Shown: one piece after another, positions 1 to 64,000 of the stretch
Layout of the letters: every line of letters starts with the position of its first letter
Position numbering within the stretch: position 1 is the first letter of the stretch
From: an uncultured Pseudomonadales bacterium
GTDB taxonomy: Bacteria; Patescibacteriota; Microgenomatia; UBA1400; PJMF01
Length of the DNA stretch: 64,000 nt
Assembly (NCBI GenBank): GCA_964653045.1
Contig: CAZZBW010000002.1
Span: 298-64,297, forward strand
Direction: 5' to 3'
Made by a program: the position numbers and the translations under genes
Notes under the pieces: model-generated
What the model was told of the DNA's origin: nothing
The model's input: only the letters and a program-made list of their open reading frames with translations
Database searches by the model: none

Positions 1-198
1 TTAATTAGATTTAATGGAGAAGTAGACGTCAATAAAATAATTGAGTCCGTGCGCCACTTTGACCCAAGTCTGGCACCTAAAACTGAACCGACAACTCAAG
101 TACCCCTCGCTCCTCAACCTAAGAAAAAAATGATTGAGACTACTACAACTTCACCAGCAGCCAAAAAATTGTGGGCAAAGTGGCACGGGAGTAATTAA
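1..198 (+). CDS. 3' end of an upstream CDS running off the window (hypothetical protein C-terminus)
   Basis: Frame 1 is open from position 1 to the TAA at 196-198; no homology recognised. Confidence 0.3.
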   Translation, partial: LIRFNGEVDVNKIIESVRHFDPSLAPKTEPTTQVPLAPQPKKKMIETTTTSPAAKKLWAKWHGSN

Positions 199-259
199 GC
201 CTAATCTTCCTAAAGTTTTCATATTGTACCGCATCAGATCCTGACAACCGGACTCACAG

Positions 260-1156
260 TTGCTATACTACCCAATTATGATAATCAAAAAAGCCCTAAT
301 TGCCGCCGCTGGTTTTGGTACTCGCTTCCTGCCGATTACCAAAACCATTCAAAAAGAGATGTTGCCTGTTCTCAATCGGCCAACAGTTGATTACTTGGTC
401 GAAGATTTGGTTAAAGCCGGAGTGGAAGAAATCATTTTCGTCATTAATGAACACAATAAACAGTTATTACACTACTACAGTGAAAACCCCCGTTTATTTA
501 GCTACCTAAGTAAACATGGTAAAGAAGAGCTTTATACGCAAATGGTAAAAATCCATCAACAGGCTCGGTTCCATTTTATAAAACAATCGGACACCGATCC
601 ATACGGTACCGCGACACCTCTAAAATTAGCTCAATCCCATTTAGCCAATGAACCTGCCTTTTTTGTATTTATGGGCGACGATTTCTTGTTCAACCCTAAA
701 GGACAATCTGAATCTGGCAAAATGCTTGAACTCTATCAAAAAAGCCAAGCTGATGGACTAATTACTTGCATCACGAAACCAAGAGCAGAGCTAGGTCTTT
801 ACGGCGTGGTTAAGCTCGGATCTCAAAATGGCTTTTCGTACTTGGACTCAATTGTCGAAAAGCCAAAGCCTGAAGAAGCACCGTCCAATCTCGTGAACAT
901 CAGCAAGTATATTCTCACTCCTGAAGTGTTCTCACTTATTGACGAACAAAAACCAGATGTAAAATCTGGTGAGCTGTATATTGTTGATACAGTGACACGT
1001 TGGGCACAATCCAAAAAAATAGTTGTTTATGAGCCCGCAGATCCTTACTTAGACTGTGGCAATGTCATGGGTTGGCTCGAAGCCAACCTCAGCGTAGCGC
1101 TAAATCACCCAACATATGCAGATTCAACCAAAATCTTAATCAAAGAATTACTCTAA
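260..1156 (+). CDS. galU: UTP--glucose-1-phosphate uridylyltransferase (sugar nucleotidyltransferase)
   Basis: N-terminal AAGFGTRFLPITK...KEMLPV nucleotidyltransferase signature; length 298 aa. Confidence 0.8.
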   Translation: MLYYPIMIIKKALIAAAGFGTRFLPITKTIQKEMLPVLNRPTVDYLVEDLVKAGVEEIIFVINEHNKQLLHYYSENPRLFSYLSKHGKEELYTQMVKIHQQARFHFIKQSDTDPYGTATPLKLAQSHLANEPAFFVFMGDDFLFNPKGQSESGKMLELYQKSQADGLITCITKPRAELGLYGVVKLGSQNGFSYLDSIVEKPKPEEAPSNLVNISKYILTPEVFSLIDEQKPDVKSGELYIVDTVTRWAQSKKIVVYEPADPYLDCGNVMGWLEANLSVALNHPTYADSTKILIKELL

Positions 1157-1160
1157 GCAC

Positions 1161-2225
1161 TTAGTTGCGATATTCGTTGCGGTATACTTCAATACTGGTC
1201 ATGAGAATCACCATAATTAATGGACCGTAAATTAAGCCAATGAAACCAAAAGTCTGTAGACCAGCTAAAACTGCAATCAGCATTAAAGCAGGATGAAGAT
1301 TGGCATCTTTCGAAACCATCAACGGGCGCAATATATTGTCGACGCTGTTAACAACTAACATTTGCCAAATAAAGATTAACAAACCAATGATCCAATGTCC
1401 TGAGAGAATATAAATTATCGCGATTGGGACTGTTACCATACCTGTCCCCACAATTGGAAGAATCGAGAGCACCATCATCAAGAATGCCAAAAATACTGGC
1501 GTAGGCACTCCTAATATCGCCAGAAAAATTCCTCCCACTAGACCTTGAACAATACCAATTACAAAAGTGCCCTTGATGGTGTCCATCACCATTGCGTGAG
1601 AACGACGAAAATATTGCAAAGTGGCATCAGCACTTAAAGGGCTGATGCTAATCAGAAAGTTTTTCAGTTTTTGCAAGTTGGGCAGAATAAAAAAAACTAA
1701 GAAAATTACTAAAATAAAATTAATAAAAAATATCACCGAGCTGTTACCAACCACCCAAATAGAGTTAACTAAAATGTTTCGCAACGGAATAAGTAGGTCA
1801 TTTAAAGATTGGATGATTAATTGTTGATTAATTTGAATATCTAGCAACGGAATTTGGATATTAAATCCTTGGTTTTGCTCTATCCAACCTTGCCAGTCAG
1901 TTTGACCGTAGCTTGATTGAAGGAGCGAGATAGCTTCAACCACTTGATTGAGTAAGCTTCGGATAAAAACAACCATCGGCACAATTAAAACAAACAAACT
2001 AAATATTACAGTAATTGGAGTTGCAACCCATGCTGGCTTTGGAAAAAGTTTTTTTAGCGAGCAGTGAATCGGCCAAATAATCACCGAAAAAACAAAACTG
2101 CTAAATATCAGACCAACATAGTCTTTCACCATATATGCGGTGAGAATAATGACCAGCGCAAAAAAAATGAAGAATATTTGGGTGTGATATTTTGAATTTT
2201 TTTTGCGCAAAAAATTTGTCAACAT
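1161..2225 (-). CDS. AI-2E (PerM/UPF0118) family transporter
   Basis: Polytopic membrane protein of about 350 aa with the typical AI-2E architecture and conserved C-terminal region. Confidence 0.7.
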   Translation of the reverse strand: MLTNFLRKKNSKYHTQIFFIFFALVIILTAYMVKDYVGLIFSSFVFSVIIWPIHCSLKKLFPKPAWVATPITVIFSLFVLIVPMVVFIRSLLNQVVEAISLLQSSYGQTDWQGWIEQNQGFNIQIPLLDIQINQQLIIQSLNDLLIPLRNILVNSIWVVGNSSVIFFINFILVIFLVFFILPNLQKLKNFLISISPLSADATLQYFRRSHAMVMDTIKGTFVIGIVQGLVGGIFLAILGVPTPVFLAFLMMVLSILPIVGTGMVTVPIAIIYILSGHWIIGLLIFIWQMLVVNSVDNILRPLMVSKDANLHPALMLIAVLAGLQTFGFIGLIYGPLIMVILMTSIEVYRNEYRN

Positions 2226-2293
2226 ATATATTTTAGTATAAACTATCTGCTACTCTTGACACAAGAGGTGAAGTTGAGGCACAATAGGAGGCA

Positions 2294-3172
2294 ATGTCCA
2301 TCTGCAATTTAGATTACATCAATCGCCTCGAGCAAATTGAACCCACTGCTTCTCCAACCACGCTCAATTCTCCAAACAAAACGCGCTTGGTCGTTCCAAC
2401 ACTTATTTTACTAAGCATGCTTACTTTTGGTGGTGTTAAACTTTTTAATAACTTTCAATCACAAAATCACCAACAGTTAATTGCGCCCATTTCCCAAGAT
2501 AATGTAATTAATCAAAACCTAGCCGCAAACGATAATAATTCTCAAAACGAAACAAGTATGCTTGGCCAGTTAGTCGAAGACGACTCACCACTCACTGCCA
2601 GAGTCGCCGGAGTGAGCACAGAAAATGCTCGCCAAGAAGACCAAACCGGTGAGTTTGGACTTCTTGAAGAAAAAATACAGTGTCAAAAACAGCTAATTTT
2701 TAGTTTGGGAGATATTGAGAGTGAGACGAGCGCCCACCCCGCTGACGAGTTCAACTGGGTGGGCGCTCTAGATGTGTTACCTGAGTATCCCACGCCCTTC
2801 ATCGTTAGTGAAAATCAAGCTGATGAATTTCCCTGGAGAACCCTGCTCCCCAATGCAGAACCAATCGTCATCAACTTTGAGTGGCCCAGTGCTACCACTG
2901 CCCCACTAGAAATGACTGTTGGTTGGAGGACCGGTACACAAGGAACGAAAGCGATCTCTGTCATGCTCAACAACCAAGCCTCCAACCCCTCTCCTGCTTA
3001 CGAGACAAAGCTTGAGCACAGTAACTGGCAGCAAATGCAGCTGGTTGAAAGCTCCTTTGCTCTAGATGGTCTGGCACTTGGTCAAAATCAGCTCACTGTC
3101 AAACCCATCATCAATTCTGGAGATCCGATTGTCTGGGATTATCTAAGGTTGGAGTTATTAAACTGCCCCTAA
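2294..3172 (+). CDS. hypothetical secreted/membrane-anchored protein
   Basis: N-terminal hydrophobic segment (LVVPTLILLSMLTFGGV); no recognisable domain. Confidence 0.45.
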   Translation: MSICNLDYINRLEQIEPTASPTTLNSPNKTRLVVPTLILLSMLTFGGVKLFNNFQSQNHQQLIAPISQDNVINQNLAANDNNSQNETSMLGQLVEDDSPLTARVAGVSTENARQEDQTGEFGLLEEKIQCQKQLIFSLGDIESETSAHPADEFNWVGALDVLPEYPTPFIVSENQADEFPWRTLLPNAEPIVINFEWPSATTAPLEMTVGWRTGTQGTKAISVMLNNQASNPSPAYETKLEHSNWQQMQLVESSFALDGLALGQNQLTVKPIINSGDPIVWDYLRLELLNCP

Positions 3173-3200
3173 TTTGGTCATGCTGATATAATATAGGCTT

Positions 3201-3923
3201 ATGATGCAGCTCGAGAGTCTCTCCCTGTTTTTTCCAGCATTCAACGAAGAGCAAAATATTCAAGCGCAGCTGAACCACGCCCTTGAAGTAGTACCCTCAA
3301 TTGCTAAGCAATACGAAATGATCGTGATTGACGATGGCTCTACAGATCAAACAGAATCGATTGTACAAAAGATGATGGTTAGTCATCCTCAAATTAAGCT
3401 TATTTCCCATCCCAAAAATCGAGGTTATGGCGCTGCCTTGAAGTCGGGATTCAAGGCAGCGCAGTACTCACGGATTTTCTTCACTGATGCTGACCTGCAA
3501 TTTGATTTGAAAGAACTGAGCGAGTTCATTCCCTTCACCGCTCAGTATCAAGCCATTCTTGGTTATCGTCGTACCCGAGCCGAGGGTAAAGGCCGAGCCT
3601 TTAACGCCAAGTTGTTCAAAGTATTTATTGACTTGCTCTTCCGCGTCCACGTCAAAGACATCGACTGTGCCTTCAAATTATTTGACGCTCGATTGATTCA
3701 CTCAATCGAGCTGGAATCAAATGGTGCTTTTATCTCGGCCGAACTGCTTTACAAGCTGAAAAAACAAGGTACGAACTTCAAACAAATCCCCGTCACTCAT
3801 CATCCACGCTTGCGCGGCAACCCCACGGGTGCCAATATCAAAGTAATCATTAAAGCTGGTCTAGAAGCCATCAAGCTTTATCTGAAGATAAAGCTCCACC
3901 GTCTCCAAGCCCATCAATGGTAA
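3201..3923 (+). CDS. family 2 glycosyltransferase (dolichol-phosphate mannosyltransferase-like)
   Basis: FNEE...IVIDDGSTD...GYGAALKSG...TDADLQ motifs typical of DPM1-like GT2. Confidence 0.75.
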   Translation: MMQLESLSLFFPAFNEEQNIQAQLNHALEVVPSIAKQYEMIVIDDGSTDQTESIVQKMMVSHPQIKLISHPKNRGYGAALKSGFKAAQYSRIFFTDADLQFDLKELSEFIPFTAQYQAILGYRRTRAEGKGRAFNAKLFKVFIDLLFRVHVKDIDCAFKLFDARLIHSIELESNGAFISAELLYKLKKQGTNFKQIPVTHHPRLRGNPTGANIKVIIKAGLEAIKLYLKIKLHRLQAHQW

Positions 3924-3934
3924 AATATTCTTAC

Positions 3935-3996
3935 GGAAGCGTCGCACCTGCCCGCAATGCATACGCATAGCGTTGCAGGCGGGTAGCGGTCAATTG
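3935..3996 (+). other. partial 5' copy of tRNA-Ser (acceptor stem + D arm) interrupted by a 37-nt insert
   Basis: ggaagcgtcgca + insert + tagcggtcaattg is identical to nt 1-25 of the downstream tRNA except for the insert in the D loop. Confidence 0.55.
3947..3983 (+). repeat. 37-nt GC-rich element (inverted-repeat arm U)
   Basis: cctgcccgcaatgcatacgcatagcgttgcaggcggg; its exact reverse complement is at 4161-4197; a near copy is at 12909-12944. Confidence 0.7.
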
Positions 3997-4055
3997 AAAA
4001 ACACTACAACTGACAACCATACTGAAATTAGACTAGAATTAACAAGTAGAAAAAA

Positions 4056-4143
4056 GGAAGCGTCGCATAGCGGTCAATTGCACCGGTCTTGAAAACCGGA
4101 ACCCGCAAGGGTTTCGTGGGTTCGAATCCCACCGCTTCCGCCA
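4056..4143 (+). tRNA. tRNA-Ser (anticodon TGA), type II with long variable arm, CCA encoded
   Basis: Cloverleaf folds by eye: acceptor GGAAGCG/CGCTTCC, anticodon stem CCGGT/ACCGG with loop CTTGAAA, variable arm ACCCGCAAGGGT, T arm GTGGG-TTCGAAT-CCCAC, discriminator G. Confidence 0.85.
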
Positions 4144-4160
4144 GGAAAGGTGGGATGAGA

Positions 4161-4197
4161 CCCGCCTGCAACGCTATGCGTATGCATTGCGGGCAGG
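4161..4197 (-). repeat. 37-nt GC-rich element (inverted-repeat arm D), perfect reverse complement of 3947-3983
   Basis: cccgcctgcaacgctatgcgtatgcattgcgggcagg. Confidence 0.7.
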
Positions 4198-4288
4198 AGT
4201 TTACTCTGAATTAGATTCAGGGAATCCCACCACTTCCGCCGCAACAATCGTTACCACTACCGTTTCAAAAAAATTAAATACAATTGAT

Positions 4289-5104
4289 ATGACGCATAAC
4301 AAGATCAGCTTGAATCCCTCCAAAACTCTGATTATAACTTGTTTGCTCATCATATTGTTTTCTTGGTCAATATTTATATTGATCCAAAATCTACAGCTGC
4401 AGAAACAAATTGAGCAACAGAATTCCTTGATCAGAACTCAAGCTCACGTAATTCAACAAAAAAATAATCAAACATCTCCAGAAGAAGTGATAAAACAAAA
4501 AGAAATAAATTTTTTCGTCAATGAAGTTCTTCCCAATTACCCAAATCTAATCGATACTGCCAAAGAGCAAATATTAGATGTTTTTGTTTTTTCTACTCAA
4601 AATAAAACGAGCGGTCGGCTAGTAGAAGCAGGAAATCCTGAAAACAAGTCTTATTACTTAATTTCAGATCAAGTACAAACTAGACTAAGAGACGTAATGA
4701 TTTCAAACTTGGGGGAAAACACTGTTTGTTCAAACTCCAAATTCATGACATTCGGCAATGATGCTGGTTTAGTGAGAAATTTAAAAGACGATAATGGCTA
4801 CATCATCATTGCCGGAGAGCATTGTCAAACATACAGCGGAGAAAATTCCATTGCGGTATATTCCTTGAGCACTGGGAATAAAATTAACTTAACAGGCAGA
4901 TTCACTGTTCCTGGGACTCGTTGGAGTGGCACAACTAATAATGGTACAGCTACCGGCATGCTTGTAGGTGTGTATGGAGATTTTGATCCAATTTTAGTTG
5001 TTAGTTATGGATCTCAATCAGGGGCGATGGACAGTGACATCAATCTCCTTGCATTTTTTGATTTGCAAACTGGCAAGCTCATGAGCACGCAAAAATTTGA
5101 TTAA
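4289..5104 (+). CDS. hypothetical membrane-anchored protein
   Basis: The ORF-track start at 4187 lies inside the inverted repeat, so the internal Met (MTHNK) followed by a TM helix is the likelier start; no domain recognised. Confidence 0.45.
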   Translation: MTHNKISLNPSKTLIITCLLIILFSWSIFILIQNLQLQKQIEQQNSLIRTQAHVIQQKNNQTSPEEVIKQKEINFFVNEVLPNYPNLIDTAKEQILDVFVFSTQNKTSGRLVEAGNPENKSYYLISDQVQTRLRDVMISNLGENTVCSNSKFMTFGNDAGLVRNLKDDNGYIIIAGEHCQTYSGENSIAVYSLSTGNKINLTGRFTVPGTRWSGTTNNGTATGMLVGVYGDFDPILVVSYGSQSGAMDSDINLLAFFDLQTGKLMSTQKFD

Positions 5105-5275
5105 GATGGCTTTACAGAAACACCGATGCTTGAAGAAGGTTTTTATCCATTGGGCAAATCTTATCAAGATGGCTTCGCGATTAAAGAAAACTGATTGCAC
5201 ATTGTTTCCAATTGACTACAATCCTATTCATCATCTAAGATATCAGGACGCATATGTGAAGTTTCTAGGATATCT

Positions 5276-6493
5276 ATGAAAATTTTAAGTAGTATCTTCA
5301 TGGCTCTGGGTTTTATCTTTTTTACCTCCACAATTCAGGTTGCACAAGCTCAAGTAACGACTCAAGACGTGTATTTTTTCTGGGGAGACGGTTGCCCGCA
5401 CTGCATGAAGCTCAAACCACTGATGGAAGAGTGGAAAAACACATACCCACAATTACGGTTTGGCAGCTACGAAGTTTACAACAATCCTGAGAACCGCGAG
5501 ACCATGACCGAGATGGCGGAAAAACTGAACGTTAAAAACTTGGGAGTGCCGCTAACAATTGTGGGAGATCAAGCATTTGTCGGTTTTTTGAACGAGGAAA
5601 CAACTGGCAGAGAGATTGAGACCGCTATTCAACAGCTCGTTCAAAAAACCGACACCGCAGACACAGCGGAAATAATCACATCTCCCACTCCCTCTCCCTC
5701 ACCAACGCCGACCGTTGCGTTAACTCAAATTGAACAGATTCAAGATTCAAGTATCAAGTTACCCATATTTGGCCGAATCGATCCTAACTTAATCTCCATC
5801 CCCTTGGTGACAGTTATGATTGCTGCCCTGGATGGCTTCAATCCTTGCGCCATGTGGGCATTGGTTTTCTTGATTAGCTTGCTACTCGGATTAAAAGATA
5901 GAAAAAGAATGTGGATTTTGGGTGCCACCTTCATCGTCACTTCCGGACTGGTATACTTTTTGTTTCTATCTGCCTGGCTTAATTTGTTTTTGTTTGTAGG
6001 TATGATTTTCTGGGTCAGATTGGGAATTGGTCTGTTAGCGCTGGGGGCTGGCGGATACTATCTCAAAACCGCCCTAGAAAAGAAAGACACCGAGTGCAAA
6101 GTTACCGCCAGCCCCCAGCGTCGACAAGTTTTTGAAAGACTGAAAGATTTGACTCAACAAAAACAATTTATTATCGCTTTCTTAGGCATTATTGCTTTAG
6201 CAATCGCTGTTAACTTAGTGGAGCTATTTTGTTCTGCTGGTCTGCCCGCTGTTTACACCCAAATTCTGACCTTAAATCAATTGCCCACCTGGCAATATTA
6301 TAGCTATCTAGTTCTCTATATTTTGATTTTCATGCTCGACGACCTTATTGTTTTTTTTACCGCAATGTTCACTCTCAAAATCACTGGATTGGAAGGTAAA
6401 TACGCTCGTTACTCTCACATCATCGGCGGAGTGTTGATGCTGATTATTGGTTTATTAATGCTGTTTAAACCGGAGTGGTTAAGTTTCAGTTAA
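5276..6493 (+). CDS. thioredoxin-like domain fused to a CcdA/DsbD-family transmembrane thiol-disulfide transporter
   Basis: Signal peptide; WGDGCPHC thioredoxin CXXC; TM region with NPCAMW and LFCSAGLP cysteine motifs typical of the CcdA/DsbD beta domain. Confidence 0.65.
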   Translation: MKILSSIFMALGFIFFTSTIQVAQAQVTTQDVYFFWGDGCPHCMKLKPLMEEWKNTYPQLRFGSYEVYNNPENRETMTEMAEKLNVKNLGVPLTIVGDQAFVGFLNEETTGREIETAIQQLVQKTDTADTAEIITSPTPSPSPTPTVALTQIEQIQDSSIKLPIFGRIDPNLISIPLVTVMIAALDGFNPCAMWALVFLISLLLGLKDRKRMWILGATFIVTSGLVYFLFLSAWLNLFLFVGMIFWVRLGIGLLALGAGGYYLKTALEKKDTECKVTASPQRRQVFERLKDLTQQKQFIIAFLGIIALAIAVNLVELFCSAGLPAVYTQILTLNQLPTWQYYSYLVLYILIFMLDDLIVFFTAMFTLKITGLEGKYARYSHIIGGVLMLIIGLLMLFKPEWLSFS

Positions 6494-6501
6494 TCGAAGA
6501 A

Positions 6502-7521
6502 TTAGATAAAATTTGGTGAAACTTGATTCACATTGATCACTCCAGCCAAAATCATTGCCAAGCGGTCGATACCTAGGCCAACGCCGGCCAAATTATTTTT
6601 GGCGTTGATTTTAACCGCTTGGAGAAAGTCGGTATCGCAATGAAAATTTTGGCCACCCATCTGAAGTTGCGCTAGTTGTTGAACGAAAACTTGTTCGAGT
6701 TTTTTTTCGTCAGTTTCTTCAACACAACCATTGGCAATTTCCAAGCCAGATATGTACAACTCGAAACGCTGGGCAAAAAGAGGTCGGTCCTGCTGTGTTT
6801 TCGCCATCGGCGAAAGCACAGCAGGAAAATCAGTCAGAAAAAACGGTTCTTTCGGCAAGTGTGGTTCAACTTCATTGAGAAGCACCTGATTAAAAACTGG
6901 CTCAAACTCTTTCTGGTCAATATGATACTTATTTCGCTCTGCAAACTGGAAAAGTAACTGATGATCCTCTAGTATCTCGGCTAAGTTTAGCTGACAATGT
7001 TGAGCAAACAACTCAATTAGCGACAGTTGTAACCACGGTTGTTCGAGTGCATAATTAGTATTCTGGTACACGAACTCATTACTTGCTGGACTTTTCTCAA
7101 TCGTTTTTAATGCCTGGTGACAAAAGATGAACAATCCTTGTGTTTCCTTCATCAGAAACTCCAATGACTGGTGAAATCGGTACCATTCTAACATCAGAAA
7201 CTCTGGCTGATGCTGGTCGCCACTCGCCTCAAGATTGCGAAAACTGTGACCTATGGCATAACTTTCTCCTAAACCTTGAGCAATCAGTTTTTTAAAGTTT
7301 TGCTCGGGAGAAGTGGCTAAAAACAGTTGTTGTTTGATGTCGTTTTGTTGCCAAGTGGTGTGAAACACACCAATGTTGGGCTCGAGCATCGGTGCTCGAG
7401 CCAAAATCGGTACTTGCGCCTCAATCAAACCCCGATTGTCAAAAAACTCTCGTACTGCCCGCGCAACTATTTGTCTGGTGATAAATCCCCGCCAGTGGGA
7501 ATCGTCTAAATTTTTTTTCAT
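6502..7521 (-). CDS. epmA: EF-P lysyl-lysine ligase-like class II aaRS paralogue (EpmA/PoxA/GenX)
   Basis: SFRNLE...PEFLMLEWYR (motif 2) and GLGIDRLAMILAG (motif 3); about 339 aa with no anticodon-binding domain. Confidence 0.7.
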   Translation of the reverse strand: MKKNLDDSHWRGFITRQIVARAVREFFDNRGLIEAQVPILARAPMLEPNIGVFHTTWQQNDIKQQLFLATSPEQNFKKLIAQGLGESYAIGHSFRNLEASGDQHQPEFLMLEWYRFHQSLEFLMKETQGLFIFCHQALKTIEKSPASNEFVYQNTNYALEQPWLQLSLIELFAQHCQLNLAEILEDHQLLFQFAERNKYHIDQKEFEPVFNQVLLNEVEPHLPKEPFFLTDFPAVLSPMAKTQQDRPLFAQRFELYISGLEIANGCVEETDEKKLEQVFVQQLAQLQMGGQNFHCDTDFLQAVKINAKNNLAGVGLGIDRLAMILAGVINVNQVSPNFI

Positions 7522-7565
7522 GCTTTATTTTTGCAAAAAAAAACCTAGAATACTACCACCAATCA

Positions 7566-9998
7566 ATGCCAACAAAAGAACCAATTGAACCTTTGCCTCT
7601 AACGGGCAAAACCATTTTAATTGTAAATACCGGCACTCTCAAAAAAAAATTTATCCTCCAACGGATTCGTAAAATTCCTGGTCTTAAAGTTGTTGTTCTC
7701 AATTCGGTCAAAAACTGGGCGGATAAGTATGTTGATGAGTGGATCATTGCTGATACTACCAAACACTCTGAAGCGATGCGCGCAGTTGATGAATACTTGG
7801 CTAATCGCAAAATCGACGGTGTCTTAACCTTCTGGGAAGACGATGTGCTACTTACCGCCAAAATTGCCGAGAAACACAGATTAATCGGCATTCCTCACAC
7901 CGTAGCTCAAAGAACCCGAAACAAACTGCTCTTCCGCCAATTTTGCCAAGAAAATCATTTGCCCTTCCCCAAGTTTGGTCGAGCCAATGACCAGACTGAG
8001 TTGACAAAATTAATGAAAACTTTGAAGTTCCCTGTCGTGATCAAGCCGGCTTTCGGTTCCAGTAGCGCTTTTGTCATCAAGGCAGAGAATCAGACTGAGC
8101 TCGATGAAGTCTACCAATACGTCAAGCAAAATATCTCGGCTAGAGTTGAATCAGCGCTTAAAGACGGTTCTGACATCGTAGTTGAAGAATATATCGAGGG
8201 TAACGAGGTCGATATCGATATTTTAGTCCAAAATGGCAAGATCAAATACTCTTCAGTCAGTGATAATTTACAAACCAAAGAACCGTTCTTCCTCGAATCG
8301 GGATACAATCTGCCCTCCTCCTTGCCTCAAGATGATCTAAAGCAGCTACAACATCTATCCGAGCTAGTTCTGGAAAAATTGGGCGTGATGCACGGCTGTA
8401 TTCACTTCGAAGCCAAATCAACCGAAAAGGGTCCAGTGCCATTGGAAGCTAATTTGCGCCTGGGAGGAGATGAAATATATCCAGCCAATAAAAAAGTTTG
8501 GGGAGTAGATTTGATTGAAGAAGCGATCAAAATTGCCTGTGGTATTTACATCCCAATCATTGAGAAAAAAGAGCCACTCACATACGTAGCTGCTCAATCA
8601 ATCATGGCAGAAAAATCCGGTGTCATCTCCAAGCTTTACGTACCCAAAAAATTTGACCATGATTTGGGCGTGGCCGAGTTTCATTTTGATAAAGAGGTGG
8701 GCGATCTGGTTTTCACCCCGCCCAATAACTTTGATTTTCTCGGTTGGACAATGGTGACTGGCGATAACCCAATCGAGGCCGATGAAAATCTTGAAGAAGT
8801 CCTCAAACTAATCTCTTACGAGATCACTCCTTTCTCTCCACTCTCGTCTCTAGGCAAAACCCAACGTAAATCAAGATTTTCATCGGCCGCCTTGAATCAC
8901 ACCTTACTCGAAGGTAGAGCCAGAATTGAAAAGGTTCGCCTCACCGAACGAAAAAATCAACGCAAACTCAAAATTGGCATTGGTTGCAACTCATTCAATG
9001 CTGATGATGGAGCAGTAGAAGCTGAACTTACCAGTGTGGGCAAAACTATTGAAGACACGCTTCAGGAGCGCGGTTACCAAACGGTCTTTATTGACTTTAA
9101 TGATATAGATAATGCCACTACTCAACTCAAACAAGGTCAAGTTGATCTGGTGTTTAATGTGGGCGAAAGATTAAATAATTCCAGCCTACTTGAGCCCCAC
9201 ATCGCTTCCCTGTTCGATATGTATCAAGTCCCCTACACCGGTTCAAATCCATTTACCCTAGGCTTGTGCATTGATAAAATTCGCGTCAAAAAACTCCTCA
9301 CTTACCACAACATTCCTACCCCTAGATGGGATTATATGTACGATCTGTCAGACGAGCTACGCGATGACTTGCGTTACCCACTGATTGTCAAACCCGCCAA
9401 CACGGATAACTCGATTGGCATTACCAATGACTCCGTAGTCACCAATGAAAAACAACTGAAGAATCAACTGGAGTATGTCCTCACCCAGTTGCAACGACCG
9501 GCTTTGATCGAAGAGTACCTGGAGGGCGATGAGTACGACGTGTCAATTATGGGCAGTGAAGACGATGATCTGCGGGTCCTACCTCTGGCACGAACAATTT
9601 TTGATCAACTCCCTGAGGGATATTGGCATATCTGCCCATTTGATTACAAGTTTGCGGACGCGAGTTTATACAAAAAGTACGTTACCACTCAAATTCCACC
9701 TAAAAATGTCAATCACAAGTTGCTCAGACTAATCTCTGAGATCGCGCTTGATACGTATAATATCTTGGACTGTCATGATTACGGACGGGTTGAGATTAAA
9801 CTGGATAAAGACGACAATCCCTATATTCTCGAGCTTAATCCCAACCCATCTATCAATCGCGGCAACCGGGTACCCACGGTTGCCGAGCTCGTCGGCATGA
9901 ACTACGGTGATTTTATCGAAGAAATTATTGCTTTAGCCATCAAGCGCTACAAAAACAAACCACCGTTTTATCACCTACAACCCAACATTGGCTATTAA
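7566..9998 (+). CDS. tandem ATP-grasp ligase (N-terminal ATP-grasp domain + C-terminal D-Ala-D-Ala-ligase-like domain)
   Basis: Two separate ATP-grasp signatures: VVIKPAFGSSSAFV...EEYIEGNEVDID and PLIVKPANTDNSIGI...EEYLEGDEYDVS...ILELNPNP. Confidence 0.6.
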   Translation: MPTKEPIEPLPLTGKTILIVNTGTLKKKFILQRIRKIPGLKVVVLNSVKNWADKYVDEWIIADTTKHSEAMRAVDEYLANRKIDGVLTFWEDDVLLTAKIAEKHRLIGIPHTVAQRTRNKLLFRQFCQENHLPFPKFGRANDQTELTKLMKTLKFPVVIKPAFGSSSAFVIKAENQTELDEVYQYVKQNISARVESALKDGSDIVVEEYIEGNEVDIDILVQNGKIKYSSVSDNLQTKEPFFLESGYNLPSSLPQDDLKQLQHLSELVLEKLGVMHGCIHFEAKSTEKGPVPLEANLRLGGDEIYPANKKVWGVDLIEEAIKIACGIYIPIIEKKEPLTYVAAQSIMAEKSGVISKLYVPKKFDHDLGVAEFHFDKEVGDLVFTPPNNFDFLGWTMVTGDNPIEADENLEEVLKLISYEITPFSPLSSLGKTQRKSRFSSAALNHTLLEGRARIEKVRLTERKNQRKLKIGIGCNSFNADDGAVEAELTSVGKTIEDTLQERGYQTVFIDFNDIDNATTQLKQGQVDLVFNVGERLNNSSLLEPHIASLFDMYQVPYTGSNPFTLGLCIDKIRVKKLLTYHNIPTPRWDYMYDLSDELRDDLRYPLIVKPANTDNSIGITNDSVVTNEKQLKNQLEYVLTQLQRPALIEEYLEGDEYDVSIMGSEDDDLRVLPLARTIFDQLPEGYWHICPFDYKFADASLYKKYVTTQIPPKNVNHKLLRLISEIALDTYNILDCHDYGRVEIKLDKDDNPYILELNPNPSINRGNRVPTVAELVGMNYGDFIEEIIALAIKRYKNKPPFYHLQPNIGY

Positions 9999-10020
9999 TT
10001 TGCTTTTTGGCAGGTAATTC

Positions 10021-10701
10021 TTGTACACTGGTACCGTGCAAAATAACACTCCCGAAGGTCAAGAAGTCAAAGTTGGCGCTGAGCTACCCACCGATTCTGC
10101 AAAAGCCGAACCCGAACAGCAAGAATCCCAAAAATCACCCAACAGAACTAGCTTTCCCACTCCCCCTGGTATTGAAATGTCCGAAATTTTTCCTGGAGTA
10201 GTCAAACCAGTGTCAGAGAGAACTATTTATCAATGGCAGTCACCATCGCGGGTGTTTAAAAAACGAACAGGTAAATACTTGACAAATTTGGCCACAATTG
10301 TTTTGCTTCTCTCACTAATCTTGTTTTTTTCCGGTCAAGTCTTGACCGTAGCAGTAGTCTTGTCAGTTGCTTTCATGGCTTACGTCATGACCTCTATCCC
10401 ACCGCATAACATTACCCAAAAAATTACAACTTACGGTATTCGCCAAGAAAAAAAGCTGTATTATTGGGAGGAAATGGGCAGATTTTGGTTTGAAAAGAAA
10501 TATCAACAAATTGTGCTCAAAATTGAGGTCGGACGGTTTCCCAATCAACTTAATCTGGTCATCAATAATGACCAAGAAAAAAACCAGATTCAACAATATC
10601 TCTCAGATGTATTACTCCAGCAAAAGCCCGAACCAACCACCACCGACAAAGTTGCTGATTGGCTAGCCAAAAAATTCCCAATTGATCTTGAGGGGGCATG
10701 A
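10021..10701 (+). CDS. hypothetical membrane protein
   Basis: Two predicted TM helices (LTNLATIVLLLSLILFF / VLTVAVVLSVAFMAYV); no domain recognised. Confidence 0.4.
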   Translation: MYTGTVQNNTPEGQEVKVGAELPTDSAKAEPEQQESQKSPNRTSFPTPPGIEMSEIFPGVVKPVSERTIYQWQSPSRVFKKRTGKYLTNLATIVLLLSLILFFSGQVLTVAVVLSVAFMAYVMTSIPPHNITQKITTYGIRQEKKLYYWEEMGRFWFEKKYQQIVLKIEVGRFPNQLNLVINNDQEKNQIQQYLSDVLLQQKPEPTTTDKVADWLAKKFPIDLEGA

Positions 10702-10741
10702 TCTGGTACAATACCAGTGGTTGAGAGATCAACGCCGCCGA

Positions 10742-10813
10742 GCACCCATAGTTAAACGGATAGAATAGCGGTTTGCGGAACCGTTGATCCAGGTTCGATT
10801 CCTGGTGGGTGCA
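10742..10813 (+). tRNA. tRNA-Arg (anticodon GCG)
   Basis: Acceptor GCACCCA/TGGGTGC, anticodon stem GCGGT/ACCGT with loop TTGCGGA, T arm CCAGG-TTCGATT-CCTGG, discriminator A; D stem is weak. Confidence 0.6.
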
Positions 10814-10846
10814 CACCTTAAACTTATCAATTAACATAGCATTATT

Positions 10847-11665
10847 ATGGCTAATTGGGACAAAATTCTTAGTCGAGGTAACGTGGAGGATCGAAGATCA
10901 TTTAATCCTGTTGCCGTGGGGAAAATTAGCCTTGTAGGAGTTGCTGCGTTCTTACTGATGAATTACTTGAGTGGCGGTAGTATTGAAGGTGCCATAGTAG
11001 AAATTGGTAAGACAGTTCTAGAACAGCAAGTGAACCAAGTTCAAATTCAAGAAAATCCCGAGTTGGCTGTTGACGATACTTACGAAGTATTTGCTTCCAC
11101 AGTACTTGGATCAAATAACCAATTCTGGAATAATCAACTCCAAATAATTAACCGTGAGTATAGCGAACCCAAGCTAGTGTTATTTCGCGTTGCCACTGAG
11201 TCTGGTTGCGGTGTAGCGGCTTCGCAGATTGGACCGCATTATTGCTCTATTGATAAAACTATTTATCTGGATGAAACATTTTTTGATGAAATGATTAATC
11301 GATTTGGAGCTAAGGGCGGAGATGTTGCCCAAGCATACGTGATCGCCCATGAAGTTGGACATCACGTCCAAAATGTCATGGGCGAATTTGGCCAGAAATC
11401 ACCAATTGAGGCAGAACTCCAAGCTGATTGTTACGCCGGTGCGTGGGCAAACTCAATCAAAGATCAAGGTGTCCTTGAGCCTGGAGAAATTCGTGAGGCA
11501 ATGGATGCCGCAGCTGCTATCGGAGATGACCGAATCCAAGAAAAAACCCAAGGATATGCGAATCCTGAAACTTTTACCCACGGCTCTTCGGAAGAACGAG
11601 AAAAATGGTTTACTGTTGGTTATGATCAAGGAACCATCAGCGCCTGTGACACCACACAAAATTGA
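10847..11665 (+). CDS. YpfJ-family putative neutral zinc metallopeptidase
   Basis: N-terminal TM helix; conserved YVIAHEVGHHVQ HExxH motif and YpfJ-like flanking blocks. Confidence 0.7.
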   Translation: MANWDKILSRGNVEDRRSFNPVAVGKISLVGVAAFLLMNYLSGGSIEGAIVEIGKTVLEQQVNQVQIQENPELAVDDTYEVFASTVLGSNNQFWNNQLQIINREYSEPKLVLFRVATESGCGVAASQIGPHYCSIDKTIYLDETFFDEMINRFGAKGGDVAQAYVIAHEVGHHVQNVMGEFGQKSPIEAELQADCYAGAWANSIKDQGVLEPGEIREAMDAAAAIGDDRIQEKTQGYANPETFTHGSSEEREKWFTVGYDQGTISACDTTQN

Positions 11666-11735
11666 TTATTGTCTGTAGACTAGCAGATGATTCTGCAGTA
11701 TTTGAACTAACTGTTACTTTGAAAATCTCAGAAAA

Positions 11736-12881
11736 TTAGTTACAAAGGTGTGTCCAAATTTTATGCTTTAGTTGGGGAATGTTCTGCCCGCCAGCGGCCG
11801 AGAGAGCGAGACTCTCCCGGCCGCTGGCAAACTGCCGGAAATCGGCTAACGTTTTTTTATTAACCAGATCAATTTTGTTGGCAACGAGTAAAACGGGCTG
11901 GTTCGCACCCAGTTTGGTCAAGATTTGATCAACCACCTCAATTTTCTTGGGATATTCTTGATCAGATATGTCCACCATGTGCAGAATCAGTTTGGCTGAC
12001 ATAGATTCGAGCAAAGTGGACTCAAAAGCTTGAATCAACTGCGGTGGTAGCTGATCAATGAAACCAATCGTGTCAGACAAAATAATCGGCAGATTGCCCG
12101 ACGGCGCCTTCATCAAACCGACAACCGTGTCCAGAGTGGTAAACAGCTTGGCGCTGGTGGTTTTATTCTTACCAGTTAGAGCGTTGAACAGGGTCGTTTT
12201 ACCCGCACTGGTATACCCCACCAGCGCCACCGGTCCTAACCCTAGCTCTGAGCGCCGATCAATCCGGTCACCTTTTTGTTTTTTGACTTTGTTCAACCGT
12301 TCGACCAAAAACTGGCGCCGTTTCTTTAGTTGTCTTTTTTCAAACTCAATATTAGTTTCACCTTTTCCCCGGGTGCCAATTCCCCCTCCCTGACGTGACA
12401 GTTCAGTCTCTCCCAGACCGTATATTCGTGGACCTTTGTGATCGAGTTTGGCCAGCTCAATTTGCAGCTTGGCCTCGACTGATCCAGCATGCTTTTCAAA
12501 AATTGCCAAGATCAGATCGACTCGATCCCAAACTTTGATCGCGGGCGCTGTCTGCCACAGCGCCCGCTCCACCCGAAACAGCTGACTTGGTTTGACGATA
12601 TCGTTCACCACTACAATCGCTACCCTTTGACTGACAATTTCTTGCTTCAGCCATTCCAGTTTGCCTTTGCCGATATAACTCCCAGGGTCAGGCTTGACCC
12701 GATGCTGAGTGACTTTGCCCACAATCACACCACCAAGGGTATGAACCAATTGGGTCAGCTCCACCATATTGGCTTTGGCCAAATCATGATGATAATGAGG
12801 ATCAATTACTTGGATAAGTAAACAGCGCGGGTTTTGCATGACTAAGGCGGTATAATAAACTACTATCACCTCAAACAGCAA
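11736..12881 (-). CDS. hflX: GTPase HflX
   Basis: HflX N-domain followed by G-domain VALVGYTSAGKTTLFNALTG, DTIGFI, NKID; start may be the TTG at 12881 or the ATG at 12839. Confidence 0.85.
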   Translation of the reverse strand: MLFEVIVVYYTALVMQNPRCLLIQVIDPHYHHDLAKANMVELTQLVHTLGGVIVGKVTQHRVKPDPGSYIGKGKLEWLKQEIVSQRVAIVVVNDIVKPSQLFRVERALWQTAPAIKVWDRVDLILAIFEKHAGSVEAKLQIELAKLDHKGPRIYGLGETELSRQGGGIGTRGKGETNIEFEKRQLKKRRQFLVERLNKVKKQKGDRIDRRSELGLGPVALVGYTSAGKTTLFNALTGKNKTTSAKLFTTLDTVVGLMKAPSGNLPIILSDTIGFIDQLPPQLIQAFESTLLESMSAKLILHMVDISDQEYPKKIEVVDQILTKLGANQPVLLVANKIDLVNKKTLADFRQFASGRESLALSAAGGQNIPQLKHKIWTHLCN

Positions 12882-12896
12882 ATGGTGTTAACAATA

Positions 12897-12959
12897 GGAA
12901 GCGTCGCACCTGCCCGAATGCGTACGCATAGCGTTGTAGGCGGGTAGCGGTCAATTGCA
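12897..12959 (+). other. second partial 5' copy of tRNA-Ser interrupted by a 36-nt insert (paralogue of 3935-3996)
   Basis: ggaagcgtcgca + cctgcccgaatgcgtacgcatagcgttgtaggcggg + tagcggtcaattgca; the insert contains the perfect 12-bp palindrome ATGCGTACGCAT. Confidence 0.55.
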
Positions 12960-12980
12960 TTATAATAAAAACATTAAATT

Positions 12981-13068
12981 GGAAGCGTCGCATAGCGGTC
13001 AATTGCACTGGTTTCGAAAACCAGAGCCTTCACCGGCTTCGTGGGTTCGAATCCCACCGCTTCCGCCA
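12981..13068 (+). tRNA. tRNA-Ser (anticodon CGA), type II, CCA encoded
   Basis: 5' 25 nt identical to the tRNA at 4056; anticodon stem CTGGT/ACCAG with loop TTCGAAA; long variable arm; same T arm and acceptor. Confidence 0.85.
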
Positions 13069-13190
13069 TTCTCCGTCAAACTCAGAATGTCACTGAGTGA
13101 CGAGCGAGAACTGAAAGTCCAAACATCGACTATGTAAGTGATGAATACCCTTGACAAGACAGTTATAATTTTATCGTTATATATCATTAA

Positions 13191-13550
13191 GTGTCGAAGT
13201 ATTGCCAGTCGAAAAATATGCCAATAAATCCAGAAAGACTTAAATCACAAAACTCTGAAGCTGAATTGAGAGACAAGGGCTTATTGCATGACGATGAAAC
13301 TATTCAGGTTGTACATTGGAAATACTTCAGTCTTCAACCAAGATATGGCAAGCTCACCAATGTTAATTCGATAATTATTATCGACCAAAGTTCTGGTGAA
13401 ACCAAGTATTATCGACTCAATCACAACCAATGGCGCGTCACCCAGCTCGAAGAAGGAAAAAAAGTTGTCCGCTCAGATGCGCACAATCGAGAATTCATAT
13501 TTAGAGTTGGGTGCAAACTAAGCGCACGCTTAATAGTGCCAAAAAGATAA
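13191..13550 (+). CDS. hypothetical protein
   Basis: ORF only; no motif recognised. Confidence 0.35.
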   Translation: MSKYCQSKNMPINPERLKSQNSEAELRDKGLLHDDETIQVVHWKYFSLQPRYGKLTNVNSIIIIDQSSGETKYYRLNHNQWRVTQLEEGKKVVRSDAHNREFIFRVGCKLSARLIVPKR

Positions 13551-13630
13551 AACCTGCCTTGACATAAAGTTATTAATTTCATCAACAATCAAAAGGGAAA
13601 TCCCAAATAATTTTTAACAAGAATCAAATC

Positions 13631-14032
13631 ATGGCGAGAAGAAATATCGAGCGCAGCGGGCAATCAAGATTTGTCTTCGACGAAAAAGATAGATTGAAAC
13701 TTCCAAATAATTCTGGGTTTGATACTCTACCACCTATTAAAGAACAAAAACCAGAAGTGGTAAGCTATTTATTTGCCCCTGGGAAAAAAATTTGGATGTA
13801 TTCCAAACAAGCCAAAAAAATCGCAGTGACCGTATTTCAAGCCAGCCTTGTTGCCCGCGCAACCGGCACAGTCGATCAACAAGGCAGAAGAAAATTCCAG
13901 GTCTCATACCCAGCAACCATAAAATGGCCAAGTGGAAAAGTTTGGCAATTGCATTCTGGAGATGTCTTTTGGGCAAAACCTTCTGATGCAGAGAGACAGT
14001 TAAATTATCAACCACCACAACCTGATAGATAA
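13631..14032 (+). CDS. hypothetical protein
   Basis: ORF only; no motif recognised. Confidence 0.35.
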   Translation: MARRNIERSGQSRFVFDEKDRLKLPNNSGFDTLPPIKEQKPEVVSYLFAPGKKIWMYSKQAKKIAVTVFQASLVARATGTVDQQGRRKFQVSYPATIKWPSGKVWQLHSGDVFWAKPSDAERQLNYQPPQPDR

Positions 14033-14087
14033 TATCTATACACTTTTTTTAATAGGCGGGTGAAATAATCAAGAAAAGAGAAAATCC

Positions 14088-15209
14088 TTGATATTAGATT
14101 TGTATGGTAAAATATCTTTTGTTATGTTTATAAGAGATATTGAACTTAGCAAGCGAATGGAGTCTCCTCCCTCACCAATTCATGGCGACCAACTTGAACA
14201 AATTTCTTTTGAATCAATGCGGGCCAAGCATGGTGGTCGGTTTTTTCCAAGAAAGTCCTTAGAAATACTTCATCAAAATAATCAAACTTGTATGGCCATT
14301 GATATTGGCGGCACTAAAATGAGTGTCTCTAAGATTACATTTAAAAACGGCTCGCCAGTGATTTCAGAAGTTGTTACGCATCAAACTATTGACAAAGGGG
14401 CTGATTTTTTTCCGATTCTTCAGCAACTTGCTGGTAAATTTTCTGGTAATATTGCTATCTCAATCGCTGGAGAAGTCGACGATGACGAAAAAACTATCGG
14501 ACCATTACCAAATTTACCAGGATTGATCAACGCGCTAGGTGGTCGTAGATCTTTTTCTGAAATTTTTGGCGATCGATACAGATTAGCCAACGATGCGAAA
14601 TGTGGGTTAATTGCGGTAGCCACAGCTTGTCAGGCTAATCAAATAGAACAATCGAACGTAGTTTTTATGATTGATGGTACCGGAATTGGCGGCGCCGTAC
14701 TATATGAGGACGGTAGAATCATTCAACTTGAGCCAGGTCATGTACTTCACGTACCCGCGCTCAATCCAAATGGTCACCAACAAGCTTGTGACCCAGAATC
14801 GAAAAGGTTTGACACTTGTCTAGAAAGAATTGGCAGTCACGGTGCTGGAATAGTGGCTCAGTGGAACTCACTTCACCCGGAATTACTGATTCAAAACGGT
14901 CGTGAACTGCTCGATCTGGCTAATTCTGGTGAAGAAGACGCAATAAATTTACTCATACTCTCAACGCAAATTGTAGCTACGATTAGTGCTGGAATTGTGA
15001 ACGCAAGTCATTTGGCTCCAAATCAAACTGTGGTTGTGTTGGGTGGTGGGGCCAGCCATATTCCCATGAGAGTTAAGCGAATCGAACAAACTCTGCGTGC
15101 TCACTTCCGCCTCGCTAATCTGCCTGTCATTTCAGCTGATCACTTGGGAATTGATAATCCCTCTCTTTACGGCGCAGCGGTACTAGCCGGACTAATGAAA
15201 ACCGAGTAA
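14088..15209 (+). CDS. ROK-family sugar kinase / glucokinase-like
   Basis: AIDIGGTK N-terminal ATPase motif and VFMIDGTGIGGAV; true start may be an internal Met. Confidence 0.65.
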   Translation: MILDLYGKISFVMFIRDIELSKRMESPPSPIHGDQLEQISFESMRAKHGGRFFPRKSLEILHQNNQTCMAIDIGGTKMSVSKITFKNGSPVISEVVTHQTIDKGADFFPILQQLAGKFSGNIAISIAGEVDDDEKTIGPLPNLPGLINALGGRRSFSEIFGDRYRLANDAKCGLIAVATACQANQIEQSNVVFMIDGTGIGGAVLYEDGRIIQLEPGHVLHVPALNPNGHQQACDPESKRFDTCLERIGSHGAGIVAQWNSLHPELLIQNGRELLDLANSGEEDAINLLILSTQIVATISAGIVNASHLAPNQTVVVLGGGASHIPMRVKRIEQTLRAHFRLANLPVISADHLGIDNPSLYGAAVLAGLMKTE

Positions 15210-15214
15210 AAATC

Positions 15215-16525
15215 TTACTTTTTCCTAGGCAAGCGGGACAATCTTCCAGCAGAATCAATTGCTGCCACCACTTGTTTTTTGGGTAATTTTAAGCCAGTAA
15301 TCTTTTTGAATAACTTTCTCGGATCAAGCTGAGGGAGAAGATGCTTGCCAATTTGTTTACGTAAATCTTTCGTATTGGGATACTTCATCATTAAATAAAC
15401 CATGTAGGCAACAAAGTCATCAACGTTTAGCACCTCCACTCGTTTTTCTCCTCCGTCTTCTGCATCCACCTCAGTATTATTTTGAGGCAAGGTGCTACTC
15501 ACCATCACGATTTTGACTAAGTCATTTGCGAGTAACTTAGGTAAATTTTGCTCACAATCGCCGCAAAATATGGCATGTGAAGCACAAACCAGTATTTCTT
15601 TGGCGCCTGCGGCACCCAACAACTCCACCGTTTTCACCAACGTCCCACCACTGCTGATCATGTCATCAAACAACACCACTCTTTTGCCTGACACATCGCC
15701 ATATACTAGTTCATGCTCGGTTCTCGATTTAGTGCCATTCCCCATTGGGATTCTTCTCTTATTAATTATTCCAATTTCAAAACCATCCTCTGTGCTCAAT
15801 TTATGAGCTAAAGCCAGATTGCCCAAATCCACGCCAACTACGATGGTTTCTAAACTATCGTCTAACAAGCCTCTGCTTTTTAGGGTATCAATCATTAATC
15901 TGGCAGTAGTAATGTTAATTACTTCAAGACCTCTCTCAATTAATTGGTTAGCAGCTATCCCACTGTGACCATCGATTGTAACAACTCGCTTCACTCCTGC
16001 TGCTTGCAAAAGATTGGCTACTACTCCTGACCAAGGAGTTTGTTCAGCGACCATGGCAACAGGTTCAACACCTGGTTTGGGAGCAATTCCCAGCTTATCA
16101 TACTCAGTTGCCGAAATTGGCAAAACTGAAGCGCGATCCTGGCGAAAATCAGCCATTACTAACAAAGCGCTTAAATTACTGGCGATTTCTCCAAGACCTT
16201 GTCCACGATCGAGAGAAAGTGATTGAAGATATACTAAATCTTGGACGAAACTTTGCCAATTATCACCATTCATAATCAATGGCACCACAACTTGTGCGGT
16301 TTCAGTCAGAAGCGAGTGAGCCAAAACAAGCGGCATACCATTATTGAAAGACTCTACCAATAGGGAGAATTGCGTGAAAAATTCCTTTAATCTTTGCGCC
16401 AGCTCGGGAGCTCGAGTTTCAAAGCTGTTCAGCAATAAGACTTGAGCTAACTCAGGAGCAACAGTGGATAATGCGAAAGAATCACTTGATCTGCGACTAT
16501 GTCTCAATCTTTCATCACGACTCAT
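15215..16525 (-). CDS. prs: ribose-phosphate pyrophosphokinase (PRPP synthetase) with about 120-aa N-terminal extension
   Basis: VVLFDDMISSGGTL PRPP-binding loop and Prs-like N-domain (KRVVTIDGHSG). Confidence 0.65.
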   Translation of the reverse strand: MSRDERLRHSRRSSDSFALSTVAPELAQVLLLNSFETRAPELAQRLKEFFTQFSLLVESFNNGMPLVLAHSLLTETAQVVVPLIMNGDNWQSFVQDLVYLQSLSLDRGQGLGEIASNLSALLVMADFRQDRASVLPISATEYDKLGIAPKPGVEPVAMVAEQTPWSGVVANLLQAAGVKRVVTIDGHSGIAANQLIERGLEVINITTARLMIDTLKSRGLLDDSLETIVVGVDLGNLALAHKLSTEDGFEIGIINKRRIPMGNGTKSRTEHELVYGDVSGKRVVLFDDMISSGGTLVKTVELLGAAGAKEILVCASHAIFCGDCEQNLPKLLANDLVKIVMVSSTLPQNNTEVDAEDGGEKRVEVLNVDDFVAYMVYLMMKYPNTKDLRKQIGKHLLPQLDPRKLFKKITGLKLPKKQVVAAIDSAGRLSRLPRKK

Positions 16526-16683
16526 ATGCTCAAACCACAGGCAGATCAGTAGATAGTTGCCAAAAATAGTAACACCACCTCAGTAAATTGGCAATGTCTA
16601 AAAATACCGGAATTGATCCAGTTGTGAAAGTGCGAAGATAATGCTAAACTAAGACATTATTATATACCCTACAGGAGTATCCT

Positions 16684-17292
16684 ATGTCATTTCAATTACC
16701 CAAATTACCGTACCAATATAACGCGCTCGAACCATATTTTGACGCTCAGACTATGGAGTTACATCACACCAAGCATCACCAAACATATACCGATAAGTTA
16801 AATCTGGCTGTTGCAGGAACCGAGTGGGAAAGTAAATCTGCCGAGTGGCTAGTCAGCAATCTCAATCAACTGCCGGAAAAAATACGGGGAGCGGTGAGAA
16901 ATCATGGCGGGGGCTTTGTCAATCATAATTTGTTTTGGCAGATGCTCTCGCCCGAGTTTGATCAAACGCCCCCGCCAGAATTAATGGAACTATTGGAAAA
17001 GCAGTTTGGCAGTTACGAAAATTTCCAAGAAAAATTCAGTACCGCTGCCAAAACTCATTTTGGCAGCGGCTGGGCATGGCTGGTACAAAAACCATCTGGG
17101 GAGCTCGATGTCTACTCGCTCCCCAATCAGGACTGCCCTATTACCATGGATGACGTCCCATTACTCACTCTAGATTTGTGGGAACACGCTTATTATCTTA
17201 AATACCAGAATCGCCGCGATGAGTACATCGCCAACTTTTGGCACGTCGTCAACTGGCAGCAAGTTGCAAAAAATTTGGCCAGCTCAAACTAA
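16684..17292 (+). CDS. sodA: Fe/Mn superoxide dismutase
   Basis: LPKLPYQYNALEPYFDAQTMELHHTKHHQTY and DLWEHAYY signatures. Confidence 0.9.
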   Translation: MSFQLPKLPYQYNALEPYFDAQTMELHHTKHHQTYTDKLNLAVAGTEWESKSAEWLVSNLNQLPEKIRGAVRNHGGGFVNHNLFWQMLSPEFDQTPPPELMELLEKQFGSYENFQEKFSTAAKTHFGSGWAWLVQKPSGELDVYSLPNQDCPITMDDVPLLTLDLWEHAYYLKYQNRRDEYIANFWHVVNWQQVAKNLASSN

Positions 17293-17294
17293 AG

Positions 17295-18365
17295 TTATTT
17301 TATTAACCAACGCAAAGTAACCACATAAATTAACCAGCTGATAATTTTTTGCCAAAAGTTAATAATGAGACGGTCAATGATAACAATAGTACTGACAACT
17401 TTATGTGCGAAACTGTCATCCTTATTATCTTCGATCGTATCCAAGTCGGTACTCACACCTAATACCACTGGCTCGCTTAAACCAATTTCTTTGGCACTAC
17501 CAAACTTGAGTTGATTAGATGCTTGCTCAATCGCAATTAGATTTTCTTCTTTGATTAGCTGAGACTGCTGGTCATTATTCTGGGGTACCACCGATTCCGG
17601 CACGATCAGATAACTAGCCGTAGTTAGATCTTTGAGCAAGTTAGTGCCTTCGCCATTATTTTCCAACACTAGCGATGAAGGCAAGAATCTAACTTGGGTT
17701 AATCCAGCCTGCTTTGCTTTAAATACAGCAGTAGCAAACACTCCCCGCTCGGCAAAAAAACCGGGGTTGGGTAAACCCCCACTAATCCGGCCATACCCAA
17801 GCTCATTATCAATTTGCTTCTGAATAAAAATACTGGCAAAAGAATCTTGTGTGACTATGTCAACTAACTCTAACGATCGAGGATCGAACACAAAATCAGA
17901 CTGAATGGCATTAATCGGTTTCTTTATCCCAACCAGCTCGATCGGCATGAGAAAGGTTTCACCAATTGCGTATTGCCCTTCAGATGGAATCACAAAAGTA
18001 ATAGTTTTTTCGGTTAAATTAAACCCAGATCGAGCAAGAATTGTTCCCTCTAGCACCACCATCCCCATAGAAACCATGGAAATGAGTAAGATCAAAAATG
18101 CATTTAAAATACTGGAACGAAAGTTTTTCGGTGCAGAAACTTTTTCATCAGAAACATAACTCCGACAAAAAGGACAGACATCGCCTGTCTTACGTGTTTG
18201 GCACATCAGACAAGGAATTGATCCAGGAGCAAGTAACCACCAAACCGGGTACATTAGCGCCAAAAAGACCCCAAAAAAAGCTAGCAAATGTCCCAAGAAA
18301 AACGAGGCAATCACTAACGCGAACAGGCGAAAAAAGATGGTCAGAATCGAGGCTCGCTGTTGCAT
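17295..18365 (-). CDS. hypothetical membrane protein with zinc-ribbon motif (first gene of the surface-protein operon as read 3' to 5')
   Basis: Two N-terminal TM helices, CLMCQ...CPFC zinc ribbon, a third TM helix, then an extracytoplasmic domain. Confidence 0.45.
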   Translation of the reverse strand: MQQRASILTIFFRLFALVIASFFLGHLLAFFGVFLALMYPVWWLLAPGSIPCLMCQTRKTGDVCPFCRSYVSDEKVSAPKNFRSSILNAFLILLISMVSMGMVVLEGTILARSGFNLTEKTITFVIPSEGQYAIGETFLMPIELVGIKKPINAIQSDFVFDPRSLELVDIVTQDSFASIFIQKQIDNELGYGRISGGLPNPGFFAERGVFATAVFKAKQAGLTQVRFLPSSLVLENNGEGTNLLKDLTTASYLIVPESVVPQNNDQQSQLIKEENLIAIEQASNQLKFGSAKEIGLSEPVVLGVSTDLDTIEDNKDDSFAHKVVSTIVIIDRLIINFWQKIISWLIYVVTLRWLIK

Positions 18366-18391
18366 TTTTAGCTGATACTAAATAATACCAC

Positions 18392-19447
18392 TTATTCCTT
18401 CTCTACCCAATACATTAAAATTGAAAAATCAATAATATCGCAGCGTTGGTCCGCATTCAGATCGCAGGTTGCTAAATTCTGTTTCACTGGATAGTAGGCA
18501 TTCCACCAATGCTCTGATATCCGGTCAAGCATAAATGGATCTAATCTTCCAGATTGATTAAAATCATACTGACGCAAAATTTCGGGGAGCGACTCAACAG
18601 TTGGTGCAACAACTACATTCGGTTGACCAAAATCGAGTTTACCATCGCTGATTACCGTTGGCGCTGGTGTCATGACTGAATCTGTCGTTCCTTCACCTTC
18701 ATCATCGCTGTCGTCACCAGCTCCTGGGGATTGAGTGGGAGTGGGCGTGGGTAAAGGAGTTGGAGTTGGCGACGGGACTTGAAAGAACAGCACGCTGAAA
18801 CTCCCTACATTAATTTCTTGGCTAGCAAACCCATGATAAATGACTGTGGCGACAACTGGGAAAGTTACACCGGGCTGAAGATTAACAGCTGAGATTGATC
18901 CCGACCAATACCCTTGCTCACCAGCGGTGAATGAGAGAAAGTAATCAGCGCCAACCATCAGCTCCACCACACTTCCTGGTGGAGCCCAACCAGAAATTAG
19001 CAGTTGCTCATCGGGTAAAACCTGAGTGGCAGAGAGCTCAGCTGTAGGGGGAAAAACTATGTTCGAGAGGGTAGTCTCGACAGTTGGAGTGAGATAGACT
19101 GAGTACTCGACTGTGTCGGTCATCGATCCAGATGGAAGGTGAGTGGAACTCAACTGAAAAACTTTGTTTTCTGGGGTCTGAGCGGTAAGGGTTTTGGTGA
19201 AAAAACCTTGCTCGTCACTAAGAGCCGTGCCGACGGCCACGCCGTTTTCTTTGATGGTCACTAATGAGTTTGGCGCTGTCCAGCCGGAAAAAGTGACAAC
19301 CGTGTCACCGACGTCAATACTGAGAGTCAGCTCAGTTTGAGCTTTAGCGGAAGATAAACCACCCCACATGCCCACAATTACCAAAAAAATTCCTATCCAA
19401 AATTTCACTCTTAAGTTCAAAAACAGCGGGCAGATGCGCGTGCTCAT
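18392..19447 (-). CDS. secreted protein with Pro/Thr linker and C-terminal dockerin-like tandem Ca-binding repeats
   Basis: Signal peptide; PSPTPTPLPTPTPTQSP linker; DFNQSGRLDPFMLDRI and DLNADQRCDIIDFSILMYW resemble dockerin repeats. Confidence 0.5.
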   Translation of the reverse strand: MSTRICPLFLNLRVKFWIGIFLVIVGMWGGLSSAKAQTELTLSIDVGDTVVTFSGWTAPNSLVTIKENGVAVGTALSDEQGFFTKTLTAQTPENKVFQLSSTHLPSGSMTDTVEYSVYLTPTVETTLSNIVFPPTAELSATQVLPDEQLLISGWAPPGSVVELMVGADYFLSFTAGEQGYWSGSISAVNLQPGVTFPVVATVIYHGFASQEINVGSFSVLFFQVPSPTPTPLPTPTPTQSPGAGDDSDDEGEGTTDSVMTPAPTVISDGKLDFGQPNVVVAPTVESLPEILRQYDFNQSGRLDPFMLDRISEHWWNAYYPVKQNLATCDLNADQRCDIIDFSILMYWVEKE

Positions 19448-19462
19448 GGCAAATAATCTTCC

Positions 19463-20410
19463 TCATTCTGTTGGGTCCAAGCCCCGAAATAATATTTTAA
19501 GAGCCTTGGACAACCTTTTTCTGATTTTCACTAAGATGATCATGACTATCAGGGCTCCCACCGCTATTCCAGCCAGCAACTTATATGGCAGAACGAAAAA
19601 AGTCACAGAAGCGCTGGCCAACTCGGTTTTTTGACCTGCAGCCACAGAAATAGTGGCGACATACCGGCCAAACAGTCTATCTTTATTCCACTGCGTCTCA
19701 ATCCGACGAATCGCTTGAGGCAAAACGTTACGCTGGTCTAGATCAAATTTATCCACTACCCGACCAAACACATCAGTAATGGTAATACTTCCTTTGACCT
19801 TAATATGAACATTGCCGGCATTGCTGACCCTGAGCACAAAATCTACTGGGGCTCGCTCAAAGAGTTCCTTAGTGGTACTAAACTCCTCGATCGCCCACGA
19901 CTCTTTGACCTCGCCTGCAACTCTGAGCAAGATCAGCGCACCTATCTCTTGGACCACTGATGCACCCTGTGCATTTGGTCCAGCTCCGCCAGTTTTGAAC
20001 ACCACTGAAGCAAAGTGCCCACCGGGCTCAGCATTATCTGGAACTGGGATAAAAATCGTGAAGGTTTGATTAGAACGGGGAGGAATAACTGCAGTAACAG
20101 GTGAAACTTGGATCCACTCGGCAAGGGTGTTGGTCAGCTTTTCGCCACTTAGCTCAACGGAACCCTCCTCGCCCCGTGCCACAAATAAGCGCTTATCAAC
20201 ACTTATTTCTAACGGTTTATCACCTGCGTTTTCAACTTTGAGTGTGTTTGTCAAAGTATCACCGCGATTGGCAGATAACTCAAAAGTGGGAGGAGTAATA
20301 ACTAGCCCTGTTTCTTGTGCCAAAACTAGAGAAGCTGAAATGCCAAAGCAAAAAACAAATAGCAAGCAGAATAACGAAAGGACTAAAGTTACTTTCGCAA
20401 GATGTCTCAT
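19463..20410 (-). CDS. cell-surface protein with N-terminal signal and C-terminal TM anchor (DUF916-like architecture)
   Basis: Signal peptide, about 250-aa beta-rich ectodomain (LVITPPTFEL...), C-terminal TM plus basic tail; paralogue of 21551-22495. Confidence 0.5.
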   Translation of the reverse strand: MRHLAKVTLVLSLFCLLFVFCFGISASLVLAQETGLVITPPTFELSANRGDTLTNTLKVENAGDKPLEISVDKRLFVARGEEGSVELSGEKLTNTLAEWIQVSPVTAVIPPRSNQTFTIFIPVPDNAEPGGHFASVVFKTGGAGPNAQGASVVQEIGALILLRVAGEVKESWAIEEFSTTKELFERAPVDFVLRVSNAGNVHIKVKGSITITDVFGRVVDKFDLDQRNVLPQAIRRIETQWNKDRLFGRYVATISVAAGQKTELASASVTFFVLPYKLLAGIAVGALIVMIILVKIRKRLSKALKILFRGLDPTE

Positions 20411-20455
20411 CGGGATTTGATTATAACTGCAAGCTTGACCAGTTGCAATTCAGGC

Positions 20456-21517
20456 TTAATAAGTTGGTGTTGCGGTATAAATTACCGTAGTGGTGTAATT
20501 ACCAGCTGGAGTACTTGAAGACACACCCACCTGATAGCCAACACGAGTGGTTTCTGTACCACTGGTTGGGGTAGCACGAGTGGCCACTACTTCATTGCTA
20601 GCAGTAAAAGCTGCCCACTTGTTTGTCGCAAATTGAGTCAAATCAGCATCATTGGTGGTGTAACCAAAGTCTTCGTCATCGACACTCTGCGGAAAGATAG
20701 TTGGAACAGTGTGGGTCCCTGAGTGATCATCAATATCTGCAGTACTATATGTTGGCTTGCCTGTATATCGAACATACACTGAATAGCCTGTCGTAGAGTT
20801 GGTGCCTACATTCAAATCATGCGCTGCGATTGCATTGGTTGCGGCAGTAACCGTACCAAGTGGAATAGTGTTAGCATCAGTCACTGTGGCTACTGTGGTG
20901 GTAGCACCATTAACAGACTGAGAACCAGCCACGCCCGTGATCGTGAAAGACAGAGATGGATCGACGGTGAGAGATACAACTTGACCGTCGGTGTAAATGA
21001 ACATGACCGTGGCATAATCGACTTCGTTGCCTGCTGTACAGCTTGCATCTGTGTAGGTATTGAAAATTGCGTAATATCCAGTGTCAGCAACTGAGCCATT
21101 AGCTACCCCATCCAAAACAACCGTCCTTCCGCTCGCACCACCAGGGGTAGCGCCAGTAACGTCAGTATACTGGATTTTTCCACCACTGACAGTCTTCGAC
21201 CAACCATTCAAACCAGTGATATAGGTACTACTGGCATTGACGGCGGCGCTGGCCAAACTCAGGCCTGATGGCGCCGATCCTCCAGCAGCAGTGGTGGCAA
21301 ACTCAAGTTCAACACACTTGACCGTTGTGGTGGTATCGACATTACTAAAGGTCGCAGTATAAGTCACAGTTGTCGCGGAGGGGCGAGAATCATCAACGCT
21401 TAATGATCCAGCGGTCAATGCATTAGCACTTGCGAGAGGGACTAAGCCAAACAACGATTGGCCGAGGAAGAAACTGACCATTAAAAGTAGGGCGGGTAAG
21501 GACTTTCTATTTGTCAT
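20456..21517 (-). CDS. secreted Thr/Gly-rich surface protein with conserved C-terminal domain ending TTTVIYTATPTY (WxL-like)
   Basis: Signal peptide; the C-terminal 200 aa are homologous to the C-terminus of the 1520-aa protein (..YSTTVIYAVTPQY). Confidence 0.5.
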   Translation of the reverse strand: MTNRKSLPALLLMVSFFLGQSLFGLVPLASANALTAGSLSVDDSRPSATTVTYTATFSNVDTTTTVKCVELEFATTAAGGSAPSGLSLASAAVNASSTYITGLNGWSKTVSGGKIQYTDVTGATPGGASGRTVVLDGVANGSVADTGYYAIFNTYTDASCTAGNEVDYATVMFIYTDGQVVSLTVDPSLSFTITGVAGSQSVNGATTTVATVTDANTIPLGTVTAATNAIAAHDLNVGTNSTTGYSVYVRYTGKPTYSTADIDDHSGTHTVPTIFPQSVDDEDFGYTTNDADLTQFATNKWAAFTASNEVVATRATPTSGTETTRVGYQVGVSSSTPAGNYTTTVIYTATPTY

Positions 21518-21550
21518 AATCGGATCCTTTAATAAGTACTCTATCTGGTT

Positions 21551-22495
21551 CTAAGAATTTTTTACTAACACGCGCAAAGCAGATAAAACTCTGCGTCTAT
21601 TCAGAGAAGCAATGATCAAAATGGCTGTCAATAGTGAAAATCCGATCGCGGATAGAAGTTGGGCGAGAGAGATGTTGAACACATAGAGGGTTAAAGTACT
21701 GGCCGGGGGCGCCGCAGACCGGAGGTCTGCGGCGCTTAACCAAGTGTTCACTTGATACACTCCCAAGCGTGGTGCCTCAGGCCAACTGAGTTTCATCTGC
21801 TTGGTATTGAGTGGCAACACAATTCGTGGCTCTGCTACCAAATAAGTTTTCTGGCCAAATGGCCAAGATTTAATCACCAGCTCAGGTTGGAGCAGTTGGT
21901 GAACATTACCATAATTTTTGAGAGTCAGGTTAAAGTTAATCTCCCCTGTTTCTGCCAGAATTTCTTTTTGTATATCTGTCAGCAGGACTTTCTCAATCCG
22001 CTCACCAGCTACATCGATAAAAATCAACGCTCCTACTCTCGGCACAACGGCACTACCTTGGAACTGCGAAAGTTCGCTTAACGCAGCAACTTCAAAAAAC
22101 ACGGTGGCATAATGGCCGCCCGGACCGAGATCGTCCGGCGCGGCCACTTCAATTTGTACTTGAGTCGTCTTCCCAACTTCAATAATGAACGATTCGGGCT
22201 CAACTCTGACCAAGTGTGACGCATCATACCGAATCCGCGCTTCAGGAGTGTCACTCAGTTCATCTGAGTTGAGCCCCATCACAAAACTCTTGACTGGCAA
22301 GGGTTGGGCAGTTTTGTTAAACACGGTTAATTCCCGCGTTTGGGTATCTCCTGCCTTGAGATCAAACTCCAAGATTGCCGGACTGATTGTTAACGAGTTA
22401 AGTGAGTCTGCATAAGCAACCCCAGATTCCAACCACCACAAACAGAGAGCAACAAAAAATCCGCTGATCAATTTAATACTGGGGTGTAACTGCAT
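21551..22495 (-). CDS. cell-surface protein with signal peptide and C-terminal TM anchor (DUF916-like), paralogue of 19463-20410
   Basis: The ORF-track N-terminal 125 aa overlap the upstream gene in another frame, so the start is moved to the ATG at 22495 (MQLHPSIKLISGFFVALCLWW signal peptide); C-terminal TM LLSAIGFSLLTAILIIASL. Confidence 0.5.
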   Translation of the reverse strand: MQLHPSIKLISGFFVALCLWWLESGVAYADSLNSLTISPAILEFDLKAGDTQTRELTVFNKTAQPLPVKSFVMGLNSDELSDTPEARIRYDASHLVRVEPESFIIEVGKTTQVQIEVAAPDDLGPGGHYATVFFEVAALSELSQFQGSAVVPRVGALIFIDVAGERIEKVLLTDIQKEILAETGEINFNLTLKNYGNVHQLLQPELVIKSWPFGQKTYLVAEPRIVLPLNTKQMKLSWPEAPRLGVYQVNTWLSAADLRSAAPPASTLTLYVFNISLAQLLSAIGFSLLTAILIIASLNRRRVLSALRVLVKNS

Positions 22496-25400
22496 AAATA
22501 ACGGTGGTTGAGTACTGCGTGGCGGCTTGACCGCTGTCGACCCGGACCTTGAGATCAACGTTGAACTGTTCATTAGTAATGGGCGTACCGCTGACTGCCG
22601 CAGTGTGATCAGCCATAATATCACCGGGAGATTCTTGATCGAATGGAGCGTAACAAGGCGGCGAACCTCCACCTGGGCATGGTGTGTCATTGAAAAGATC
22701 AACTCCTTGGATCGAGGTATCACTCGAGTGGTAACCAAAACCCAGATCTCCGGTACCCCACTCTGCTGGTGTAGCATAGCTACCTGCAGAAAAATTGGCA
22801 ATTTCGTTGGTCGGGTACAAAATTGATCTGAGTAGATCAGTGGTATAGGCACGGATGACGTAACCGGCATAAGCGTTGGTGGACGTCGTCAACGTCACTT
22901 GCTCAGTCGCAGTGTATGAATTACCTGGACCGAGATTATCGAAAGTCACATTCTCAGGAGAAACAGCAAAACTCAGAGTGGGCGCGACCAACTGGCCGTC
23001 CGAAGATGCCCCTGTACTGGTGTTACCAGCCAGATCGGTCGCGCGGACGGTGAAGTAGTACACCACTGAAGTTTGCAAGCTCTGACCACTGACAGTCACC
23101 GAAGTATCGGTACCCACATTAGTCCAGCTCACCAACTCAGTGCCACCAACTGTTGTCCCAATAGCATATTCATAGTAGTCTATTTCAGAAACAGCTTCAT
23201 TGAAACCAACAAAATTGGCGGACAAACTGGACAAAGAACCATCATTTAACATTTTATCTACTCCAGTTTCCGTCCCATCGTAAACCGTCCCATCATCGGG
23301 AGCCGTTGTATCGATTCCAAAATCACGCTCTGCCTCGGTATTGTTACCAAAACTCACCCAATCGGAGTAAGCACCAAAACTATCTTTGGTTCGAGCCTGC
23401 CAATGATACTCCATTTCATCAGGCAACGAGCTGAGAGTTACAGTAGCTTCAACTGCAGAACCAGAATAGGCCACACCAGTACCACAACCCGTCTCGACAC
23501 CAGTAAAGCTTATGTTCAACGGCTGCACCTCAACACACAGCTGGAGAGTATCCGGGTTATCAGGATCCGACACATTGGCCGTAAACACGACCGAGGTTTC
23601 ATCGGTCCAGTCACCCACGCTCAATATTGTTTGGTCAGTCTTTTCTTGAGATAAATTCGTCGGATCATTTGGCGCGGTATTCATTGAGCCAAATGAAACC
23701 AACCAATCCTGGAGTTGAGGCGAGCCAGTACCATAGGTCAGGGTCGCCTTCAGATAGATCGTGGCATAAGTGGTAGTAGAAAGACCGCTTAGATCAACTC
23801 CAGCGCTGCCATCAAAGCCAGTGGAATTACCACTCAGAGCACCATCAGGAATAATGGTCGGTGTTCCAGAGTTATCATAAAAAACTTGATAAATAATGGT
23901 GCCATTAGTTTGGTCATCCCCCACCATAAAATACCCCCAAGTGGTTTCACTGGGCTGAATCTGGGCGGCAACGATCGGCGTGGACAGCACCATGTCGGTA
24001 CCAGAAGTGACTTGAACATAGTTACTGGTGTAGTTCACTTCTGCGTTGCTGCCCAACGTGTCTGATTCGAACTGCTCGCCGTGCGTCTCAAACCAAGCAT
24101 TACCTTTGCTTAGTGAAGTATCGATGGTGAGCGACCGGCGATCCGACCAGGCACTCCACGTCTCGGTACCTGCAATATCCATCGCTCTGACTTGATAAAA
24201 ATAGGTTGTGCCGTTGGTCAAGGCATTACCCGCTTGCACCGTGTAGCTGATGGTGTCTCCTGCGGTGAAAGGATCTAGATCGGATTCGTTGCCAACATTA
24301 AGAAAGCCTAGATCTGTTTCAGAAACATCATCAATTTCAGGAGAGGTGAAACTAGGATCAGAGCTTATTTGAATTTGGTAAGTAAGATTATTGCTCTCAG
24401 TATCAGTTGATTTAAATCGAATGATTGGCGTGGTATCAGTAATTTTTGCTTTATCGTAATAGAGATTTCCTTCGATAGTTGGTTTGGTGGCTGGCGTCCC
24501 TACTGAAGTTTTTTTGGCAATCACCACGTCGCGGTAGGGAGGGAGATGCGGCTGAGTATCAAATGACAGCGTCACGTCATGAGTGTGAGTGCTTGTTGCC
24601 TGGTTTCCATAGGGCTTTTGATTCGTCCCACCACTACTTGCACTTGGTCCACCTGATGTAACAGTGGCATTGGTGTGATTATGACTGGCAGTCCCATTTA
24701 CTGAAGCATAACTACTGGCGCCCCGCAAAAACCGCTGATAAAACGCCCCACCGCTATCTGACAACGATGTCCAATTAGTACCTATTGTTCCTTCCACCAT
24801 CACAATCTCTCCACCGGTAAAATATTTATCAGCCCCACTAGTATTTTTATAAAGTAAAACGTCTATCCGATCAGGCAAGTGTGTGGCTGAAGCGTTGGTC
24901 CCAGAGACAGTGTGCGTGTGTGTATCTATAGCAAAACTCCCGGCTGCACCAGTAGCACCACCAAAATTACTGGACGCTGTCAATGATCCAGAATAATTAT
25001 GAGTGTGATTATCAGCTCCTCCAGTGCCAGTGGTATTACCCTCGCCTCGGAGAAAGGCAAGGTCTTGAGTCGAGTAACGGGTCCAACCAGTTACTGGTGA
25101 AGGTGTTGCGTCAAACATCAAAATTAAACCATCGGGAATACTGGTTGGCACACCTGTGGTATCGTACTTAATTACTTTTAGATTGCGATAAGTTGGCAGG
25201 TTGGTGCCCACTCCAGTAGAAGCACCACTCCAACCGTGAGTATGAGTGGACAATGTCTGGATCAAAGAATTATTGCGATAAGGTAGTGTTGAATTAGCCC
25301 CTGTATGACTGACAAAAGTCATACCGTGACTATGTTCAATAAGACCACCAGTGCCGCCAGAAGTGGCGGCACCACGAGGAAAGACTTGGTAATACGGTTC

Positions 25401-27035
25401 AGTTGATAAACACGATACACAAGACCAACCGGTGGGTGGGGTTGCACCATCCCAAAAGGCTAAGACGTTGTAGACAGCATCGGAAGCCACCTGCCACTGG
25501 CGCAACTCTTGAAAAATAATCGTTTCTTGATTAGTCACGGTTCCTGCACTGCTGGTGGCGGCAGAATCTGATGCAACTTCGGCATCTGGTAACGAATCAG
25601 CGTTGACGTCAGCGGATTCCGTCGAGTCTAGCACTGGCTCAAGAATCACATTACTATCTGCTTCAATCTGGTTGGAAGGAGAGGACTCGGCCGCTGCGGT
25701 TGGTGATTCGTCAGTGAAAATATCGAGATCCAACGCTCCCTCAATTACTTGCGTCGACTCCACCAACCGCAGTGGCCCCAGCAGATAAAACTGCGGGGAT
25801 ATTTCCGGAGCTTGATATTGATACCCAATTAGCAATATTTCATCTGGGTCCAGCACTTCATCCCAAATGATATTTTGCACACCGTTCTCTACGTCAATTT
25901 CAATCCGATCGTAATCGCGAAACCCGGCACCGACAAATGGTGAAATCTCAAACTCAAGTGGCACCGGCTCGATGATCGAGCCGGTGAACTCTTGTCTGGC
26001 CACCACCTCCACCATCACCGAGTAAGTGTTGGGTGGGTAAATCCGGGTGGCCGACGAGTGCTCAATCTCAAATGGGACCTCATCCCAAACCTCAATGTAA
26101 TCGCTAACAGCGTAACTACCGTTGACAGTGACTGCGCTCAGTTCTAGCTCGTATCTGCCCACTCCTCCCAACTGGTAGGCAGACTGGTAATCCGGGACAT
26201 CGGTCACTGCACTTTCTTTGCACTCAGGATTGACAGTAATTAGTCCATTAGTTGTCGACAACTCATCAACTTTTTGCTGATCGGGATGATAAATTTTTAA
26301 ACTTAGATCTGCGTCACACACCATCGCGCCATTTTCATCCAACACGGCAAAAGCCAATTGCGCTTCTTCTTCTGGTAAATAGATTGATCGATTGGCATTC
26401 AGCGCTAAAACCCCCCAGGTGAAATCTTGGGCGAAAACTTCCCGATCTCCTTCGTAAACCTCAAGGTGAAACTTGCCCGGCCGGACACTGCCCACGGGCG
26501 TGACCAACAGCTGCCCATCTTCGAAGCTAGTTTGAATCGTCACTGGCTCCTCAGCATAATCTGTCACCACAATTTCCAACTCTTCTGGCTGATAATCTAG
26601 CAGCTCCAACTCGATTCCCTCGTTGATCTGGAAATCCTTGTCCTTCATTGTCAGCTTACGCATCCGCAATAACTCTTTGATAATGTTCCAAACTTGCGTC
26701 GGCTTGCTTTTTTCGACCTTTTGATCAGCATCAGTTTCGTCTGGAGCGATCGTCGGAGTAAGCGTTGGTGAAATTGATGGTGTAATTGTGGGGGAAATAG
26801 TTGGCGCCAAATCAGTTGGCTGAGGAACAAGTGCATCGGTTGGCTCGGCTTCAGCCGAGCCAACCGATGGTTCTAGCGTGATAGTAGGTAATTCTGGAGC
26901 ACTATGGATTGGCTGAATATTCGGAATAACAGATTCACTCACCTGTGCTTCTGCCTCGGCAACCATTCGGCCAACTCCCAACGAAAAACCAACCAACACA
27001 AACAAAGCCACGATAGTTGGCTTAAACTTAATCAT
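22473..27035 (-). CDS. giant secreted surface adhesin (1520 aa) with Ig/FN3-like domains, phage tail-fibre-like HxH / LPxYR repeats and WxL-like C-terminal domain
   Basis: Signal peptide, Pro-rich linker, acidic linker, and four to five repeats containing HxH (THTH, NHTH, SHNH) followed by LPxYR / FLRG motifs (aa about 565-840); C-terminus shared with 20456-21517. Confidence 0.6.
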   Translation of the reverse strand: MIKFKPTIVALFVLVGFSLGVGRMVAEAEAQVSESVIPNIQPIHSAPELPTITLEPSVGSAEAEPTDALVPQPTDLAPTISPTITPSISPTLTPTIAPDETDADQKVEKSKPTQVWNIIKELLRMRKLTMKDKDFQINEGIELELLDYQPEELEIVVTDYAEEPVTIQTSFEDGQLLVTPVGSVRPGKFHLEVYEGDREVFAQDFTWGVLALNANRSIYLPEEEAQLAFAVLDENGAMVCDADLSLKIYHPDQQKVDELSTTNGLITVNPECKESAVTDVPDYQSAYQLGGVGRYELELSAVTVNGSYAVSDYIEVWDEVPFEIEHSSATRIYPPNTYSVMVEVVARQEFTGSIIEPVPLEFEISPFVGAGFRDYDRIEIDVENGVQNIIWDEVLDPDEILLIGYQYQAPEISPQFYLLGPLRLVESTQVIEGALDLDIFTDESPTAAAESSPSNQIEADSNVILEPVLDSTESADVNADSLPDAEVASDSAATSSAGTVTNQETIIFQELRQWQVASDAVYNVLAFWDGATPPTGWSCVSCLSTEPYYQVFPRGAATSGGTGGLIEHSHGMTFVSHTGANSTLPYRNNSLIQTLSTHTHGWSGASTGVGTNLPTYRNLKVIKYDTTGVPTSIPDGLILMFDATPSPVTGWTRYSTQDLAFLRGEGNTTGTGGADNHTHNYSGSLTASSNFGGATGAAGSFAIDTHTHTVSGTNASATHLPDRIDVLLYKNTSGADKYFTGGEIVMVEGTIGTNWTSLSDSGGAFYQRFLRGASSYASVNGTASHNHTNATVTSGGPSASSGGTNQKPYGNQATSTHTHDVTLSFDTQPHLPPYRDVVIAKKTSVGTPATKPTIEGNLYYDKAKITDTTPIIRFKSTDTESNNLTYQIQISSDPSFTSPEIDDVSETDLGFLNVGNESDLDPFTAGDTISYTVQAGNALTNGTTYFYQVRAMDIAGTETWSAWSDRRSLTIDTSLSKGNAWFETHGEQFESDTLGSNAEVNYTSNYVQVTSGTDMVLSTPIVAAQIQPSETTWGYFMVGDDQTNGTIIYQVFYDNSGTPTIIPDGALSGNSTGFDGSAGVDLSGLSTTTYATIYLKATLTYGTGSPQLQDWLVSFGSMNTAPNDPTNLSQEKTDQTILSVGDWTDETSVVFTANVSDPDNPDTLQLCVEVQPLNISFTGVETGCGTGVAYSGSAVEATVTLSSLPDEMEYHWQARTKDSFGAYSDWVSFGNNTEAERDFGIDTTAPDDGTVYDGTETGVDKMLNDGSLSSLSANFVGFNEAVSEIDYYEYAIGTTVGGTELVSWTNVGTDTSVTVSGQSLQTSVVYYFTVRATDLAGNTSTGASSDGQLVAPTLSFAVSPENVTFDNLGPGNSYTATEQVTLTTSTNAYAGYVIRAYTTDLLRSILYPTNEIANFSAGSYATPAEWGTGDLGFGYHSSDTSIQGVDLFNDTPCPGGGSPPCYAPFDQESPGDIMADHTAAVSGTPITNEQFNVDLKVRVDSGQAATQYSTTVIYAVTPQY

Positions 27036-27102
27036 GATTACTGCTAATCATAATCTAATTTGGTGTAGAACTTCAACTTAAGATAGGTAATAGTCAAGAT
27101 TT

Positions 27103-27924
27103 TTACTTTTTTGACTTAAATAATCTATCGTATTCACTTACTTTAGCGGTGTAATCTCCCCAATTTTCCGGGGTTAATTCTGACAAACTTACTATCATTG
27201 GTACTTCAGACACGGGACAAGGAATTTGCTGAGCAATTTCACTTGCTCTAGTATATGGAATTGGTTTACCCAAATGGATTTTAAGATGAAAAAATTTAGA
27301 TTTATTCGGTTCAGTTTGCCCTGGCGGCCAAAACTGATACGCCCCAACAAGACATATCGGAATGAAGTATAAATTGCTTGAATATTCTTCACAAATCGCA
27401 TCAATTGCATCTGTTACTAATGCGGGTGCCTCACTCGCACCAACTTCGCGGGATCTAGTTCCTTGTGGAAACACACCTAGGATTGCGCCTTGTTTAAAAG
27501 CACGCATAATAGGAAGCCAAGCAAATGGGTTTTGCTTACGATCAACTTCTGAACCATCTTGAACTTGAATTACTGGACGTAGATCCAAATTTAATAGTTT
27601 TAGAGCAATTGCAGCATCTCCCAACTGACCCATCCGACCATCAAAAAATTTCCCAGAAATTGGACCAACCAGTGTAGTATTCAGTTTTTTTGCCAACCTA
27701 TAAAACAAGGCAATATCGGCCACACTCCAGTGAGGAGGTAAAATTACTAACTTGCTACCTGATTCTTGCAGTTCCTTGATTTCTTTCCAATGCTCTTTTC
27801 CCCTGATCGGAATTAAGTCAAAAACTGTCGCTAAAGTTTTGGCAATCGTTTCTGGAGTGGGGTGAGTCAAACCCTCCGATACAGAGTTGAACTTTGTGTG
27901 CAAAACTTCAGAAATTCTGCTCAT
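27103..27924 (-). CDS. lysophospholipid/glycerol-3-phosphate acyltransferase family protein (PlsC-like)
   Basis: HWSVAD (Hx4D) acyltransferase motif; about 273 aa. Confidence 0.55.
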   Translation of the reverse strand: MSRISEVLHTKFNSVSEGLTHPTPETIAKTLATVFDLIPIRGKEHWKEIKELQESGSKLVILPPHWSVADIALFYRLAKKLNTTLVGPISGKFFDGRMGQLGDAAIALKLLNLDLRPVIQVQDGSEVDRKQNPFAWLPIMRAFKQGAILGVFPQGTRSREVGASEAPALVTDAIDAICEEYSSNLYFIPICLVGAYQFWPPGQTEPNKSKFFHLKIHLGKPIPYTRASEIAQQIPCPVSEVPMIVSLSELTPENWGDYTAKVSEYDRLFKSKK

Positions 27925-27935
27925 GTTTTCCTTAT

Positions 27936-28943
27936 TTAAAAATAAGAGGTGTATAAGCGTCTTATCAAACCAATAATTGTGCCAATCATCACAACTGCAT
28001 CAGCAACTAACTGTAAGATCGGTAAAAAAGGCCAGCCTAGTGGCGCGTAACGATAGTTCTTGGCTATTGACCAAAGCAAGTAAATAATTGCAAGAACAAT
28101 TAAGACTAATAAATAAGAGAAGTTATTAGTGAATAAAAAAATCAAGAATAAGGTAAGGGCGAAGAGATAGCGGCCGAAAATCAGCAAGACTTTCGGCCGC
28201 CACAGTCCCGCATACGCGTCGCCGCGGGCGAAGCGGTAAATGGTGCGAATAAACTCAGACCAAGAGCGATGAGGAATCCAACCAATGCGCGCCCGCGGGG
28301 TAAATACAATTTTTTCTTTCAAGTTGGCGCGCAACATCTTGCGCGCCAACGCATAATCTTCATTATCACTCAAGCTCTGATCAAATCCACCAAGCTTGGT
28401 TAAAACAGATTTTTTAATTAGCATTGACCTGGTGGTTGGCAACATAAATCCAGCTTTAATTACCCGCGGCATCGCCAGTGCATAACAGCTAAACGCTTGC
28501 TCTAACCCGGTTTTTGTCAGTGGGTAAAAATAACCACTGACAATCTCAGTTCGATTGTCATGCTGAGCGCAGTCGAAGCATAGACCCCCATCTACAGCTT
28601 TAACTAATTCTTCCAACCAGTCTTGATCGGGCACACATCCAGCGTCAGTAATCGCTATCCACGGAGATTTGGCTAACTGAACTGCCCGATTGCGCCCCAC
28701 ACTCCGGTTGCCGCGTTTTTGCTCAACAACTAAAGAAATTTTTTTGCTTTTTCGTGCTAATTGTTGCAGCTTATCCCATGTTCCATCTGTTGACCCACCG
28801 TCAACAACAATCACCTCACGCGGTAAATACGATTGGGCCGTCAGCGCTTTGATCAGCGAATCAACCGACCCAACTTCGTTCAACACCGTCACGATCACGC
28901 TGACGGCCAACTGTTTTTTCTGAATATTTTTTGTTTTTTTCAA
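27936..28943 (-). CDS. family 2 glycosyltransferase with C-terminal transmembrane region
   Basis: VSVIVTVLNE...VIVVDGGSTDGT...ITDAGC GT2 motifs followed by three to four TM helices. Confidence 0.7.
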   Translation of the reverse strand: MKKTKNIQKKQLAVSVIVTVLNEVGSVDSLIKALTAQSYLPREVIVVDGGSTDGTWDKLQQLARKSKKISLVVEQKRGNRSVGRNRAVQLAKSPWIAITDAGCVPDQDWLEELVKAVDGGLCFDCAQHDNRTEIVSGYFYPLTKTGLEQAFSCYALAMPRVIKAGFMLPTTRSMLIKKSVLTKLGGFDQSLSDNEDYALARKMLRANLKEKIVFTPRARIGWIPHRSWSEFIRTIYRFARGDAYAGLWRPKVLLIFGRYLFALTLFLIFLFTNNFSYLLVLIVLAIIYLLWSIAKNYRYAPLGWPFLPILQLVADAVVMIGTIIGLIRRLYTSYF

Positions 28944-29968
28944 TTATTTACTCCCCACAATTTCAGGTACTTGTCAGCTAACTTTTTCCAAGTTTGTTTT
29001 TTCGCCCAGTCGTACGCTTGTTTAATCATGTTATTTTTTTGAGCTTCGCTCAGTTTCTTCAATTTCTCCGCTAGCTCCCGTCCACTTTCAGCGATTACCA
29101 TCCACTTGCTGGCCGGATGCATAGTCAAGTAATCTTTTTTGATTTGGTTATTATAAACAGCCAAAACCAAGCGCTTGGATTGCATTGCCTCAAGGATTGC
29201 CAAATATCTAGACACAAAAGCGTACTCATGTGAGTTATATAATTGATCTACCCGAGTTTGCCAAAGATAAAATTTCACATCTAATTTGCGCCGCTGCACA
29301 AATTTTTTCGCTCGGTTTAGAAATGAGCCTTCTCCATAAACATCTAAGTTTATTTTTGGCTGGATACGTTGAAGCGCTTCCAAATACATCATGATCCCTG
29401 TATCTTCTTCCAGCCGTCCCAAGAAAGCGGCAGAGTTTTTTTTCGCAGTAGTTTTATCAGAAACACCTTGTTGATCGGCGGCACCATAAATGATTAGGTC
29501 TGGATTTTGGCCATACCACTTTTTGATAAACTCGCCCACAGCAATGGTTCTGTATGAAAGTTTCTCCACCAGCCGTCGGTGCCACACTGCTTGCCAACGA
29601 GGCAAACCAGGACCCTCATAACCATGGAAAGTGGTAAAAACTTTTTTGTTAAAATAAAAAATTCTCTGCGGTAAGTACCACCAAAACACATCGTGAATAT
29701 GGACAATATCTGCGTCGACAAACAGTTGCCGGTGTTGCCAAATCCACTGCCAAGTTTGAAGCTTGTGGTTAAAGTGCTGGAAAGGTAAACGAAACACATT
29801 GACACCGGCAATAATCTCATTGGATTTCAGTCCGGGCTGATTTGAAGTGGTTAAAACAGTGATGCTAAAGCCACGGTGAATTAATTCTTGGGCTAGCTGG
29901 GCGGTGTGCTTCTCCACACCGCCCACCGCCGGCGCATATCTTGGTACCAAAAACAATATTTTTTTCAT
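28940..29968 (-). CDS. family 4 (GT-B) glycosyltransferase
   Basis: N-terminal KILFLVPRYAPAVGGVEKH signature; GT-B fold length. Confidence 0.7.
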   Translation of the reverse strand: MKKILFLVPRYAPAVGGVEKHTAQLAQELIHRGFSITVLTTSNQPGLKSNEIIAGVNVFRLPFQHFNHKLQTWQWIWQHRQLFVDADIVHIHDVFWWYLPQRIFYFNKKVFTTFHGYEGPGLPRWQAVWHRRLVEKLSYRTIAVGEFIKKWYGQNPDLIIYGAADQQGVSDKTTAKKNSAAFLGRLEEDTGIMMYLEALQRIQPKINLDVYGEGSFLNRAKKFVQRRKLDVKFYLWQTRVDQLYNSHEYAFVSRYLAILEAMQSKRLVLAVYNNQIKKDYLTMHPASKWMVIAESGRELAEKLKKLSEAQKNNMIKQAYDWAKKQTWKKLADKYLKLWGVNN

Positions 29969-30708
29969 TTTTTTTGCGCCAGAATAATAATGTTGGAATA
30001 ACCAAAAATCTTGCCCAATAATTCGTCAGCAACACAGACCAACTTCGAAAATCTCGGACGAATAAACTTCAAAAAAACTTTTAATCTCGACAAAAACATT
30101 ACAGATCTGAGCGGACCGTCAACAATTTTGTAATTCGATATCATTAATTTGTTGTCCTCAATTAACCTCGTAATTGAGCCGACTGAGTACCGCCGCAGAT
30201 GTCCCACTTCTTGATCAAATTTGTCAAAAAATCCGAGTTTGTAAAACACCGATGAGTTGAGCGGAGTCGACAGTATTAAATAACCATGCTTATTTAATCT
30301 AGCTGAAATATCTCGAATGAATGCAGCGTCATCGGCAATGTGTTCAATCACTTCTGAGCAAACAATCAGATCAAACTTACCTTTGATATCCCTAATACTT
30401 CCAGTTAAAAACTTGACGTTAATAATTTTTAAATTTTTGGCGTTTGCCTTTGCTAACCGAATGGCTTTGGGAGAAATATCAACCCCCACGACGATTGAGC
30501 ACTGTTGAGAAAGATACAGAGCAATATTGCCAATTCCACAACCAACATCGAGTGCCTTGGTATTTTTTGCTCCCCAAATTAAAGGTAAATGTAAGAATCC
30601 CAGAATATAACGATAGGTAAAGTCGCGAGGATCAATCAACTTTTTGATCAAACCACTTTTGTGATGAAAACCATTGTAAAAGCTAGTAATTGAGAAAGGT
30701 TTACTCAT
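29965..30708 (-). CDS. class I SAM-dependent methyltransferase
   Basis: LDVGCGIGNIALYL motif I plus IVCSEVIEH; start moved to the internal ATG at 30708 (MSKPFS), which abuts the divergent ATG at 30707. Confidence 0.7.
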   Translation of the reverse strand: MSKPFSITSFYNGFHHKSGLIKKLIDPRDFTYRYILGFLHLPLIWGAKNTKALDVGCGIGNIALYLSQQCSIVVGVDISPKAIRLAKANAKNLKIINVKFLTGSIRDIKGKFDLIVCSEVIEHIADDAAFIRDISARLNKHGYLILSTPLNSSVFYKLGFFDKFDQEVGHLRRYSVGSITRLIEDNKLMISNYKIVDGPLRSVMFLSRLKVFLKFIRPRFSKLVCVADELLGKIFGYSNIIILAQKK

Positions 30709-32473
30709 GATGAAAAATACAATTTGCCTGGTTATTCTAACACTGATGTTCTTGATCTTTCCGCCGCAAACTTTTGCTAAAAAAGTCGTGTTCGAAGATG
30801 ATTTTTCGTCTGAACTAAACAAGTGGGAATTAACGCGTGGCGGTTATTCAATCTGGAGCGTTGCAGATGGCAAGCTTCACGCCAAAGTCCTAACTTCGTT
30901 TACTATTTCCGAACTCGTTCCCACCAATCAGTACTGGGATGATAGCTGGCGAAACATTGAGTACCAATTAGAGTACACGCCAATTGCTGGTGTCGACAAA
31001 AATATTTCGTTTGGCTACAAAAATATTGATAAGTGGTACGAGATTCACTTTGTTTCCTCATTCTTTGAAGTGGTCAAGGTTGAAAATGGAGCACTCGTTT
31101 GGTCTAAAAAAAGTGATTATTCGCTGAGTAATAACAAGACGTATACATTTAATATAATTTTTCAGCATGGCAATATCGAAATAAATGTAGATAACACCCA
31201 AATCTTCAAAGATTTTGACCCGAATTTCACCGAGAACGATTACGGCAAAATCGGTTTAAAAGTTGGGACTGGGGCAGTCTACTCGACTCAAGTCATCTTC
31301 GATAATGTGGTGGTGTACGACTTAGATCAATCCCCAGACTCAGAGCTCATGCCCCACTTTATGCAAACTGATGAATCTTGGGGCGATAGCGAATATGACT
31401 CAGCCACAAAATGGTCGGATCAACCAACCATCGCGCGCTGGGGCTGCGCCTTGAGCTCAATGGCCATGATTCTCCGTAATTATCAGATCAATACGTTACC
31501 CAGCGGAGAAACAATTGATCCAAAAACACTGAACGAGTGGCTCAAATCACAGCCTGATGGATACTGGGGCAACGGCTTGCTCAATTGGTTGGCGGTCACC
31601 AGACTCACCAAACAATTAAGCACTCCAGAAGGAACGCCGGCGCTCGAATACACCAAAGAAACTGGCGAAAATTTGATAGATACCGCCCTGACCAGCGTTG
31701 AGGACAAAAAACCGGTGATTTTAGAAATCCCGGGGCATTTTTTGGTTGGCGATGGAATGACTGATGATAGGCTGGATCTTAAGATCAAAGATCCAGCCTA
31801 CTCTTTCAGTAACTTCAGCCAACACCAACAACCGCTCAAATCAGTCAGATTGTTTCATCCCAGCCACACCGATCTCTCTCACATTGCCATCGGCATTCCA
31901 CCCCAGCTCACTGGACAACTGGTAACACCATCTGGGAAAATAATTCAATTTGATCAGATTGAGTACCTAAATAATTATCTGGGTAGTAATCTCCTCCCCG
32001 ATCAAAGCACCAGTGGCTTAAAAATCGTGGAGTTACCTAAGCCAGAACTCGGTGAGTATCAACTTTGGTTGAGCCAAGAAAAATTTGGTCAATTCCAAGC
32101 CACAATTTTTACCTATGACTTAGATGGAAACGTGAGTGATCTCTCGGTTTTTGGCTTCACCGGCCAAAAACCGACGCTGTACCAACTCGATTATTCACAC
32201 TCAGGTGAGGACAGGGTTACTAAAATCAGCAGTTACTTTCAATTTAAAGAGCTGGTGCGGGAGCTAGCTCAACTCAAAGAGATTAGCAACCCGGTTATGG
32301 AAATTTGGTTACAATTTTTTGCCGATACTAATCAAGAGTGCGCCTCACCCAACCCAGCCGGATGCATCAGGTTGTTGAGACAGGCAATTAAGTCAATCGA
32401 AAAAAATATGAGTCAGACAGCCAGAAAAGCTCTGGAAGAAGAATTACGCGTCATCGAAAAAGCTGCTAAATAA
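30707..32473 (+). CDS. secreted protein with peptidase C39-like (papain-fold) domain
   Basis: Signal peptide; WGCALSSMAMIL (Cys) and downstream GHFLVGDG (His) resemble the Peptidase_C39_2 catalytic dyad; N-terminal beta-sandwich-like region. Confidence 0.45.
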   Translation: MMKNTICLVILTLMFLIFPPQTFAKKVVFEDDFSSELNKWELTRGGYSIWSVADGKLHAKVLTSFTISELVPTNQYWDDSWRNIEYQLEYTPIAGVDKNISFGYKNIDKWYEIHFVSSFFEVVKVENGALVWSKKSDYSLSNNKTYTFNIIFQHGNIEINVDNTQIFKDFDPNFTENDYGKIGLKVGTGAVYSTQVIFDNVVVYDLDQSPDSELMPHFMQTDESWGDSEYDSATKWSDQPTIARWGCALSSMAMILRNYQINTLPSGETIDPKTLNEWLKSQPDGYWGNGLLNWLAVTRLTKQLSTPEGTPALEYTKETGENLIDTALTSVEDKKPVILEIPGHFLVGDGMTDDRLDLKIKDPAYSFSNFSQHQQPLKSVRLFHPSHTDLSHIAIGIPPQLTGQLVTPSGKIIQFDQIEYLNNYLGSNLLPDQSTSGLKIVELPKPELGEYQLWLSQEKFGQFQATIFTYDLDGNVSDLSVFGFTGQKPTLYQLDYSHSGEDRVTKISSYFQFKELVRELAQLKEISNPVMEIWLQFFADTNQECASPNPAGCIRLLRQAIKSIEKNMSQTARKALEEELRVIEKAAK

Positions 32474-32529
32474 GTAATAGATTGGTTCGGGGGGAGATAA
32501 TCAGGCTATAATACTCCCCCCGAGCCGAT

Positions 32530-33618
32530 ATGCAGCAATCATCTTTTTGGCACCAACTAAACAAACCAATTGTGGGACTCTCACCCATGGACGGAGTTAC
32601 AGATCACCCTTTTCGTGTGATTACCAAAAAATATGGAGATCCAGATGTAATTTTTACCGAGTTTGTCAGTGTTGAAGGACTTTGTCACTCAGCTGCGGTA
32701 ATGCTTGACCACTTCATTTACGATGAATCTCAACGCCCAGTTGTTGCCCAAATTTTTGGGAAAACTCCAGAATTTTTCCGCCAAGCAGCTATTTTGGTCA
32801 GCCAACTGGGATTTGATGGCATCGATATCAACATGGGTTGCCCTGCTCGGACAGTCACCAATCACGGCTCTGGTGCGGGCCTGATCCAAACCCCCGAGCT
32901 GGCTCAACAAATTGTTCGAGCAGTACAAAAGGGCGTTCAAGACTATCAAAGTGGACAAACGGTGGCAGACTGTCCCGATTTTTCTCCAGAAATTAGATCA
33001 ATTGTCGAGCTGAGAAACAAACGACTGCCACAACAGTATTATAATTGTCAGAGAAATGTTCCGGTTTCCATCAAGACTCGCCTCGGTTACTCAGACTCAA
33101 TCATTACTGAGTGGCTGGAAGTGCTACTCCAAACTAATCCTGAATTAATAACTGTGCACGGGCGCACGCTCAAACAAGGATATGGCGGACAAGCCAACTG
33201 GGAAGACATTGGTCAAGCAGCAAACATCGCCAAAAAATATGCTACAGCTTCTGGTAAAAAGCGAACGCTGATTTTCGGTAATGGTGATGTGCAATCGCGA
33301 GCGCAAGCAGAAATATTAGCTAACAAACACAATCTTGATGGCGTGTTAATCGGTCGGGCGAGTTTTGGCAACCCATTAGTATTTCAAGCTAATGCAGAAA
33401 AGGATCAGCCAAAACTCGCCCGAATCGCACTAAAACACGCTCAAGTTTTTGAAAAAACTTTTGCTCATCGCTCAAATTTCAATTTTCTACCCATGCGCAA
33501 ACACCTCGGCTGGTACATTAGGTCATTACCCAAAGCCAAAGAAATCCGACTGGAGTTGGTCAAAACTAACTCTGCCGCAGAAGTCGAAAAAGTTTTGACC
33601 CAGTATCAGTTGATCTAA
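32530..33618 (+). CDS. dus: tRNA-dihydrouridine synthase
   Basis: LSPMDGVTDHPFR N-terminus; TIM-barrel Dus signatures (GFDGIDINMGCP, TVHGRT). Confidence 0.85.
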   Translation: MQQSSFWHQLNKPIVGLSPMDGVTDHPFRVITKKYGDPDVIFTEFVSVEGLCHSAAVMLDHFIYDESQRPVVAQIFGKTPEFFRQAAILVSQLGFDGIDINMGCPARTVTNHGSGAGLIQTPELAQQIVRAVQKGVQDYQSGQTVADCPDFSPEIRSIVELRNKRLPQQYYNCQRNVPVSIKTRLGYSDSIITEWLEVLLQTNPELITVHGRTLKQGYGGQANWEDIGQAANIAKKYATASGKKRTLIFGNGDVQSRAQAEILANKHNLDGVLIGRASFGNPLVFQANAEKDQPKLARIALKHAQVFEKTFAHRSNFNFLPMRKHLGWYIRSLPKAKEIRLELVKTNSAAEVEKVLTQYQLI

Positions 33619-33640
33619 TGTTATAATCTTGAGGTTACAT

Positions 33641-33717
33641 GGTCGCATAGCTCAGTTGGTTAGAGCGCACGATTCACATTCGTGAGGTCCCAGGTTCGAG
33701 TCCTGGTGCGACCACCA
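33641..33717 (+). tRNA. tRNA-Val (anticodon CAC), CCA encoded
   Basis: GGTCGCA/TGCGACC acceptor, D arm GCTC-AGTTGGTTA-GAGC, anticodon loop TTCACAT, T arm CCAGG-TTCGAGT-CCTGG. Confidence 0.85.
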
Positions 33718-33759
33718 TTTACTACGCTTCGATTAAGATTATCCATTTAGACTTCTTCA

Positions 33760-34419
33760 GTGATAACAAAAGTACTCAGTTGTGCGTGGTCGTGGATTCT
33801 GGATTTTATTTTTCCTCAGTTCTGTGTCAACTGTGGTAAGTTTGGACAATTACTCTGCCCCAGTTGCTTTGCTCAACTAGAGTTTCATACTGCTCCAATT
33901 CGGTTAGTTTTACCAGAACGACACTTAGACAGCGTTTGGGCGTGTTGTGTGTATAAAGGTGCAATCAAAAAGTTGATCAAAGCGCTCAAGTACCAAAGTA
34001 TCAAAGATGCTGGAGCAGTGTGCGGCCAGCTGCTGTACTACTGCAGCTGGCCGCCCCAAGATATCGATTGCCTGACCGCTGTCCCTATTCATCCCAAACG
34101 TCGTCAAGAAAGAGGCTTCAATCAAGCCGAGTTGATTGCTCAGACTCTGGCCCAACTGATGAGCAAACCTTACGTACCATTGCTGCTAAGACTGCACCAC
34201 ACCCCCCAACTAGCCAAACTCAAGCATCGTCAGGATCGACTTAAGCAATTAGAAAATCAGATTGGAATTAATCCAATTTTTAACCACAAAGCTCCGCCTA
34301 AGGTATTAATCATCGATGACGTTGTTACCAGTGGCGCTACTCTAAACGAGTGCGCCAACGTTTTGAAACAGCACGGTTACACCAAAGTTAACGCTCTGTG
34401 TGTCGCTCACGGCATGTAA
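33760..34419 (+). CDS. comFC: ComF-family competence protein / phosphoribosyltransferase (ComFC-like)
   Basis: N-terminal double zinc-ribbon CVNCG...CPSCF, C-terminal PRTase motif LIIDDVVTSGATL. Confidence 0.75.
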   Translation: MITKVLSCAWSWILDFIFPQFCVNCGKFGQLLCPSCFAQLEFHTAPIRLVLPERHLDSVWACCVYKGAIKKLIKALKYQSIKDAGAVCGQLLYYCSWPPQDIDCLTAVPIHPKRRQERGFNQAELIAQTLAQLMSKPYVPLLLRLHHTPQLAKLKHRQDRLKQLENQIGINPIFNHKAPPKVLIIDDVVTSGATLNECANVLKQHGYTKVNALCVAHGM

Positions 34420-34439
34420 ATTCATGCTAATATTACCCT

Positions 34440-36062
34440 GTGTTGAAAACCAAGTTGCTAGTGCTTTTAGCTCTCACTTTCTTGATTTATTTACCCTCGT
34501 TTGGCAATCATTTTATCTGGGACGATGAGCAATTTATCTATAAAAATACCTCAGTTCTCAACTTTGATTTACCAGCAATTTTTACCGAGAGCACTACTGC
34601 CGGCGCCGGCATCGCTAGTAATTACTACCGCCCATTGACCAGCCTGTCGTTCGCAATTGATCACGCGCTGTGGGGACTCAAGCCCTTTGGCTTTCACTTG
34701 ACCAATACCCTGCTCCACGCCGGCGCCGGCATACTTTTGTACTTGCTTTTAACCCAAATCGGGATTGGTAACAGAAGTAACTTTATCTGGAAAGATCCAG
34801 CGTTTTGGCTGAGCTTGATTTTTCTCGTTCACCCCATTCAAACCGAAGCGGTGGTGTATATCAACTCCCGTGGTGATTCGCTGTCCGCTTTACTTGCCCT
34901 AACCAGCTTGTTGATGTTTGCCCGCGTGATACGCAAAACACCCGAGCAGCAATCAAGCCTGTTTCCCAGCCAAGTCTGGCCAGTTTATATTTGTGGCATT
35001 TTTCTGCTGGCAATCTTGGCCAAAGAGATTGCCATCAGTGCCGTAGCATTAATGTTTCTGATTTATTGGCAACAAATTGTTTTAGAAAAGAATCGGAAAA
35101 ACCATCAGCTAAATCATCGCTTGGCCAGAATTACACTGGTGGCGGCGAGCGCGCTCGCCGCCACTTACTTCTTCCTCCGCCTGACTGTTTTCAACTTTCA
35201 AAATACCGTTAACTTTTATACCGAAGCCACCGAGTACTCCCAAAGCCTCGCGGTCAGAATGCTGACTTTCAGTAAGGCAATCTGGATCTACTGGAAGCTA
35301 CTTTTTGTCCCCTACCCACTTCATATGGAACGCGATCTAGAAATTGTCAACACTCTCGCCTCAATTTGGCCGTGGTTAACTCTCGGCGCAATTCTGATCC
35401 TATTCGCTGCTGGAACATGGGAAAAAATCAAACACTCCACCACCTGGATTTGGTTTGGCGGCGCCTGGTTTATGATCACTATTTCACCCGTATCAGGCAT
35501 TATCCCGATCAATGGCATGATTTACGAACACTGGTTGTACTTTCCAATGGTCGGTTTTTTCATCATATTTTGGAAAATAATAACGCTGACATTGACAAAA
35601 TTTGCTTTATCGAACAAATACACTTCATTAACAAAAATAGTATTAATTACTGTGATCGTTACCTTAAGCTCGTTGACCATCCGCCAAAACTGGTTGTGGC
35701 GGAACCCAATTTCTTTTTATAATTACCTACTTCGCTACACCGACTCTGCCCGCATCAGAAATAATCTCGGCATTGCTTATGCCGATAGCGGACAGATTGA
35801 CCTAGCAATCGAACAGTATACTTACGCCCTTGAGTTTAATAATAGCTATCCGCAGATTTATCATAATCTAGGCAATCTTCATCAAAGTAAGGGAGAGATA
35901 GAAAAAGCACTGGAATACTACCAACTTGCGTTGGAAAGAGACCCTCAATTCATTCCCACATTAATTAATTTGACTAAACTATACCAGCAACTGGGTAAAA
36001 CCGATGAGGCGGCGGCCACAGCCGCCGCACTTGAGAAATTAACTGGTTTAAGCTATAATTAA
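34440..36062 (+). CDS. polytopic membrane protein with C-terminal TPR repeats (TMTC/PMT-like glycosyltransferase-39-type fold)
   Basis: Conserved N-terminal FIWDDEQF motif, about ten TM helices, three to four C-terminal TPR repeats. Confidence 0.5.
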   Translation: MLKTKLLVLLALTFLIYLPSFGNHFIWDDEQFIYKNTSVLNFDLPAIFTESTTAGAGIASNYYRPLTSLSFAIDHALWGLKPFGFHLTNTLLHAGAGILLYLLLTQIGIGNRSNFIWKDPAFWLSLIFLVHPIQTEAVVYINSRGDSLSALLALTSLLMFARVIRKTPEQQSSLFPSQVWPVYICGIFLLAILAKEIAISAVALMFLIYWQQIVLEKNRKNHQLNHRLARITLVAASALAATYFFLRLTVFNFQNTVNFYTEATEYSQSLAVRMLTFSKAIWIYWKLLFVPYPLHMERDLEIVNTLASIWPWLTLGAILILFAAGTWEKIKHSTTWIWFGGAWFMITISPVSGIIPINGMIYEHWLYFPMVGFFIIFWKIITLTLTKFALSNKYTSLTKIVLITVIVTLSSLTIRQNWLWRNPISFYNYLLRYTDSARIRNNLGIAYADSGQIDLAIEQYTYALEFNNSYPQIYHNLGNLHQSKGEIEKALEYYQLALERDPQFIPTLINLTKLYQQLGKTDEAAATAAALEKLTGLSYN

Positions 36063-36494
36063 CCTTACCCTTTGGGGATGTAACGCTTTGACGTGACAAG
36101 CTCTTTAACAGTCGCAAGTCGTCTTTAGTCAAAAGACGTAAAAAAGGACTAAAAACATAACTGCAGATACAATCAGCAGCAAAGCTCGCAACTTCGTAAC
36201 TGAAGTTGCCGAAGGTGTCGACTCTTTTGTCGATTCATTCAGAGCTCCACAAATGCTTTACGCATAAGTGGCATTCATCCGAGGCGTTTCACTGGCGCGC
36301 GCGGGTGGGTGACAAATCAGTCAGTGTGACAATCTGATCGTCTGTGCCGATCAGAAATAAGCAAATTGTACAGAGGGAGTGTGCTCCGGTTTGTTCATCC
36401 ACCCGCTTACTCCGCCAACTCAAAGATGAACTACACTTGTAGAAGCTGTTTTTGACTATTCACAGACACGGGCTCATTACCCGTCATCTCCACC
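36063..36494. other. GC-enriched structured non-coding region between convergent genes (candidate ncRNA or decayed gene)
   Basis: No ORF of 60 aa or more; local GC is clearly above its flanks; several hairpins (acgtctt..aagacgt) and a long-range pairing (gcgggtgggtga / tcatccacccgc about 90 nt apart). Confidence 0.25.
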
Positions 36495-37514
36495 TTACAA
36501 ATGTTTTTGGTTTATTGTTAGATAATACGCATCGATATCGCTTTTGATCTGTTTTGCTAACGCTTCTGCGAACTTAACAGGAACAGCATTACCAACCATT
36601 TTATAACCAGTAGCTAAATCATCATATATAAAACGAAAATCGTCGGGAAAAGTCTGGATTCTGGCGCACTCTCTTACAGTTAACCTTCTGTATAAGTGCT
36701 CTTTACCAGGAGCAAATATTCTTTTGTCATAATCAACAAATTTCATCTTTGGTGCCTGAGGATGAATTGGAGCATGCCTGCCACCAGCCTGAATTGTAAA
36801 CGATTGTTCATCCCAATTTCTGACTCTATTTCGCGACATATAAATTGTTGAAAAACCTCCATTCATGTACTCATGATTTGGCGTTGACAGATCTGATCCA
36901 TTTGTTTTGTTAAAATCTCTTGCTTTGACTGCAGTATCTTTTAGATCCCAAATCGTATCTCTTAGAGTTAGTTCGTTACTCGACACTTTTGGAAAAACAA
37001 ACTTTTTATTCATTTTTTTATGATAACCTACAAAAATTACTCTTTTTCTATCTTGCGGAACATTATAATTTTTTGCGTTTAATAACTGATAATCAAAACT
37101 ATAACCAAGTTTATTAAATTCTTCTATTAAATTTGAAAGCGCCTGTTGATGTCTAGTTGACAACATTCCTGAGACATTTTCTGCCAAAAAGAAAAGCGGT
37201 TGCTTGTCTCTAATTACTCTAATATGCTCAAAAAAAACTTTGCCTCTTTTGTCTCCCAAACCTCTACCGGCACCAGCCTCACTCCAACTTTGACATGGAG
37301 GACCACCAATTACTCCGATAGCTTTGGGAATCTCTTCAGAAGGAACATCGGTAACACTACGCTCGTCAACCACTGTATTTGGAAAGTTTTCTCTTAACGT
37401 AGGCGTAATAGTCGTATCAAATTCGTTTGCCCAAATTATCTTAAATCCGGCATTCTCAAAACCAAGGTCTAACCCGCCAGCACCTGTAAAAAGTGAAACA
37501 ATGTTATATTTCAT
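36495..37514 (-). CDS. DNA (cytosine-5)-methyltransferase, type II R-M
   Basis: FTGAGGLDLGF (motif I), GGPPCQSWS (PC motif IV), ENV (motif VI). Confidence 0.85.
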   Translation of the reverse strand: MKYNIVSLFTGAGGLDLGFENAGFKIIWANEFDTTITPTLRENFPNTVVDERSVTDVPSEEIPKAIGVIGGPPCQSWSEAGAGRGLGDKRGKVFFEHIRVIRDKQPLFFLAENVSGMLSTRHQQALSNLIEEFNKLGYSFDYQLLNAKNYNVPQDRKRVIFVGYHKKMNKKFVFPKVSSNELTLRDTIWDLKDTAVKARDFNKTNGSDLSTPNHEYMNGGFSTIYMSRNRVRNWDEQSFTIQAGGRHAPIHPQAPKMKFVDYDKRIFAPGKEHLYRRLTVRECARIQTFPDDFRFIYDDLATGYKMVGNAVPVKFAEALAKQIKSDIDAYYLTINQKHL

Positions 37515-38379
37515 ACTTAATTATCCTAGCTTTAATTAATCGTGCGGGGTTATCAGGATCCCTAATTTCAATGACCTCATTCGAATATCCTATTTTTTTA
37601 ATGTTCTCGATTTCAAATCTTTCTTCTTGAGAAAAAGACTGATATTTATTTTCCCTCATAAGCAGATAAAACTGTTTGGTTTTCGTTTGGTCCATAAGAT
37701 GACCATATATTTTGGAGGGGTTAGCAATGTGCCACATTCCCCTAATACGCATCGTCGTAATACCCAATGGATCAACTTTTTTCACTTTGCCAAGTTCATT
37801 TGTTTTCTGAAAGTTCGTATCAGGAATAGAATTGACACCTTTTTCAATAATTGTAAACAATTTTTCATAAACTTGTCTTGAAGCCGAATAGCAATCTCCA
37901 TATATTAACCACAATCTCTTTAGTTCAGCACTGCTATCAGGAGTGCCAATAGCATAAACAATGTCCTTAACTTTCCATTTCTCAGCAGTTTTTGCTCCAG
38001 AGGCAACTCTTGTGTCATCTATATATAACTTGTTTCTAGGATGAGAACTATTTAGTGCGATATCTGATTTCAGTGATTCAACTTTTTTTATTTCTATTGC
38101 ATCGCCGTTTTTGATAATGCAATCGGGTGGATTACTTCCGTTACCCAACCAGGAGAAAGCATCACTATACACCCTGTCTCTGACACTGTTTTCTATTGAT
38201 TCTCTCCCGAGCAAACCGGCGATTGCATCTTTTACATATCCCTCGAGCGCATCACCGATATTATTTATCCGATTATTTGATATTTTTGCTGGGTTTATTG
38301 AGGAATTCGGCTGATTCACAATATTCATGAAGGCGCCAAGGACTGAATAAAATTGTCTGCTCATTTTATTGATCCACAT
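37504..38379 (-). CDS. putative type II restriction endonuclease (R-M partner)
   Basis: Co-directional with the m5C MTase and overlapping it by 11 nt; no family recognised from sequence. Confidence 0.4.
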   Translation of the reverse strand: MWINKMSRQFYSVLGAFMNIVNQPNSSINPAKISNNRINNIGDALEGYVKDAIAGLLGRESIENSVRDRVYSDAFSWLGNGSNPPDCIIKNGDAIEIKKVESLKSDIALNSSHPRNKLYIDDTRVASGAKTAEKWKVKDIVYAIGTPDSSAELKRLWLIYGDCYSASRQVYEKLFTIIEKGVNSIPDTNFQKTNELGKVKKVDPLGITTMRIRGMWHIANPSKIYGHLMDQTKTKQFYLLMRENKYQSFSQEERFEIENIKKIGYSNEVIEIRDPDNPARLIKARIIKYEI

Positions 38380-38561
38380 TCACACATAATATAATCGGAT
38401 TCTTACATTTACATTTACTTTTTACAAGAACCTATCCAACGCTAAGTTGTTTGAGACATACTGGGCTTTACAAGATATTGCCTCAAAATCTTGAATAATA
38501 TCTCAATATCGGCAAGGTACGCTTTTGCTCAAAAGCAATTAAGATCGTAATCAACTGGTTT

Positions 38562-38828
38562 TTAGCAATGAATCTCTTTTCTGTGCCCGGCACGAATAAT
38601 TAGGATTTCTTTTTGCGAATGGATGACATCGAAAAGTACGCGATAATCTCCGGCTCTTAGACGATATTTAGGGATATTTGGTCCAACCAACATTTTAATG
38701 TTTTTTGATTTCCGATTGGTTCTCAATAGTAAAACGTGATTAATTAACTTAACGCGGATTTCCGCATTAAGTTTGCGAAAATCCTTTTTGGCTCTCTCGG
38801 TGATGTTGATTGAATACTCGCCAGTCAT
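38562..38828 (-). CDS. RelE/ParE-family type II toxin
   Basis: 88 aa; RelE/ParE-like pattern (..YRLRAGDYRVLFDV...ILIIRAGHRKEI). Confidence 0.7.
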   Translation of the reverse strand: MTGEYSINITERAKKDFRKLNAEIRVKLINHVLLLRTNRKSKNIKMLVGPNIPKYRLRAGDYRVLFDVIHSQKEILIIRAGHRKEIHC

Positions 38829-39101
38829 TTATTTTTTAAACTCTTTGATAAAATCTTCAAACTTAGTTGTCTTGCCTGCTTTGTAATCCTTTCGTGCTTG
38901 AGCCACGTCGCGAAGCAGTTGAGGAGAGTTTAGCTCCATCAAAATGTCTTCCAAATCTTGATAATCAGCAAACGGCATCACCACGAATACCGGCTTATTC
39001 CGGCAAGTGACAATGTAGTGTCCACCCTCTTTTTCAATTAACCGCGCCATTGCGGGCAGCTTGGTTTGAAACTCTTTAATGCCAAAAACGTTTTGTATCA
39101 T
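38829..39101 (-). CDS. Phd/YefM-family antitoxin
   Basis: Abuts the toxin; PVFVVMPFADYQDLEDI core typical of Phd/YefM; start moved to an internal Met (ORF track gives 147 aa). Confidence 0.6.
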   Translation of the reverse strand: MIQNVFGIKEFQTKLPAMARLIEKEGGHYIVTCRNKPVFVVMPFADYQDLEDILMELNSPQLLRDVAQARKDYKAGKTTKFEDFIKEFKK

Positions 39102-39293
39102 AGTGCGATTAGGATACCGTAATCGTAGTACCTTGTCAAACTCTAAGTCGAAAACACTGGCATTGCTCAGTTGCGATTGACCAAGGTAAAAATCAAAAGA
39201 AGTTGAGTTTTGACTTACTTGAATTTGGTTAGGACTGGCTGATAATTGCACTTCTGCAATTATCAGCCCCAATTCTTACATTAACCTTAAATA

Positions 39294-40088
39294 TTATAAA
39301 AACCGATCTAATCCCAGGTTTTTGGAGTAAGCAAAGCTGCGGATGAAAAACCAGCCGGCCAGGGTGAGATAGAGAACATTCAGACCAAAGCTAATATAAA
39401 GATAAGTGGGATTGATGGGCGCGCCGCCCACTGCGGCGCGCATGCTCTCCAACACATACGTGGTCGGCACCAACATTGAAATTTTTTGCACGAAAAACGG
39501 TAGCCGATCCACCGGAAAATAGATGGCGCTAAACGGCAGTAAAATTCCTGGCAAAGCCCAAATAATTGTCTGGACCTTCGGCCCATGACGCAACACAATT
39601 CCAGAACCAAGTAGTCCTACCCACCAGCCAGTCATACTACACAAAAAGAAAAACGGCACTAGCCACCAACCAAGTGTAAAAGCGTTAACCGCATACAAAA
39701 TCAAAATTGCAGGAACCATTATGCCCAACGTAATTAACGTTTTGATTACTGACAATCCCAGTACAGCGGTCAGCCACTCACTAATCTTGAGAGGTGTCGA
39801 AAACAAGTTGCTGAGATTGCTGTTCCAAATCTCATCCATCAAGTTTCTGCCAACTTCAGACTGTGACCGCCAGATTATATTCCACAGGATTAAACCCATC
39901 AGAATTGCGGTGACCAAAGTTGGCGAACCACTTTCTTCAGTCAACCAACTACCAGTAATTCCCCAAGTCAAAGTGTCAATTAGTGGCCAATAGATCATGT
40001 CCGAAAGCAGATCAAAATCCCGCCGCAACGGATAGAGATGGCGCATAAACAAAGCTTTGACGCGGTGGTTAAAAATTTTATTTAGCAT
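39294..40088 (-). CDS. ABC-2 type transporter permease
   Basis: Six TM helices; lies downstream of the ABC ATPase; start moved to the ATG at 40088. Confidence 0.6.
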   Translation of the reverse strand: MLNKIFNHRVKALFMRHLYPLRRDFDLLSDMIYWPLIDTLTWGITGSWLTEESGSPTLVTAILMGLILWNIIWRSQSEVGRNLMDEIWNSNLSNLFSTPLKISEWLTAVLGLSVIKTLITLGIMVPAILILYAVNAFTLGWWLVPFFFLCSMTGWWVGLLGSGIVLRHGPKVQTIIWALPGILLPFSAIYFPVDRLPFFVQKISMLVPTTYVLESMRAAVGGAPINPTYLYISFGLNVLYLTLAGWFFIRSFAYSKNLGLDRFL

Positions 40089-41031
40089 TACCACCTTCCT
40101 TTGCCTGATTGATAAAGTAATCTTCAAGTGTCGGCTTATCAATACTAATTTGGGTATACTCAATTTTGGCATCGGCCAAACAAGCCAAGAAACCAGCAAT
40201 TAACGACTCTTCAATGTTAATTACAATCTCCCGCCCGTCAATGTTGCTGGCAAAGCCCTGCTCTTTGGCAAACCGCGCTGTCCTTTTCAAACCGTCTTTG
40301 ACTATTAATCTCATTCTAGCCAGAGACACAGATTGGGCCAATTTTTCCGGTGTGTCCTCAGCCACAATTTTCCCATGCTTAAGAAAAATTACCCGATCAC
40401 ACACATTGGCGACCTCATCCATATTATGTGAAGTGTATAAAATGCTAGTACCAAACTCATGTTGCTGTTTGGTCACAAATTGGCGCACTTCGTGCGCCAT
40501 ATCCGGGTCGAGTGACGCGGTCGGCTCATCAAGCAGGACAATCTTTGGGTATGAGATGAAGGCTTTTGTCAACATCACCCTAGTGACCTGACCAGCAGAT
40601 AACTGACTCAAAGTTTTATCCCGTTGTTGCCAAACTCCAAAATATTCCAAAAAATATTTCACTCGCTTATTAAATGTTTTTTTGCTTAATCCATACAACA
40701 ACGCATAAACCCACAAGTTTTCCATCACACTCAGCCGCCAGGGCATCTTGATGTAGGTACTGGCAAAAGTCACATTTTGTAATATTTCAGTACGGAAATT
40801 TTGGAAGTTTTGGCCAAAATAATTTACATCTCCAATCGTGGGAGTCAGGTTACCGATCAACATTTGAATTGTGGTTGACTTGCCTGCTCCATTGGGACCA
40901 AGCAGTCCCAAGATCTCACCCGGCTTGAGCACAAACGAGATATGATCAACCGCAGTAAACTCCGCCTCGCCCTTTCGGCTCGGCGGATAAATCTTGGTCA
41001 GCTGGCCAACTTTCAGCACTGGTGCTTTCAT
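40078..41031 (-). CDS. ABC transporter ATP-binding protein
   Basis: Walker A GPNGAGKST, signature LSAGQ, Walker B LLDEPT. Confidence 0.85.
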   Translation of the reverse strand: MKAPVLKVGQLTKIYPPSRKGEAEFTAVDHISFVLKPGEILGLLGPNGAGKSTTIQMLIGNLTPTIGDVNYFGQNFQNFRTEILQNVTFASTYIKMPWRLSVMENLWVYALLYGLSKKTFNKRVKYFLEYFGVWQQRDKTLSQLSAGQVTRVMLTKAFISYPKIVLLDEPTASLDPDMAHEVRQFVTKQQHEFGTSILYTSHNMDEVANVCDRVIFLKHGKIVAEDTPEKLAQSVSLARMRLIVKDGLKRTARFAKEQGFASNIDGREIVINIEESLIAGFLACLADAKIEYTQISIDKPTLEDYFINQAKEGGNAK

Positions 41032-41174
41032 AAACTACCCTCACCGCAGTTCTGCCCGCCTTCCCGTTTCGGTTGCAATCACTTTGGAAATTACTATAAT
41101 GATTTTACTACAGAATTACCAGATATCAATTAGAAAATTTACCTAATGTATAATTTTATTGCACATCCACAACC

Positions 41175-41513
41175 ATGATTCAAATCATAAATACTTCATC
41201 AGTAAAAACCATCTCTGACGTTTGCGGAACTATTAAAGAGCTGTATTCGAGTGAAAACATCAGTTTTTCAATCGCTGAAATTTCTGGAACATCAACTCCG
41301 CATAAACACAAACAGATGGAAGAAATATATTTCGTGTTAAGTGGCACAGGTATTATTTACATTGGTGACGACTTATTACCAATCAAACCTGGAGATCTGA
41401 TTCCTATTCCCAAAGATATTCTTCATCACATTAAAACAAACCAGAATGAAGTTCTAGAGCTAGTTGTGATCACACATCCAAAATTTGACAAAAGTGATGT
41501 AATTGAGCAGTAA
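41175..41513 (+). CDS. cupin-domain protein
   Basis: PHKHKQMEEIYFVLSGTG...G.D cupin motifs. Confidence 0.65.
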   Translation: MIQIINTSSVKTISDVCGTIKELYSSENISFSIAEISGTSTPHKHKQMEEIYFVLSGTGIIYIGDDLLPIKPGDLIPIPKDILHHIKTNQNEVLELVVITHPKFDKSDVIEQ

Positions 41514-41516
41514 TGT

Positions 41517-42026
41517 ATGTCCCCCATTACCGTGTTCGTCCACGACAAAATGCAAAGCAACTATTGCTATACGTTGTCGAAACCGATGGGGAATAACTTT
41601 GATCCGGGTTTCAAACCGGAGCTAACGCCACTACAAATGTTGGAACTGGGGGTGTTCGGCGGCAAGTACATGAGTGATTGCCGCGACGAGTTTCCCAAAA
41701 GTTGGTTTAAAAATGCTAAACTCTGCTCTGAGTTTCACAATCCTGAACTCAACTATTTCGGTGTCAACGCCTCGCAACCTTTGTCTGTTTGGCTGAAAAA
41801 CGGCTGGATCTACGAAGAAGATCCACGCGGCTGGTTTCAGTGGTACTGCCGGTACTACATGGGGAGGAGGATTGCACATGAGGACGCGCGCCAGATTAGA
41901 AGATGGCGCGCGTATCGGAGGCACTTGAGCCAAGTGCAAAACAACTGCCGCGCCGGCGACCTCACCTGCCGGCGCAAACAACGCCAATCACTTCTTCACT
42001 GGGCTTACGACTCACGCAGGGTTTAG
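41517..42026 (+). CDS. hypothetical protein (DUF-type, conserved basic C-terminus)
   Basis: ORF only; weak resemblance to a conserved protein family of unknown function. Confidence 0.35.
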   Translation: MSPITVFVHDKMQSNYCYTLSKPMGNNFDPGFKPELTPLQMLELGVFGGKYMSDCRDEFPKSWFKNAKLCSEFHNPELNYFGVNASQPLSVWLKNGWIYEEDPRGWFQWYCRYYMGRRIAHEDARQIRRWRAYRRHLSQVQNNCRAGDLTCRRKQRQSLLHWAYDSRRV

Positions 42027-42180
42027 AATAACACCGTCTCACCCATACTTCGACCGCTTTCTTTTGATCCCGAATTCATTACAACTCGGATTTACAAAGA
42101 GGCTATCATCCTATCAAAATAAATTTTCAACTTTTTTTTCAAAACGGTAAATTAGTATAAAAATTACTTTAAGTTTCAAT

Positions 42181-42196
42181 TAGCAAAATTTTGCTA
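42181..42196. promoter_or_regulatory. 16-bp perfect palindrome TAGCAAAATTTTGCTA (copy 1 of pair, region 1)
   Basis: Read directly; second copy (TTGCAAAATTTTGCTA, 1 mismatch) at 42331-42346, 150 bp away. Confidence 0.5.
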
Positions 42197-42330
42197 ATAT
42201 ATTCTTAGTAATAAATTGACAGTAGCGATTCCATCGGTTATCTACTAATAGATCTTCTGACCAAAGTATTTATCAAAAATACAAATTGGCACTGATGGAT
42301 TGCATTTTTCGTTTCGTAGGTTGGGAAACA

Positions 42331-42346
42331 TTTGCAAAATTTTGCT
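42331..42346. promoter_or_regulatory. palindrome copy 2 of pair, region 1 (1 mismatch)
   Basis: ttgcaaaattttgcta. Confidence 0.45.
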
Positions 42347-42421
42347 ACAAGCTATTATACGAAAGATACGACAACCAGATAGTCAGAATATAGTTATAGG
42401 ACTCTATGTGACATCCAATAA

Positions 42422-43063
42422 TCAAACTTGTTTATAAAAAAGTAGACTTGAGTAGTTTTTTAGACCAAAAAGATCAATCGGACTGGTAACACACGCACGA
42501 TTAAAACCCATGGCGGTATGCCAAAGAATTGATGGGCAATTTGTTACCGGTCCAGTGGTAACTATTGAGAACAAATGTTTGATCTTAAGATTAAACAGTT
42601 CCCTTATCGATGCTTGAAAAAGCCCGGTCGCAATTCCTTTACCTTGATGTTCTTTGGCAACCACTATTTGGTGTAAAGCAATACTTTGCTCATCTTCAAA
42701 ATATGTTTGCTTAAGTTTTTGGTCAAACCAAATTATATTGTCCGCTTGTTCTGGGAAATATATTTCACGATTAATATCAATTAAACCCACTGGTTGATTG
42801 TTTTTTTCGTAAACATTGAAAATTGAGGAGTTAGTAATTCTAGCTTTGTGCTCTTTTTCAGTTTCGCTACTAATGAAAAAGCCATCATGTTGTATTTGAG
42901 TGCAATAACTTATATCATCAACTTTGCTTACGTCTAAAACAAATGCTTGCTTAAGTAACCAAAGCTTTTTTGAATCAGAAGGGAGCGCTTTTCTAATCAT
43001 ACATTCGACTTGCTTGTAATGAATGAAGTTGAGGTGTTCAGTATGACACTGATACGACTTCAT
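42422..43063 (-). CDS. GNAT-family N-acetyltransferase
   Basis: QIVVAKEHQGKGIATGLF acetyl-CoA-binding motif; true start may be an internal Met. Confidence 0.6.
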   Translation of the reverse strand: MKSYQCHTEHLNFIHYKQVECMIRKALPSDSKKLWLLKQAFVLDVSKVDDISYCTQIQHDGFFISSETEKEHKARITNSSIFNVYEKNNQPVGLIDINREIYFPEQADNIIWFDQKLKQTYFEDEQSIALHQIVVAKEHQGKGIATGLFQASIRELFNLKIKHLFSIVTTGPVTNCPSILWHTAMGFNRACVTSPIDLFGLKNYSSLLFYKQV

Positions 43064-43070
43064 TACATTT

Positions 43071-43097
43071 CTGCGCCCCGCCGCCGGCGGGGCGCAG
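43071..43097. terminator. GC-rich perfect palindrome / hairpin ctgcgccccgccg-c-cggcggggcgcag
   Basis: 13-bp perfect stem, extendable with flanking tacatt/aatgta; downstream of the 43123-44052 (-) gene; no clear U-tract. Confidence 0.4.
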
Positions 43098-43122
43098 TAA
43101 TGTATTTCATTAAACCAAACCG

Positions 43123-44052
43123 CTATTTGATTGGCGTCCCAATTTTCCTGACTGATTTTCGTTTAAGAACTCCAGCAAGAATTACCAGCGGAATTAATAC
43201 AGCACCATATACCACTACCCAAATCATAAACTGAGCAATTACAAACAGGTTGTCTAAAACCGAGTTGTATGCTCGATCGAGCTCGTCACGAAGATCGGGA
43301 CGAGCGCTGGGATCATAAACAGATTTTGACGATGCAGCTGAAATACTCAAGGTCGCATACTCAACTTGCTCAGTTTGAGCTTCATCTTGATCCTTAACTT
43401 GTTTGATCTGCTGATCTAAACGTTGAATCTCTAATTCAATCCGGCGTCTTTCCACCTCGGTTTTGGCCTCAACCAACTCAATTTCTTTGACAGCTTTCTG
43501 ATCTTCCAAATTGGCCAGTTGAGTTTTAATTGAGTCTACTCTACCAGTCACGTCAGTTGAGCTGACTTGCTGGTTTTCAATTGAACGCACGCCCTCAACA
43601 ATTTTGGCTGTAGCTTCATCAAATTTGTCGACAGGGACTTTGGCCGTCATGTAGCCAGTTTGATACCTACCATGGCTACCAGTTTGAAAGTTCATTACCC
43701 GACCATCAATACTCAGGATGTATGCCTTGGTTTGATTAAAGTAACCAGCCACATCATCCATTACTAAACTAAACGAACCGTAAACTTCATATGCTCTTTG
43801 TTCAACCTGGAGGGCATCACCAGCATCAGGGTAGTAAGGGGGATAATAAGGCTGACTTGGGAATCCTGGAGAAGTGTAGCCAATTTTATCAACGGCTTGA
43901 ATACCTGCACCTCCTTGATTTTCTGAAACCATGTACATATCCATTGACGAGGTACTGAGTTGATTGAGACCAAAACCACTCCGCAGAAGTACTGTCAAAC
44001 CAGAAAGAATGACTACAGCTAAGCCTAATACTAGCCACTTTTTTTTGGACAT
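43123..44052 (-). CDS. hypothetical membrane protein with central coiled coil (N-terminal and C-terminal TM helices; DUF4349-like architecture)
   Basis: TM helices at both ends, heptad-rich Q/E/K region; no catalytic motif. Confidence 0.4.
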   Translation of the reverse strand: MSKKKWLVLGLAVVILSGLTVLLRSGFGLNQLSTSSMDMYMVSENQGGAGIQAVDKIGYTSPGFPSQPYYPPYYPDAGDALQVEQRAYEVYGSFSLVMDDVAGYFNQTKAYILSIDGRVMNFQTGSHGRYQTGYMTAKVPVDKFDEATAKIVEGVRSIENQQVSSTDVTGRVDSIKTQLANLEDQKAVKEIELVEAKTEVERRRIELEIQRLDQQIKQVKDQDEAQTEQVEYATLSISAASSKSVYDPSARPDLRDELDRAYNSVLDNLFVIAQFMIWVVVYGAVLIPLVILAGVLKRKSVRKIGTPIK

Positions 44053-44058
44053 ATGAGT

Positions 44059-46305
44059 TTATCCTCCGTTGCTACCTTCTATACTATGAATATACTCCAT
44101 AATCTTTCCGGCGTTAACAGTCCGCGGCTTACTACCTTCGGCCGGTCCTACCATCCCAGCGGCGTATAACTGGTCTAAAATTCTGGCGGCGCGGTTGTAG
44201 CCCAAGGAAAAGCGGCGCTGAATCATGGATGATGAAGCTTTGTCCGAAGTGACAATTAGTTTGGCTACTTCGAGAAACAGTTCGTCTCGTTCGTCACTGC
44301 CACCTCCGCCACTGCCAAATTTGCCACCAGAAGTGACACTCGCCTCATACTTTGAGGTCACTTCCTCAAGATATTCCGGTTGTTGGCCTTGTTTTTTGAC
44401 GAACTCAATAAGACGTTTTGTTTCGTCATCAGATACAAAAGTACCCTGCAGACGAAGAGGCTTGGCTCGGTCGGGGGGAATAAACAACATGTCCCCCCGA
44501 CCGAGCAGTTTTTCCGCTCCTGGTGTATCCAAGATCACTCTAGAATCCATCATCGAAGAGACGTTGAAGGCGATTCTGGCCGGAATGTTAGCTTTAATCA
44601 AACCAGTCAAGACATCAACTGAAGGACGTTGTGTTGCCAAAAGCAAGTGAATTCCGACTGCCCGCGCCATCTGAGCAATTCTGGTAATATTTTCCTCTAC
44701 GTCAGCTGGCGCGAACAGCATCACGTCAGCCAATTCATCTACCACCACTACAATTCGGTACATGGCGGTATACCCAGCTAACTCATTGTATGCATCAATA
44801 TGCCGGACACCGGCAGCAGATAGTTTTTTGTACCGCTCCTCCATCTCGTGGGTAGTCCACTTGAGTGAAGAGACCACCTGTTTGGTCTCGACAATTACTG
44901 GAGTCAACAAATGCGGTATGTTGTTATAACCACTCAGCTCCACCCGCTTAGGATCAACCAAAATCAATCTCACTTCGTCTGGAGAAGCCCGAAACAAAAT
45001 TGAGCATAAGAAACTATTGAGTGCGACTGACTTACCTGAGCCAGTCGCACCAGCGATCAACATGTGTGGCATGCGCGAAATATCGACCGCGTATGGTCTG
45101 TTGGCAACATCAATGCCCAGCGCTACCAACAATTTTGACTGATTTTGTTGCATTTGCGGCGAGCTGAGCATTTTGCGCAGCGTTACAAATTTGGCAGTGT
45201 GATTCGGCACTTCAATACCGACTAGTGAACGTCCAGCGATTGGTGCTTCGATCCTGATTTGACCAGTCGGAGCAGCTAAGGCTAGAGCCAAATCAGTCGA
45301 TAATCCAGTAATTTTTGATAGTTTTGTACCCCTAGTAATTTCCAGCGCGTACTGGGTGACAGAAGGTCCAAAATTGACTTCTTTAACTTTCGCTTTAATG
45401 CCAAACGAATCCAGGGTAGCCTCGATCATATCGGCGTTTTGGGAAACATCGCCCCGATCAGCCTCACCGCCATCGCTTTGATCCAATAAGCTCAAAGGAG
45501 GTAATTGCCATGGCCGATTTTGACCAGTCGGGACTGAGCTATTGGCGGAAGAAATAAGTGCCCCCACCTCTTCATCTGGCTCAATTAATGGAGGAATCGT
45601 AACCTTCTTTTGAGTCTTGGTTTGTTTAATTTCTTGATCAGAGTCAGGCTCCGCATTGCCAGGATTAATGGTAAATTTCGGCTTATTAATTAGCTGGGGC
45701 ATTTTAATTCCGGGTAAACTAAATCTTTTTTTCTCGTTTTTATCTTCATTATTCATATTTGGCAAAACTGGTTGGGTTTCTTTATTAGGCTGAGCCTTAC
45801 CTTTTAGAATACCAATTAATTCAAAGAACTCCTGCAACTTCATTTGTGCCATGATTACCATGCCGACAATAATTAATGTTAGAGAAAAAACCACTGCGCC
45901 GGCTGCAGAAAGCAGCCGGCCTAAATTTTGGTTGGTTGCCAAACCAACCTCACCATTACGAAACAAACTCATCCAACCCAAGAAAATCATGATTGTGCCC
46001 AATAGTACGTTGGGTTTGGCGGCTGACCATTTAAACTGGAGAAAGATTAATCCACTGGAAATAAATATAAATGGCAAGAACATTAACGCCAAACCCAGTT
46101 TTGAGATTAGAAAACTATTAATGCTACTTAACCAAACTCCCTGACCAGAAAACGAGATTAAAACTAACAAACCAATTGAGATCAACAGCACTCCAACAAT
46201 GGTATAAAGCGTGTGAGCTTTAAGATCGAGCTTGAATGGCAGTTTCGAACGTTTCCGCCTTTTTCCCATATTATAGGATATATCATACTTTCGGCTTGCG
46301 TTCAA
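44059..46305 (-). CDS. ftsK: DNA translocase FtsK/SpoIIIE
   Basis: N-terminal TM helices, AGATGSGKS Walker A, C-terminal gamma winged-helix (SSSMIQRRFSLGYNRAARI). Confidence 0.9.
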   Translation of the reverse strand: MNASRKYDISYNMGKRRKRSKLPFKLDLKAHTLYTIVGVLLISIGLLVLISFSGQGVWLSSINSFLISKLGLALMFLPFIFISSGLIFLQFKWSAAKPNVLLGTIMIFLGWMSLFRNGEVGLATNQNLGRLLSAAGAVVFSLTLIIVGMVIMAQMKLQEFFELIGILKGKAQPNKETQPVLPNMNNEDKNEKKRFSLPGIKMPQLINKPKFTINPGNAEPDSDQEIKQTKTQKKVTIPPLIEPDEEVGALISSANSSVPTGQNRPWQLPPLSLLDQSDGGEADRGDVSQNADMIEATLDSFGIKAKVKEVNFGPSVTQYALEITRGTKLSKITGLSTDLALALAAPTGQIRIEAPIAGRSLVGIEVPNHTAKFVTLRKMLSSPQMQQNQSKLLVALGIDVANRPYAVDISRMPHMLIAGATGSGKSVALNSFLCSILFRASPDEVRLILVDPKRVELSGYNNIPHLLTPVIVETKQVVSSLKWTTHEMEERYKKLSAAGVRHIDAYNELAGYTAMYRIVVVVDELADVMLFAPADVEENITRIAQMARAVGIHLLLATQRPSVDVLTGLIKANIPARIAFNVSSMMDSRVILDTPGAEKLLGRGDMLFIPPDRAKPLRLQGTFVSDDETKRLIEFVKKQGQQPEYLEEVTSKYEASVTSGGKFGSGGGGSDERDELFLEVAKLIVTSDKASSSMIQRRFSLGYNRAARILDQLYAAGMVGPAEGSKPRTVNAGKIMEYIHSIEGSNGG

Positions 46306-46330
46306 GCAGGAGTTGGATTAAACACTTTAT

Positions 46331-47995
46331 TTACGCCTTAAAGCTCACAATGTTCGCAATTACCAATGGCTCTCTCTTGATAATTTTATACAACTTACGC
46401 ACCAATCTTTTTTCAATAGTTTGACTCAGCTCTTTGTCAGAAAGTTTTTTATTCTGTGAAATAGCCTCACGCACTGTTTGCTTGATAAACTCGATCACCT
46501 CATCAGCCTGCTGCATAAAAACAAAGCCACGGGAAATCAGCTGAATTTGGTCTAGCTTCAGCTCACCTTTGACTCTTGGCACAATTACTGCCACAATTCC
46601 TGCATCTCCGAGCTTGAGCCGATCTGACAAAACTACTGGACCCACATCCCCAATTCCCAATCCGTCAACCGTAGTAGGTCGCAGCTCAAACTTGGGACCA
46701 ATACTCGCTCCATCCTGAGTGAATACCACTGTCTCGCCACTTCTCGGTCGCAAGATTTGTTCTCCTGAATAACCCAAGGGTCGAGCAATATTTATGGCAA
46801 ATAAATACCTATGCCGATCGGCGCCGCCGATCGGCATCACCAGTTTCGGCTTCAGCAGCTCAACTACTTGTCGCTGCTCTTTCTTACTCGCATGTCCAGA
46901 ATGGTGCAAGCCCGGCTCAATACTGGGGTACAACACTCGAATATCATTGCCTGCAAGCTCATCAATCGATTGGTAGTATGGCACCTCATTGCCGGGAATC
47001 GCATCGGCGGAAAACACCACCGTGTCATCAGATTTGATTTGCAAAGCAGGATGCTCACCAAAAATTGCGCGAACGAGTGATGAGCCCTCTTGCCCTTGGC
47101 TTCCGGCAATGATTAAACACACTTGGTCATCAGGCAAAGTATCAAGATGCTTTTTATCAACAATTTGTTCTTGACGAACCTTAAGTTTACCCAGATCTCT
47201 AGCAACTCTGACATTTTGTTCAACTGATCTACCCACAAATACGACCTTCCTACCCAATTTTTGGGCCACGTCAACGGCTTGTTGAATCCGGTGAATATGC
47301 GAACTCATCAGAGTTAAAATGAACTTTCCTTTGGTATTAGCCATCAGTTTTTCAAACTCAGCCCCTATAGTCGATTCTGGTTCAGCCGGTTCATTTTTTT
47401 CCACGCGCAAACAGTCAAGCAACACACATAAGACGCCTTGGTCTCCCAATTTTGCCAAACTATCTAAATCACTTACTGCCCCATCGACAGGTTTTGGGTC
47501 AATTTTAAAATCACTCCCATGATAAATTGCCCCGACTGGTGTGGTGATTAACAGATGACGTGTATCAGGAACCGAGTGAGTCATGTTGTATGACGTAAAA
47601 CGGAAACTGGGACTCAAGCTAACTTCTTTGGTCGCTTCAATCACACGAAATTCCACCTCGCGATTCATCTCACTTACTCTTTCTTGGGCAAAACCAATCG
47701 TTAGGGGCGAACCAAAAATGGGAAACTCCGGTAGGTGCGGCAGCACATATGGCAATGCCGCGATGTGATCGTCGTGACCATGAGTTAAAATCATCCCTAC
47801 AATTTTTTTACCCGCTTCGAGTTTTTTTAACAAAGGAGTAATGTCAGGAATGAGAATGTCAATTCCTGGCATATAAGTAGTGGGAAACCCAATCCCACAA
47901 TCAACTAACAAGATTTCGTCTTCGTATTCATACAGATACATATTTTGGGTGACGTTGCCCATCCCACCAAGAGGCAGAAGTTGTAAATTTGACAT
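46331..47995 (-). CDS. rnj: ribonuclease J
   Basis: Metallo-beta-lactamase HxHxDH (LTHGHDDH), beta-CASP and RNase J C-terminal domains; 554 aa. Confidence 0.9.
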   Translation of the reverse strand: MSNLQLLPLGGMGNVTQNMYLYEYEDEILLVDCGIGFPTTYMPGIDILIPDITPLLKKLEAGKKIVGMILTHGHDDHIAALPYVLPHLPEFPIFGSPLTIGFAQERVSEMNREVEFRVIEATKEVSLSPSFRFTSYNMTHSVPDTRHLLITTPVGAIYHGSDFKIDPKPVDGAVSDLDSLAKLGDQGVLCVLLDCLRVEKNEPAEPESTIGAEFEKLMANTKGKFILTLMSSHIHRIQQAVDVAQKLGRKVVFVGRSVEQNVRVARDLGKLKVRQEQIVDKKHLDTLPDDQVCLIIAGSQGQEGSSLVRAIFGEHPALQIKSDDTVVFSADAIPGNEVPYYQSIDELAGNDIRVLYPSIEPGLHHSGHASKKEQRQVVELLKPKLVMPIGGADRHRYLFAINIARPLGYSGEQILRPRSGETVVFTQDGASIGPKFELRPTTVDGLGIGDVGPVVLSDRLKLGDAGIVAVIVPRVKGELKLDQIQLISRGFVFMQQADEVIEFIKQTVREAISQNKKLSDKELSQTIEKRLVRKLYKIIKREPLVIANIVSFKA

Positions 47996-48020
47996 AATAA
48001 ACCTTTCTTAAATCATGTAA

Positions 48021-48833
48021 TTATTTTTTATTAAAAAGCTGGATATTTTCTCCCCAACGTTGATACTTGACATGGCCTACAAGTATGTCCAAAGCGCTGC
48101 TTATGCTGTAAAACTTGTAATCCAAAAAGGCAAATACAAAAGCTCCACCAAAATACGATAAGCTTGACCAGTAGAAAAGATACTCAGCACTAATGGTTGG
48201 CGAGCCAAAATAGTAACCAATCAAATGAGCGCTGAAAAATACGCCTATTCCAAGCTTGACTAATCTACTCAAGGTCAGACGTTTTTGTTGTAAAGGCTCA
48301 GAAATTAATAGAAGTAGATAAAAACCAATTCCAACCAAAAATGATCCCAGCATTGCTATCGTGAATTTAAACGGCGATAGGACGAAATCGAACGGTGCGA
48401 ATAAATTGGCTAGAGCAAGAATAGTCAGAATCAACATACCACCCATGAATAAAACCACGTGCGACAGCCATAAATGCATATATTCAGAGTCGTGAAAAAT
48501 GTCATAAAGAGGATCAAAGTTTTTCAAATGAAACGTCTTGGTTAAGGAATGCATGCTGAAAAAGGCGTAAATATAAAGGAAGATTAGGCTAAAAAGTGTG
48601 TCAGCAAAAAATACCTGTTTATCACTCAAAACTAAATCAGGGCTGGTGGTCAAGATTACAAAGAAAATAGTTTTGATCCACACAAAAACCAGTGGTGCAA
48701 ATACAAAATTATATAAAAATTGCACTAGATCAAAGTTTAAAACGTACTTTCTACCTTGAAATCGATACAAAATTAAAACGGAAAACACCACAATTACCGG
48801 GATGACAAATAAGATTAATTCTGGTTTTAACAC
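48021..48833 (-). CDS. hypothetical polytopic membrane protein
   Basis: About seven predicted TM helices; no motif. Confidence 0.4.
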   Translation of the reverse strand: MLKPELILFVIPVIVVFSVLILYRFQGRKYVLNFDLVQFLYNFVFAPLVFVWIKTIFFVILTTSPDLVLSDKQVFFADTLFSLIFLYIYAFFSMHSLTKTFHLKNFDPLYDIFHDSEYMHLWLSHVVLFMGGMLILTILALANLFAPFDFVLSPFKFTIAMLGSFLVGIGFYLLLLISEPLQQKRLTLSRLVKLGIGVFFSAHLIGYYFGSPTISAEYLFYWSSLSYFGGAFVFAFLDYKFYSISSALDILVGHVKYQRWGENIQLFNKK

Positions 48834-48858
48834 TCCGCTTATCTTATCACACCAACAA

Positions 48859-49485
48859 TTATTGAAGTGCCTCTCGCACTATCTCAATTTGGTTTTGCTT
48901 GGTTACTTCCTCTTTCACCCAGTTTAATACCGGAATAATTTTCTCAAAATCGTTGACGAACGCGGTTTTCAACTGAGTGGATCGAAGTGCCGCGGCCGGG
49001 TGGTACATAGGTAAAACATAAACTGGTTTCTCCTGCCACACCACCCGATGCACCCGGCCGTGAACTTGAGAAACTCGCGCGTCGGGAAGGAATTTTGCCA
49101 TACTAAAACGTCCCAGCGTCACAATTAGCTGCGGATCGATCAGCTCAATCTCGCGATTAAGAAATGGGCGAAAAGCAGCGATCTCTTCTGGCAGAGGATC
49201 TCTGTTGTCGGGCGGTCGGGCTTTGACAATGTTCGAGATATAAGTTTGCTCTGGTGGCAAACCAACTTCAGTCAGGGTTTTACGCAGCAACTGCCCCGAC
49301 CGCCCCACAAACGGCCGACGCTGCACATGCTCGTGGTACCCCGGCGCTTCTCCAATAAACATCACTTCGGCTCGGGCATCGCCCTCGCCATGCACAATGT
49401 CAGTTACTTTTGTCACCAACGGCAAATTAGTTAAATTTTCCTCCAACAACTCCTTCAGCTCGCTTAAGTTATCTGCCACAATCAC
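48859..49485 (-). CDS. uracil-DNA glycosylase, family 4
   Basis: GEAPGYHE (motif A), Fe-S cysteines absent or variant, HPAAALR motif B-like. Confidence 0.75.
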   Translation of the reverse strand: MIVADNLSELKELLEENLTNLPLVTKVTDIVHGEGDARAEVMFIGEAPGYHEHVQRRPFVGRSGQLLRKTLTEVGLPPEQTYISNIVKARPPDNRDPLPEEIAAFRPFLNREIELIDPQLIVTLGRFSMAKFLPDARVSQVHGRVHRVVWQEKPVYVLPMYHPAAALRSTQLKTAFVNDFEKIIPVLNWVKEEVTKQNQIEIVREALQ

Positions 49486-49529
49486 AGTTATATCTTAGCA
49501 GACATTTCCACCGTCTCTTTTTCAGCTTG

Positions 49530-49545
49530 TAGCAAAATTTTGCTA
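49530..49545. promoter_or_regulatory. 16-bp perfect palindrome TAGCAAAATTTTGCTA (copy 1, region 2)
   Basis: 45 bp upstream of the divergent UDG start; partner copy at 49679-49694. Confidence 0.5.
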
Positions 49546-49678
49546 AAAGTATTGGTCTGACCGAGCAAAATATATGATAACTAAGCTCTGTTTTTTGTAG
49601 TTACTTACTATTTAAATCAGGAAAATTAACAATTGAGCGATGTGATGATCGTAATGTTGGATTGAATACTCTTATTTA

Positions 49679-49694
49679 TTAGCAGAATTTTGCA
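49679..49694. promoter_or_regulatory. palindrome copy 2, region 2 (TAGCAGAATTTTGCAA, 2 mismatches)
   Basis: 149 bp from copy 1; followed at 49715-49741 by GGTTGAAATGAGGTTGAAACCTAGTTT. Confidence 0.4.
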
Positions 49695-49882
49695 AATTAA
49701 TTGGGGCAGTTTTCGGTTGAAATGAGGTTGAAACCTAGTTTAATAAAGAGCAGTTTGCTCAAATTTAGGGTAATTGCAAAAAAATGATTCCGAAACTTAA
49801 AAAGTCGACGATCCACCGGGCTAGATTAACGGTTGGGAAAGACAATGATGGGATTGCGCGAAATTAAATTTCCCTCAAGGTA

Positions 49883-49911
49883 CTTGACAAAGAAGGAGAG
49901 GAAGAAGAAAA
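49883..49911 (+). promoter_or_regulatory. conserved promoter module TTGACA-N17(GA-rich)-GAAAAT (copy A)
   Basis: ttgacaaagaaggagaggaagaagaaaat; same module at 54383-54411 and 57378-57406. Confidence 0.55.
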
Positions 49912-49951
49912 TACACATAGTATCAAAAACAGATCGTTGAAAGGCTACCTT

Positions 49952-50413
49952 ATGCCTACAGATGAGCAAAATAAATTTACTCCCGAAACAGCCCATAATC
50001 TTGGTGATAGAGAGAACGCAGCGCCTGGTGATTTTCCAGACATTGCCAAACTTTTTGAAGACTTAGAACCCGATCCCAATTTAACACTAGAGCAAGTTGA
50101 AAAGATTGGTCAAACTATCGTAGATATTCAACATGTTATTGAAGAAAAATCAAAAGGAAAAAATCCTTTAGACGATAATGGCGCTGAAAAGTTGGCAAAT
50201 ATGATTGCAGCACAAATCGGTATATCCCCAGTTCCAAGATTGGAAGTTAAATCCCAAACCCCGCAAATTATAGCTTTCCATGGTCAAAAAATCCGAAAAT
50301 GGGAAGTTGGATTTACTACCTATAGTGGTCAAGCAAAATTAATGTTTGTCAATACCAAAGGGTCGTGGAGTATATACTATGTTAGACCCGACGTCATGAG
50401 GCAACAACAATAA
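49952..50413 (+). CDS. small acidic hypothetical protein (module-A cargo)
   Basis: ATG at 49952 preceded by conserved RBS GAAAGGCTACCTT; the ORF track uses an upstream TTG at 49937. Confidence 0.5.
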   Translation: MPTDEQNKFTPETAHNLGDRENAAPGDFPDIAKLFEDLEPDPNLTLEQVEKIGQTIVDIQHVIEEKSKGKNPLDDNGAEKLANMIAAQIGISPVPRLEVKSQTPQIIAFHGQKIRKWEVGFTTYSGQAKLMFVNTKGSWSIYYVRPDVMRQQQ

Positions 50414-50480
50414 AACGAAGCTAAAAAGGTTTTAATTTTTAGATAAACGTCGCGAAGATTATTGATTTGTCCTATCCCTA

Positions 50481-51575
50481 TTAATACTGCGGTAAGAAAA
50501 TTTTCCGGTTTTGCTCGTTCACCACAATTTGTGGGTAACCTTTTTCGACGATAATGCGCGCTGCCTTGCGCACCGCGCCTTGCATAGTGCGCTGCAGTGA
50601 ACGAATCCCCATATCATAACCTAGCGGCCGGATCACGGCGGGCCAAACGTTTTCCTCAATAATAAACTGTTCTGGTTTGAGTCCGGCCGCTTCCAGCAGT
50701 CCCGGCAACACATACTTTTGCGCGATCACCATTTTTTCATGATCGGTGTAGCTAGGCATCGAGATTTTCTCTAATCGATCTAACACCGCGGTCACAATTT
50801 GGGTGGTATTGTTCGCAGTCGCGATAAAAATTGCGTGTGACAAATCAACTGGGTAATCAATATAGGTATCGCGAAATGCATTATTTTGCGCCGGATCAAG
50901 CAACTCAACGAGCACACCCATAATATCCCGATTGGCTTCTTCAGCGCTTCTGTCAATCTCGTCGAGCAAAATCACCGGATTACGAACGCCAGCTTCACAA
51001 ATTCCCTTGATCACCCTGCCCGGCTCAGCGCCCAGAAGTAACCGAGAATCACCACGTAATTCCTTGGCACCACCCATGCCGCCAAACGGGATACGAACCA
51101 TTTTGCGATCTAAAGCCTCAGCCAACGAATAGGCAAAAGTGGTTTTACCAGTACCCACCAGACCAACTAGTAACAACACTGGTGCTCGAAATTCAGTATC
51201 GCCAAACTGCTCTTTACGCATTTTCAACACCGCCACATACTCAAGAAACCGATCTTTGACCTCTTGCATGCCAAAATGATGTTTTTCGAAAATTTGTCGG
51301 GTAATTTCAAGATCTAATCTGTCTGGAGTTTCTTTTTCCCATGGAATTTTTAGCACCCAATCGATGAATTTTGAGACTTTCTCATACTTTTCGTCATAAC
51401 TACCTAACTCAACCGACCGCTCCAGCGCCACAATGTCTTTTTTCAATTTGTTAGACATTTCTTCAGGCAAGCCCTGCGCCTGGGTCACGCGTACCTTCAG
51501 GTCCTCTATCTCTTGCTGGAGAATTTGTTTGTAATCAGACATAGGGCAGTACTTTTCTTCAGTCCAGTGTAACAA
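50481..51575 (-). CDS. Lon-like AAA+ ATPase domain protein lacking both the Lon N-domain and the protease domain
   Basis: Colinear with the Lon ATPase module (VKDRFLEYVAV..LLLVGLVGTGKTT..ILLDEIDRS..LLDPAQNNAFRD..LDRLEKI) but only 364 aa. Confidence 0.7.
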   Translation of the reverse strand: MLHWTEEKYCPMSDYKQILQQEIEDLKVRVTQAQGLPEEMSNKLKKDIVALERSVELGSYDEKYEKVSKFIDWVLKIPWEKETPDRLDLEITRQIFEKHHFGMQEVKDRFLEYVAVLKMRKEQFGDTEFRAPVLLLVGLVGTGKTTFAYSLAEALDRKMVRIPFGGMGGAKELRGDSRLLLGAEPGRVIKGICEAGVRNPVILLDEIDRSAEEANRDIMGVLVELLDPAQNNAFRDTYIDYPVDLSHAIFIATANNTTQIVTAVLDRLEKISMPSYTDHEKMVIAQKYVLPGLLEAAGLKPEQFIIEENVWPAVIRPLGYDMGIRSLQRTMQGAVRKAARIIVEKGYPQIVVNEQNRKIFLPQY

Positions 51576-51590
51576 AAGTGACGAATGTTG

Positions 51591-52517
51591 TCACTGCGAT
51601 AACAGTATTTGATCTTTAGTTAATAAACCAGTTTTCGCACCATATGATTGAATTACTGATGTGGAGTTGCGTAAACCTAGTTGCACACACTCATCGATCG
51701 GCATTTTCCACAGATAACCAGCCACAAAACCTGAGGCAAATGCATCACCCGCGCCCGTGGTATCCACGGCGCGGGCAGCTAGACTGCTGAAGTGTTGCTT
51801 CGCTCCTTTGAAAAACACCCTACCTCCCTTCGCCCCATTGGTTACGACTACTATCGGAATCTGTGTCAAAAGGATTGAGTGGAGCGACTTCAGCATTGCC
51901 CACTCCTTCTCATTCACAAACAGAATCTCCACCGGCAGCGACACCAGATCAAATTGACCGGCCGCAAGTAAATTAAGCTCTGCCGTACCAGGATTCCAAG
52001 ATAAGTGCCGAATTCCCTGACGAAAGTGGAAAATTTCCTTTAGCGTGCTGTGTCTACCAGAAATGCTACTCAAATGCACCCAGTCTGCCGACTTCAATAA
52101 CGCTTCTGGCAAATCGGGAGGATCCAACAACGAGGCTGCACCCCGATGTACCATCACCGTCCGGTCTCCACTTGGACCAACCAAAATGACAGATCCACCG
52201 GTTTGTTCTCGCCTTTCACGAATCATTTTTGAAACGTCAACTTCTGTTTTGATCAAATCACTCATCACGATCTGGGCAAAATCGTCTTTTCCCAACTCGC
52301 TAACTAAAATTGCATTGAAATCTAATCTAGCAAAACCTACTGCAGTATTACTCCCACCCCCTCCAGTGCTTACAGTCAGACCATCGAGTTCCAATTTGTC
52401 ACCATAGGTTTGACAAAGTAACAGGCCATCGTCTGTTGTGTGTAACTGAAACTGGAGTGAAGAAATAAAGATATCAACCAAACTTGAACCAATACTAAGA
52501 ATGTTTTGTTTTGTCAT
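51591..52517 (-). CDS. PfkB-family carbohydrate kinase (ribokinase-like)
   Basis: DTTGAGDAFASGF C-terminal motif and N-terminal GG motif. Confidence 0.8.
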   Translation of the reverse strand: MTKQNILSIGSSLVDIFISSLQFQLHTTDDGLLLCQTYGDKLELDGLTVSTGGGGSNTAVGFARLDFNAILVSELGKDDFAQIVMSDLIKTEVDVSKMIRERREQTGGSVILVGPSGDRTVMVHRGAASLLDPPDLPEALLKSADWVHLSSISGRHSTLKEIFHFRQGIRHLSWNPGTAELNLLAAGQFDLVSLPVEILFVNEKEWAMLKSLHSILLTQIPIVVVTNGAKGGRVFFKGAKQHFSSLAARAVDTTGAGDAFASGFVAGYLWKMPIDECVQLGLRNSTSVIQSYGAKTGLLTKDQILLSQ

Positions 52518-52520
52518 TAT

Positions 52521-53153
52521 TTATTCCTTATGGGGCAATTTAGCCCGGTCGCGCAACTCTGTTTCAAACTCTTCCAAAGCTGTCTTCGTTTCTTCCTGGT
52601 TTTTGACAATTTTGTAGATATTTTGCTCTTTTTCTCCAATAAAAAAATTATTATTGATTACTCGTACCACCTCGTGCCAAAATTCACCGTACAAAATGAT
52701 CGGCTTGTGATTGCCATAGTTAAGATGACTGAGTAACCATGCTGTGGTCCATTCACTCAGCGTGCCTGTCCCACCTTGAAAACAAATAAACGCGTCCGCT
52801 TGATCAATTAATCCAAACATCCGTTCAATGTAATTGGCAGTTTTGATCTCCAAATCAACAATGTTGCTAGGCGCTCGCCCCTCAAACTCTGGCATATCGT
52901 GTGGTTGAAATGTTACAGCTATCGTTTTTCCCCCTGCCGACTCAGCACCAAGAGTGGCAGCCTCCATTGTCCCGGGACCGCCACCATTGACCACAGCTAT
53001 GCCGTTGTATGCTAGGTAGCGAGCTACTTTGAATACTTCTTGATAAAGAGGGTGCTGCCTATCTACATCTGCGCTGCCGAAGATTGCCACCGCATCGATA
53101 TTGCAGTGCTGCTTGGGTGCTGGAACCACTACACGAGTTTTCATCTGGCTCAC
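52521..53153 (-). CDS. LOG-family (TIGR00730) nucleotide 5'-monophosphate nucleosidase
   Basis: GGGPGTMEA and QGGTGTLSE motifs. Confidence 0.8.
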   Translation of the reverse strand: MSQMKTRVVVPAPKQHCNIDAVAIFGSADVDRQHPLYQEVFKVARYLAYNGIAVVNGGGPGTMEAATLGAESAGGKTIAVTFQPHDMPEFEGRAPSNIVDLEIKTANYIERMFGLIDQADAFICFQGGTGTLSEWTTAWLLSHLNYGNHKPIILYGEFWHEVVRVINNNFFIGEKEQNIYKIVKNQEETKTALEEFETELRDRAKLPHKE

Positions 53154-53175
53154 TTTTAACTAACTTAATAATGTT

Positions 53176-53874
53176 TCAACATACCCGACTCATCTCTAAA
53201 TAGGTAGAAGCAAAATTGTCTGATTTCCACAATAAGCTCCCAACTGCCACGCTATCCACACCGAGTTTTTTGAGTTTTTTCATTTTGGCGATGTTGATTC
53301 CTCCATCTACTACAATCTGATAATCAAGCTGGTTTTTAGCTCGATACTCAACCACCTGATCAATTAACGACCAAATGTGTTCAGAAAATTTTTGGCCCTG
53401 TTGCCCCGCCTCAACACTCATTACTTGAATTACATCTAACTTGCTCAAAACTTCTTCATCGATCGAGTCAAGCGGTGTATATAAATCGAGGGACAAGCCT
53501 ACTTGCCAACCTTGATCTCGCACCAACTTGACGTAATTCTCTTGACTGGACATCTTCTCAATTTGAGCAATTACCACTCTGATGGGTAATTGAGCTTTGA
53601 AATCGATTAACTCGTACACATAATCCATTGGCTCTTCCACCATCAGGTGAAAATCAGCATTAAGTTGATCGAAGTCCAAGAAAGCATAATCAGCTGGCGT
53701 TAATGTTAGATTGTCAGCATAAAAACCATCAATAATATCAATTTGGACTGTTTGGAGTCCGGCTTGGGCAGCCAGCTGCAGCTGGCTGGCTGCTTCTGTC
53801 ATATCCTCAGTCAAAATCGAGGGTAAAATTGCTAGTTTTTTTTTATCAGTTTTTTTCTTCTTCATACTTACCAA
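53176..53874 (-). CDS. rpe: ribulose-phosphate 3-epimerase
   Basis: PSILT.D...IDIIDG, HLMV, VMSVEAGQQGQKF, VDGGIN blocks. Confidence 0.7.
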   Translation of the reverse strand: MVSMKKKKTDKKKLAILPSILTEDMTEAASQLQLAAQAGLQTVQIDIIDGFYADNLTLTPADYAFLDFDQLNADFHLMVEEPMDYVYELIDFKAQLPIRVVIAQIEKMSSQENYVKLVRDQGWQVGLSLDLYTPLDSIDEEVLSKLDVIQVMSVEAGQQGQKFSEHIWSLIDQVVEYRAKNQLDYQIVVDGGINIAKMKKLKKLGVDSVAVGSLLWKSDNFASTYLEMSRVC

Positions 53875-54298
53875 TTTCAGCCACTCGCCGCAGATACTTC
53901 TCTTCTGTCAACTTGGGTGCATCAAGAAATACTGAAACTAACTCTTTGGCTTGATCCAACTCAAAATAATCTGAAGCGAGAGAAAGGACATTGATATGAT
54001 CATGTTGCTTGGCGTGCTCTACTTGATCTACAGACCAACCTTGGGCGGCACGAACTCCTCTGACTTTGTTGGCAGCAATGTTGACTCCCACGCCTGAACC
54101 GCAGATTAAAATGCCGAGAGCATCGGTGGCGGAGGCGGTCGCCTCCGCCACCACAATCGCCACATCAGGATAATCGTCATCCGGATCAAACTCTTCTGGT
54201 CCTAAATCAACCACAGTAACCTCTAATTCTTCTAACCATGGTTTGAGCTCGTTCTTGAGCTCAAACCCCCGATGATCCGCGCCAATATAGATTGTCAT
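53846..54298 (-). CDS. rpiB: ribose-5-phosphate isomerase B
   Basis: MTIYIGADHRGFELK... and ILICGSGVGVNIAANK RpiB/LacAB signatures. Confidence 0.85.
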   Translation of the reverse strand: MTIYIGADHRGFELKNELKPWLEELEVTVVDLGPEEFDPDDDYPDVAIVVAEATASATDALGILICGSGVGVNIAANKVRGVRAAQGWSVDQVEHAKQHDHINVLSLASDYFELDQAKELVSVFLDAPKLTEEKYLRRVAEIGKYEEEKN

Positions 54299-54382
54299 AG
54301 CAATTTACAGTGTATCAAACTTGACCCCGACTTTGCTAGAGCTTCATCGGGATCTCGTTCAATCATGCCCTTCTTGACTTAC

Positions 54383-54411
54383 TTGACAATAAAGCAGAAG
54401 CAGAAGAAAAT
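54383..54411 (+). promoter_or_regulatory. conserved promoter module TTGACA-N17-GAAAAT (copy B)
   Basis: ttgacaataaagcagaagcagaagaaaat. Confidence 0.5.
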
Positions 54412-54442
54412 AACGTGAGTATCAAGTCATGAAAGGTTTACT

Positions 54443-54766
54443 ATGGCAGAAGCATTTTTTGAAGCACCTGAAGAAATAAGTAGTGGGGTCAAAGAAAGAC
54501 CACCAACAGATACTGAAAATCCGGATAACGATGAACTATTAGTAGATCCAAACCAAGAATTGTTGAGTTCTGCACTCAATATTGTCGAACAACTTTCCAA
54601 AGACGGCAGAATTGGCGAATTAGCCCAAATTGCCAATGCGGCTACAGGAAAAATAAAACAAGCAATAGCTGAGGCTGAAGCGATGCACCACGAGGTGAAA
54701 CAACAAGGTGGTGGAGGTCAAAACAAATTACGGCAATTACTTGGACGGATTAGTGGTAGCAGATAA
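54443..54766 (+). CDS. small acidic hypothetical protein (module-B cargo)
   Basis: Conserved RBS GAAAGGTTTACT before the ATG; no domain. Confidence 0.5.
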   Translation: MAEAFFEAPEEISSGVKERPPTDTENPDNDELLVDPNQELLSSALNIVEQLSKDGRIGELAQIANAATGKIKQAIAEAEAMHHEVKQQGGGGQNKLRQLLGRISGSR

Positions 54767-54819
54767 AAATCTAAATCTTCGTCTGCTCTTACAAGTCAAT
54801 TGCGTTTAACACAACAAAA

Positions 54820-54870
54820 AAAATCCCCCCTACTGCGCCCCGCCGTTAGCGGGACTTCATAGGGGGGATT
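54820..54870. terminator. rho-independent terminator hairpin (strong for the minus-strand gene, possibly bidirectional)
   Basis: aatcccccct...aggggggatt stem with nested GC hairpin cccgccgttagcggg; A8 on one side gives a U8 tract for the minus-strand transcript. Confidence 0.6.
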
Positions 54871-54893
54871 TAAGTTTCAAAATAATTTATAAA

Positions 54894-55091
54894 TTATTTT
54901 TTCTTCAACACAGGCATGTTGGTGCGCTTGGTCTCCATGACGGCGTAACCAGCGGGAACGGCGTCAAGTGAGCCACTGCGAACATCGCGGGCGAAGAAAT
55001 AAATTCTTTGTTTGCGACCATTTTTCAGGGTCACATCTTTGAAATGCAGGTAGTAAACCTGTTTTTTAGCATTGGTATAGCTGTATGCCAT
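54894..55091 (-). CDS. small hypothetical protein
   Basis: 65-aa ORF immediately followed by a strong terminator. Confidence 0.35.
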   Translation of the reverse strand: MAYSYTNAKKQVYYLHFKDVTLKNGRKQRIYFFARDVRSGSLDAVPAGYAVMETKRTNMPVLKKK

Positions 55092-55169
55092 ACGTGTCCT
55101 TTCTTTAGGATGCTACTTACTACTCTATTTATAGCACACTTGAGGTGTGTTGCAACAGCCAATCTGGAG

Positions 55170-55718
55170 TTATTCGGATACCTCTTTACCGACCCTACCC
55201 TTGAGGACCACGTTACCCATTTCTTCACCCAAGCTCATTCCTCTCGTGATCATCACATCAACCGGAAGCTGTTCTTCAGAAAAAGCTCCACTACCAATCA
55301 GTCCTCCTTTTCCCTCAATTAGGGCAAAAGCTTGCTTCGGCTCCAGAGCACCTTCAGGCTGCAACCACACATAAAAACTATCGCTCTGGTTGACGCCACT
55401 GGCGATGACGCTTAATTTGACTTTACTATCCTCGATTTCATAGCGTAACACTCCATTGAGCGGTTGAACGGGTGATGGTTTTTGGGTCACCTTATCTTTT
55501 GTTTCGGTGACGTTTGGAGTTACTTCTTCTAGTGGTACTGTCGTATAATCTCCAACACCACTCAACGCTTCGCTCAACTCCTCTTCGGACAGATTCTCAA
55601 TCTCGATACCTTCACCATAGTCAGAAATTTCACCCCGACGGTCATACCACCTGGTGATCAGAAAGACTACAATGACAACTACTAAGGCAGGGAAAATATA
55701 TGGTGTAAGTTTATTCAT
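55170..55718 (-). CDS. hypothetical membrane-anchored protein
   Basis: N-terminal TM helix; no motif. Confidence 0.4.
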   Translation of the reverse strand: MNKLTPYIFPALVVVIVVFLITRWYDRRGEISDYGEGIEIENLSEEELSEALSGVGDYTTVPLEEVTPNVTETKDKVTQKPSPVQPLNGVLRYEIEDSKVKLSVIASGVNQSDSFYVWLQPEGALEPKQAFALIEGKGGLIGSGAFSEEQLPVDVMITRGMSLGEEMGNVVLKGRVGKEVSE

Positions 55719-55801
55719 AGTTTGATGTTATTTAGCACTCCTTTGATCTATATTCTGCCTAATTAATTTCAGATGTCAATGACTAATAGGAAAATCAGTA
55801 G

Positions 55802-56068
55802 TTATTCGGCTTCAATCGGCCAGACTTGATTGCCAGTTCCAGTGTCAATTACAACTATGGCTGCAGTTGGACAACTCTGGGCGGCCAACAGTTTCGTCTC
55901 GTCGTCGTCTCCTTCTTGACTGATGACTCGAGCAATTCCCTCTTCATCCAGCTCAAACACACCGCCGGCTATCGCGACGCAGCTGGCCGCACTAATACAT
56001 TTGTCCCTGATCACAGAAACTTGGTACTTACCAATTTGCTTGGTGGTGACGTTGGGCTGATCTGACAT
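55802..56068 (-). CDS. small ferredoxin (single Fe-S cluster type)
   Basis: CISAASC...C...CP cysteine spacing; 88 aa, acidic. Confidence 0.55.
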   Translation of the reverse strand: MSDQPNVTTKQIGKYQVSVIRDKCISAASCVAIAGGVFELDEEGIARVISQEGDDDETKLLAAQSCPTAAIVVIDTGTGNQVWPIEAE

Positions 56069-56124
56069 ATTGTTCCTTTGGTTTCGTTAATTAATATTGA
56101 GTATTTAATTTAAAATAATCGCAG

Positions 56125-56904
56125 CTAAAAGAATTTCTCTTGATGGATGTGGGCTGGGTCAATTCCTTTTCCTGTCAAAATTTTGCTCACGTCTTGGATC
56201 ATGTTCGCCCTGCCACACAGGTAAAATCCCGTGGCAGGGCGAAACTCATGCGCCAAGACCAAATCGGTCACTCTACCAGTGCTGAGCGTCCACTCTGGGT
56301 GGGGTTGCGACAATGTAGGATAAAAATGGAAATTGGGTAATTGCTCGACTAATCCCTGAAACTCATCTAACCAAAATAAATCATTTGCGTTTCGCATCCC
56401 CCAGTAGAGCACAATCTCTCGTTGGTCTTGGCGCACTTGTACCAAATCCAAGATCATGCTGTGCATCGGTGCGATCCCAGAGCCAGTGGCAATAAACACC
56501 AACGCTGTTTCGCTCTGGTCGGCTATCACAAACTGACCCATCGGCCCAATCCCCCGAACGCTGTCACCGAACTTCAGATTATCTAAATACTGTGAACCAA
56601 TCCCACCAGGTGAGCGATCTATCAGTAGCTCAATTCCGTGTTGAGTGGCTGGCGAAGAGGTAATCGAGTAAGATCGCCGGTGCCCAACATCGTCAACCTG
56701 AATCGAAACATACTGGCCAGACTTAAAACCAAGCTCATGTGGCTCTGTCAGCTCAAAGTGATACTCCGCAAACTTGTCATTAAACTCAATTTTTTCTTCA
56801 AATTTGGCGGTAAACTGCTTGGGTGGATTGAGTACAGGATTCATGTGCCAAGAGTATAACATTGTCTGACAAGGGTTAGTAAAATTATGAGGTGACGCTG
56901 TCAC
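56125..56904 (-). CDS. FNR-family FAD/NAD(P)-binding oxidoreductase (ferredoxin reductase-like)
   Basis: RRSYSITS (RxYS FAD motif), GSGIAPM NAD(P) motif. Confidence 0.7.
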   Translation of the reverse strand: MTASPHNFTNPCQTMLYSWHMNPVLNPPKQFTAKFEEKIEFNDKFAEYHFELTEPHELGFKSGQYVSIQVDDVGHRRSYSITSSPATQHGIELLIDRSPGGIGSQYLDNLKFGDSVRGIGPMGQFVIADQSETALVFIATGSGIAPMHSMILDLVQVRQDQREIVLYWGMRNANDLFWLDEFQGLVEQLPNFHFYPTLSQPHPEWTLSTGRVTDLVLAHEFRPATGFYLCGRANMIQDVSKILTGKGIDPAHIHQEKFF

Positions 56905-57008
56905 ACTGAGTCCCGATGCAAATCGGGATCGAAGTGTGAGAAAACAGCCAATCTATCATCCAATTCTTTCATTCGGCTTACATAAGTTAAATTGGGTTTC
57001 CTTTGTTG

Positions 57009-57024
57009 TAGCAAAATTTTGCTA
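57009..57024. promoter_or_regulatory. 16-bp perfect palindrome TAGCAAAATTTTGCTA (copy 1, region 3)
   Basis: Partner perfect copy at 57159-57174. Confidence 0.5.
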
Positions 57025-57158
57025 AATCTTTAAGCTAATTGAGCAAGGTAAATTGGAAAGCAGTGTTAGTCTTTTGTAACTGACTGATAGTTAGATCTGG
57101 AGTGTTCGTAAGCAGACGACAAGTAGAACCATGCATTAAATTTAGCTTTTATAAATTG

Positions 57159-57174
57159 TAGCAAAATTTTGCTA
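57159..57174. promoter_or_regulatory. 16-bp perfect palindrome TAGCAAAATTTTGCTA (copy 2, region 3)
   Basis: 150 bp from copy 1; followed at 57194-57220 by GGTTGAAACGAGGTTGAAACCTGGTTT. Confidence 0.5.
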
Positions 57175-57377
57175 ATTGATAGGGATGAAGTTTGGTTGAA
57201 ACGAGGTTGAAACCTGGTTTGGTGCCAACTAGATGGATCAAATTTGAGGTGATAACAACAAAGTGACACCGAAACTCAAAATTTAATTAATCTACCGTTC
57301 TAACTCAATGGCTGAAAAACCAGCTTGATCCCGACTTCGCCAAAGCTCCGACGGGGTCTCGTGCTTTTTCTATTTTT

Positions 57378-57406
57378 CTGCTCGAACTTGACAAAGAAGA
57401 AGAAGA
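57378..57406 (+). promoter_or_regulatory. conserved promoter module TTGACA-N17(GAA repeats)-GAAAAT (copy C)
   Basis: ttgacaaagaagaagaagaagaagaaaat. Confidence 0.55.
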
Positions 57407-57457
57407 AGAAGAAAATACAGGGAGTATTTGTTTGGTTTTGATATTGAAGGGATACAA

Positions 57458-57874
57458 ATGAGCGAAGAACAAACAACGGGTCGGGATTTAGAAGCGAGAT
57501 TAAAAGAAGGTGAAACCCGAGAAGCTTCATCCACACCAGAAATTGTCATTAATGCGGCTGATTTACCCTTGCCTGAGCCAGAAATAACATTTGACGAAGA
57601 GGGAAATGTAGAATCCGAAAAAGTCGTAGTTTATCGCTTCGACATTACGAGGTTGGGAGAAGTAATGGATCGTTTAATCTATCATGCTGATAAAATTACG
57701 GGAGCATTGGATTACGGTAATTGGAGATTAGATAAAGAAAAAATCAAACCCGATAGCAGTGGGTGGGTTGAAATATCAGTCGTTAGAAACTCTGCTCCTC
57801 AAGAAAATCCTGAGCTCAGTAAATCTGTCGATGATCTTCGAAGATATTTTGCAAATTGGATGACAACAAACTAA
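57458..57874 (+). CDS. small acidic hypothetical protein (module-C cargo)
   Basis: ATG at 57458 preceded by GAAGGGATACAA; the ORF track uses the TTG at 57428. Confidence 0.5.
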   Translation: MSEEQTTGRDLEARLKEGETREASSTPEIVINAADLPLPEPEITFDEEGNVESEKVVVYRFDITRLGEVMDRLIYHADKITGALDYGNWRLDKEKIKPDSSGWVEISVVRNSAPQENPELSKSVDDLRRYFANWMTTN

Positions 57875-57885
57875 GGTTCAACAAC

Positions 57886-58479
57886 TTACTCATCCCACCC
57901 GTCTCCATACCAAAGTCCCAATGCTAACTTAGTAATGTTGGCATACTCGTCAGTCCGGGTAACAAAATTACGGGTGACTACTCCAATCATGCCTTGATTA
58001 TGACGAATGTCGGCGCCGGCGAAAAGATGGCTTAGAGCCGGCCCCATTTCTTCACCAGACCTGATTGGATCAGCAATAATTGGTGGTAACTTAATTCGGG
58101 AACCGTTGGCGGTGTGAACGCGACCATCCTGATCCACCACCGCTCCCCAAACCGTTGACCACAACTCTTTTCCCAAATCGCACACACCGCCTTCTAGACC
58201 AAAGCCTAAACAAACAGCCTTGTTTTTCTTTTCCAACTCAGCTAAACCAATTTTTAACGCCAATTTTGCCCGGTTAATTGCACCACGCATAGTCTCGTCA
58301 TCACTTCTAGGTTGAGCTGGTACTCCAGACTCAACTGCAAATCCTTTCACTATTGTTTGCGGCCAATATTCTCCAACAGCCCGCTGCACAGCGTTCAGCT
58401 TCACTCGGTTATCAGAGCCAACAAAACAGTAATCCAGCGCTTTGATTGGTTTAGTCAAAATTTGTGTTTGATTATTCAT
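57886..58479 (-). CDS. inosine/xanthosine triphosphatase (YjjX/DUF84 family)
   Basis: VESGVPAQP..DDETMRGAINRA matches YjjX VESGVPEQP..EETRAGARNR. Confidence 0.65.
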   Translation of the reverse strand: MNNQTQILTKPIKALDYCFVGSDNRVKLNAVQRAVGEYWPQTIVKGFAVESGVPAQPRSDDETMRGAINRAKLALKIGLAELEKKNKAVCLGFGLEGGVCDLGKELWSTVWGAVVDQDGRVHTANGSRIKLPPIIADPIRSGEEMGPALSHLFAGADIRHNQGMIGVVTRNFVTRTDEYANITKLALGLWYGDGWDE

Positions 58480-58910
58480 TATTTTTTCCTAGTTAACTCC
58501 AACGCCAATGCCCTTTTGACTGTCATCAATCCCAAGCTCAAACACTTGAGTCGCATCGAACTGATCTGCGTCAATCCAAGCTGGGCAAGCAGAGCTTCGC
58601 TCTTGAGCCCCAACACTTGTTTGATGCTCATGCCTTTGATCATCTCGGATAAAACACTCATCGCGGCTGTGCTGATCGCACAGCCGCTCCCCTGCCATTT
58701 GACTTCGTCAATCTTTTTCCCATCGGCACTCAGCTTCATTCCCACCGTGATTTTATCGCCGCAGCTAATATTTCGTTCAGCTTTAATTATCTGCAAGCCA
58801 GTTAACTCACCAAAGTTTTTTGGGTACTTGGCCTCCTCTAGAATCACCTGCTGGTAAAGATTGTCAGCGCTATCACTCATCACTGTTTTATACCTTGTTT
58901 GGCTTCCCAC
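58479..58910 (-). CDS. sufU: Fe-S cluster assembly scaffold SufU/IscU-like
   Basis: NISCGD, ...GSGCAIS cysteine motifs. Confidence 0.8.
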   Translation of the reverse strand: MGSQTRYKTVMSDSADNLYQQVILEEAKYPKNFGELTGLQIIKAERNISCGDKITVGMKLSADGKKIDEVKWQGSGCAISTAAMSVLSEMIKGMSIKQVLGLKSEALLAQLGLTQISSMRLKCLSLGLMTVKRALALELTRKK

Positions 58911-59335
58911 TCTCTGACCACTGCCAACGCTTCAGCCTCCAGCTCTTTGAGATGAATAAACTCGATTGATTGATTAAAGGTTTTAATCAATGGGCGGGCA
59001 TTAGCCGGGGTTTCGTAGTAATCACCTGACACTTTACTCTTCGACACAGCGTACACAATCCGCCTGATACCCGCCCAATACGCCACCCCAGTGCACATCA
59101 GGCATGATTCCAAACCAATATATAAAGTCGCGCCTGTTAAAACACCATTTTTATTAAACGCCTCAGTGACTGCTTTAGAATCGGCGTGAAATAATCCCGG
59201 AAACGGAACACTAACCGCCGAGGCTAATATTTCACCATCTTTGACTACCACTGCCCCAGCAGGAAAGTTGCCTTCTGCTAGCGATTTTCGTGAATTAGCA
59301 ATTGCTTGCTCTAAAAAATGTTTATCCTTATTCAT
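58880..59335 (-). CDS. CDA-fold nucleoside/tRNA deaminase with variant active site (HAD / SCxxC instead of HAE / PCxxC)
   Basis: LFHADSKAV ... LESCLMC aligned to the TadA HAEIMAL ... LEPCVMC. Confidence 0.6.
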   Translation of the reverse strand: MNKDKHFLEQAIANSRKSLAEGNFPAGAVVVKDGEILASAVSVPFPGLFHADSKAVTEAFNKNGVLTGATLYIGLESCLMCTGVAYWAGIRRIVYAVSKSKVSGDYYETPANARPLIKTFNQSIEFIHLKELEAEALAVVREWEAKQGIKQ

Positions 59336-59348
59336 ATTTCTCTAGTTA

Positions 59349-60566
59349 CTAACCAAATACTTTTTTGACTTTTTTCAATCCGTCAACCAGCTTGTCGATG
59401 TCTTCTGGTGAATTATAAACACCAAAGCTGGCGCGAACGGTTGCCGTCCAACCGAAGTGGGTATGTAGCGGCATACAACAGTGGTGACCGGAGCGCACGG
59501 CGATGTTTTCACTATCCAAAATTTGAGCTACATCGTGAGCGTGGACACCGCGGTACAGGAATGCAATCGAGCCAAGGCGGGTGGCGTCGGTGGGACCGAC
59601 GAGCTCAATTTCTTTAATCTGTGAAAGTTTTTCGAGAGCCAGTGCGGTCAACTCCCAATCGTGGGAGTTGACCGCAGGCATAGTTAAGTCAGATAAAAAC
59701 TTGCACGCCTCGGCCAGCCCCGCGGCCGAGACGACATCCGGCGTGCCGGCAGTGAACCGCTCAGCCAACTCTTCGTTGTAAGTACTTTTATCTAAATTAA
59801 CCGCTTCGATCATCCCACCGCCGAATAAATAGGGACGAAACTCTTCGCTTGTTAACAAAGATTTTTTCACTAATAAGCCGCCAACTCCCATCGGCCCATA
59901 CATTTTGTGACCGGAAAAAGCAAGGAAATCTGCGCCAATTTTGTTAAAATCAATTTTAATTCTGGACGCGGCTTGAGCCGCGTCCAACAGTACCCGCACA
60001 CGATATTTTTTTGCTAGTTCAATCACGCGACCAACATCGTTAACTGTACCCAACGCATTAGATAAATAACTAACTGCCACCAACTTAACTTGTTGATTTA
60101 GGTGTTTTTCTAACCACTCATAATCTAATTGTCCGGTAGGTAAAACTGGGATGAATTCAAGCCGCGCGCCGGTGCGCGCGCACAACTCCTGCCACGGAAC
60201 AATGTTCGCGTGATGTTCCATCACGCTACTGATAATCACGTCCCCGGCATGCAAATTTCGTTCACCCCATCCATAAGCTACCGCATTGATACTTTCGGTA
60301 GCGTTTCGGGTAATGATCAGCTCTTCGGGTTGGGCACCAAAAAACTGTGCAATGGTTTTTCTTGCTTCTAACCAATTATTAGTACTAATATCGGACAATT
60401 TATGTACTCCGCGATGAACGTTGGCATTTGACGTTTGGTAATACTTTCCAATCGCGTCAATTACGCTTTCAGGTTTTTGGGTAGTGGCGGCATTATCCAA
60501 ATAAACTAAGTTAGGATAAGTGCGAAAAATGGAAAATTGGGATTTTAATAACACTGCGTTCAACAT
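59349..60566 (-). CDS. sufS: cysteine desulfurase (SufS-like, class V aminotransferase)
   Basis: PLP-dependent fold; SGHK lysine motif; C-terminal RSGHHC active-site Cys. Confidence 0.85.
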   Translation of the reverse strand: MLNAVLLKSQFSIFRTYPNLVYLDNAATTQKPESVIDAIGKYYQTSNANVHRGVHKLSDISTNNWLEARKTIAQFFGAQPEELIITRNATESINAVAYGWGERNLHAGDVIISSVMEHHANIVPWQELCARTGARLEFIPVLPTGQLDYEWLEKHLNQQVKLVAVSYLSNALGTVNDVGRVIELAKKYRVRVLLDAAQAASRIKIDFNKIGADFLAFSGHKMYGPMGVGGLLVKKSLLTSEEFRPYLFGGGMIEAVNLDKSTYNEELAERFTAGTPDVVSAAGLAEACKFLSDLTMPAVNSHDWELTALALEKLSQIKEIELVGPTDATRLGSIAFLYRGVHAHDVAQILDSENIAVRSGHHCCMPLHTHFGWTATVRASFGVYNSPEDIDKLVDGLKKVKKVFG

Positions 60567-60593
60567 AAATTAACATTCAAAATTATTACTCAC

Positions 60594-61115
60594 TTACTTA
60601 CTTCTTTTTAATCTTTTTTTCAAACCTTCTGGAATGTATTGAGCGATCACCGACACTAATGATTGATTCCGTGGCTTAACGTGATCACTAATAATTAACA
60701 TACAGAGTGAGTGCACATTATCCGGTTTGAGTTGATACTCACGTGACGCTTGTGCCACAAACAAAGCCAAATCATACATTTGTTTATGCGAAAGCGTTAG
60801 CTCTAAATCATGAAAAAATAAGAACGCATCGGTATACAAAATACACATTCGTTTGTTACCGTTTTCAAATGGGTGTAAACAATTTATTTTGTAATAATAC
60901 GCCGCTGCAGCTTCCAAAACGGTCGGATACAGATACGTATCATCAAAAGACTGTGAAACCGCGCCAAGAATGGCTTCCAAACGACCAGGGTATCTTGTTT
61001 CAAACTCTTTAAGCGGTTCTTGGAACTTAACTTGTTGGCGAAAGTTTTCGTAAATACTTTTGCACAAAATCAGGTTCAGCCAAATTTTTGGAGGAGCATT
61101 GAGAGCCGCATTCAT
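60594..61115 (-). CDS. doc: Doc (death-on-curing) / Fic-family toxin
   Basis: HPFENGNKR matches the Doc signature HxFx(D/N)GNKR. Confidence 0.75.
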   Translation of the reverse strand: MNAALNAPPKIWLNLILCKSIYENFRQQVKFQEPLKEFETRYPGRLEAILGAVSQSFDDTYLYPTVLEAAAAYYYKINCLHPFENGNKRMCILYTDAFLFFHDLELTLSHKQMYDLALFVAQASREYQLKPDNVHSLCMLIISDHVKPRNQSLVSVIAQYIPEGLKKRLKRSK

Positions 61116-61266
61116 ATTTTTCCAAATTTAAATAAGTTTGACGATATTTTTTGATACTGTTGACCACACTGCCCTTGACTGCGCCATCAGACACTCCAAG
61201 CCCTTCAGCAACTTGTGGCCGCTGCTTGGTACTTGTAGCTAGTCGAGAAATAAAATTTTTCCACAT
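61027..61266 (-). CDS. possible small antitoxin/HTH protein overlapping the 5' end of doc
   Basis: 79-aa ORF in another frame directly upstream of and overlapping doc; weak HTH-like segment EGLGVSDGAV. Confidence 0.3.
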   Translation of the reverse strand: MWKNFISRLATSTKQRPQVAEGLGVSDGAVKGSVVNSIKKYRQTYLNLEKYECGSQCSSKNLAEPDFVQKYLRKLSPTS

Positions 61267-61291
61267 AACTGATCTTTCAGTGTAACATAGA

Positions 61292-61798
61292 TTAGACTAA
61301 ATAACCAGAGATGATTAACCGGCGCGCGGCTTGACGACTCAAGCCGCGCGACAACAAGTAAAACAGCTGCTTTTCATCAATCTGGGAAATACTAGTTGCG
61401 TGCGAGCACTGGACATCATTGTGATTTATTTCAAGTTCAGGATGTAGTTCAGCTTGAACTGTTTTTGATACAGCGAGAACTCGCGCGGAGAAAAATGATT
61501 TAGCTTCAGAACAACCCGATTCAGTAATAATTTTCCCGCTGATCTTGATTTTGGATCGATATTGAGCAACTGCCTTGAGCGACACGGTGGCAGAATTTTC
61601 ACCGACCATATGCTGAACTATTACACTAACGTCAAGCTGCGAATGTGGGTTTACTTGCCAACGGCCAATGATTTTGACGTACGCTCGTTCTACCAGTAAG
61701 CGCACCAGGTAATCTCCAGCTTTTTTAAGCCTAACTTCCTGCTCACCTGGTTGATCAATGTCAATGATTTTCATCCCACATTGCCTTCCATCTCGCAC
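61292..61798 (-). CDS. sufD: short SufD-like protein (C-terminal beta-helix portion only)
   Basis: C-terminus HNDVQCSHATSISQIDEKQLFYLLSRGLS matches the SufB/SufD C-terminal motif; only 168 aa; overlaps sufB by 28 nt. Confidence 0.6.
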   Translation of the reverse strand: MRDGRQCGMKIIDIDQPGEQEVRLKKAGDYLVRLLVERAYVKIIGRWQVNPHSQLDVSVIVQHMVGENSATVSLKAVAQYRSKIKISGKIITESGCSEAKSFFSARVLAVSKTVQAELHPELEINHNDVQCSHATSISQIDEKQLFYLLSRGLSRQAARRLIISGYLV

Positions 61799-63216
61799 TC
61801 AATCAAGCGGTTCATTTCGACTGCGTACTCGAGCGGTAAAGTTCGCACCAACTCGCTAATAAATCCATTGACAATCATTTTCCTCGCATCTTCTTCACTG
61901 ATTCCGCGGCTGATTAAATAAAATAGCTGATCTTCACCAACTTTAGAAACTGTCGCCTCGTGCTGCACGTTGGCTTGAGCCTGAAAAATCTTTTGGGTTG
62001 GGTAAGTATCAGATCGTGACTGCTCATCCAAAATCAGCGCGTCGCACACCACGCTGTTTTGACTATGATGAGCTTTAGGTCCAACGTTGACCAGACCACG
62101 ATAGCTAGTCCTCCCGCCATCTTTACTGATCGACTTGGAGACAATGGTAGAGCTGGTGTGCGGAGCTAAGTGAATCGCTTTACTGCCGGTGTCTTGGCGC
62201 TGGCCGCTCCCGGCCAGCGCCATACTTAGCGTCTCCCCTTTTGCCCCTTTGCCAGCCAACACCAAGCTTGGATACTTGATGGTCACCTTACTCCCCAGAT
62301 TAAAATCAGTCCAGATCATCACTCCTTCTGCTTCAACCCACGCCCGCTTGGTTACCAAGTTATATACGTTTTTGTACCAGTTCTGGACTGTGGTGTACTG
62401 GCACCGTCCACCTTTTTTGACGAACACTTCAACTACAGCTGAGTGCAAACTACTTTGAGAAAAGACTGGCGCGGTACACCCCTCAACATAGTGAACTGAA
62501 GCACCTTCGTCAACAATGATTAGAGTCCGCTCAAACTGTCCGGCTCGATTGGCATTAATGCGAAAATATGTCTGGAGCGGCAGCTTAATTTTCACCCCCT
62601 TGGGCACATACACAAACGATCCTCCTGACCAAACAGCGGAATTTAAAGCAGCAAATTTATTGTCACCGCTCGGCACTAATTTACCAAAGTACTGTTTAAC
62701 TAAATCTGGATATAACTTCAACCCTTCGTCCATCGACAAAAAAACCACTCCTTTCTCGCGCCAAGAATAGTGGAGCGAGCCATACACCACCTCGCTATCA
62801 TATTGCGCTTTGACACCGGACAGCACCAATTGCTCAGCTTGAGGCAATCCCAGTTTGGTAAAGGTATTTTTAATCGCGCTGGGAACTTTTGCCCACGAAG
62901 TAGTCACACTGTCAGTCGGCTTCAAAAAGTAATGAAAGTTGTCAAAGTTAAGAAGCGACAGATCTGGTCCCCAGCTGGGTAGAGATTTGCTCTGGAACTG
63001 CGCCAGCGCCGCCAGCCGCTGGCGCAACATCCACTCTGGCTCCGCTTTAATCCCCGAAATTTCTTTGACCAATTCCGGTGATAACTTGAGTTTGCTAATA
63101 TGGCTGTAGCGATCCACCGGATCGCTCCAGCCCGGAAAGTACTGATTGTTCTTTTCGTCTTCCCGCTTTTTGCTTGCTCTTGATTTATTGTTTGTTGCCG
63201 ACTTCACATTTCCCAT
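61771..63216 (-). CDS. sufB: Fe-S cluster assembly protein SufB
   Basis: FERTLIIVDEGASVHYVEGCTAP and C-terminal LFYLISRGISEEDA signatures; 481 aa. Confidence 0.9.
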   Translation of the reverse strand: MGNVKSATNNKSRASKKREDEKNNQYFPGWSDPVDRYSHISKLKLSPELVKEISGIKAEPEWMLRQRLAALAQFQSKSLPSWGPDLSLLNFDNFHYFLKPTDSVTTSWAKVPSAIKNTFTKLGLPQAEQLVLSGVKAQYDSEVVYGSLHYSWREKGVVFLSMDEGLKLYPDLVKQYFGKLVPSGDNKFAALNSAVWSGGSFVYVPKGVKIKLPLQTYFRINANRAGQFERTLIIVDEGASVHYVEGCTAPVFSQSSLHSAVVEVFVKKGGRCQYTTVQNWYKNVYNLVTKRAWVEAEGVMIWTDFNLGSKVTIKYPSLVLAGKGAKGETLSMALAGSGQRQDTGSKAIHLAPHTSSTIVSKSISKDGGRTSYRGLVNVGPKAHHSQNSVVCDALILDEQSRSDTYPTQKIFQAQANVQHEATVSKVGEDQLFYLISRGISEEDARKMIVNGFISELVRTLPLEYAVEMNRLIECEMEGNVG

Positions 63217-63386
63217 CGCGGCAGTAGTATATCAGCCAATTTTAACCCAACAAAAAACCACCCTAATGGTGGTTTTTTGGTCGAACTGACCACTGCTGTA
63301 ACTTTAGAGCCAAACCTGCGATTGAGAAAATTATAACAAACAGCTTAATTTTTATCTAGTATTAATTTTTGATAAAAAAACAATCG

Positions 63387-63454
63387 TGGAGGTGACGGGA
63401 ATCGAACCCGCCAGCCCAACTTCGCAGGTTTGGCCCTACACCAGTAGCACCCCC
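63387..63454 (-). tRNA. atypical 68-nt tRNA-like gene (normal acceptor/T arm/anticodon arm, truncated D arm; anticodon loop CTGCGAA)
   Basis: Reverse complement GGGGGTG..CACCTCC acceptor pairing, GCGGG-TTCGATT-CCCGT T arm, but only 15 nt between the acceptor and the anticodon stem. Confidence 0.35.
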
Positions 63455-63512
63455 ACGACAAAATTCAGTTTAATAAAAATTACTTACAATAACCGTAAAA
63501 TTATTTATTCAA

Positions 63513-63974
63513 TTATTTTTGACTTACCATTTTCCTAATAAACCCATTCGACTTCCCAGCGAAGCCAAAATCGTACCGATCGAACTGATCTAATTTAATC
63601 CAAGCAAATTCGGTGTGTTCGTCGCTAATCACGACTGCAGGTTGAGCCGGCAAAAGAATTTTCCAGCCAACAATAATTGTGTAAACTTGTTTGTCAGCCT
63701 CAAAGTAAGTGCTGAAGTGTAGTGGCACAGCACTGAGTGAGTTAGCATCAACAACAATTCCGGTTTCTTCTTGAATTTCCCTGAATAGTTCTGGCAGATT
63801 GGGGTTGGCAACGTCGGTAATGCTTTGCGGCCACTCGCAGTTGCCGCCAGGCAAATCCCACTGGGCGGGACGAGTGAGAGCGTGGGGCGAGCGCTTGAGG
63901 ATCAAGAGCTCGCCATCAGCCATAATTACAGCTTTTTGTAATAACTTGACCTGCTCGGTTAATTGGTGACTCAT
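63513..63974 (-). CDS. NUDIX hydrolase
   Basis: Nudix box GGNCEWPQ...LFREIQEETGI. Confidence 0.75.
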   Translation of the reverse strand: MSHQLTEQVKLLQKAVIMADGELLILKRSPHALTRPAQWDLPGGNCEWPQSITDVANPNLPELFREIQEETGIVVDANSLSAVPLHFSTYFEADKQVYTIIVGWKILLPAQPAVVISDEHTEFAWIKLDQFDRYDFGFAGKSNGFIRKMVSQK

Positions 63975-64000
63975 AAACTCCTCCTTTTTATGCCTGATAT

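Follow-up and report, generated by a model that had tools for sequence, protein, structure and literature searches.

We propose that a palindromic element of 36 bp, here called X, which interrupts displaced pieces of two tRNA-Ser genes in the 64-kb stretch of DNA that we analysed (64,000 nucleotides, hereafter the window), is probably a widespread and precisely inserting palindrome that serves in Patescibacteria as the end of a nuclease cassette invading tRNA genes, the window holding nuclease-less versions of this cassette together with a separate insertion downstream of one of them. We observed directly the anatomy of the loci, the distribution of X, its precise insertion with matching empty sites, and a tight association of hairpin, nuclease and tRNA gene. 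Under the proposal, X or a related GC-rich hairpin would constitute the left-hand end of a small selfish cassette entering the 5' part of a tRNA gene. Because the cassette would bring a replacement 5' end, the tRNA gene would stay functional, and the original 5' end, split by the hairpin, would persist as a dead fragment further upstream. The two tRNA-Ser genes in the window would then represent an ORF-less arrangement, with a short promoter-bearing spacer where the ORF would be, and the inverted X found after tRNA-Ser(TGA) would be a third, separate and recent insertion into an older element that resembles a tRNA 3' end. As far as the tRNA is concerned, the element seems to be neutral baggage.

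Anatomy of the tRNA-Ser loci

The intact tRNA-Ser(TGA) gene lies at 4056-4143 on the forward strand (ARAGORN; Rfam tRNA, 59.4 bits). Upstream of it and on the same strand, fragment b (tRNA-Ser nt 1-12, GGAAGCGTCGCA; 3935-3946) is an exact direct repeat of 4056-4067 and fragment a (nt 13-25, TAGCGGTCAATTG; 3984-3996) is an exact direct repeat of 4068-4080; joined to each other, b and a give an uninterrupted tRNA-Ser sequence. They are separated by X copy 1 (3947-3983, forward strand), whose 37 nt are the 36-nt consensus and one extra loop base, A, and whose insertion point, between tRNA nt 12 and 13, falls at the junction of the 5' strand of the D stem and the D loop. An initial annotation had described a copy of tRNA nucleotides 1-25 split by a 37-nt insert with its reverse complement at 4161-4197, and both are present exactly so. 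Fragment a is followed by an A+T-rich spacer of 59 nt (S1, 3997-4055, forward strand) that is conserved in the relative L178, where fragment b and its upstream flank are likewise the same as in the window. Within this spacer a putative sigma-70-like promoter for the intact tRNA (CTGACA-18-TAGAAT, 4010-4039, forward strand) is suggested by its match to 10 of 12 consensus positions; a GIY-YIG coding trace was looked for in S1 and none was found. L178 itself carries two successive scars upstream of tRNA-Ser(TGA), and the likeness of its second spacer to that of the CGA locus described below points to repeated invasion or to transfer between paralogs.

Downstream of the gene lies a further element, the left part of which (GGTGGGATGAGA, 4149-4160, forward strand) comprises a copy of the 5' strand of the T stem and a conserved ATGAGA, and the right part of which (4198-4240, forward strand) comprises AGTTTAC, a small hairpin (CTGAAT/ATTCAG) and a 19-nt copy of the tRNA 3' end (GAATCCCACCaCTTCCGCC, 4222-4240) with one mismatch, or 95% identity, to 4124-4142. 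The left motif covaries with the T stem of each relative's own tRNA (L139, L187, L191), and an arrangement homologous to the right part is found in L132, L187 and L207. X copy 2 (4161-4197, reverse strand), in inverted orientation, matches copy 1 at 37/37 positions, the lineage-specific extra loop base among them, and it represents a precise insertion between the two parts, which are contiguous in L132, where the left motif runs straight into AGTTTAC. As copy 1, copy 2 and L178 share the extra loop base, the downstream copy arose within the lineage. The next ORF had been said to overlap this copy at its start; the overlap exists, but the TTG start at 4187 is over-extended, and homologs align from an ATG at 4289. 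A hammerhead-like core in the downstream GATGAGA was considered and dropped, as the essential C and U are absent on inspection by eye.

At the second locus the intact tRNA-Ser(CGA) gene (12981-13068, forward strand; ARAGORN) has the same succession of fragment, X and fragment upstream, with the downstream X copy missing. A repeat comparison identified fragment b (tRNA-Ser nt 1-12) at 12897-12908, and it is followed on the forward strand by X copy 3 (12909-12944), fragment a (tRNA nt 13-27; 12945-12959) and a 21-nt spacer containing TATAAT, with which the block ends at 12980. Copy 3, a 36-nt variant, is degenerate, carrying one deletion and substitutions (92% identity to copy 1), and it folds poorly (-5.7 kcal/mol, z = -0.55), as expected of a decaying copy; copy 1 as a DNA hairpin reaches -12.8 kcal/mol (z = -3.4). 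The orthologous CGA locus in L119 is without exactly the 84-nt block 12897-12980 and is hence an empty site. Comparison of orthologous tRNA-Ser loci, a check proposed at the outset, has accordingly yielded empty sites in L119 and L132 and a shared scar in L178. We note that the tRNA 3'-end copy at 4222-4240, the second X unit at tRNA-Ser(CGA) and the hairpin formed by X itself had gone unreported by the initial annotation.

Two readings of the split copies were dropped. Split or permuted tRNAs, or trans-splicing, do not fit outer pieces that are without the anticodon and variable regions, and recombination through a 9-nt stretch that is identical in the X apex and the D arm of tRNA-Ser predicts a product order that mismatches the one observed.

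Sequence, spread and insertion sites of X

The 36-nt consensus of X, CCTGCCCGCAATGC-TACGCATA-GCGTTGCAGGCGGG, forms a single, imperfect hairpin from two inverted arms of 14 bp and an asymmetric centre of 8-9 bp (9 nt in the window copies). Its start is CCTGCCCG, and GTAG is present internally only, in the T variant. At least 118 contigs were found to contain X in a search with a 22-nt core; they come from Patescibacteria, Verrucomicrobia, Lentisphaerae and Kiritimatiellia, or from MAGs that are labelled as Bdellovibrionales or Gammaproteobacteria. The wider search first suggested for the 37-nt element thus did find it elsewhere, in addition to the third copy in the window. Since 82 of the 118 copies listed have an identical 5' arm, these 82 are identical over all 36 nt; the flanks differ at every X locus. 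Most genomes have single, dispersed copies, many of them intragenic, and copies decay by mutation.

The insertion sites of X include tRNA nt 3 to 20, dnaK, tmRNA, hairpin loops and, in frame, many protein genes. Its 36 nt equal 12 codons, encoding a 12-residue insert (PARNATHSVAGG), and are open in 4 of 6 frames; open frames of at least 150 codons run across 62 of 120 copies, and the X-bearing frames include PurL, RecG, LepA, ArgRS, GluRS, MetRS and a MurE-like protein, as judged by eye from the translations. In 11 filled/empty pairs the insertion was precise and without target duplication. The flank profile reveals weak preferences only, for a purine at -1 (76%) and C at +1 (55%), and a target motif beyond these was sought and not found. 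The original suggestion of a tiny palindromic mobile element with a D-loop target is therefore upheld as regards mobility, given the spread over several phyla and the empty sites, but not as regards the target, which extends from tRNA nt 3 to 20 and to other genes.

Rfam searches over X, the cassettes and the downstream element (the window region and ten related loci) returned tRNA and sub-threshold noise only. As a scan of viral contigs for X gave no match, carriage by phages is unsupported. Literature searches on the DNA arms of X or its four encoded peptides retrieved nothing relevant, with keyword searches leading only to mitochondrial analogues, and a paper on Patescibacteria tRNA introns makes no mention of hairpins or GIY-YIG.

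The GIY-YIG cassette and chance landing as an alternative

When all ORFs within 1.5 kb of 120 X copies were clustered, no transposase or recombinase was found and the sole recurrent neighbour was a small GIY-YIG ORF (PF01541), present at 9-10 Patescibacteria loci and always 12-45 nt away. The usual order of these cassettes is a tRNA 5' fragment, a hairpin (X or a related GC-rich hairpin), 7-16 nt more of the tRNA, the 78-aa GIY-YIG ORF and the intact tRNA, with the orientation of the hairpin relative to the ORF being variable. Full units were seen at tRNA-Val, where one is tandemly doubled (L032), and at Val, Met, Gln and Arg, and the nuclease ORF is present in 16 related cassettes outside the window. 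The ORF, which has at least 559 homologs, is closest to small UPF0213 proteins (1zg2, E = 1.5e-5) and weakly similar to SLX1. ORF-less units like those of the window occur at tRNA-Leu (L081), at tRNA-Val (L072, in which the ORF lies upstream of the fragment, a departure from the usual order) and at dnaK (L019); the dnaK fragment and the intact gene have diverged at many synonymous sites, so the fragment is not a recent local duplication. In the 64-kb window no GIY-YIG gene or remnant was detected by tblastn or by a profile search (best E = 1.4), and so it is only by analogy with these relatives that we infer a descent of the window units from ORF-bearing cassettes.

Alternatively, X might be a REP- or MITE-like palindrome that landed by chance in older partial tRNA duplications (e.g., att-type remnants), in which case its mobility and the tRNA fragments would have nothing to do with the GIY-YIG nuclease. 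Several observations speak for such a scenario. For instance, a nuclease gene is missing within ~4 kb of about 90% of X copies, including every copy in PVC bacteria, and X occupies many unrelated contexts, hairpin loops among them, with flank complementarity of at least 7/8 at 9 of 118 copies as compared to 6 of 590 control positions. Copies of the tRNA 3' end are also found downstream of tRNA-Ser in relatives without X, so tRNA-end duplications can arise independently. We nevertheless regard chance landing as unlikely. Most of 76 related tRNA-Ser loci are empty, and every 5' fragment found among them has a hairpin between GCA and TAG, this being X in the window and L178 and other hairpins in L128, L148 and L156; a plain, hairpin-free 5' fragment was seen at none of the 76. 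Across more than 15 independent tRNA genes the distance between the hairpin and the fragment's inner end stays within 7-16 nt, a constant geometry that chance would not predict. Finally, six homologs of the nuclease that were picked for long contigs only, blind to X, sit at tRNA-Ile (two loci), Thr, Gln (two) and Leu, and all six are arranged as fragment, hairpin, 7-10 nt, ORF and intact tRNA.

Under the cassette model that we prefer, the GIY-YIG protein would cut at or near the hairpin or the target and repair would copy the cassette, as in homing, while X on its own would have moved in trans; X may also have been moved by an enzyme unrelated to the nuclease. Against the model we note that the 78-aa protein is a catalytic domain without a DNA-reading domain. 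The variable hairpin orientation and the unusual order in L072 likewise speak against it, as does the lack of a nuclease gene near most X copies. A regenerated tRNA moreover also regenerates any sequence-specific target, so classical homing would leave immunity unexplained. We speculate, as a tentative possibility, that X and the 78-aa GIY-YIG gene make up the smallest autonomous mobile DNA unit yet seen, of ~330 bp (hairpin, ~10 nt, nuclease ORF and copy of the gene start), the bare catalytic domain of which would read hairpin structure and cut ~10-15 nt away, and that this unit and its ORF-less 36-bp form spread across phyla, essential genes being kept working by regeneration of the 5' end or by a tolerated insertion of exactly 12 codons.

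If the cassette model is true, many odd partial tRNA copies in Patescibacteria genomes share a single explanation, and annotators are warned of false ORF starts and pseudo-tRNA pieces. It would further imply that a 36-bp element, identical across phyla, sits in frame in aminoacyl-tRNA synthetases, LepA, RecG, MurE and others, and the question arises which enzyme reads so short a sequence so faithfully. A minimal nuclease-plus-hairpin system, with cutting at a set distance from a DNA hairpin as its target rule, might also become a tool.

The inverted pair around tRNA-Ser(TGA)

Copies 1 and 2 delimit a perfect inverted repeat of 38 bp (3947-3984 / 4160-4197), to which dinucleotide shuffles of the window gave no match at all. 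If the downstream X is a separate insertion, this repeat around the tRNA is a by-product and no device. A functional reading would instead have the pair fold into a stem enclosing pre-tRNA-Ser, which RNase III would cut as it does the stems flanking rRNA, and which would serve processing or regulation. The fold allows for this: a transcript of 3925-4250 is predicted to form a very stable stem (MFE -151.4 kcal/mol, z = -12.8), of 38 bp rather than the 37 bp envisaged in the initial annotation, and transcription could read through from the upstream glycosyltransferase gene, no terminator-like site having been detected. We consider such a device very improbable, however, since the stem is absent at tRNA-Ser(CGA) and, through the missing downstream copy, at the TGA gene of the closest relative L178, the other tRNAs of the window have no such stem, and each arm can be accounted for by a separate insertion with its own empty site. 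A promoter-like site also lies between the arms, so most tRNA transcripts would be without the upstream arm. With the inverted repeat made of two separate insertions and not conserved, the processing or regulatory role originally raised is unsupported.

The pair could also be imagined as an invertible switch, X being the core of a lox/FRT-like recombinase site and the 177-bp segment of promoter and tRNA between the copies being inverted. The 14-8-14 architecture of X matches minimal tyrosine-recombinase sites such as loxP and FRT, and the segment has its own promoter-like site and would thus work in either orientation. This reading is extremely improbable: among 118 X loci no recombinase gene is a recurrent neighbour, X is mostly single and dispersed with many copies in frame inside genes, an inverted isoform of the segment was not seen in related contigs, and the centre of the window copies is of 9 nt, not 8 nt.

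An assembly or library artefact, either a chimeric join or an adapter-like hairpin, is effectively refuted: although a 36-mer that is nearly unchanged between MAGs of very different phyla could resemble a technical contaminant, X is to our knowledge unlike the adapter sequences of common platforms and is present in assemblies from many laboratories and pipelines, its copies decay by mutation and are orthologous at the same in-frame MurE position in L025 and L085, an independent Logan assembly of SRR8925802 starts 30 nt inside the downstream X and then continues identically, and a different metagenome (L178) has the same upstream fragment, X and spacer.

Comparison with known systems

A tRNA intron (group I, group II or bulge-helix-bulge) was rejected, as the interrupted copy comprises only nt 1-25 or 1-27 and Rfam, with hits accepted up to E = 1, assigned neither an intron nor any other family to X. 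Integrase att duplications likewise place a partial tRNA copy beside an intact, regenerated gene, and the att-like remnant proposed in the initial annotation for the 5' end of tRNA-Ser holds in so far as the fragment is most readily taken for a displaced 5' end by a regenerated gene; it fails as to an integrase or island, no integrase or recombinase having been found in the flanks of the window's tRNA-Ser units. Att duplications, moreover, usually concern the 3' end and flank kilobases that include the integrase gene, whereas the spacers here are of 21-59 nt (~300 nt where the nuclease gene is included) and the fragment is interrupted by a hairpin.

Among short palindromes, the REPs mobilised in REP/RAYT systems (REPtrons) are dispersed, imperfect, 20-40 bp long and presumably recognised as hairpins, and X fits them in length and in its hairpin. 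It differs in having no conserved 5' GTAG, no Y1/RAYT gene within 1.5 kb of any of 120 copies, a low copy number per genome with many copies intragenic, and a sequence common to several phyla where REPs are species-specific. Unlike MITEs, X has no target-site duplication in the 11 filled/empty pairs, and unlike the IS200/IS605-derived PATEs it has no fixed tetra- or pentanucleotide target, one hairpin rather than two subterminal ones and no TnpA nearby. Rickettsia palindromic elements (RPEs) are palindromic selfish DNA of roughly 100-150 bp, confined to one genus, that survives in protein genes through in-frame insertion. X too is found in frame in housekeeping genes, in other genomes and with none seen in the window, but it is 36 bp long and near-identical across phyla, and it is found as well in RNA genes and in association with a nuclease cassette. 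The mobile GC clusters or double-hairpin elements of fungal mtDNA are tiny GC-rich hairpins in intergenic and coding DNA of A+T-rich genomes, and in this X resembles them; their sequences and hosts are different, they lack cross-phylum identity, and we know of no link between them and a nuclease-tRNA cassette.

The phage GIY-YIG homing endonucleases (free-standing ones such as T4 Seg, with SegB in a tRNA gene cluster, and I-TevI) spread through the repair of breaks, during which flanking sequence is co-converted. They share with the cassettes a GIY-YIG nuclease gene located next to or inside tRNA genes; the phage enzymes, however, carry DNA-binding domains and are 200 aa or longer, as compared to 78 aa here, and involve neither an obligatory hairpin nor a duplication of a gene end.

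A further parallel is provided by the mORFs that create "hybrid genes" in fungal mitochondria, as in Allomyces atp6 and Glomus atp6, atp9, cox2 and nad3, where a free-standing endonuclease gene (GIY-YIG in atp9) enters an essential gene together with a replacement gene end, and the native end stays alongside, displaced, the inserted copy being able to differ from it at synonymous sites (PMC3630166). Here the replaced end is the 5' and not the 3' one, bacterial tRNA and tmRNA genes serve as hosts, the nuclease consists of a bare catalytic domain of ~78 aa, the window units contain no endonuclease ORF, and the displaced fragment is always split by a conserved GC-rich palindrome, for which no counterpart is described in mORFs. 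The cassettes nevertheless resemble mORFs in replacing a gene end and displacing the native one, with synonymous divergence in the dnaK of L019; in presence/absence polymorphism at orthologous loci, as at the CGA locus of L119 and the mostly empty related tRNA-Ser loci; and, within the window, in the displaced ends at 3935-3996 by 4056-4143 and at 12897-12959 by 12981-13068.

Anatomy of the tRNA-Ser(TGA) locus

The gene for tRNA-Ser(TGA) (4056-4143; found by ARAGORN and matched by the Rfam tRNA model at 59.4 bits) is preceded by a copy of its own nucleotides 1-12 (3935-3946), the 37-nt insert that we call X (3947-3983) and a copy of nucleotides 13-25 (3984-3996), and is followed by the exact reverse complement of X (4161-4197). 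A repeat search and the coordinates agree with this anatomy as set out in the initial annotation, to which we add the hairpin formed by X itself and a 19-nt stretch at 4222-4240 that repeats the 3' end of the tRNA except for one mismatch. The perfect inverted repeat around the gene measures 38 bp, shuffles of the window gave zero matches to it, and the transcript 3925-4250 is predicted to fold into the corresponding stem. The sequence of an independent assembly opens 30 nt into the downstream X and from there on matches the window, as repeats do in a k = 31 graph. In the public annotation the next ORF begins at TTG 4187 (305 aa), overlapping both X and the tRNA 3'-end copy; since four homologs (280-309 aa) align from about ATG 4289, this start is probably over-extended.

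X is a dispersed palindrome

A scan with the 22-nt core of X, one genome being taken per species, returned at least 118 contigs, and the 80 titled records listed include 39 from Patescibacteria (many candidate phyla), 33 from PVC bacteria (Verrucomicrobia, Lentisphaerae, Kiritimatiellia, Victivallis) and a few labelled Gammaproteobacteria or Bdellovibrionales. X has the consensus CCTGCCCGCAATGC-TACGCATA-GCGTTGCAGGCGGG; among the matches listed the 5' arm is also identical in 82 of 118 copies, hence identity over all 36 nt, and the copies of the TGA locus differ from the consensus by one extra loop base. The flanks are different at every locus among the matches listed, sharing a preference for a purine at -1 and C at +1 and nothing else. 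At 11 loci the joined flanks are also present uninterrupted, within or near the locus, showing that insertion is precise and leaves no target duplication. Host hairpin loops contain some of the copies (an enrichment of about seven-fold over random positions), and some are nested within related palindromes.

An open frame of at least 150 codons spans about half of the copies (62/120), as compared to 84% of random positions, and X then adds 12 residues to the protein, which in 41 of the 62 cases are PARNATHSVAGG. A length of 12 codons and four open frames allow X to survive inside genes. Judged by eye from translations, its hosts look like PurL, RecG, LepA, ArgRS and GluRS, and others are MetRS-, MurE-, ThiI-, ComEC- and CCA-adding enzyme-like (examples are the database loci L086, L059, L109, L023, L015, L104, L025/L085/L058, L008, L103 and L076). 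X is a small selfish palindrome, and its spread, varied flanks and precise insertion support the tiny palindromic element suggested by the initial annotation.

We note some further observations on such palindromes. In L090 a 1409-codon open frame holds a UvrD/PcrA-like helicase gene with an apparent large intein-like insert, and an in-frame X lies further downstream. In this genome of 43% GC, the window also contains many more GC-rich and nearly perfect palindromes, 32-42 nt long and unrelated to X in sequence, at 2728-2768, 6788-6826, 11790-11828, 26834-26869, 34022-34054, 39237-39268, 43064-43104, 44465-44506 and 59643-59676, several of them inside ORFs; that at 11790-11828, in the HflX gene, shows no insertion relative to homologs. 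The HflX itself is at most 64% identical to any other protein, with its named matches in Patescibacteria, a group within which the source organism branches deeply.

The tRNA-Ser(CGA) locus and relatives

A second fragment with X, absent from the initial annotation, lies upstream of tRNA-Ser(CGA) (12981-13068) in the same arrangement: block 12897-12980 consists of tRNA nucleotides 1-12, a 36-nt X variant, nucleotides 13-27 and a 21-nt spacer containing TATAAT. This X copy is degenerate and folds poorly now. Since the native promoter, which is conserved, precedes the fragment here, fragment and X probably do no more than lengthen the leader trimmed off by RNase P. The tRNA-Arg and tRNA-Val genes of the window have no comparable arrangement.

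A metagenome scan with the unusual D arm of the window tRNA-Ser genes found 76 loci, most of them without X. L119, the orthologous CGA locus, has the upstream gene and TATAAT in common with the window, and there the tRNA follows TATAAT directly, where the window has 84 extra nucleotides (12897-12980). L178, a close relative of the TGA locus, shares the upstream flank, the fragment, X with its extra loop base and the 59-nt spacer (3997-4055 in the window), has a second fragment-X-spacer before the tRNA whose spacer resembles that of the window CGA locus, and has no X downstream of the tRNA. About 240 nt upstream of its tRNA-Ser(TGA), the first X of L178 is a tandem pair of degenerate copies, which shows X to be able to duplicate or re-insert at itself.

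All 5' tRNA-Ser fragments found in relatives are split by a hairpin at GCA/TAG; in the window and L178 this hairpin is X, in L128, L148 and L156 it is an unrelated one (e.g., TCCTCCTTCG...), and the hot spot seems to be this site rather than X itself. No plain, hairpin-free fragment was seen among the relatives' loci. L156 carries two successive fragments upstream of its tRNA-Ser. The apex of X (CGCATAGCG, X positions 17-25) is identical to tRNA-Ser nucleotides 9-17 (4064-4072, 12989-12997), and the X insertion falls at the corresponding GCA/TAG point of this mini-hairpin; the chance of this identity is roughly estimated at 0.004, and other invaded tRNAs do not show it. In homologs of the window ORF 4289-5104 (L207, L208, L209) a tRNA-Ser also precedes the gene, with anticodons TGA, GGA and GCT, which suggests that the tRNA-Ser gene at this position was turned over or replaced.

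The downstream copy

On the 3' side, tRNA-Ser genes of this lineage are followed by a conserved, pre-existing element, GGTGGGATGAGA-AGTTTAC...GGGAATCCCACCGCTTCCGC (window 4149-4240; L132, L187, L139, L136, L143, L191, L207, L208). It consists of G, the 5' strand of the T stem, ATGAGAAGT, a variable hairpin or a longer insert (60-300 nt), and a copy of the 3' strands of both T stem and acceptor; it covaries with the T stem of each tRNA, is tandemly doubled in L132 and has no Rfam match. It could be the equivalent, on the 3' side, of the 5' scars, or else an RNA of unknown kind.

Comparison with L132 identifies the downstream X of the window as a precise insertion into this element. The X copies on either side of the TGA gene do not differ from each other and have a lineage-specific base in common, which makes the downstream one a recent local copy in opposite orientation. 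The initial annotation had listed a processing or regulatory stem among the possible explanations of the repeat; because the repeat is absent from the CGA paralog and L178, and a promoter-like site (CTGACA-18-TAGAAT) lies inside it, we judge from the sequence that it is incidental.

A GIY-YIG nuclease cassette

When all ORFs within 1.5 kb of X were clustered, the sole recurrent one was a GIY-YIG ORF (PF01541) of about 78 aa, which 9-10 of the Patescibacteria loci listed carry at a distance of 12-45 nt from X. The full unit reads tRNA nucleotides 1 to n, X, 9-15 nt that continue the tRNA, a stretch of about 10 nt, the ORF in the orientation of the tRNA, 0-15 nt and the intact tRNA, and is found at tRNA-Val (L032, tandemly doubled, and L041), tRNA-Met (L074), tRNA-Gln (L012, L082) and tRNA-Arg (L011). 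Homologs of the ORF number at least 559, almost all with a length of 78-82 aa; the nearest solved structures are small UPF0213 proteins (1zg2, 1ywl), and the match to SLX1 is weak.

Starting from the protein, six homologs selected solely for long contigs all showed the cassette architecture, the hairpin being X, the reverse complement of X, or else a GC-rich palindrome that is related or nested; the intact tRNA is one for Ile or Gln at two loci each and one for Thr or Leu at a single locus each. The point of insertion varies between tRNA nucleotides 3 and 20, the hairpin orientation varies, and the distance from the hairpin to the rest of the cassette is a constant 7-16 nt. L111 carries a tmRNA gene (4641-5060) after a GIY-YIG ORF, with X inside at 4705-4740 in a helix loop and a nested X-like palindrome directly after the first four bases; no intact second tmRNA copy is visible in that locus.

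Units without the ORF occur at tRNA-Leu (L081), tRNA-Val (L072) and dnaK (L019: MSKVLGIDLG, X, TTNS, 28 nt and the intact gene, from which the fragment differs by many synonymous changes). The window units, with spacers of 59 and 21 nt, are likewise without nuclease, and neither tblastn nor a profile from 120 homologs found a GIY-YIG remnant in the 64 kb.

Proposed mechanism and comparison with known systems

We read the upstream pieces at both tRNA-Ser genes as native 5' ends that were displaced and now stand next to a regenerated gene; each is split by X, as are those in the nuclease cassettes. The architecture recurs at many tRNA genes, in tandem and successive units, alongside empty sites, and hairpin-free fragments are absent. 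We propose that the GIY-YIG protein makes a break that allows the cassette to be copied into an empty gene, and that it may recognise the hairpin as a structure, which would account both for an offset fixed at 7-16 nt and for the extreme degree to which X is conserved; X copies that stand alone would have moved in trans. We speculate that, with the displaced fragment split, the cassette is protected against being deleted between its direct repeats. Three points are difficult for a nuclease mechanism: most X copies have no nuclease nearby, the hairpin is found in either orientation, and a regenerated tRNA would recreate any sequence-specific target.

The X feature, whose effect on the tRNA is ordinary, is real, and in the window it is the local trace of a tiny mobile element family, apparently undescribed; the searchable literature, itself incomplete in coverage, yielded no description of X or the nuclease cassette. 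Tried as a REP/RAYT, a MITE, an IS200/IS605 derivative, an integrase att site and a tRNA intron, X failed the defining tests of each. Rickettsia palindromic elements survive in frame within genes and are confined to one genus; X resembles them in this survival, but is one third their size and occurs in more than one genus. The nearest documented analogue of the nuclease cassette is a mobile endonuclease ORF of fungal mitochondria, which enters atp6, atp9, cox2 or nad3 and supplies a new end of the gene in place of the native end, which it displaces (PMC3630166). As compared to this system, the cassettes described here replace the 5' end of bacterial tRNA genes, encode a far smaller nuclease and add an obligatory hairpin.

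Follow-up and report, generated by a model that had tools for sequence, protein, structure and literature searches.

The locus studied lies in a 64-kb stretch of DNA, which is called the window throughout, and centers on a tRNA-Ser(CGA) gene. Upstream of the intact gene a displaced copy of the tRNA 5' end was found, which is split by a 36-nt hairpin element and is followed by a short spacer (locus 2, Table 1). The tRNA bases that flank the insert are contiguous (nt 12|13), and, thus, the insertion was precise and no target-site duplication was generated. The position of the break, after nt 12, is given in our own tRNA numbering and corresponds to the 5' edge of the D loop. The insert contains the palindrome ATGCGTACGCAT at positions 12918-12929. 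ARAGORN and Rfam called only the downstream intact tRNA-Ser genes, but not the stubs. An interpretation as a tRNA intron or a split tRNA was rejected, the fragment ends at nt 27 at locus 2 and at nt 25 at the second locus.

The second locus was found at the tRNA-Ser(TGA) gene (locus 1, Table 1) and has the same layout. In this case, the second stub fragment has a length of 13 nt (ending with nt 25) versus 15 nt at locus 2. The two window tRNA-Ser genes are identical over their first 28 bases. The insert of locus 2 differs from the 37-nt copy in the locus 1 stub by the deletion of one C and two substitutions. It differs from the consensus of the hairpin family described below at three to four positions, and it carries the exact 20-mer that was used for scanning. 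The two 37-nt copies of locus 1 have one extra base relative to the family consensus.

These results agreed with most of what an earlier note on this DNA had described. A partial tRNA-Ser with an insert, an intact tRNA-Ser(CGA) 21 nt further on and a palindrome inside the insert were all recovered, and the intact gene was called by both ARAGORN and Rfam. The claimed identical arrangement about 9 kb away was found as well. The claimed lack of a downstream inverted copy at locus 2 was also seen, the window contains three hairpin copies only (at most 7 errors allowed). Two details were revised. The shared 5' end was verified, but its extent had been given as 25 nt, whereas the fragment of locus 2 spans 27 nt and the genes share their first 28. 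An interruption at the same D-loop position had been claimed, and both window loci are indeed interrupted at nt 12|13, but the exact site is the 5' edge of the D loop.

Table 1. Coordinates of the features at both window loci and of the GIY-YIG loci at tRNA-Pro genes of other genomes.
Feature	Position	Strand	Remark
Locus 2: tRNA-Ser nt 1-12, displaced copy GGAAGCGTCGCA	12897-12908	+	exact 12-mer also at 3935, 4056, 12981
Locus 2: 36-nt hairpin element, slightly degenerate copy CCTGCCCGAATGCGTACGCATAGCGTTGTAGGCGGG	12909-12944	+	contains the family 20-mer CGCATAGCGTTGTAGGCGGG
Locus 2: tRNA-Ser nt 13-27, displaced copy TAGCGGTCAATTGCA	12945-12959	+	contiguous with 12897-12908 after removal of the insert
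Locus 2: 21-nt spacer with TATAAT (12961-12966)	12960-12980	+	read from the sequence
Locus 2: intact tRNA-Ser(CGA)	12981-13068	+	ARAGORN; Rfam RF00005, 57.5 bits
Locus 1: sister unit, tRNA-Ser nt 1-12, 37-nt hairpin (3947-3983), nt 13-25	3935-3996	+	orthologous unit in L130
Locus 1: 59-nt spacer with promoter-like CTGACA-18-TAGAAT (4010-4039)	3997-4055	+	10/12 consensus positions
Locus 1: intact tRNA-Ser(TGA)	4056-4143	+	ARAGORN; Rfam, 59.4 bits
Locus 1: solo inverted 37-nt hairpin in the tRNA trailer	4161-4197	-	37/37 identical to 3947-3983
Locus 1: 3' tRNA-Ser fragment GAATCCCACCACTTCCGCCG	4222-4241	+	paired with an inverted copy at 4144-4160
tRNA-Pro GIY-YIG loci	L116 1923-2340; L144 1190-2250; L146 1050-1830; L148 1050-1900		

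The repeats are not random, as both counts were beyond chance. The 12-mer GGAAGCGTCGCA occurs four times versus 0.2 expected occurrences, and zero matches to the 37-mer hairpin are expected by chance (100 shuffles). An independent Logan assembly (L001) covers 2305 bases including the unit of locus 2 and is 100% identical to the window, so that an assembly artefact can be excluded for this arrangement; an artefact reading of the window units is thus poorly supported.

The third hairpin copy lies in inverted orientation downstream of tRNA-Ser(TGA). It splits the sequence GATGAGA|AGTTTAC, the two parts of which are adjacent in the relative L122, and, again, the insertion was precise and without duplication. 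The two copies form 37-bp perfect inverted repeats around the tRNA gene, but an interpretation as transposon ends or as a processing stem was rejected as a general explanation, because locus 2 has no second copy and the downstream copy is an independent precise insertion. The trailer itself, GACGAGCGAGAA..AGGTGGGATGAGAAGTTTAC, is conserved at tRNA-Ser genes of this lineage (window 4144-4241 and 13098-13112; L122 and L134). It consists of an inverted copy of the tRNA 3' end, followed by a direct 3' tRNA fragment, and is present in tandem in L122. The trailer fragments indicate that partial tRNA duplications of the 3' end occur besides those of the 5' end. Without the hairpin, the trailer module was found 3' of tRNA-Ser(GGA) in L122 and L134. 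For the glycosyltransferase gene that adjoins locus 1, an exact look-up gave no match.

Occurrence of the unit at related tRNA-Ser loci

Fourteen metagenomic stretches, from activated-sludge and similar metagenomes, were retrieved with the intact 25-mer of the tRNA-Ser 5' end and served as relatives. One of them, L121, is syntenic with locus 2 on the hflX side (about 85% nucleotide identity) and contains tRNA-Ser(CGA) without the unit. Compared with this empty site, the window carries 84 extra bases. The stub of locus 2 has the position that the start of the tRNA has in L121, and, therefore, the added DNA is best described as an insertion at nt 12|13.

The next example was L130, which, like L133, is syntenic with locus 1. 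Two tandem, partly degenerate units were found upstream of tRNA-Ser(TGA). The first unit of L130 matches the unit of locus 1 including the 59-nt spacer, but has an extra decayed hairpin. The spacers of the window and L130 are identical at 56 of 59 positions (manual count), versus about 85% for the flanking genes. The second unit contains fragments of 12 and 15 nt and a 21-nt spacer, CTATAATAACTACATTAAACA, which matches the spacer of locus 2 at 16 of 21 positions. Degeneracy of the L130 units was seen as GGAAGCATCGCA and as decayed hairpins. Thus, the unit with the 21-nt spacer belongs to Ser(CGA) in the window, but to Ser(TGA) in L130, which indicates that the small unit moved between paralogues.

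A further variant was present in L125, i.e., GGAAGCGTCGCA, a hairpin of another type (TCCTCCTTCGTCCCGCTTAGCGGGACTTCGGATGGACGC, about 39 nt) and diverged nt 13-25, located about 70 bases upstream of tRNA-Ser(GGA). Also in this case the stub is split at nt 12|13. The orthologous site in L126 is empty, and the window has no copy of the second hairpin type (GTCCCGCTTAGCGGGAC). The unit is also missing at nine other related tRNA-Ser loci. Taken together, the unit of the window is not conserved in its lineage and has a presence/absence polymorphism like that of homing elements (L121 empty and the window filled, L126 empty and L125 filled, two units in L130).

All hairpins found in this lineage lie at tRNA-Ser loci; this applies to three of three window copies, and about 70 kb of the relatives' sequence contained no copy at other sites. 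A hairpin-free 5' stub was not found among the 14 related tRNA-Ser stretches or at the other window tRNAs; the tRNA-Arg, tRNA-Val and tmRNA genes of the window have no such stubs.

The hairpin family and its association with tRNA and GIY-YIG genes

The window copies belong to a family of 36-nt repeats of the form CCTGCCCGCAATGC..GCGTTGCAGGCGGG, which occurs in CPR and PVC genomes. A scan of one genome per species with the 20-mer CGCATAGCGTTGYAGGCGGG, taken from the 3' half of the insert, yielded at least 119 stretches from at least 81 assemblies (counted by accession prefix). Among the matches listed were Patescibacteria (CPR, many classes), Verrucomicrobiota, Lentisphaerae and Kiritimatiellia, and also a few bins labelled 'uncultured Gammaproteobacteria/Bdellovibrionales'. 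Around the 20-mer, 36 bases hardly vary (CCTGCCCGCAATGCTACGCATAGCGTTGCAGGCGGG), but the flanks of different loci are not related. The family consensus folds into an imperfect hairpin (-12.6 kcal/mol as DNA, z -4.0), and the values for the copy in the stub of locus 1 are similar (-12.8 kcal/mol, z -3.4). The copy of locus 2 folds weakly (-5.7 kcal/mol, z -0.55) and is, thus, a degenerate hairpin.

About 40% of the listed hairpin copies lie within ORFs that read through them. In genomes of low G+C content these ORFs are real genes with a 12-residue in-frame insert, PARNATHSVAGG, which was found in the genes for GAPDH, RpoC, UvrA, RecG, MurE, OTCase, ThiI and UvrD. In MurE the insert is at the same site in two genomes. 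In-frame loci in CPR genomes are L095, L118, L030, L076, L029, L110, L064, L011 and L120. The copies within genes strongly prefer one orientation and one reading frame, though four of the six frames are open.

Additional observations concern the flanks and the nesting of the copies. Many solo hairpins lie in the middle of arrays of 7-9-base tandem repeats (AAAGTCA, CTTTACGAA), with repeats on both sides; hairpins flanked by short tandem repeats were seen in L033, L060, L076, L089, L109 and L120. Repeated insertion and excision could have left these repeats as footprints, or a target preference could be the reason. In PVC genomes the hairpins are often nested, with one copy in the loop or arm of another and in opposite orientation (L003, L025, L090, L021, L044, L070, L114, L085 and L116 1685-1755), and some of these genomes contain them within longer repeats that are specific to the genome (L004 and L012 have flanks in common).

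No Rfam family for the hairpin or the unit was found with gathering or permissive thresholds, the only extra match was a sub-threshold sX4 hit that overlaps a tRNA. The hairpin was absent from 2.9 million viral contigs of IMG/VR, and a phage vehicle was therefore rejected. A description of the hairpin or of the tRNA-targeting element could not be found in the searchable literature (by DNA, peptide and keyword; about 1.4 million PMC manuscripts and most subscription-journal papers lie outside this reach, so that an earlier description may exist).

About one tenth of the listed hairpin matches sit within a duplicated 5' tRNA fragment, as revealed by tRNA scans and inspection. The left flank of the hairpin corresponds to tRNA nt 1 to N, the right flank to nt N+1 to about 18-35, and the stub is followed by the same tRNA in intact form. 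The value of N is 3-8 in L014, L042 and L105, 9 in L043, L055 and L046, 10 in L015 and L049, 11 in L097, 12 in the window, 19 in L104 and 21 in L093. This architecture was found at tRNA genes for Val, Ile, Gln, Leu, Met, Arg and Thr in other genomes.

At ten CPR loci selected via the hairpin, the interval between stub and tRNA is occupied by an ORF of 78-79 aa, which encodes a GIY-YIG catalytic domain alone (Pfam PF01541, E-values of 3e-15 to 9e-18; tblastn). Its stop codon lies 0-36 nt 5' of nt 1 of the intact tRNA. A protein search with the 78-aa GIY-YIG sequence yielded at least 558 clusters, nearly all of 78-81 aa; for many of these clusters, contigs of about 1-2 kb are the only source. 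Four members from long contigs were chosen only via the GIY-YIG protein to remove the bias of selection by the hairpin. The full arrangement of hairpin, stub, GIY-YIG gene and tRNA was found in all four, L135 and L140 at tRNA-Ile, L137 at tRNA-Thr and L142 (Saganbacteria) at tRNA-Gln, and the hairpins are variants of the same family. The hairpin lies within a recognizable tRNA stub in 13 of the 14 ORF-bearing cassettes (ten hairpin-selected and four protein-selected), the exception is L073. In L043 the whole cassette of 297 nt is present twice in tandem. The orientation of the hairpin relative to the tRNA is about 50:50. The mean identity of the GIY-YIG proteins is 66% for the same tRNA target and 62% for different tRNAs, and a grouping by target was rejected in view of this weak trend. 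The closest solved structures are the UPF0213 proteins 1ZG2 and 1YWL.

A distant GIY-YIG family of 85-88 aa adjoins tRNA-Pro in genomes of high G+C content (Table 1). There, pseudo-copies of tRNA-Pro have the anticodon arm swapped for a palindrome of the type TCCCGA-N5-TCGGGA or another G+C-rich palindrome. Tandem ORF-less pseudo-units lie upstream, four in L146 and two in L144, and L144 also has tandem ORFs. These copies indicate that hairpin-split pseudo-tRNA repeats are a general companion of mini-nuclease genes.

The units of the window lack the 78-81-aa GIY-YIG ORF, their spacers have lengths of only 21 and 59 nt. Searches for a GIY-YIG homologue were negative for the 64-kb window and for the relatives' contigs (about 70 kb; tblastn and an HMM of 12 ORFs). 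The idea that the spacers are remnants of a deleted ORF was rejected, as no similarity above shuffled controls was seen. ORF loss is, thus, not demonstrated, and the unit might also form without a nuclease. The window unit was therefore classified as an ORF-less relative and not as a full member of the cassettes. Parallels without an ORF exist at other tRNAs, i.e., L104 (Leu-TAG) and L093 (Val-CAC).

Possible origins of the unit

We somewhat favor the explanation that a small selfish insertion aimed at the 5' end of tRNA genes is present here in an ORF-less form. In this case, 84 bases would have been added at nt 12|13 of the tRNA gene, i.e., the 36-nt hairpin, nt 13-27, the 21-nt spacer and nt 1-12 once more. 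Upstream, the first 12 bases of the original gene would have remained as a dead stub interrupted by the hairpin, and a complete tRNA-Ser would have been regenerated downstream, probably with its own promoter (the TATAAT of the spacer resembles a -10 element). Promoter-like elements are present in both window spacers, which we count in favor of this explanation. Since the tRNA is regenerated, the insertion would kill nothing. A GIY-YIG nuclease of the 78-aa type, acting in trans or since lost, may make or provoke a break in the 5' region of the tRNA gene, and repair of the break may copy the unit, with the duplicated tRNA segments as short homology arms. Such a homing-like copying could lead to hops between the tRNA-Ser paralogues with their 28 shared bases and to tandem arrays, and repair via tRNA-derived arms would explain both.

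The sporadic presence, the variable copy number and the decaying copies argue against a host function and fit selfish DNA, and a nuclease-linked origin is the reading that most economically accounts for the constant coupling of hairpin, GIY-YIG gene and stub elsewhere. Several points speak against a selfish insertion. No GIY-YIG gene was found in the window or the relatives' contigs, and no ORF remnant in the spacers. The intact tRNA copy keeps the presumed target, so that re-cutting of the occupied locus would be expected, and the 78-aa protein is a catalytic domain only. The random orientation of the hairpin (about 50:50) argues against a strand-specific role in cis. In addition, L125 has a different hairpin at the same nt 12|13, and the GIY-YIG proteins cluster only weakly by tRNA target.

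The main alternative, which remains plausible though we judge it to be unlikely, involves two steps and no nuclease. Slippage or unequal recombination would have duplicated the tRNA 5' end in tandem, and a free-roaming hairpin would then have entered the neutral copy; insertions into a live tRNA would be lethal and hence never seen. The insertion of hairpins in many unrelated contexts including genes, their random orientation and the lack of a GIY-YIG gene or remnant at the window units are as expected for two such steps. The different hairpin of L125 can be accommodated in the same way, and so can the stubs of L130, L137 and L093, which show that several hairpins can pile up in one stub. However, every stub seen carries a hairpin, and the restriction of the lineage's hairpins to tRNA-Ser is unexpected if they roam freely. 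The coupling of hairpin, stub and GIY-YIG gene in four of four protein-selected loci also speaks for the selfish insertion and against two separate steps.

A host-selected cis-regulatory leader, which would act on transcription, processing or stability of the tRNA-Ser precursor, e.g., as a processing decoy or as a terminator or insulator, is poorly supported and appears improbable to us. It would account for the unit at two paralogous tRNA-Ser genes, for the promoter-like sequences in the spacers and for a 59-nt spacer that is more similar between the window and L130 than the flanking genes are. Yet the unit is missing at the syntenic site in L121 and at most related tRNA-Ser genes, its copy number varies, and degenerate copies exist (GGAAGCATCGCA, the decayed hairpins of L130 and the weakly folding copy of locus 2). 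A T-tract terminator was not found, and the same architecture accompanies a nuclease gene in other genomes. Partial direct repeats of a tRNA are the classic signature of tRNA-targeted integration, and such repeats are present here, together with a 3' tRNA fragment downstream at locus 1. Nevertheless, attL/attR-type scars of an island or prophage that was integrated by an integrase and lost again are also poorly supported and even less probable, close to negligible. The repeat is the 5' end of the tRNA and not the 3' end, only 21-59 bases lie between the repeats, and the hairpin interrupts the repeat instead of sitting between the repeats. No integrase domain was found in ten flanking ORFs scanned, and the hairpin was not detected in the viral contigs mentioned above.

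The results bear on several claims of the earlier note. The conservation of the unit across paralogues had been taken as an argument for maintenance as a functional unit, but this reading is not supported for the window units in view of the empty L121, the nine other empty loci and the two partly degenerate units of L130. The note itself had named tRNA-Ser genes without the unit as evidence against its reading, and L121 and the nine loci are such genes. A single recent segmental duplication, which it had named as well, does not account for the two window units, as their flanks and spacers (59 versus 21 nt) differ. Its view that the unit is not random debris held, with repeat counts beyond chance and the same architecture at other tRNAs. 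The D loop had been proposed as a site-specific target; the 5' (D-arm) part of the tRNA gene is indeed a recurrent site, but the exact break varies from nt 3 to nt 21. An exclusive link to tRNA-Ser was seen for the three hairpins of the window, but not in general, the architecture was found in other genomes at tRNA genes for Val, Ile, Gln, Leu, Met, Arg and Thr.

A more general proposal can be made tentatively, and we regard it as possible rather than probable. The hairpin and the 78-aa GIY-YIG gene may together form an unrecognized minimal mobile element of about 300 bases that invades tRNA 5' ends, regenerates the tRNA from a duplicated segment and leaves a split stub, and that would be the GIY-YIG equivalent of REP/RAYT. 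The hairpin alone may spread non-autonomously and almost without change across Patescibacteria and PVC bacteria, even in frame into essential genes, and the units of the window may have been mobilized in trans between tRNA-Ser paralogues.

Relation to known systems and further features of the window

The unit resembles free-standing homing-endonuclease cassettes and mobile ORFs that carry a replacement, without being a member of either group. The gene for the GIY-YIG endonuclease SegB of phages T4/T6 is located among tRNA genes, and the enzyme, which cleaves in the tRNA region, promotes the inheritance of its own gene (PMC2330249). In addition, SegB causes tandem segmental amplification, for which microhomology of a tRNA 5' end with the end of the SegB gene is used (PMC13096335). 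It may thus serve as an experimental precedent for nuclease-linked tRNA-gene units. Like SegB, the CPR cassettes have a GIY-YIG nuclease gene embedded among tRNA genes. In contrast, SegB is a full-length endonuclease, far longer than the bare catalytic domains of 78 aa, and it belongs to a phage, whereas the elements described here are bacterial and chromosomal, and the window copy has no nuclease gene. We know of no hairpin-split tRNA stub that has been described for SegB.

A fungal mitochondrial GIY-YIG mobile ORF at the atp6 gene of Allomyces, which Paquin et al. are said to have reported in 1994, reportedly carries a replacement piece of its target gene. This ORF and the tRNA-targeting integrative elements likewise regenerate the interrupted gene and leave a displaced pseudo-fragment beside it. 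Here, however, the 5' 12-35 bases of the tRNA are regenerated, the unit has a size of only 84-300 bases, the displaced fragment is split by a palindromic hairpin, and no integrase is involved.

The hairpin resembles two families of palindromic elements, but is a member of neither. REP sequences and REPINs, which are connected with RAYT proteins, are palindromes tagged with GTAG/CGTC (PMC3733652). In both systems a short palindrome of 20-40 nt is present in many copies, solo as well as tied to one small nuclease gene, and is inserted precisely. Differences are that the associated protein here is a GIY-YIG protein and not a Y1 HUH transposase, and that the hairpin has no end tag, its ends are CCTGCC and GGCGGG, and GTAG is confined to the loop on the reverse strand. 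In addition, REPs are lineage-specific, whereas the hairpin is near-identical across phyla and some of its copies are inside genes. The Rickettsia palindromic elements (RPE) are selfish DNA that is reportedly tolerated in frame in essential protein genes (said to have been described by Ogata et al. in 2000). The 12-aa insert PARNATHSVAGG in GAPDH, RpoC, UvrA, RecG and MurE is likewise an in-frame palindromic insert, but the hairpin, with its 36 nt, is far smaller than RPE, it occurs in different phyla, and it is linked with tRNA stubs and a nuclease gene. To our knowledge, there is no sequence relationship between RPE and the hairpin.

Taken by itself, the unit of the window looks like an ordinary scar, yet a widespread element was found through it. 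The results point to a very small element whose safe landing sites are tRNA genes, which are essential and universally conserved and are not destroyed by it, and they reveal a 36-base sequence that is near-identical across phyla and tolerated inside RpoC, UvrA and GAPDH. The stubs explain odd partial tRNA sequences and assembly breaks beside CPR tRNA genes, and in annotation they should not be labelled as functionally significant tRNA pseudogenes or as tRNA introns. If the link between nuclease and hairpin is true, the element would be a tractable system for analyzing how a bare GIY-YIG catalytic domain gains specificity, and it would show how selfish DNA spreads among ultra-small, reduced genomes.

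The window is bacterial and resembles DNA of Patescibacteria, it has a G+C content of about 43% and also contains a tmRNA gene, hflX and ddl. A perfect palindrome of 16-20 bp, (TTG)TAGCAAAATTTTGCTA, occurs five times within 15 kb, at positions 42181, 42334, 49530, 57009 and 57159; these copies are apparently intergenic and could represent an operator or another repeat family. The tmRNA gene (36074-36495) was detected by Rfam with 91 bits and was not called by ARAGORN. Its length is 422 bases, while the model has 374 positions, and about 68 inserted bases follow the tag-coding region; no hairpin copy lies inside the gene. The last example is the tRNA-Arg gene (10742-10814), which has the anticodon GCG, while the usual bacterial anticodon is ACG. 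L051 and L076 have the same anticodon, as do the relatives L124 and L127, in which the tRNA-Arg(GCG) gene lies upstream of tRNA-Ser(CGA).

Follow-up and report, generated by a model that had tools for sequence, protein, structure and literature searches.

A six-gene surface-protein cluster that probably encodes a Pam-type pilus with chaperones of the DUF916/DUF3324 family

Six adjacent genes, here called G1 to G6, lie in a 64,000-nucleotide stretch of DNA (the window), and the question they raise is whether their products display proteins on a cell wall or build a pilus. The first-pass annotation had likened them to the WxL clusters of Firmicutes and proposed a divergent WxL-type system that binds the cell wall non-covalently. 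WxL/Csc clusters encode a small WxL protein, a large WxL protein and a WxLIP, which consists of DUF916, DUF3324 and a TM segment (PMC10599100, PMC9772566; PDB 9i1y, 9i25). The small WxL proteins are a WxL domain alone (PMC10599100), and WxL proteins have been described as peptidoglycan-bound, not as pili. Pam pili, described in 2026, are thin, adhesive fibres of ultra-small CPR bacteria that form by donor-strand exchange with the help of PapD-like chaperones anchored by a TM segment (10.64898/2026.03.03.709456). The Pam system of Ca. Mycosynbacter amalyticus comprises PamA, PamB, PamC, PamD, PamE, PamT and PamR (10.64898/2026.03.03.709456; NF058581, NF058579). In the cryo-EM structures of PamA and PamB, a single linker strand connects an N-terminal beta-sandwich to a C-terminal domain, and Pam homologues in Microgenomatia were detected by a language model only (10.64898/2026.03.03.709456).

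Gene order and the membrane-anchored chaperones

All six ORFs were confirmed on the minus strand with the boundaries first proposed. Spacing had been put at 20-45 nt; the gaps are 33, 45, 15 and 26 nt, and G1 and G2 overlap instead of being separated. Counted from its ATG, G2 shares 23 nt with the end of G1, and an alternative TTG start lies 1 nt past the G1 stop. A 439-aa mechanical ORF for G2 was rejected as an artefact because it extends into G1, and G2 was taken as 314 aa from the ATG at 22495. A weak candidate operon promoter, found by consensus scan alone (TTGAAG-18-TATGAT, 27047..27076, minus strand, 9/12 matches), is located just upstream of the G1 start, and glycosyltransferase genes lie upstream of the cluster on the same strand. 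The synteny check found the gene order kept in relatives: the succession of tip protein, chaperone, pilin, chaperone and Ig protein, with or without a cohesin protein, was seen again in L002-L004 and at 12 more loci from a species-level genome scan, nearly all of which carry a CPR label. An HMM search found no further Pam-like genes elsewhere in the window.

G2 (314 aa, 21551..22495, minus strand) and G4 (315 aa, 19463..20410, minus strand) had been described as two paralogues of about 315 aa with a signal peptide and a C-terminal TM anchor, and this description held. The two are 26% identical (E 2e-22). Both carry a hydrophobic segment at the N-terminus and a TM segment at the C-terminus (residues ~275-298 in G2, in addition to its signal peptide). 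G2 matched the chaperone-family HMM with an E value of 1.9e-75. AF2 modelled G4 (pLDDT 91.2) as two beta-sandwiches with a TM helix at 276-297; a long loop at ~141-154 is of low confidence. When this PapD-like model was compared with the PDB by Foldseek, the best matches were 9i1y_A and 9i25_C, the E. faecium WxLIP (E 1.5e-12), followed by CfaA, CsuC, FimC, PapD and Caf1M (E 1e-11 to 1e-8). Among the PDB matches of the analysis as a whole, PamA-PamD did not appear.

Profile comparisons agreed with the structural matches. Pfam PF06030 (DUF916) was matched by 47 of 50 members of the chaperone family, G4 of the window itself reaching just 14.6 bits. HHalign of the family against nine Firmicute WxLIPs gave 98.9% (E 1.5e-17). 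With the signal peptide and TM segment removed, the value was 97.2% (E 2.8e-11, 216 columns across both domains), compared to 0.3% for the reversed control; domain 1 alone gave 96.9% and domain 2 alone 12.6%. Some CPR homologues have already been named "DUF916 domain-containing protein" by NCBI. The suggestion that the paralogues are DUF916/DUF3324 relatives was thus borne out by PF06030, HHalign and Foldseek alike: the chaperones and the Firmicute WxL-interacting proteins with DUF916/DUF3324 belong to one family, and the TM-anchored two-Ig protein of WxL clusters is homologous to G2 and G4 (HHalign 97-99%; DUF916 PF06030 plus DUF3324 PF11797). This chaperone link between a Pam-type locus and WxL clusters appears to be unreported, and it joins two surface systems until now described apart.

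True WxLIP homologues at this locus would also fit a display system in which G3 and G1 stay unpolymerised and expose the adhesin, their C-terminal domains bound to the WxLIP-like paralogue (G4 or G2), to peptidoglycan or to both. A solved complex of a WxLIP with a long WxL protein (9i25) favors such an arrangement, as does the order of the genes, in which each client is directly followed by its own paralogue (G1-G2, G3-G4). WxL clusters (PMC10599100) are laid out in a parallel way, with one small and one large protein that have a C-terminal domain in common and a two-Ig protein anchored by a TM segment, as had been noted at first pass.

The C-terminal domain of G1 and G3

G1 (22473..27035, minus strand) is a secreted giant protein of 1520 aa and the proposed tip adhesin. 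A signal peptide takes up residues 1-30 (a hydrophobic N-terminus), Ig/MG2/fn3-like domains are present (Pfam matches Ig_Rha78A_N, MG2 and fn3), and residues ~515-835 form three modules of ~110 aa with two HxH motifs apiece. A C-terminal pilin-type domain of a tip-type subfamily occupies residues ~1360-1520 (22476..22958, minus strand) and ends in ..YSTTVIYAVTPQY. The mean column identity of this tip-type domain is 66% in 14 tip proteins. In relatives, the giant proteins at the G1 position are 537-3025 aa long and have different N-terminal parts with the same C-terminal domain; the tip proteins, with their differing N-terminal parts, range from a complete protein of 316 aa (P0422) to more than 3000 aa.

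G3 (353 aa, 20456..21517, minus strand) is Thr/Gly-rich and secreted, and is the proposed major pilin. Its signal peptide (residues 1-32) is followed by an N-terminal beta-sandwich (residues 33-175, nt 20993-21421), a conserved linker, GQVVSLTVDPSLSF (residues 176-196, nt 20930-20992), and a C-terminal pilin domain (residues 214-353, nt 20459-20878), all on the minus strand. In the AF2 model (pLDDT 90.4), strands span 36-174 and the C-terminal beta domain spans 189-351, with a linker of low confidence (175-188) between them. More than 265 homologues were found, and the family is very large, with 2161 clusters at 50% identity. C68/C160, G178 and Y341 are invariant in the family and G339, P351 and Y353 nearly so; within the linker G178, V181, D186 and P187 show little or no variation. 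In G1, the segment preceding the C-terminal domain (DGQLVAPTLSF) lacks about 4 residues relative to the pilin linker (DGQVVSLTVDPSLSF).

The first-pass annotation had assigned G1 and G3 a common C-terminal domain of about 200 aa. The domain is real, but its length is ~160 aa, or ~180 aa with the preceding strand. BLASTP of G1 against G3 did not detect it. The G3-family HMM matched G1 at ~1358-1520 (27-30 bits, E ~1e-8), and HHalign of the G1-type against the G3-type domain gave 99.4% (E 2e-21, 141 columns). Both C-termini, which read exactly as originally quoted, end without a TM helix (..TPQY in G1, ..TPTY in G3).

The domain was matched by NF058581 (CPR_Pam_pilin_C, the pilin of the Pam pilus), for which the NCBI curated cut-off is 55 bits. 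G3 scored 28 bits over the whole profile (E 2e-6) and the G1 C-terminus 27 bits over profile positions 4-148 of 148 (E 3.4e-6), both below the cut-off. Among 45 G3 homologues, 42 matched the model (best E 4.7e-12), all of them below 55 bits, and relatives from Saccharimonadia scored 17-35 bits, likewise under the cut-off. Against NCBIfam, G1 matched no model, NF058579 (PamT) included; the NF058581 match was that of its C-terminus. By sequence, the C-terminal domains of G1 and G3 are likely homologous to the Pam pilin domain while falling outside NCBI's own membership rule. Since the scores (27-29 bits) are well under the cut-off, the link to PamA and PamB is one of remote homology and architecture, not of close similarity; such scores also indicate a distant clade, consistent with the Microgenomatia homologues of the preprint.

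The same domain had been taken for a divergent WxL domain, which the profile searches did not uphold. PF13731 was matched by none of 45 family members (E<=1), and G1 had no PF13731 match in Pfam. HHalign against 14 Firmicute WxL domains gave 0.5-2.4%, with scores of 16.6-21.6 near those of the reversed control (13.9-16.0). A purpose-built WxL HMM gave an E value of 0.19 for G1 over the last 25 residues and nothing for G3, and no WxL chain was among the listed structural matches. Two short motifs, ..G-[WY]-x-[LV].. and Y-x-T-T-[LV]-x-[WY]..P, are colinear with WxL motifs 1 and 2, and this counts in favor of WxL-type display. Tryptophan is absent from either W-x-L motif, and the position of the aromatic residue said to replace it (Y347 of G3) varies in the pilin family among Y, L, F and H; an aromatic residue at the W-equivalent position is invariant in the tip-type domain only. 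Two large WxL-cluster proteins that end in WxL-like motifs and are unannotated as WxL also miss PF13731, so a kinship at the level of the fold is conceivable, and the domain may be related to WxL in that sense.

Several observations speak against an unpolymerised WxL-type display: the C-terminal domain has no significant WxL profile similarity and does match the Pam pilin model. G3 also resembles the filament-forming PamA and PamB in its additional N-terminal domain and its strongly conserved linker, and the base module formed by G5 and G6, described below, would be left without a role. We consider this display unlikely, despite its homologous chaperones. That the shared C-terminus might be a sorting signal (sortase LPXTG, PEP-CTERM or similar) and not a folded domain is suggested by a short, strongly conserved motif that ends right at the stop codon. 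There is no LPXTG, however, and no TM helix or basic tail past the motif; no sortase or exosortase gene is present in the cluster; and conservation extends over ~160 aa that AF2 folded confidently into beta-strands. We give a sorting signal hardly any credence.

The proposed base protein and its putative membrane partner

G5 (351 aa, 18392..19447, minus strand), the proposed base or adaptor of the pilus, consists of a signal peptide, an N-terminal strand, one or more Big_6 Ig domains (Pfam, 28.5 bits), a Pro/Thr linker and a dockerin-like module. The strand, QTELTLSID (nt 19313-19339, minus strand), is conserved and lies at the mature N-terminus; statistical support for this N-terminus as a donor-strand mimic was not found. 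The dockerin-like module is C-terminal (residues 295-345, nt 18413-18565, minus strand). Dockerin-like repeats had been noticed from the start, and the copy in the window is weak (13.5 bits, Dockerin_1), but in orthologues the score passes or nears the Pfam threshold of 22.9 for Dockerin_1 (PF00404), with 23.9 bits in L041, 22.3 in L002 and 18.5 in another; their dockerins have two Ca-binding loops.

G6 (356 aa, 17295..18365, minus strand), the proposed membrane receptor for G5, had been read as a Zn-ribbon membrane protein. Four cysteines in a CxxC...CxxC arrangement are indeed present between TM segments (residues 52-67, nt 18165-18212, minus strand), and a cohesin domain had gone unnoticed (residues 123-237, nt 17655-17999, minus strand). 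The order is an N-terminal TM hairpin, CxxC...CxxC, another TM segment, the cohesin and a conserved C-terminal amphipathic motif. Pfam Cohesin (PF00963) scored 28.8 bits in G6, above the threshold of 24.1, and 29.9 (L027), 22.6 and 18.9 bits in orthologues.

The two modules are distributed together. A dockerin-type G5 with a downstream cohesin membrane gene was found at 10 loci, the window counted, and a G5 that ends in a TM helix and a basic tail, with no cohesin gene, at 7 loci. The G6 gene accompanies every dockerin-bearing G5 and no TM-anchored G5; L013, where the G5 ending is ambiguous, also has G6. G5 of the window has no TM helix, unlike PamR, the membrane-anchored terminator of Pam pili, which has an N-terminal strand and a C-terminal TM helix; G6 would provide the membrane anchor instead. 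A dockerin-bearing base protein with a membrane-bound cohesin, alternating with a plain TM helix in relatives, looks like a new feature.

A cohesin-dockerin pair could also be a general scaffold, as in cellulosomes, with G3 as the abundant subunit of an S-layer or sheath that the remaining proteins organise. The Thr/Gly-rich, secreted nature of G3, the great size of its family and the upstream glycosyltransferase genes on the same strand agree with an envelope layer of this kind. S-layer and enzyme domains were absent from the Pfam and NCBIfam results, however, and the strict co-occurrence with PapD-like chaperones and a tip-type protein is typical of a fibre built subunit by subunit, not of a lattice or enzyme scaffold. 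We regard an envelope layer as very improbable.

A probable Pam-type pilus and its relation to known systems

The locus is probably a Pam-type pilus operon of CPR bacteria (Patescibacteria), probably Microgenomatia (Woesebacteria-like), that works by usher-less, chaperone-assisted donor-strand exchange. Given the NF058581 match and the same kind of operon in a 2026 preprint (10.64898/2026.03.03.709456), the likely function is a polymerised pilus, likelier than non-covalent display on the cell wall, and the remark that no equivalent had been described is outdated. Sec would export or insert all six products, as their N-terminal hydrophobic segments suggest. G2 and G4, two-domain proteins of PapD/WxLIP type by fold and homology, would be held in the membrane by their C-terminal helix, and each would lend one of its strands to cap a subunit's C-terminal domain, an incomplete Ig-like fold. 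G1, whose sole pilin part is the C-terminal acceptor domain, has the architecture of a protein that would start the fibre and sit at its tip like FimH, PapG and PamT. By analogy with the cryo-EM structures of PamA and PamB, G3 would polymerise below G1, its interdomain linker entering the C-terminal domain of a neighbor. G5 would terminate the fibre and tether it to the cell, its dockerin binding the extracellular cohesin of G6, as domain content and complementary distribution suggest. All subunit contacts of this scheme are inferred.

Pam pili share with this locus their occurrence in CPR bacteria and the lack of an usher, a sortase and an ATPase; no usher-like protein was found in the cluster among ORFs or with Pfam and NCBIfam. 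As far as the preprint's description allows comparison, PamA and PamB have, like G3, an N-terminal beta-sandwich joined by a linker to a C-terminal domain, and the truncated-Ig domain of G3 is likely homologous to theirs; PamC and PamD are, like G2 and G4, two PapD/FimC-like paralogues with a C-terminal TM segment. The Pam tip is PamT, a separate protein with the acceptor domain but no donor linker; G1 may be its counterpart, with an acceptor domain as its sole pilin part, but PamT is a single domain and G1 a multidomain protein of 1520 aa. The base would likewise be an Ig-domain protein, and in some relatives G5 has a C-terminal TM helix like PamR. In contrast, the Pam system has PamA, PamB and PamE where this locus has one major pilin, and its base is anchored by its own TM helix, where here a dockerin-cohesin pair would attach the base to another membrane protein. 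At this locus, no ATP synthase genes lie next to the cluster. Filaments have been reported for Pam; none has been observed for this clade.

WxL clusters follow the same three-part logic, including a large protein with N-terminal adhesin domains. They differ in that G3 has an N-terminal domain which small WxL proteins lack, and in that this locus encodes a pair of WxLIP paralogues, is without an LPXTG protein and adds a base of dockerin and cohesin. Chaperone-usher pili (Pap, Fim, Csu, CFA/I, Caf1) are alike in chaperone fold and in a tip adhesin with a C-terminal pilin domain, and the Gly 14 residues from the C-terminus and the terminal Tyr presumably recall the conserved C-terminus of chaperone-usher subunits. 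Here, however, there is no usher and no outer membrane, and the chaperones are membrane-tethered; an N-terminal extension is donated in those pili, whereas the pilins here have two domains and would donate an internal linker. No sequence-level membership in chaperone-usher families was found.

As a tentative idea, for which we see somewhat less than even chances, CPR Pam pili and Firmicute WxL/Csc clusters could have branched from a single ancient donor-strand system of single-membrane bacteria that relied on chaperones but no usher, with the WxL domain a diverged Pam-type acceptor. If so, WxLIP would be a membrane-tethered pilus chaperone and not a binder of peptidoglycan or host, and the WxL proteins of Enterococcus, Listeria and Lactobacillus would likewise be strand-complemented and possibly polymerised. 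The cohesin-dockerin base would then be a further modular way of anchoring such fibres. G5 and G6 share their domains with cellulosomal and non-cellulosomal cohesin-dockerin systems but have no enzyme-scaffold role; the pair seems to stand in for a TM anchor at the base of the pilus, with the cohesin carried on a polytopic membrane protein that has a four-Cys motif.

Layout of the locus and comparison with the Pam pilus

The six minus-strand open reading frames claimed by the first-pass annotation were all present as described. G1 occupies window positions 22473-27035 (1520 aa), G2 21551-22495 (314 aa, ATG at 22495), G3 20456-21517 (353 aa), G4 19463-20410 (315 aa), G5 18392-19447 (351 aa), and G6 17295-18365 (356 aa). 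G2, read from its ATG, shares 23 nt with the end of G1, and a longer mechanical G2 open reading frame runs over G1; the remaining intergenic gaps are 33, 45, 15, and 26 nt. Each of the six proteins has a hydrophobic segment at its N-terminus. G2 and G4 are paralogs (26% identity, E 2e-22), each with a C-terminal transmembrane (TM) segment.

Much of bacterial diversity consists of CPR bacteria, many of which appear to be attached to host cells. To our knowledge, how they attach is poorly understood; few structures have been linked to contact with a host, one of them being the Pam pilus. In the CPR parasite Ca. Mycosynbacter amalyticus, cryo-EM showed the filaments to contain two pilins, PamA and PamB. 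Both start with a beta-sandwich domain, followed by a linker strand, and end in a truncated-Ig domain into which the linker of the neighbor is taken up (10.64898/2026.03.03.709456). Further products of the pam operon are PamC and PamD, chaperones of PapD/FimC type with a TM helix at the C-terminus; PamT, a tip pilin of one domain; PamE, a third pilin; and PamR, a base protein similar to RbmA that has an N-terminal strand and a TM helix at its C-terminus (10.64898/2026.03.03.709456). In Microgenomatia, distant Pam homologs were found only by a language model (10.64898/2026.03.03.709456). The earlier statement that no equivalent of the cluster was known has been overtaken, since systems of this kind are already in that 2026 preprint and in NCBIfam models. 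Within this kind, the locus is a distinct variant in that it has one pilin, a giant adhesin carried by a conserved adaptor domain of the tip, and a putative cohesin-dockerin anchor.

We consider it likely that G1 to G6 encode a Sec-dependent, usher-less donor-strand-exchange pilus, in which G2 and G4 would be membrane-tethered chaperones capping the C-terminal domains of the subunits, G1 would be the tip adhesin, G3 would form the shaft, and G5 and G6 would provide base and anchor. The analysis establishes the assignments of domains and folds, the homologies, the synteny, and the complementary occurrence of the two anchor forms; every subunit contact, polymerization, and the order of assembly are predicted in this scheme. 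Readings of the locus as a sorting-signal system, an S-layer, or a cellulosome were weighed and discarded.

Beside the cluster lies a superoxide dismutase gene whose product groups with a protein of Ca. Woesebacteria. The gene order of the cluster (giant protein, chaperone, pilin, chaperone, and Ig protein, in some loci also the membrane protein) is seen again in one WWE3 genome, one JGI contig, and one Saccharibacteria genome, and a species-level genome scan found the same order in 12 further loci among 30. Nearly all of the scan loci are labeled CPR; the few labeled Clostridia, Nanoarchaeia, or Pseudomonadales (L013, L019, L021, and L040) are probably mis-binned or misclassified metagenome assemblies and not true presence outside CPR. 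Another layout, mostly in Saccharimonadia, has two or three pilin paralogs followed by two chaperones, like the pam operon of M. amalyticus. The G3 pilin family is large: one search gave >265 matches, and a second gave 2161 clusters at 50% identity (the best 150 of 2161 were listed). The locus represents a widespread second layout of the Pam system.

Proposed chaperones and the link to WxL clusters

The DUF916 relationship inferred earlier for the two paralogs of about 315 aa was right, as seen in family-level PF06030 matches, HHalign, and PDB matches to WxLIP, the WxL-interacting protein of Firmicutes. G4 itself matched Pfam WxLIP_PGBD (DUF916) weakly (E 0.035). Its family comprised 163 homologs, several of which NCBI names "DUF916 domain-containing protein [Patescibacteria]", and PF06030 matched 47 of 50 aligned members (best 9.5e-10). 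HHalign of the CPR chaperone family against nine Firmicute WxLIPs gave 98.9% (E 1.5e-17, 300 columns); with signal peptides and TM helices removed, the value was 97.2% (E 2.8e-11, 216 columns over both domains), compared to 0.3% for the reversed control. The AF2 model of G4 (pLDDT 91.2) consists of two beta-sandwiches and a TM helix. Its best PDB matches were the E. faecium WxLIP structures 9i1y and 9i25, the latter "bound to long WxL" (E about 1e-12), followed by the pilus chaperones CfaA, CsuC, FimC, PapD, Caf1M, and EcpB. The modeled G4 fold is that of chaperone-usher chaperones.

Through this homology of the chaperones to Firmicute WxLIP, Pam pili and WxL clusters are connected. WxL, DUF916, cohesin, and dockerin are all unmentioned in the Pam preprint (10.64898/2026.03.03.709456), and a non-exhaustive literature search found no paper joining Pam pili to WxL clusters or WxLIP. 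For the sandwich domain of WxL proteins, completion by a strand from WxLIP has been predicted (PMC10599100), which fits a strand-complementation system. It thereby becomes testable whether the WxL virulence and colonization clusters of Enterococcus, Listeria, and lactobacilli are strand-exchange assemblies related to CPR pili. The WxLIP homology of G2 and G4, together with the client-anchor gene pairs, also favors the main alternative to a pilus, a WxL-style display complex that does not polymerize.

The shared domain of the proposed pilin and tip protein

G1 and G3 had been said to share a C-terminal domain of about 200 aa; the domain exists, with a length of about 160 aa. BLASTP detected no similarity between G3 and G1, and profiles were required. 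An HMM of the G3 family matched G1 at about 1358-1520 (27-30 bits), and HHalign of four tip C-termini against the C-terminal alignment of the pilin family gave 99.4% (E 2e-21, 141 columns). G3 matched no Pfam family. NCBIfam NF058581 (CPR_Pam_pilin_C, "Pam pilus system pilin subunit") matched G3 residues 214-353 (E 2e-6) and the end of G1 (E 3.4e-6), each over the full 148-position profile, as well as 42 of 45 G3 homologs (best 4.7e-12), all with scores under the curated cut-off of 55 bits. The AF2 model of G3 (pLDDT 90.4) has the two-domain layout of PamA and PamB, with a linker that is low in confidence yet strongly conserved. Structural searches with this model returned generic Ig and beta-sandwich matches only, with PamA/B and WxL chains both absent from the matches listed. 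The NF058581 match and the extra N-terminal domain of G3 with its conserved linker argue against the non-polymerizing display complex, which we regard as unlikely.

The proposal that the shared domain is a WxL domain was without statistical support in profile tests. PF13731 (WxL) matched 0 of 45 G3 homologs, even at E<=1. HHalign of pilin-type, tip-type, and merged alignments against a WxL alignment, in local, global, and low-mact modes, gave 0.5-2.4% with scores of 16.6-21.6, all non-significant compared to the reversed control (13.9-16.0). A WxL HMM built for this analysis had no match in G3 and matched only the last 25 residues of G1 (E 0.19). A profile search with 14 tip domains returned only CPR-type matches, many of them fragments and none with a Pfam WxL domain. 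At two places the shared domain locally matches the two WxL motifs in colinear order (..AHDLNVGTNSTTGYSVYV.. vs ..VTDKRGTQEGWSLSV.. and ..YSTTVIYAV.. vs ..YRTTLTWNL..); these would be the resemblance noticed in the first-pass annotation, and they are not statistically supported. The residue said to be Y in place of W varies within the pilin subfamily. Annotated plasmids of Enterococcus, Listeria, Lactococcus, and Lactiplantibacillus supplied the reference set of nine WxLIPs and fourteen proteins from WxL clusters, twelve of which bear a WxL annotation. Two large WxL-cluster proteins on Firmicute plasmids (L006 6894-9359 and L009 7660-11934) end in the WxL-like motifs ..TIEWTLTDAP and ..TANWVIVNGP, are not annotated as WxL, and fall below PF13731 at E<=0.01. 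Pfam PF13731 thus seems to miss divergent WxL domains of large proteins, and therefore sequence tests alone are not decisive on a fold-level kinship between WxL and pilin domains. That the WxL domain is itself a diverged Pam-type domain is a tentative possibility.

Several short proteins among the best 150 of the 2161 clusters align to just part of the pilin profile, namely its C-terminal domain with or without the linker: P0334, P0361, and P0388 (148-183 aa) and P0325, P0355, P0366, P0373, and P0396 (187-229 aa). Their architecture is like that of small WxL proteins. They could be minimal pilins or PamT-like proteins or, in some cases, pieces of longer genes.

The giant proteins at the loci of relatives range from 537 to >3000 aa and carry varied domains (DUF2341, Laminin_G_3, MG2, and Gly_rich_2), with 66% average identity over their last ~185 aa. 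A hypervariable giant adhesin on a conserved adaptor domain is a plausible determinant of host range. G1 also contains three modules of ~110 aa (residues ~515-835, window 24531-25493, minus strand) that start with "..FWDG..P.GW.." and have two His-x-His motifs each (HSH/THTH, NHTH/THTH, and HNH/THTH); the 764-aa tip protein of L004 opens with the same module. Pfam, PHROGs, and PDB sequence searches with G1 and these modules gave no informative match, and no DNA tandem repeats were found. HxH metal sites are known from phage tail fibers. A conserved "tail fibre-like protein" has been noted near pam operons (10.64898/2026.03.03.709456).

The proposed base module and flanking genes

The cohesin domain of G6 scored over the Pfam threshold (28.8 bits), and G5 has Big_6 Ig domains and a dockerin-like end; among orthologs, dockerin scores reached 23.9 and 22.3 bits and cohesin scores 29.9 bits. 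The two forms of anchor are distributed in a complementary manner. A dockerin-ended G5 ortholog is followed by a G6-type cohesin membrane gene in the window and in L002, L003, L014, L015, L021, L022, L027, L031, and L041, whereas a G5 ortholog with a C-terminal TM helix and basic tail stands without a following G6 gene in L004, L016, L017, L018, L020, L025, and L040. L013 fits neither group cleanly, having a G6-type gene and an ambiguous G5 ending. Because dockerin plus G6 alternates with the TM helix across loci, we read G5 as a putative PamR-like base protein whose own membrane anchor was swapped for a non-covalent cohesin-dockerin link. No description of a pilus anchored to the membrane by a cohesin-dockerin pair was found in the literature searched. 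A WxL-style display complex would leave this module unexplained.

The mature forms of G5 orthologs have in common a short N-terminal beta-strand similar to the pilin linker. When a PSSM of that linker (VVSLTVDP) was scanned over 19 G5 orthologs, its best match coincided with this end of the mature protein in 8 of them, with scores inside the null range, and donor-strand mimicry by G5 is therefore put forward as a hypothesis. The CxxC...CxxC motif of G6 (residues 52-67, window 18165-18212, minus strand) sits between a TM hairpin and a third TM segment and is therefore probably cytoplasmic. Most G6 orthologs have all four Cys; L003, L021, and L027 have only two or three, and metal binding may therefore be dispensable.

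A conserved amphipathic motif (..IDRLIINFWQKI.. / ..VDRIILSLWGKV.. / ..IDRFILSWW..) ends G6 (window 17295-17400, minus strand) and its counterparts in L003, L013, L015, L021, L022, and L041, and a long acidic low-complexity stretch lies between the G6-type cohesin and this motif. Longer G5 orthologs with internal TM segments occur at L042 1223-2794 (523 aa) and L013 12045-13403 (452 aa). The C-terminal stretch of the L042 protein resembles the cohesin region of G6, and proteins of this type may be fusions of base protein and membrane receptor, which, if true, would support a functional link of G5 and G6.

The G3-G4 gap contains a sigma-70-like site, TTGCAA-17-TATAAT (window 20420-20448, minus strand), the best match in the region at 10/12 by consensus match only; it is a candidate internal promoter that could uncouple pilin expression from the downstream genes. 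Immediately upstream of the six-gene cluster on the same strand (window 27103-30822, minus) are genes for a 273-aa protein without a Pfam match, GT2 and GT4/GT1 glycosyltransferases, and a SAM methyltransferase. The G3 pilin is very rich in Thr and Ser, and Ser356 of PamA carries a modification (10.64898/2026.03.03.709456); these upstream genes could therefore be pilin modifiers or, equally, ordinary envelope genes.
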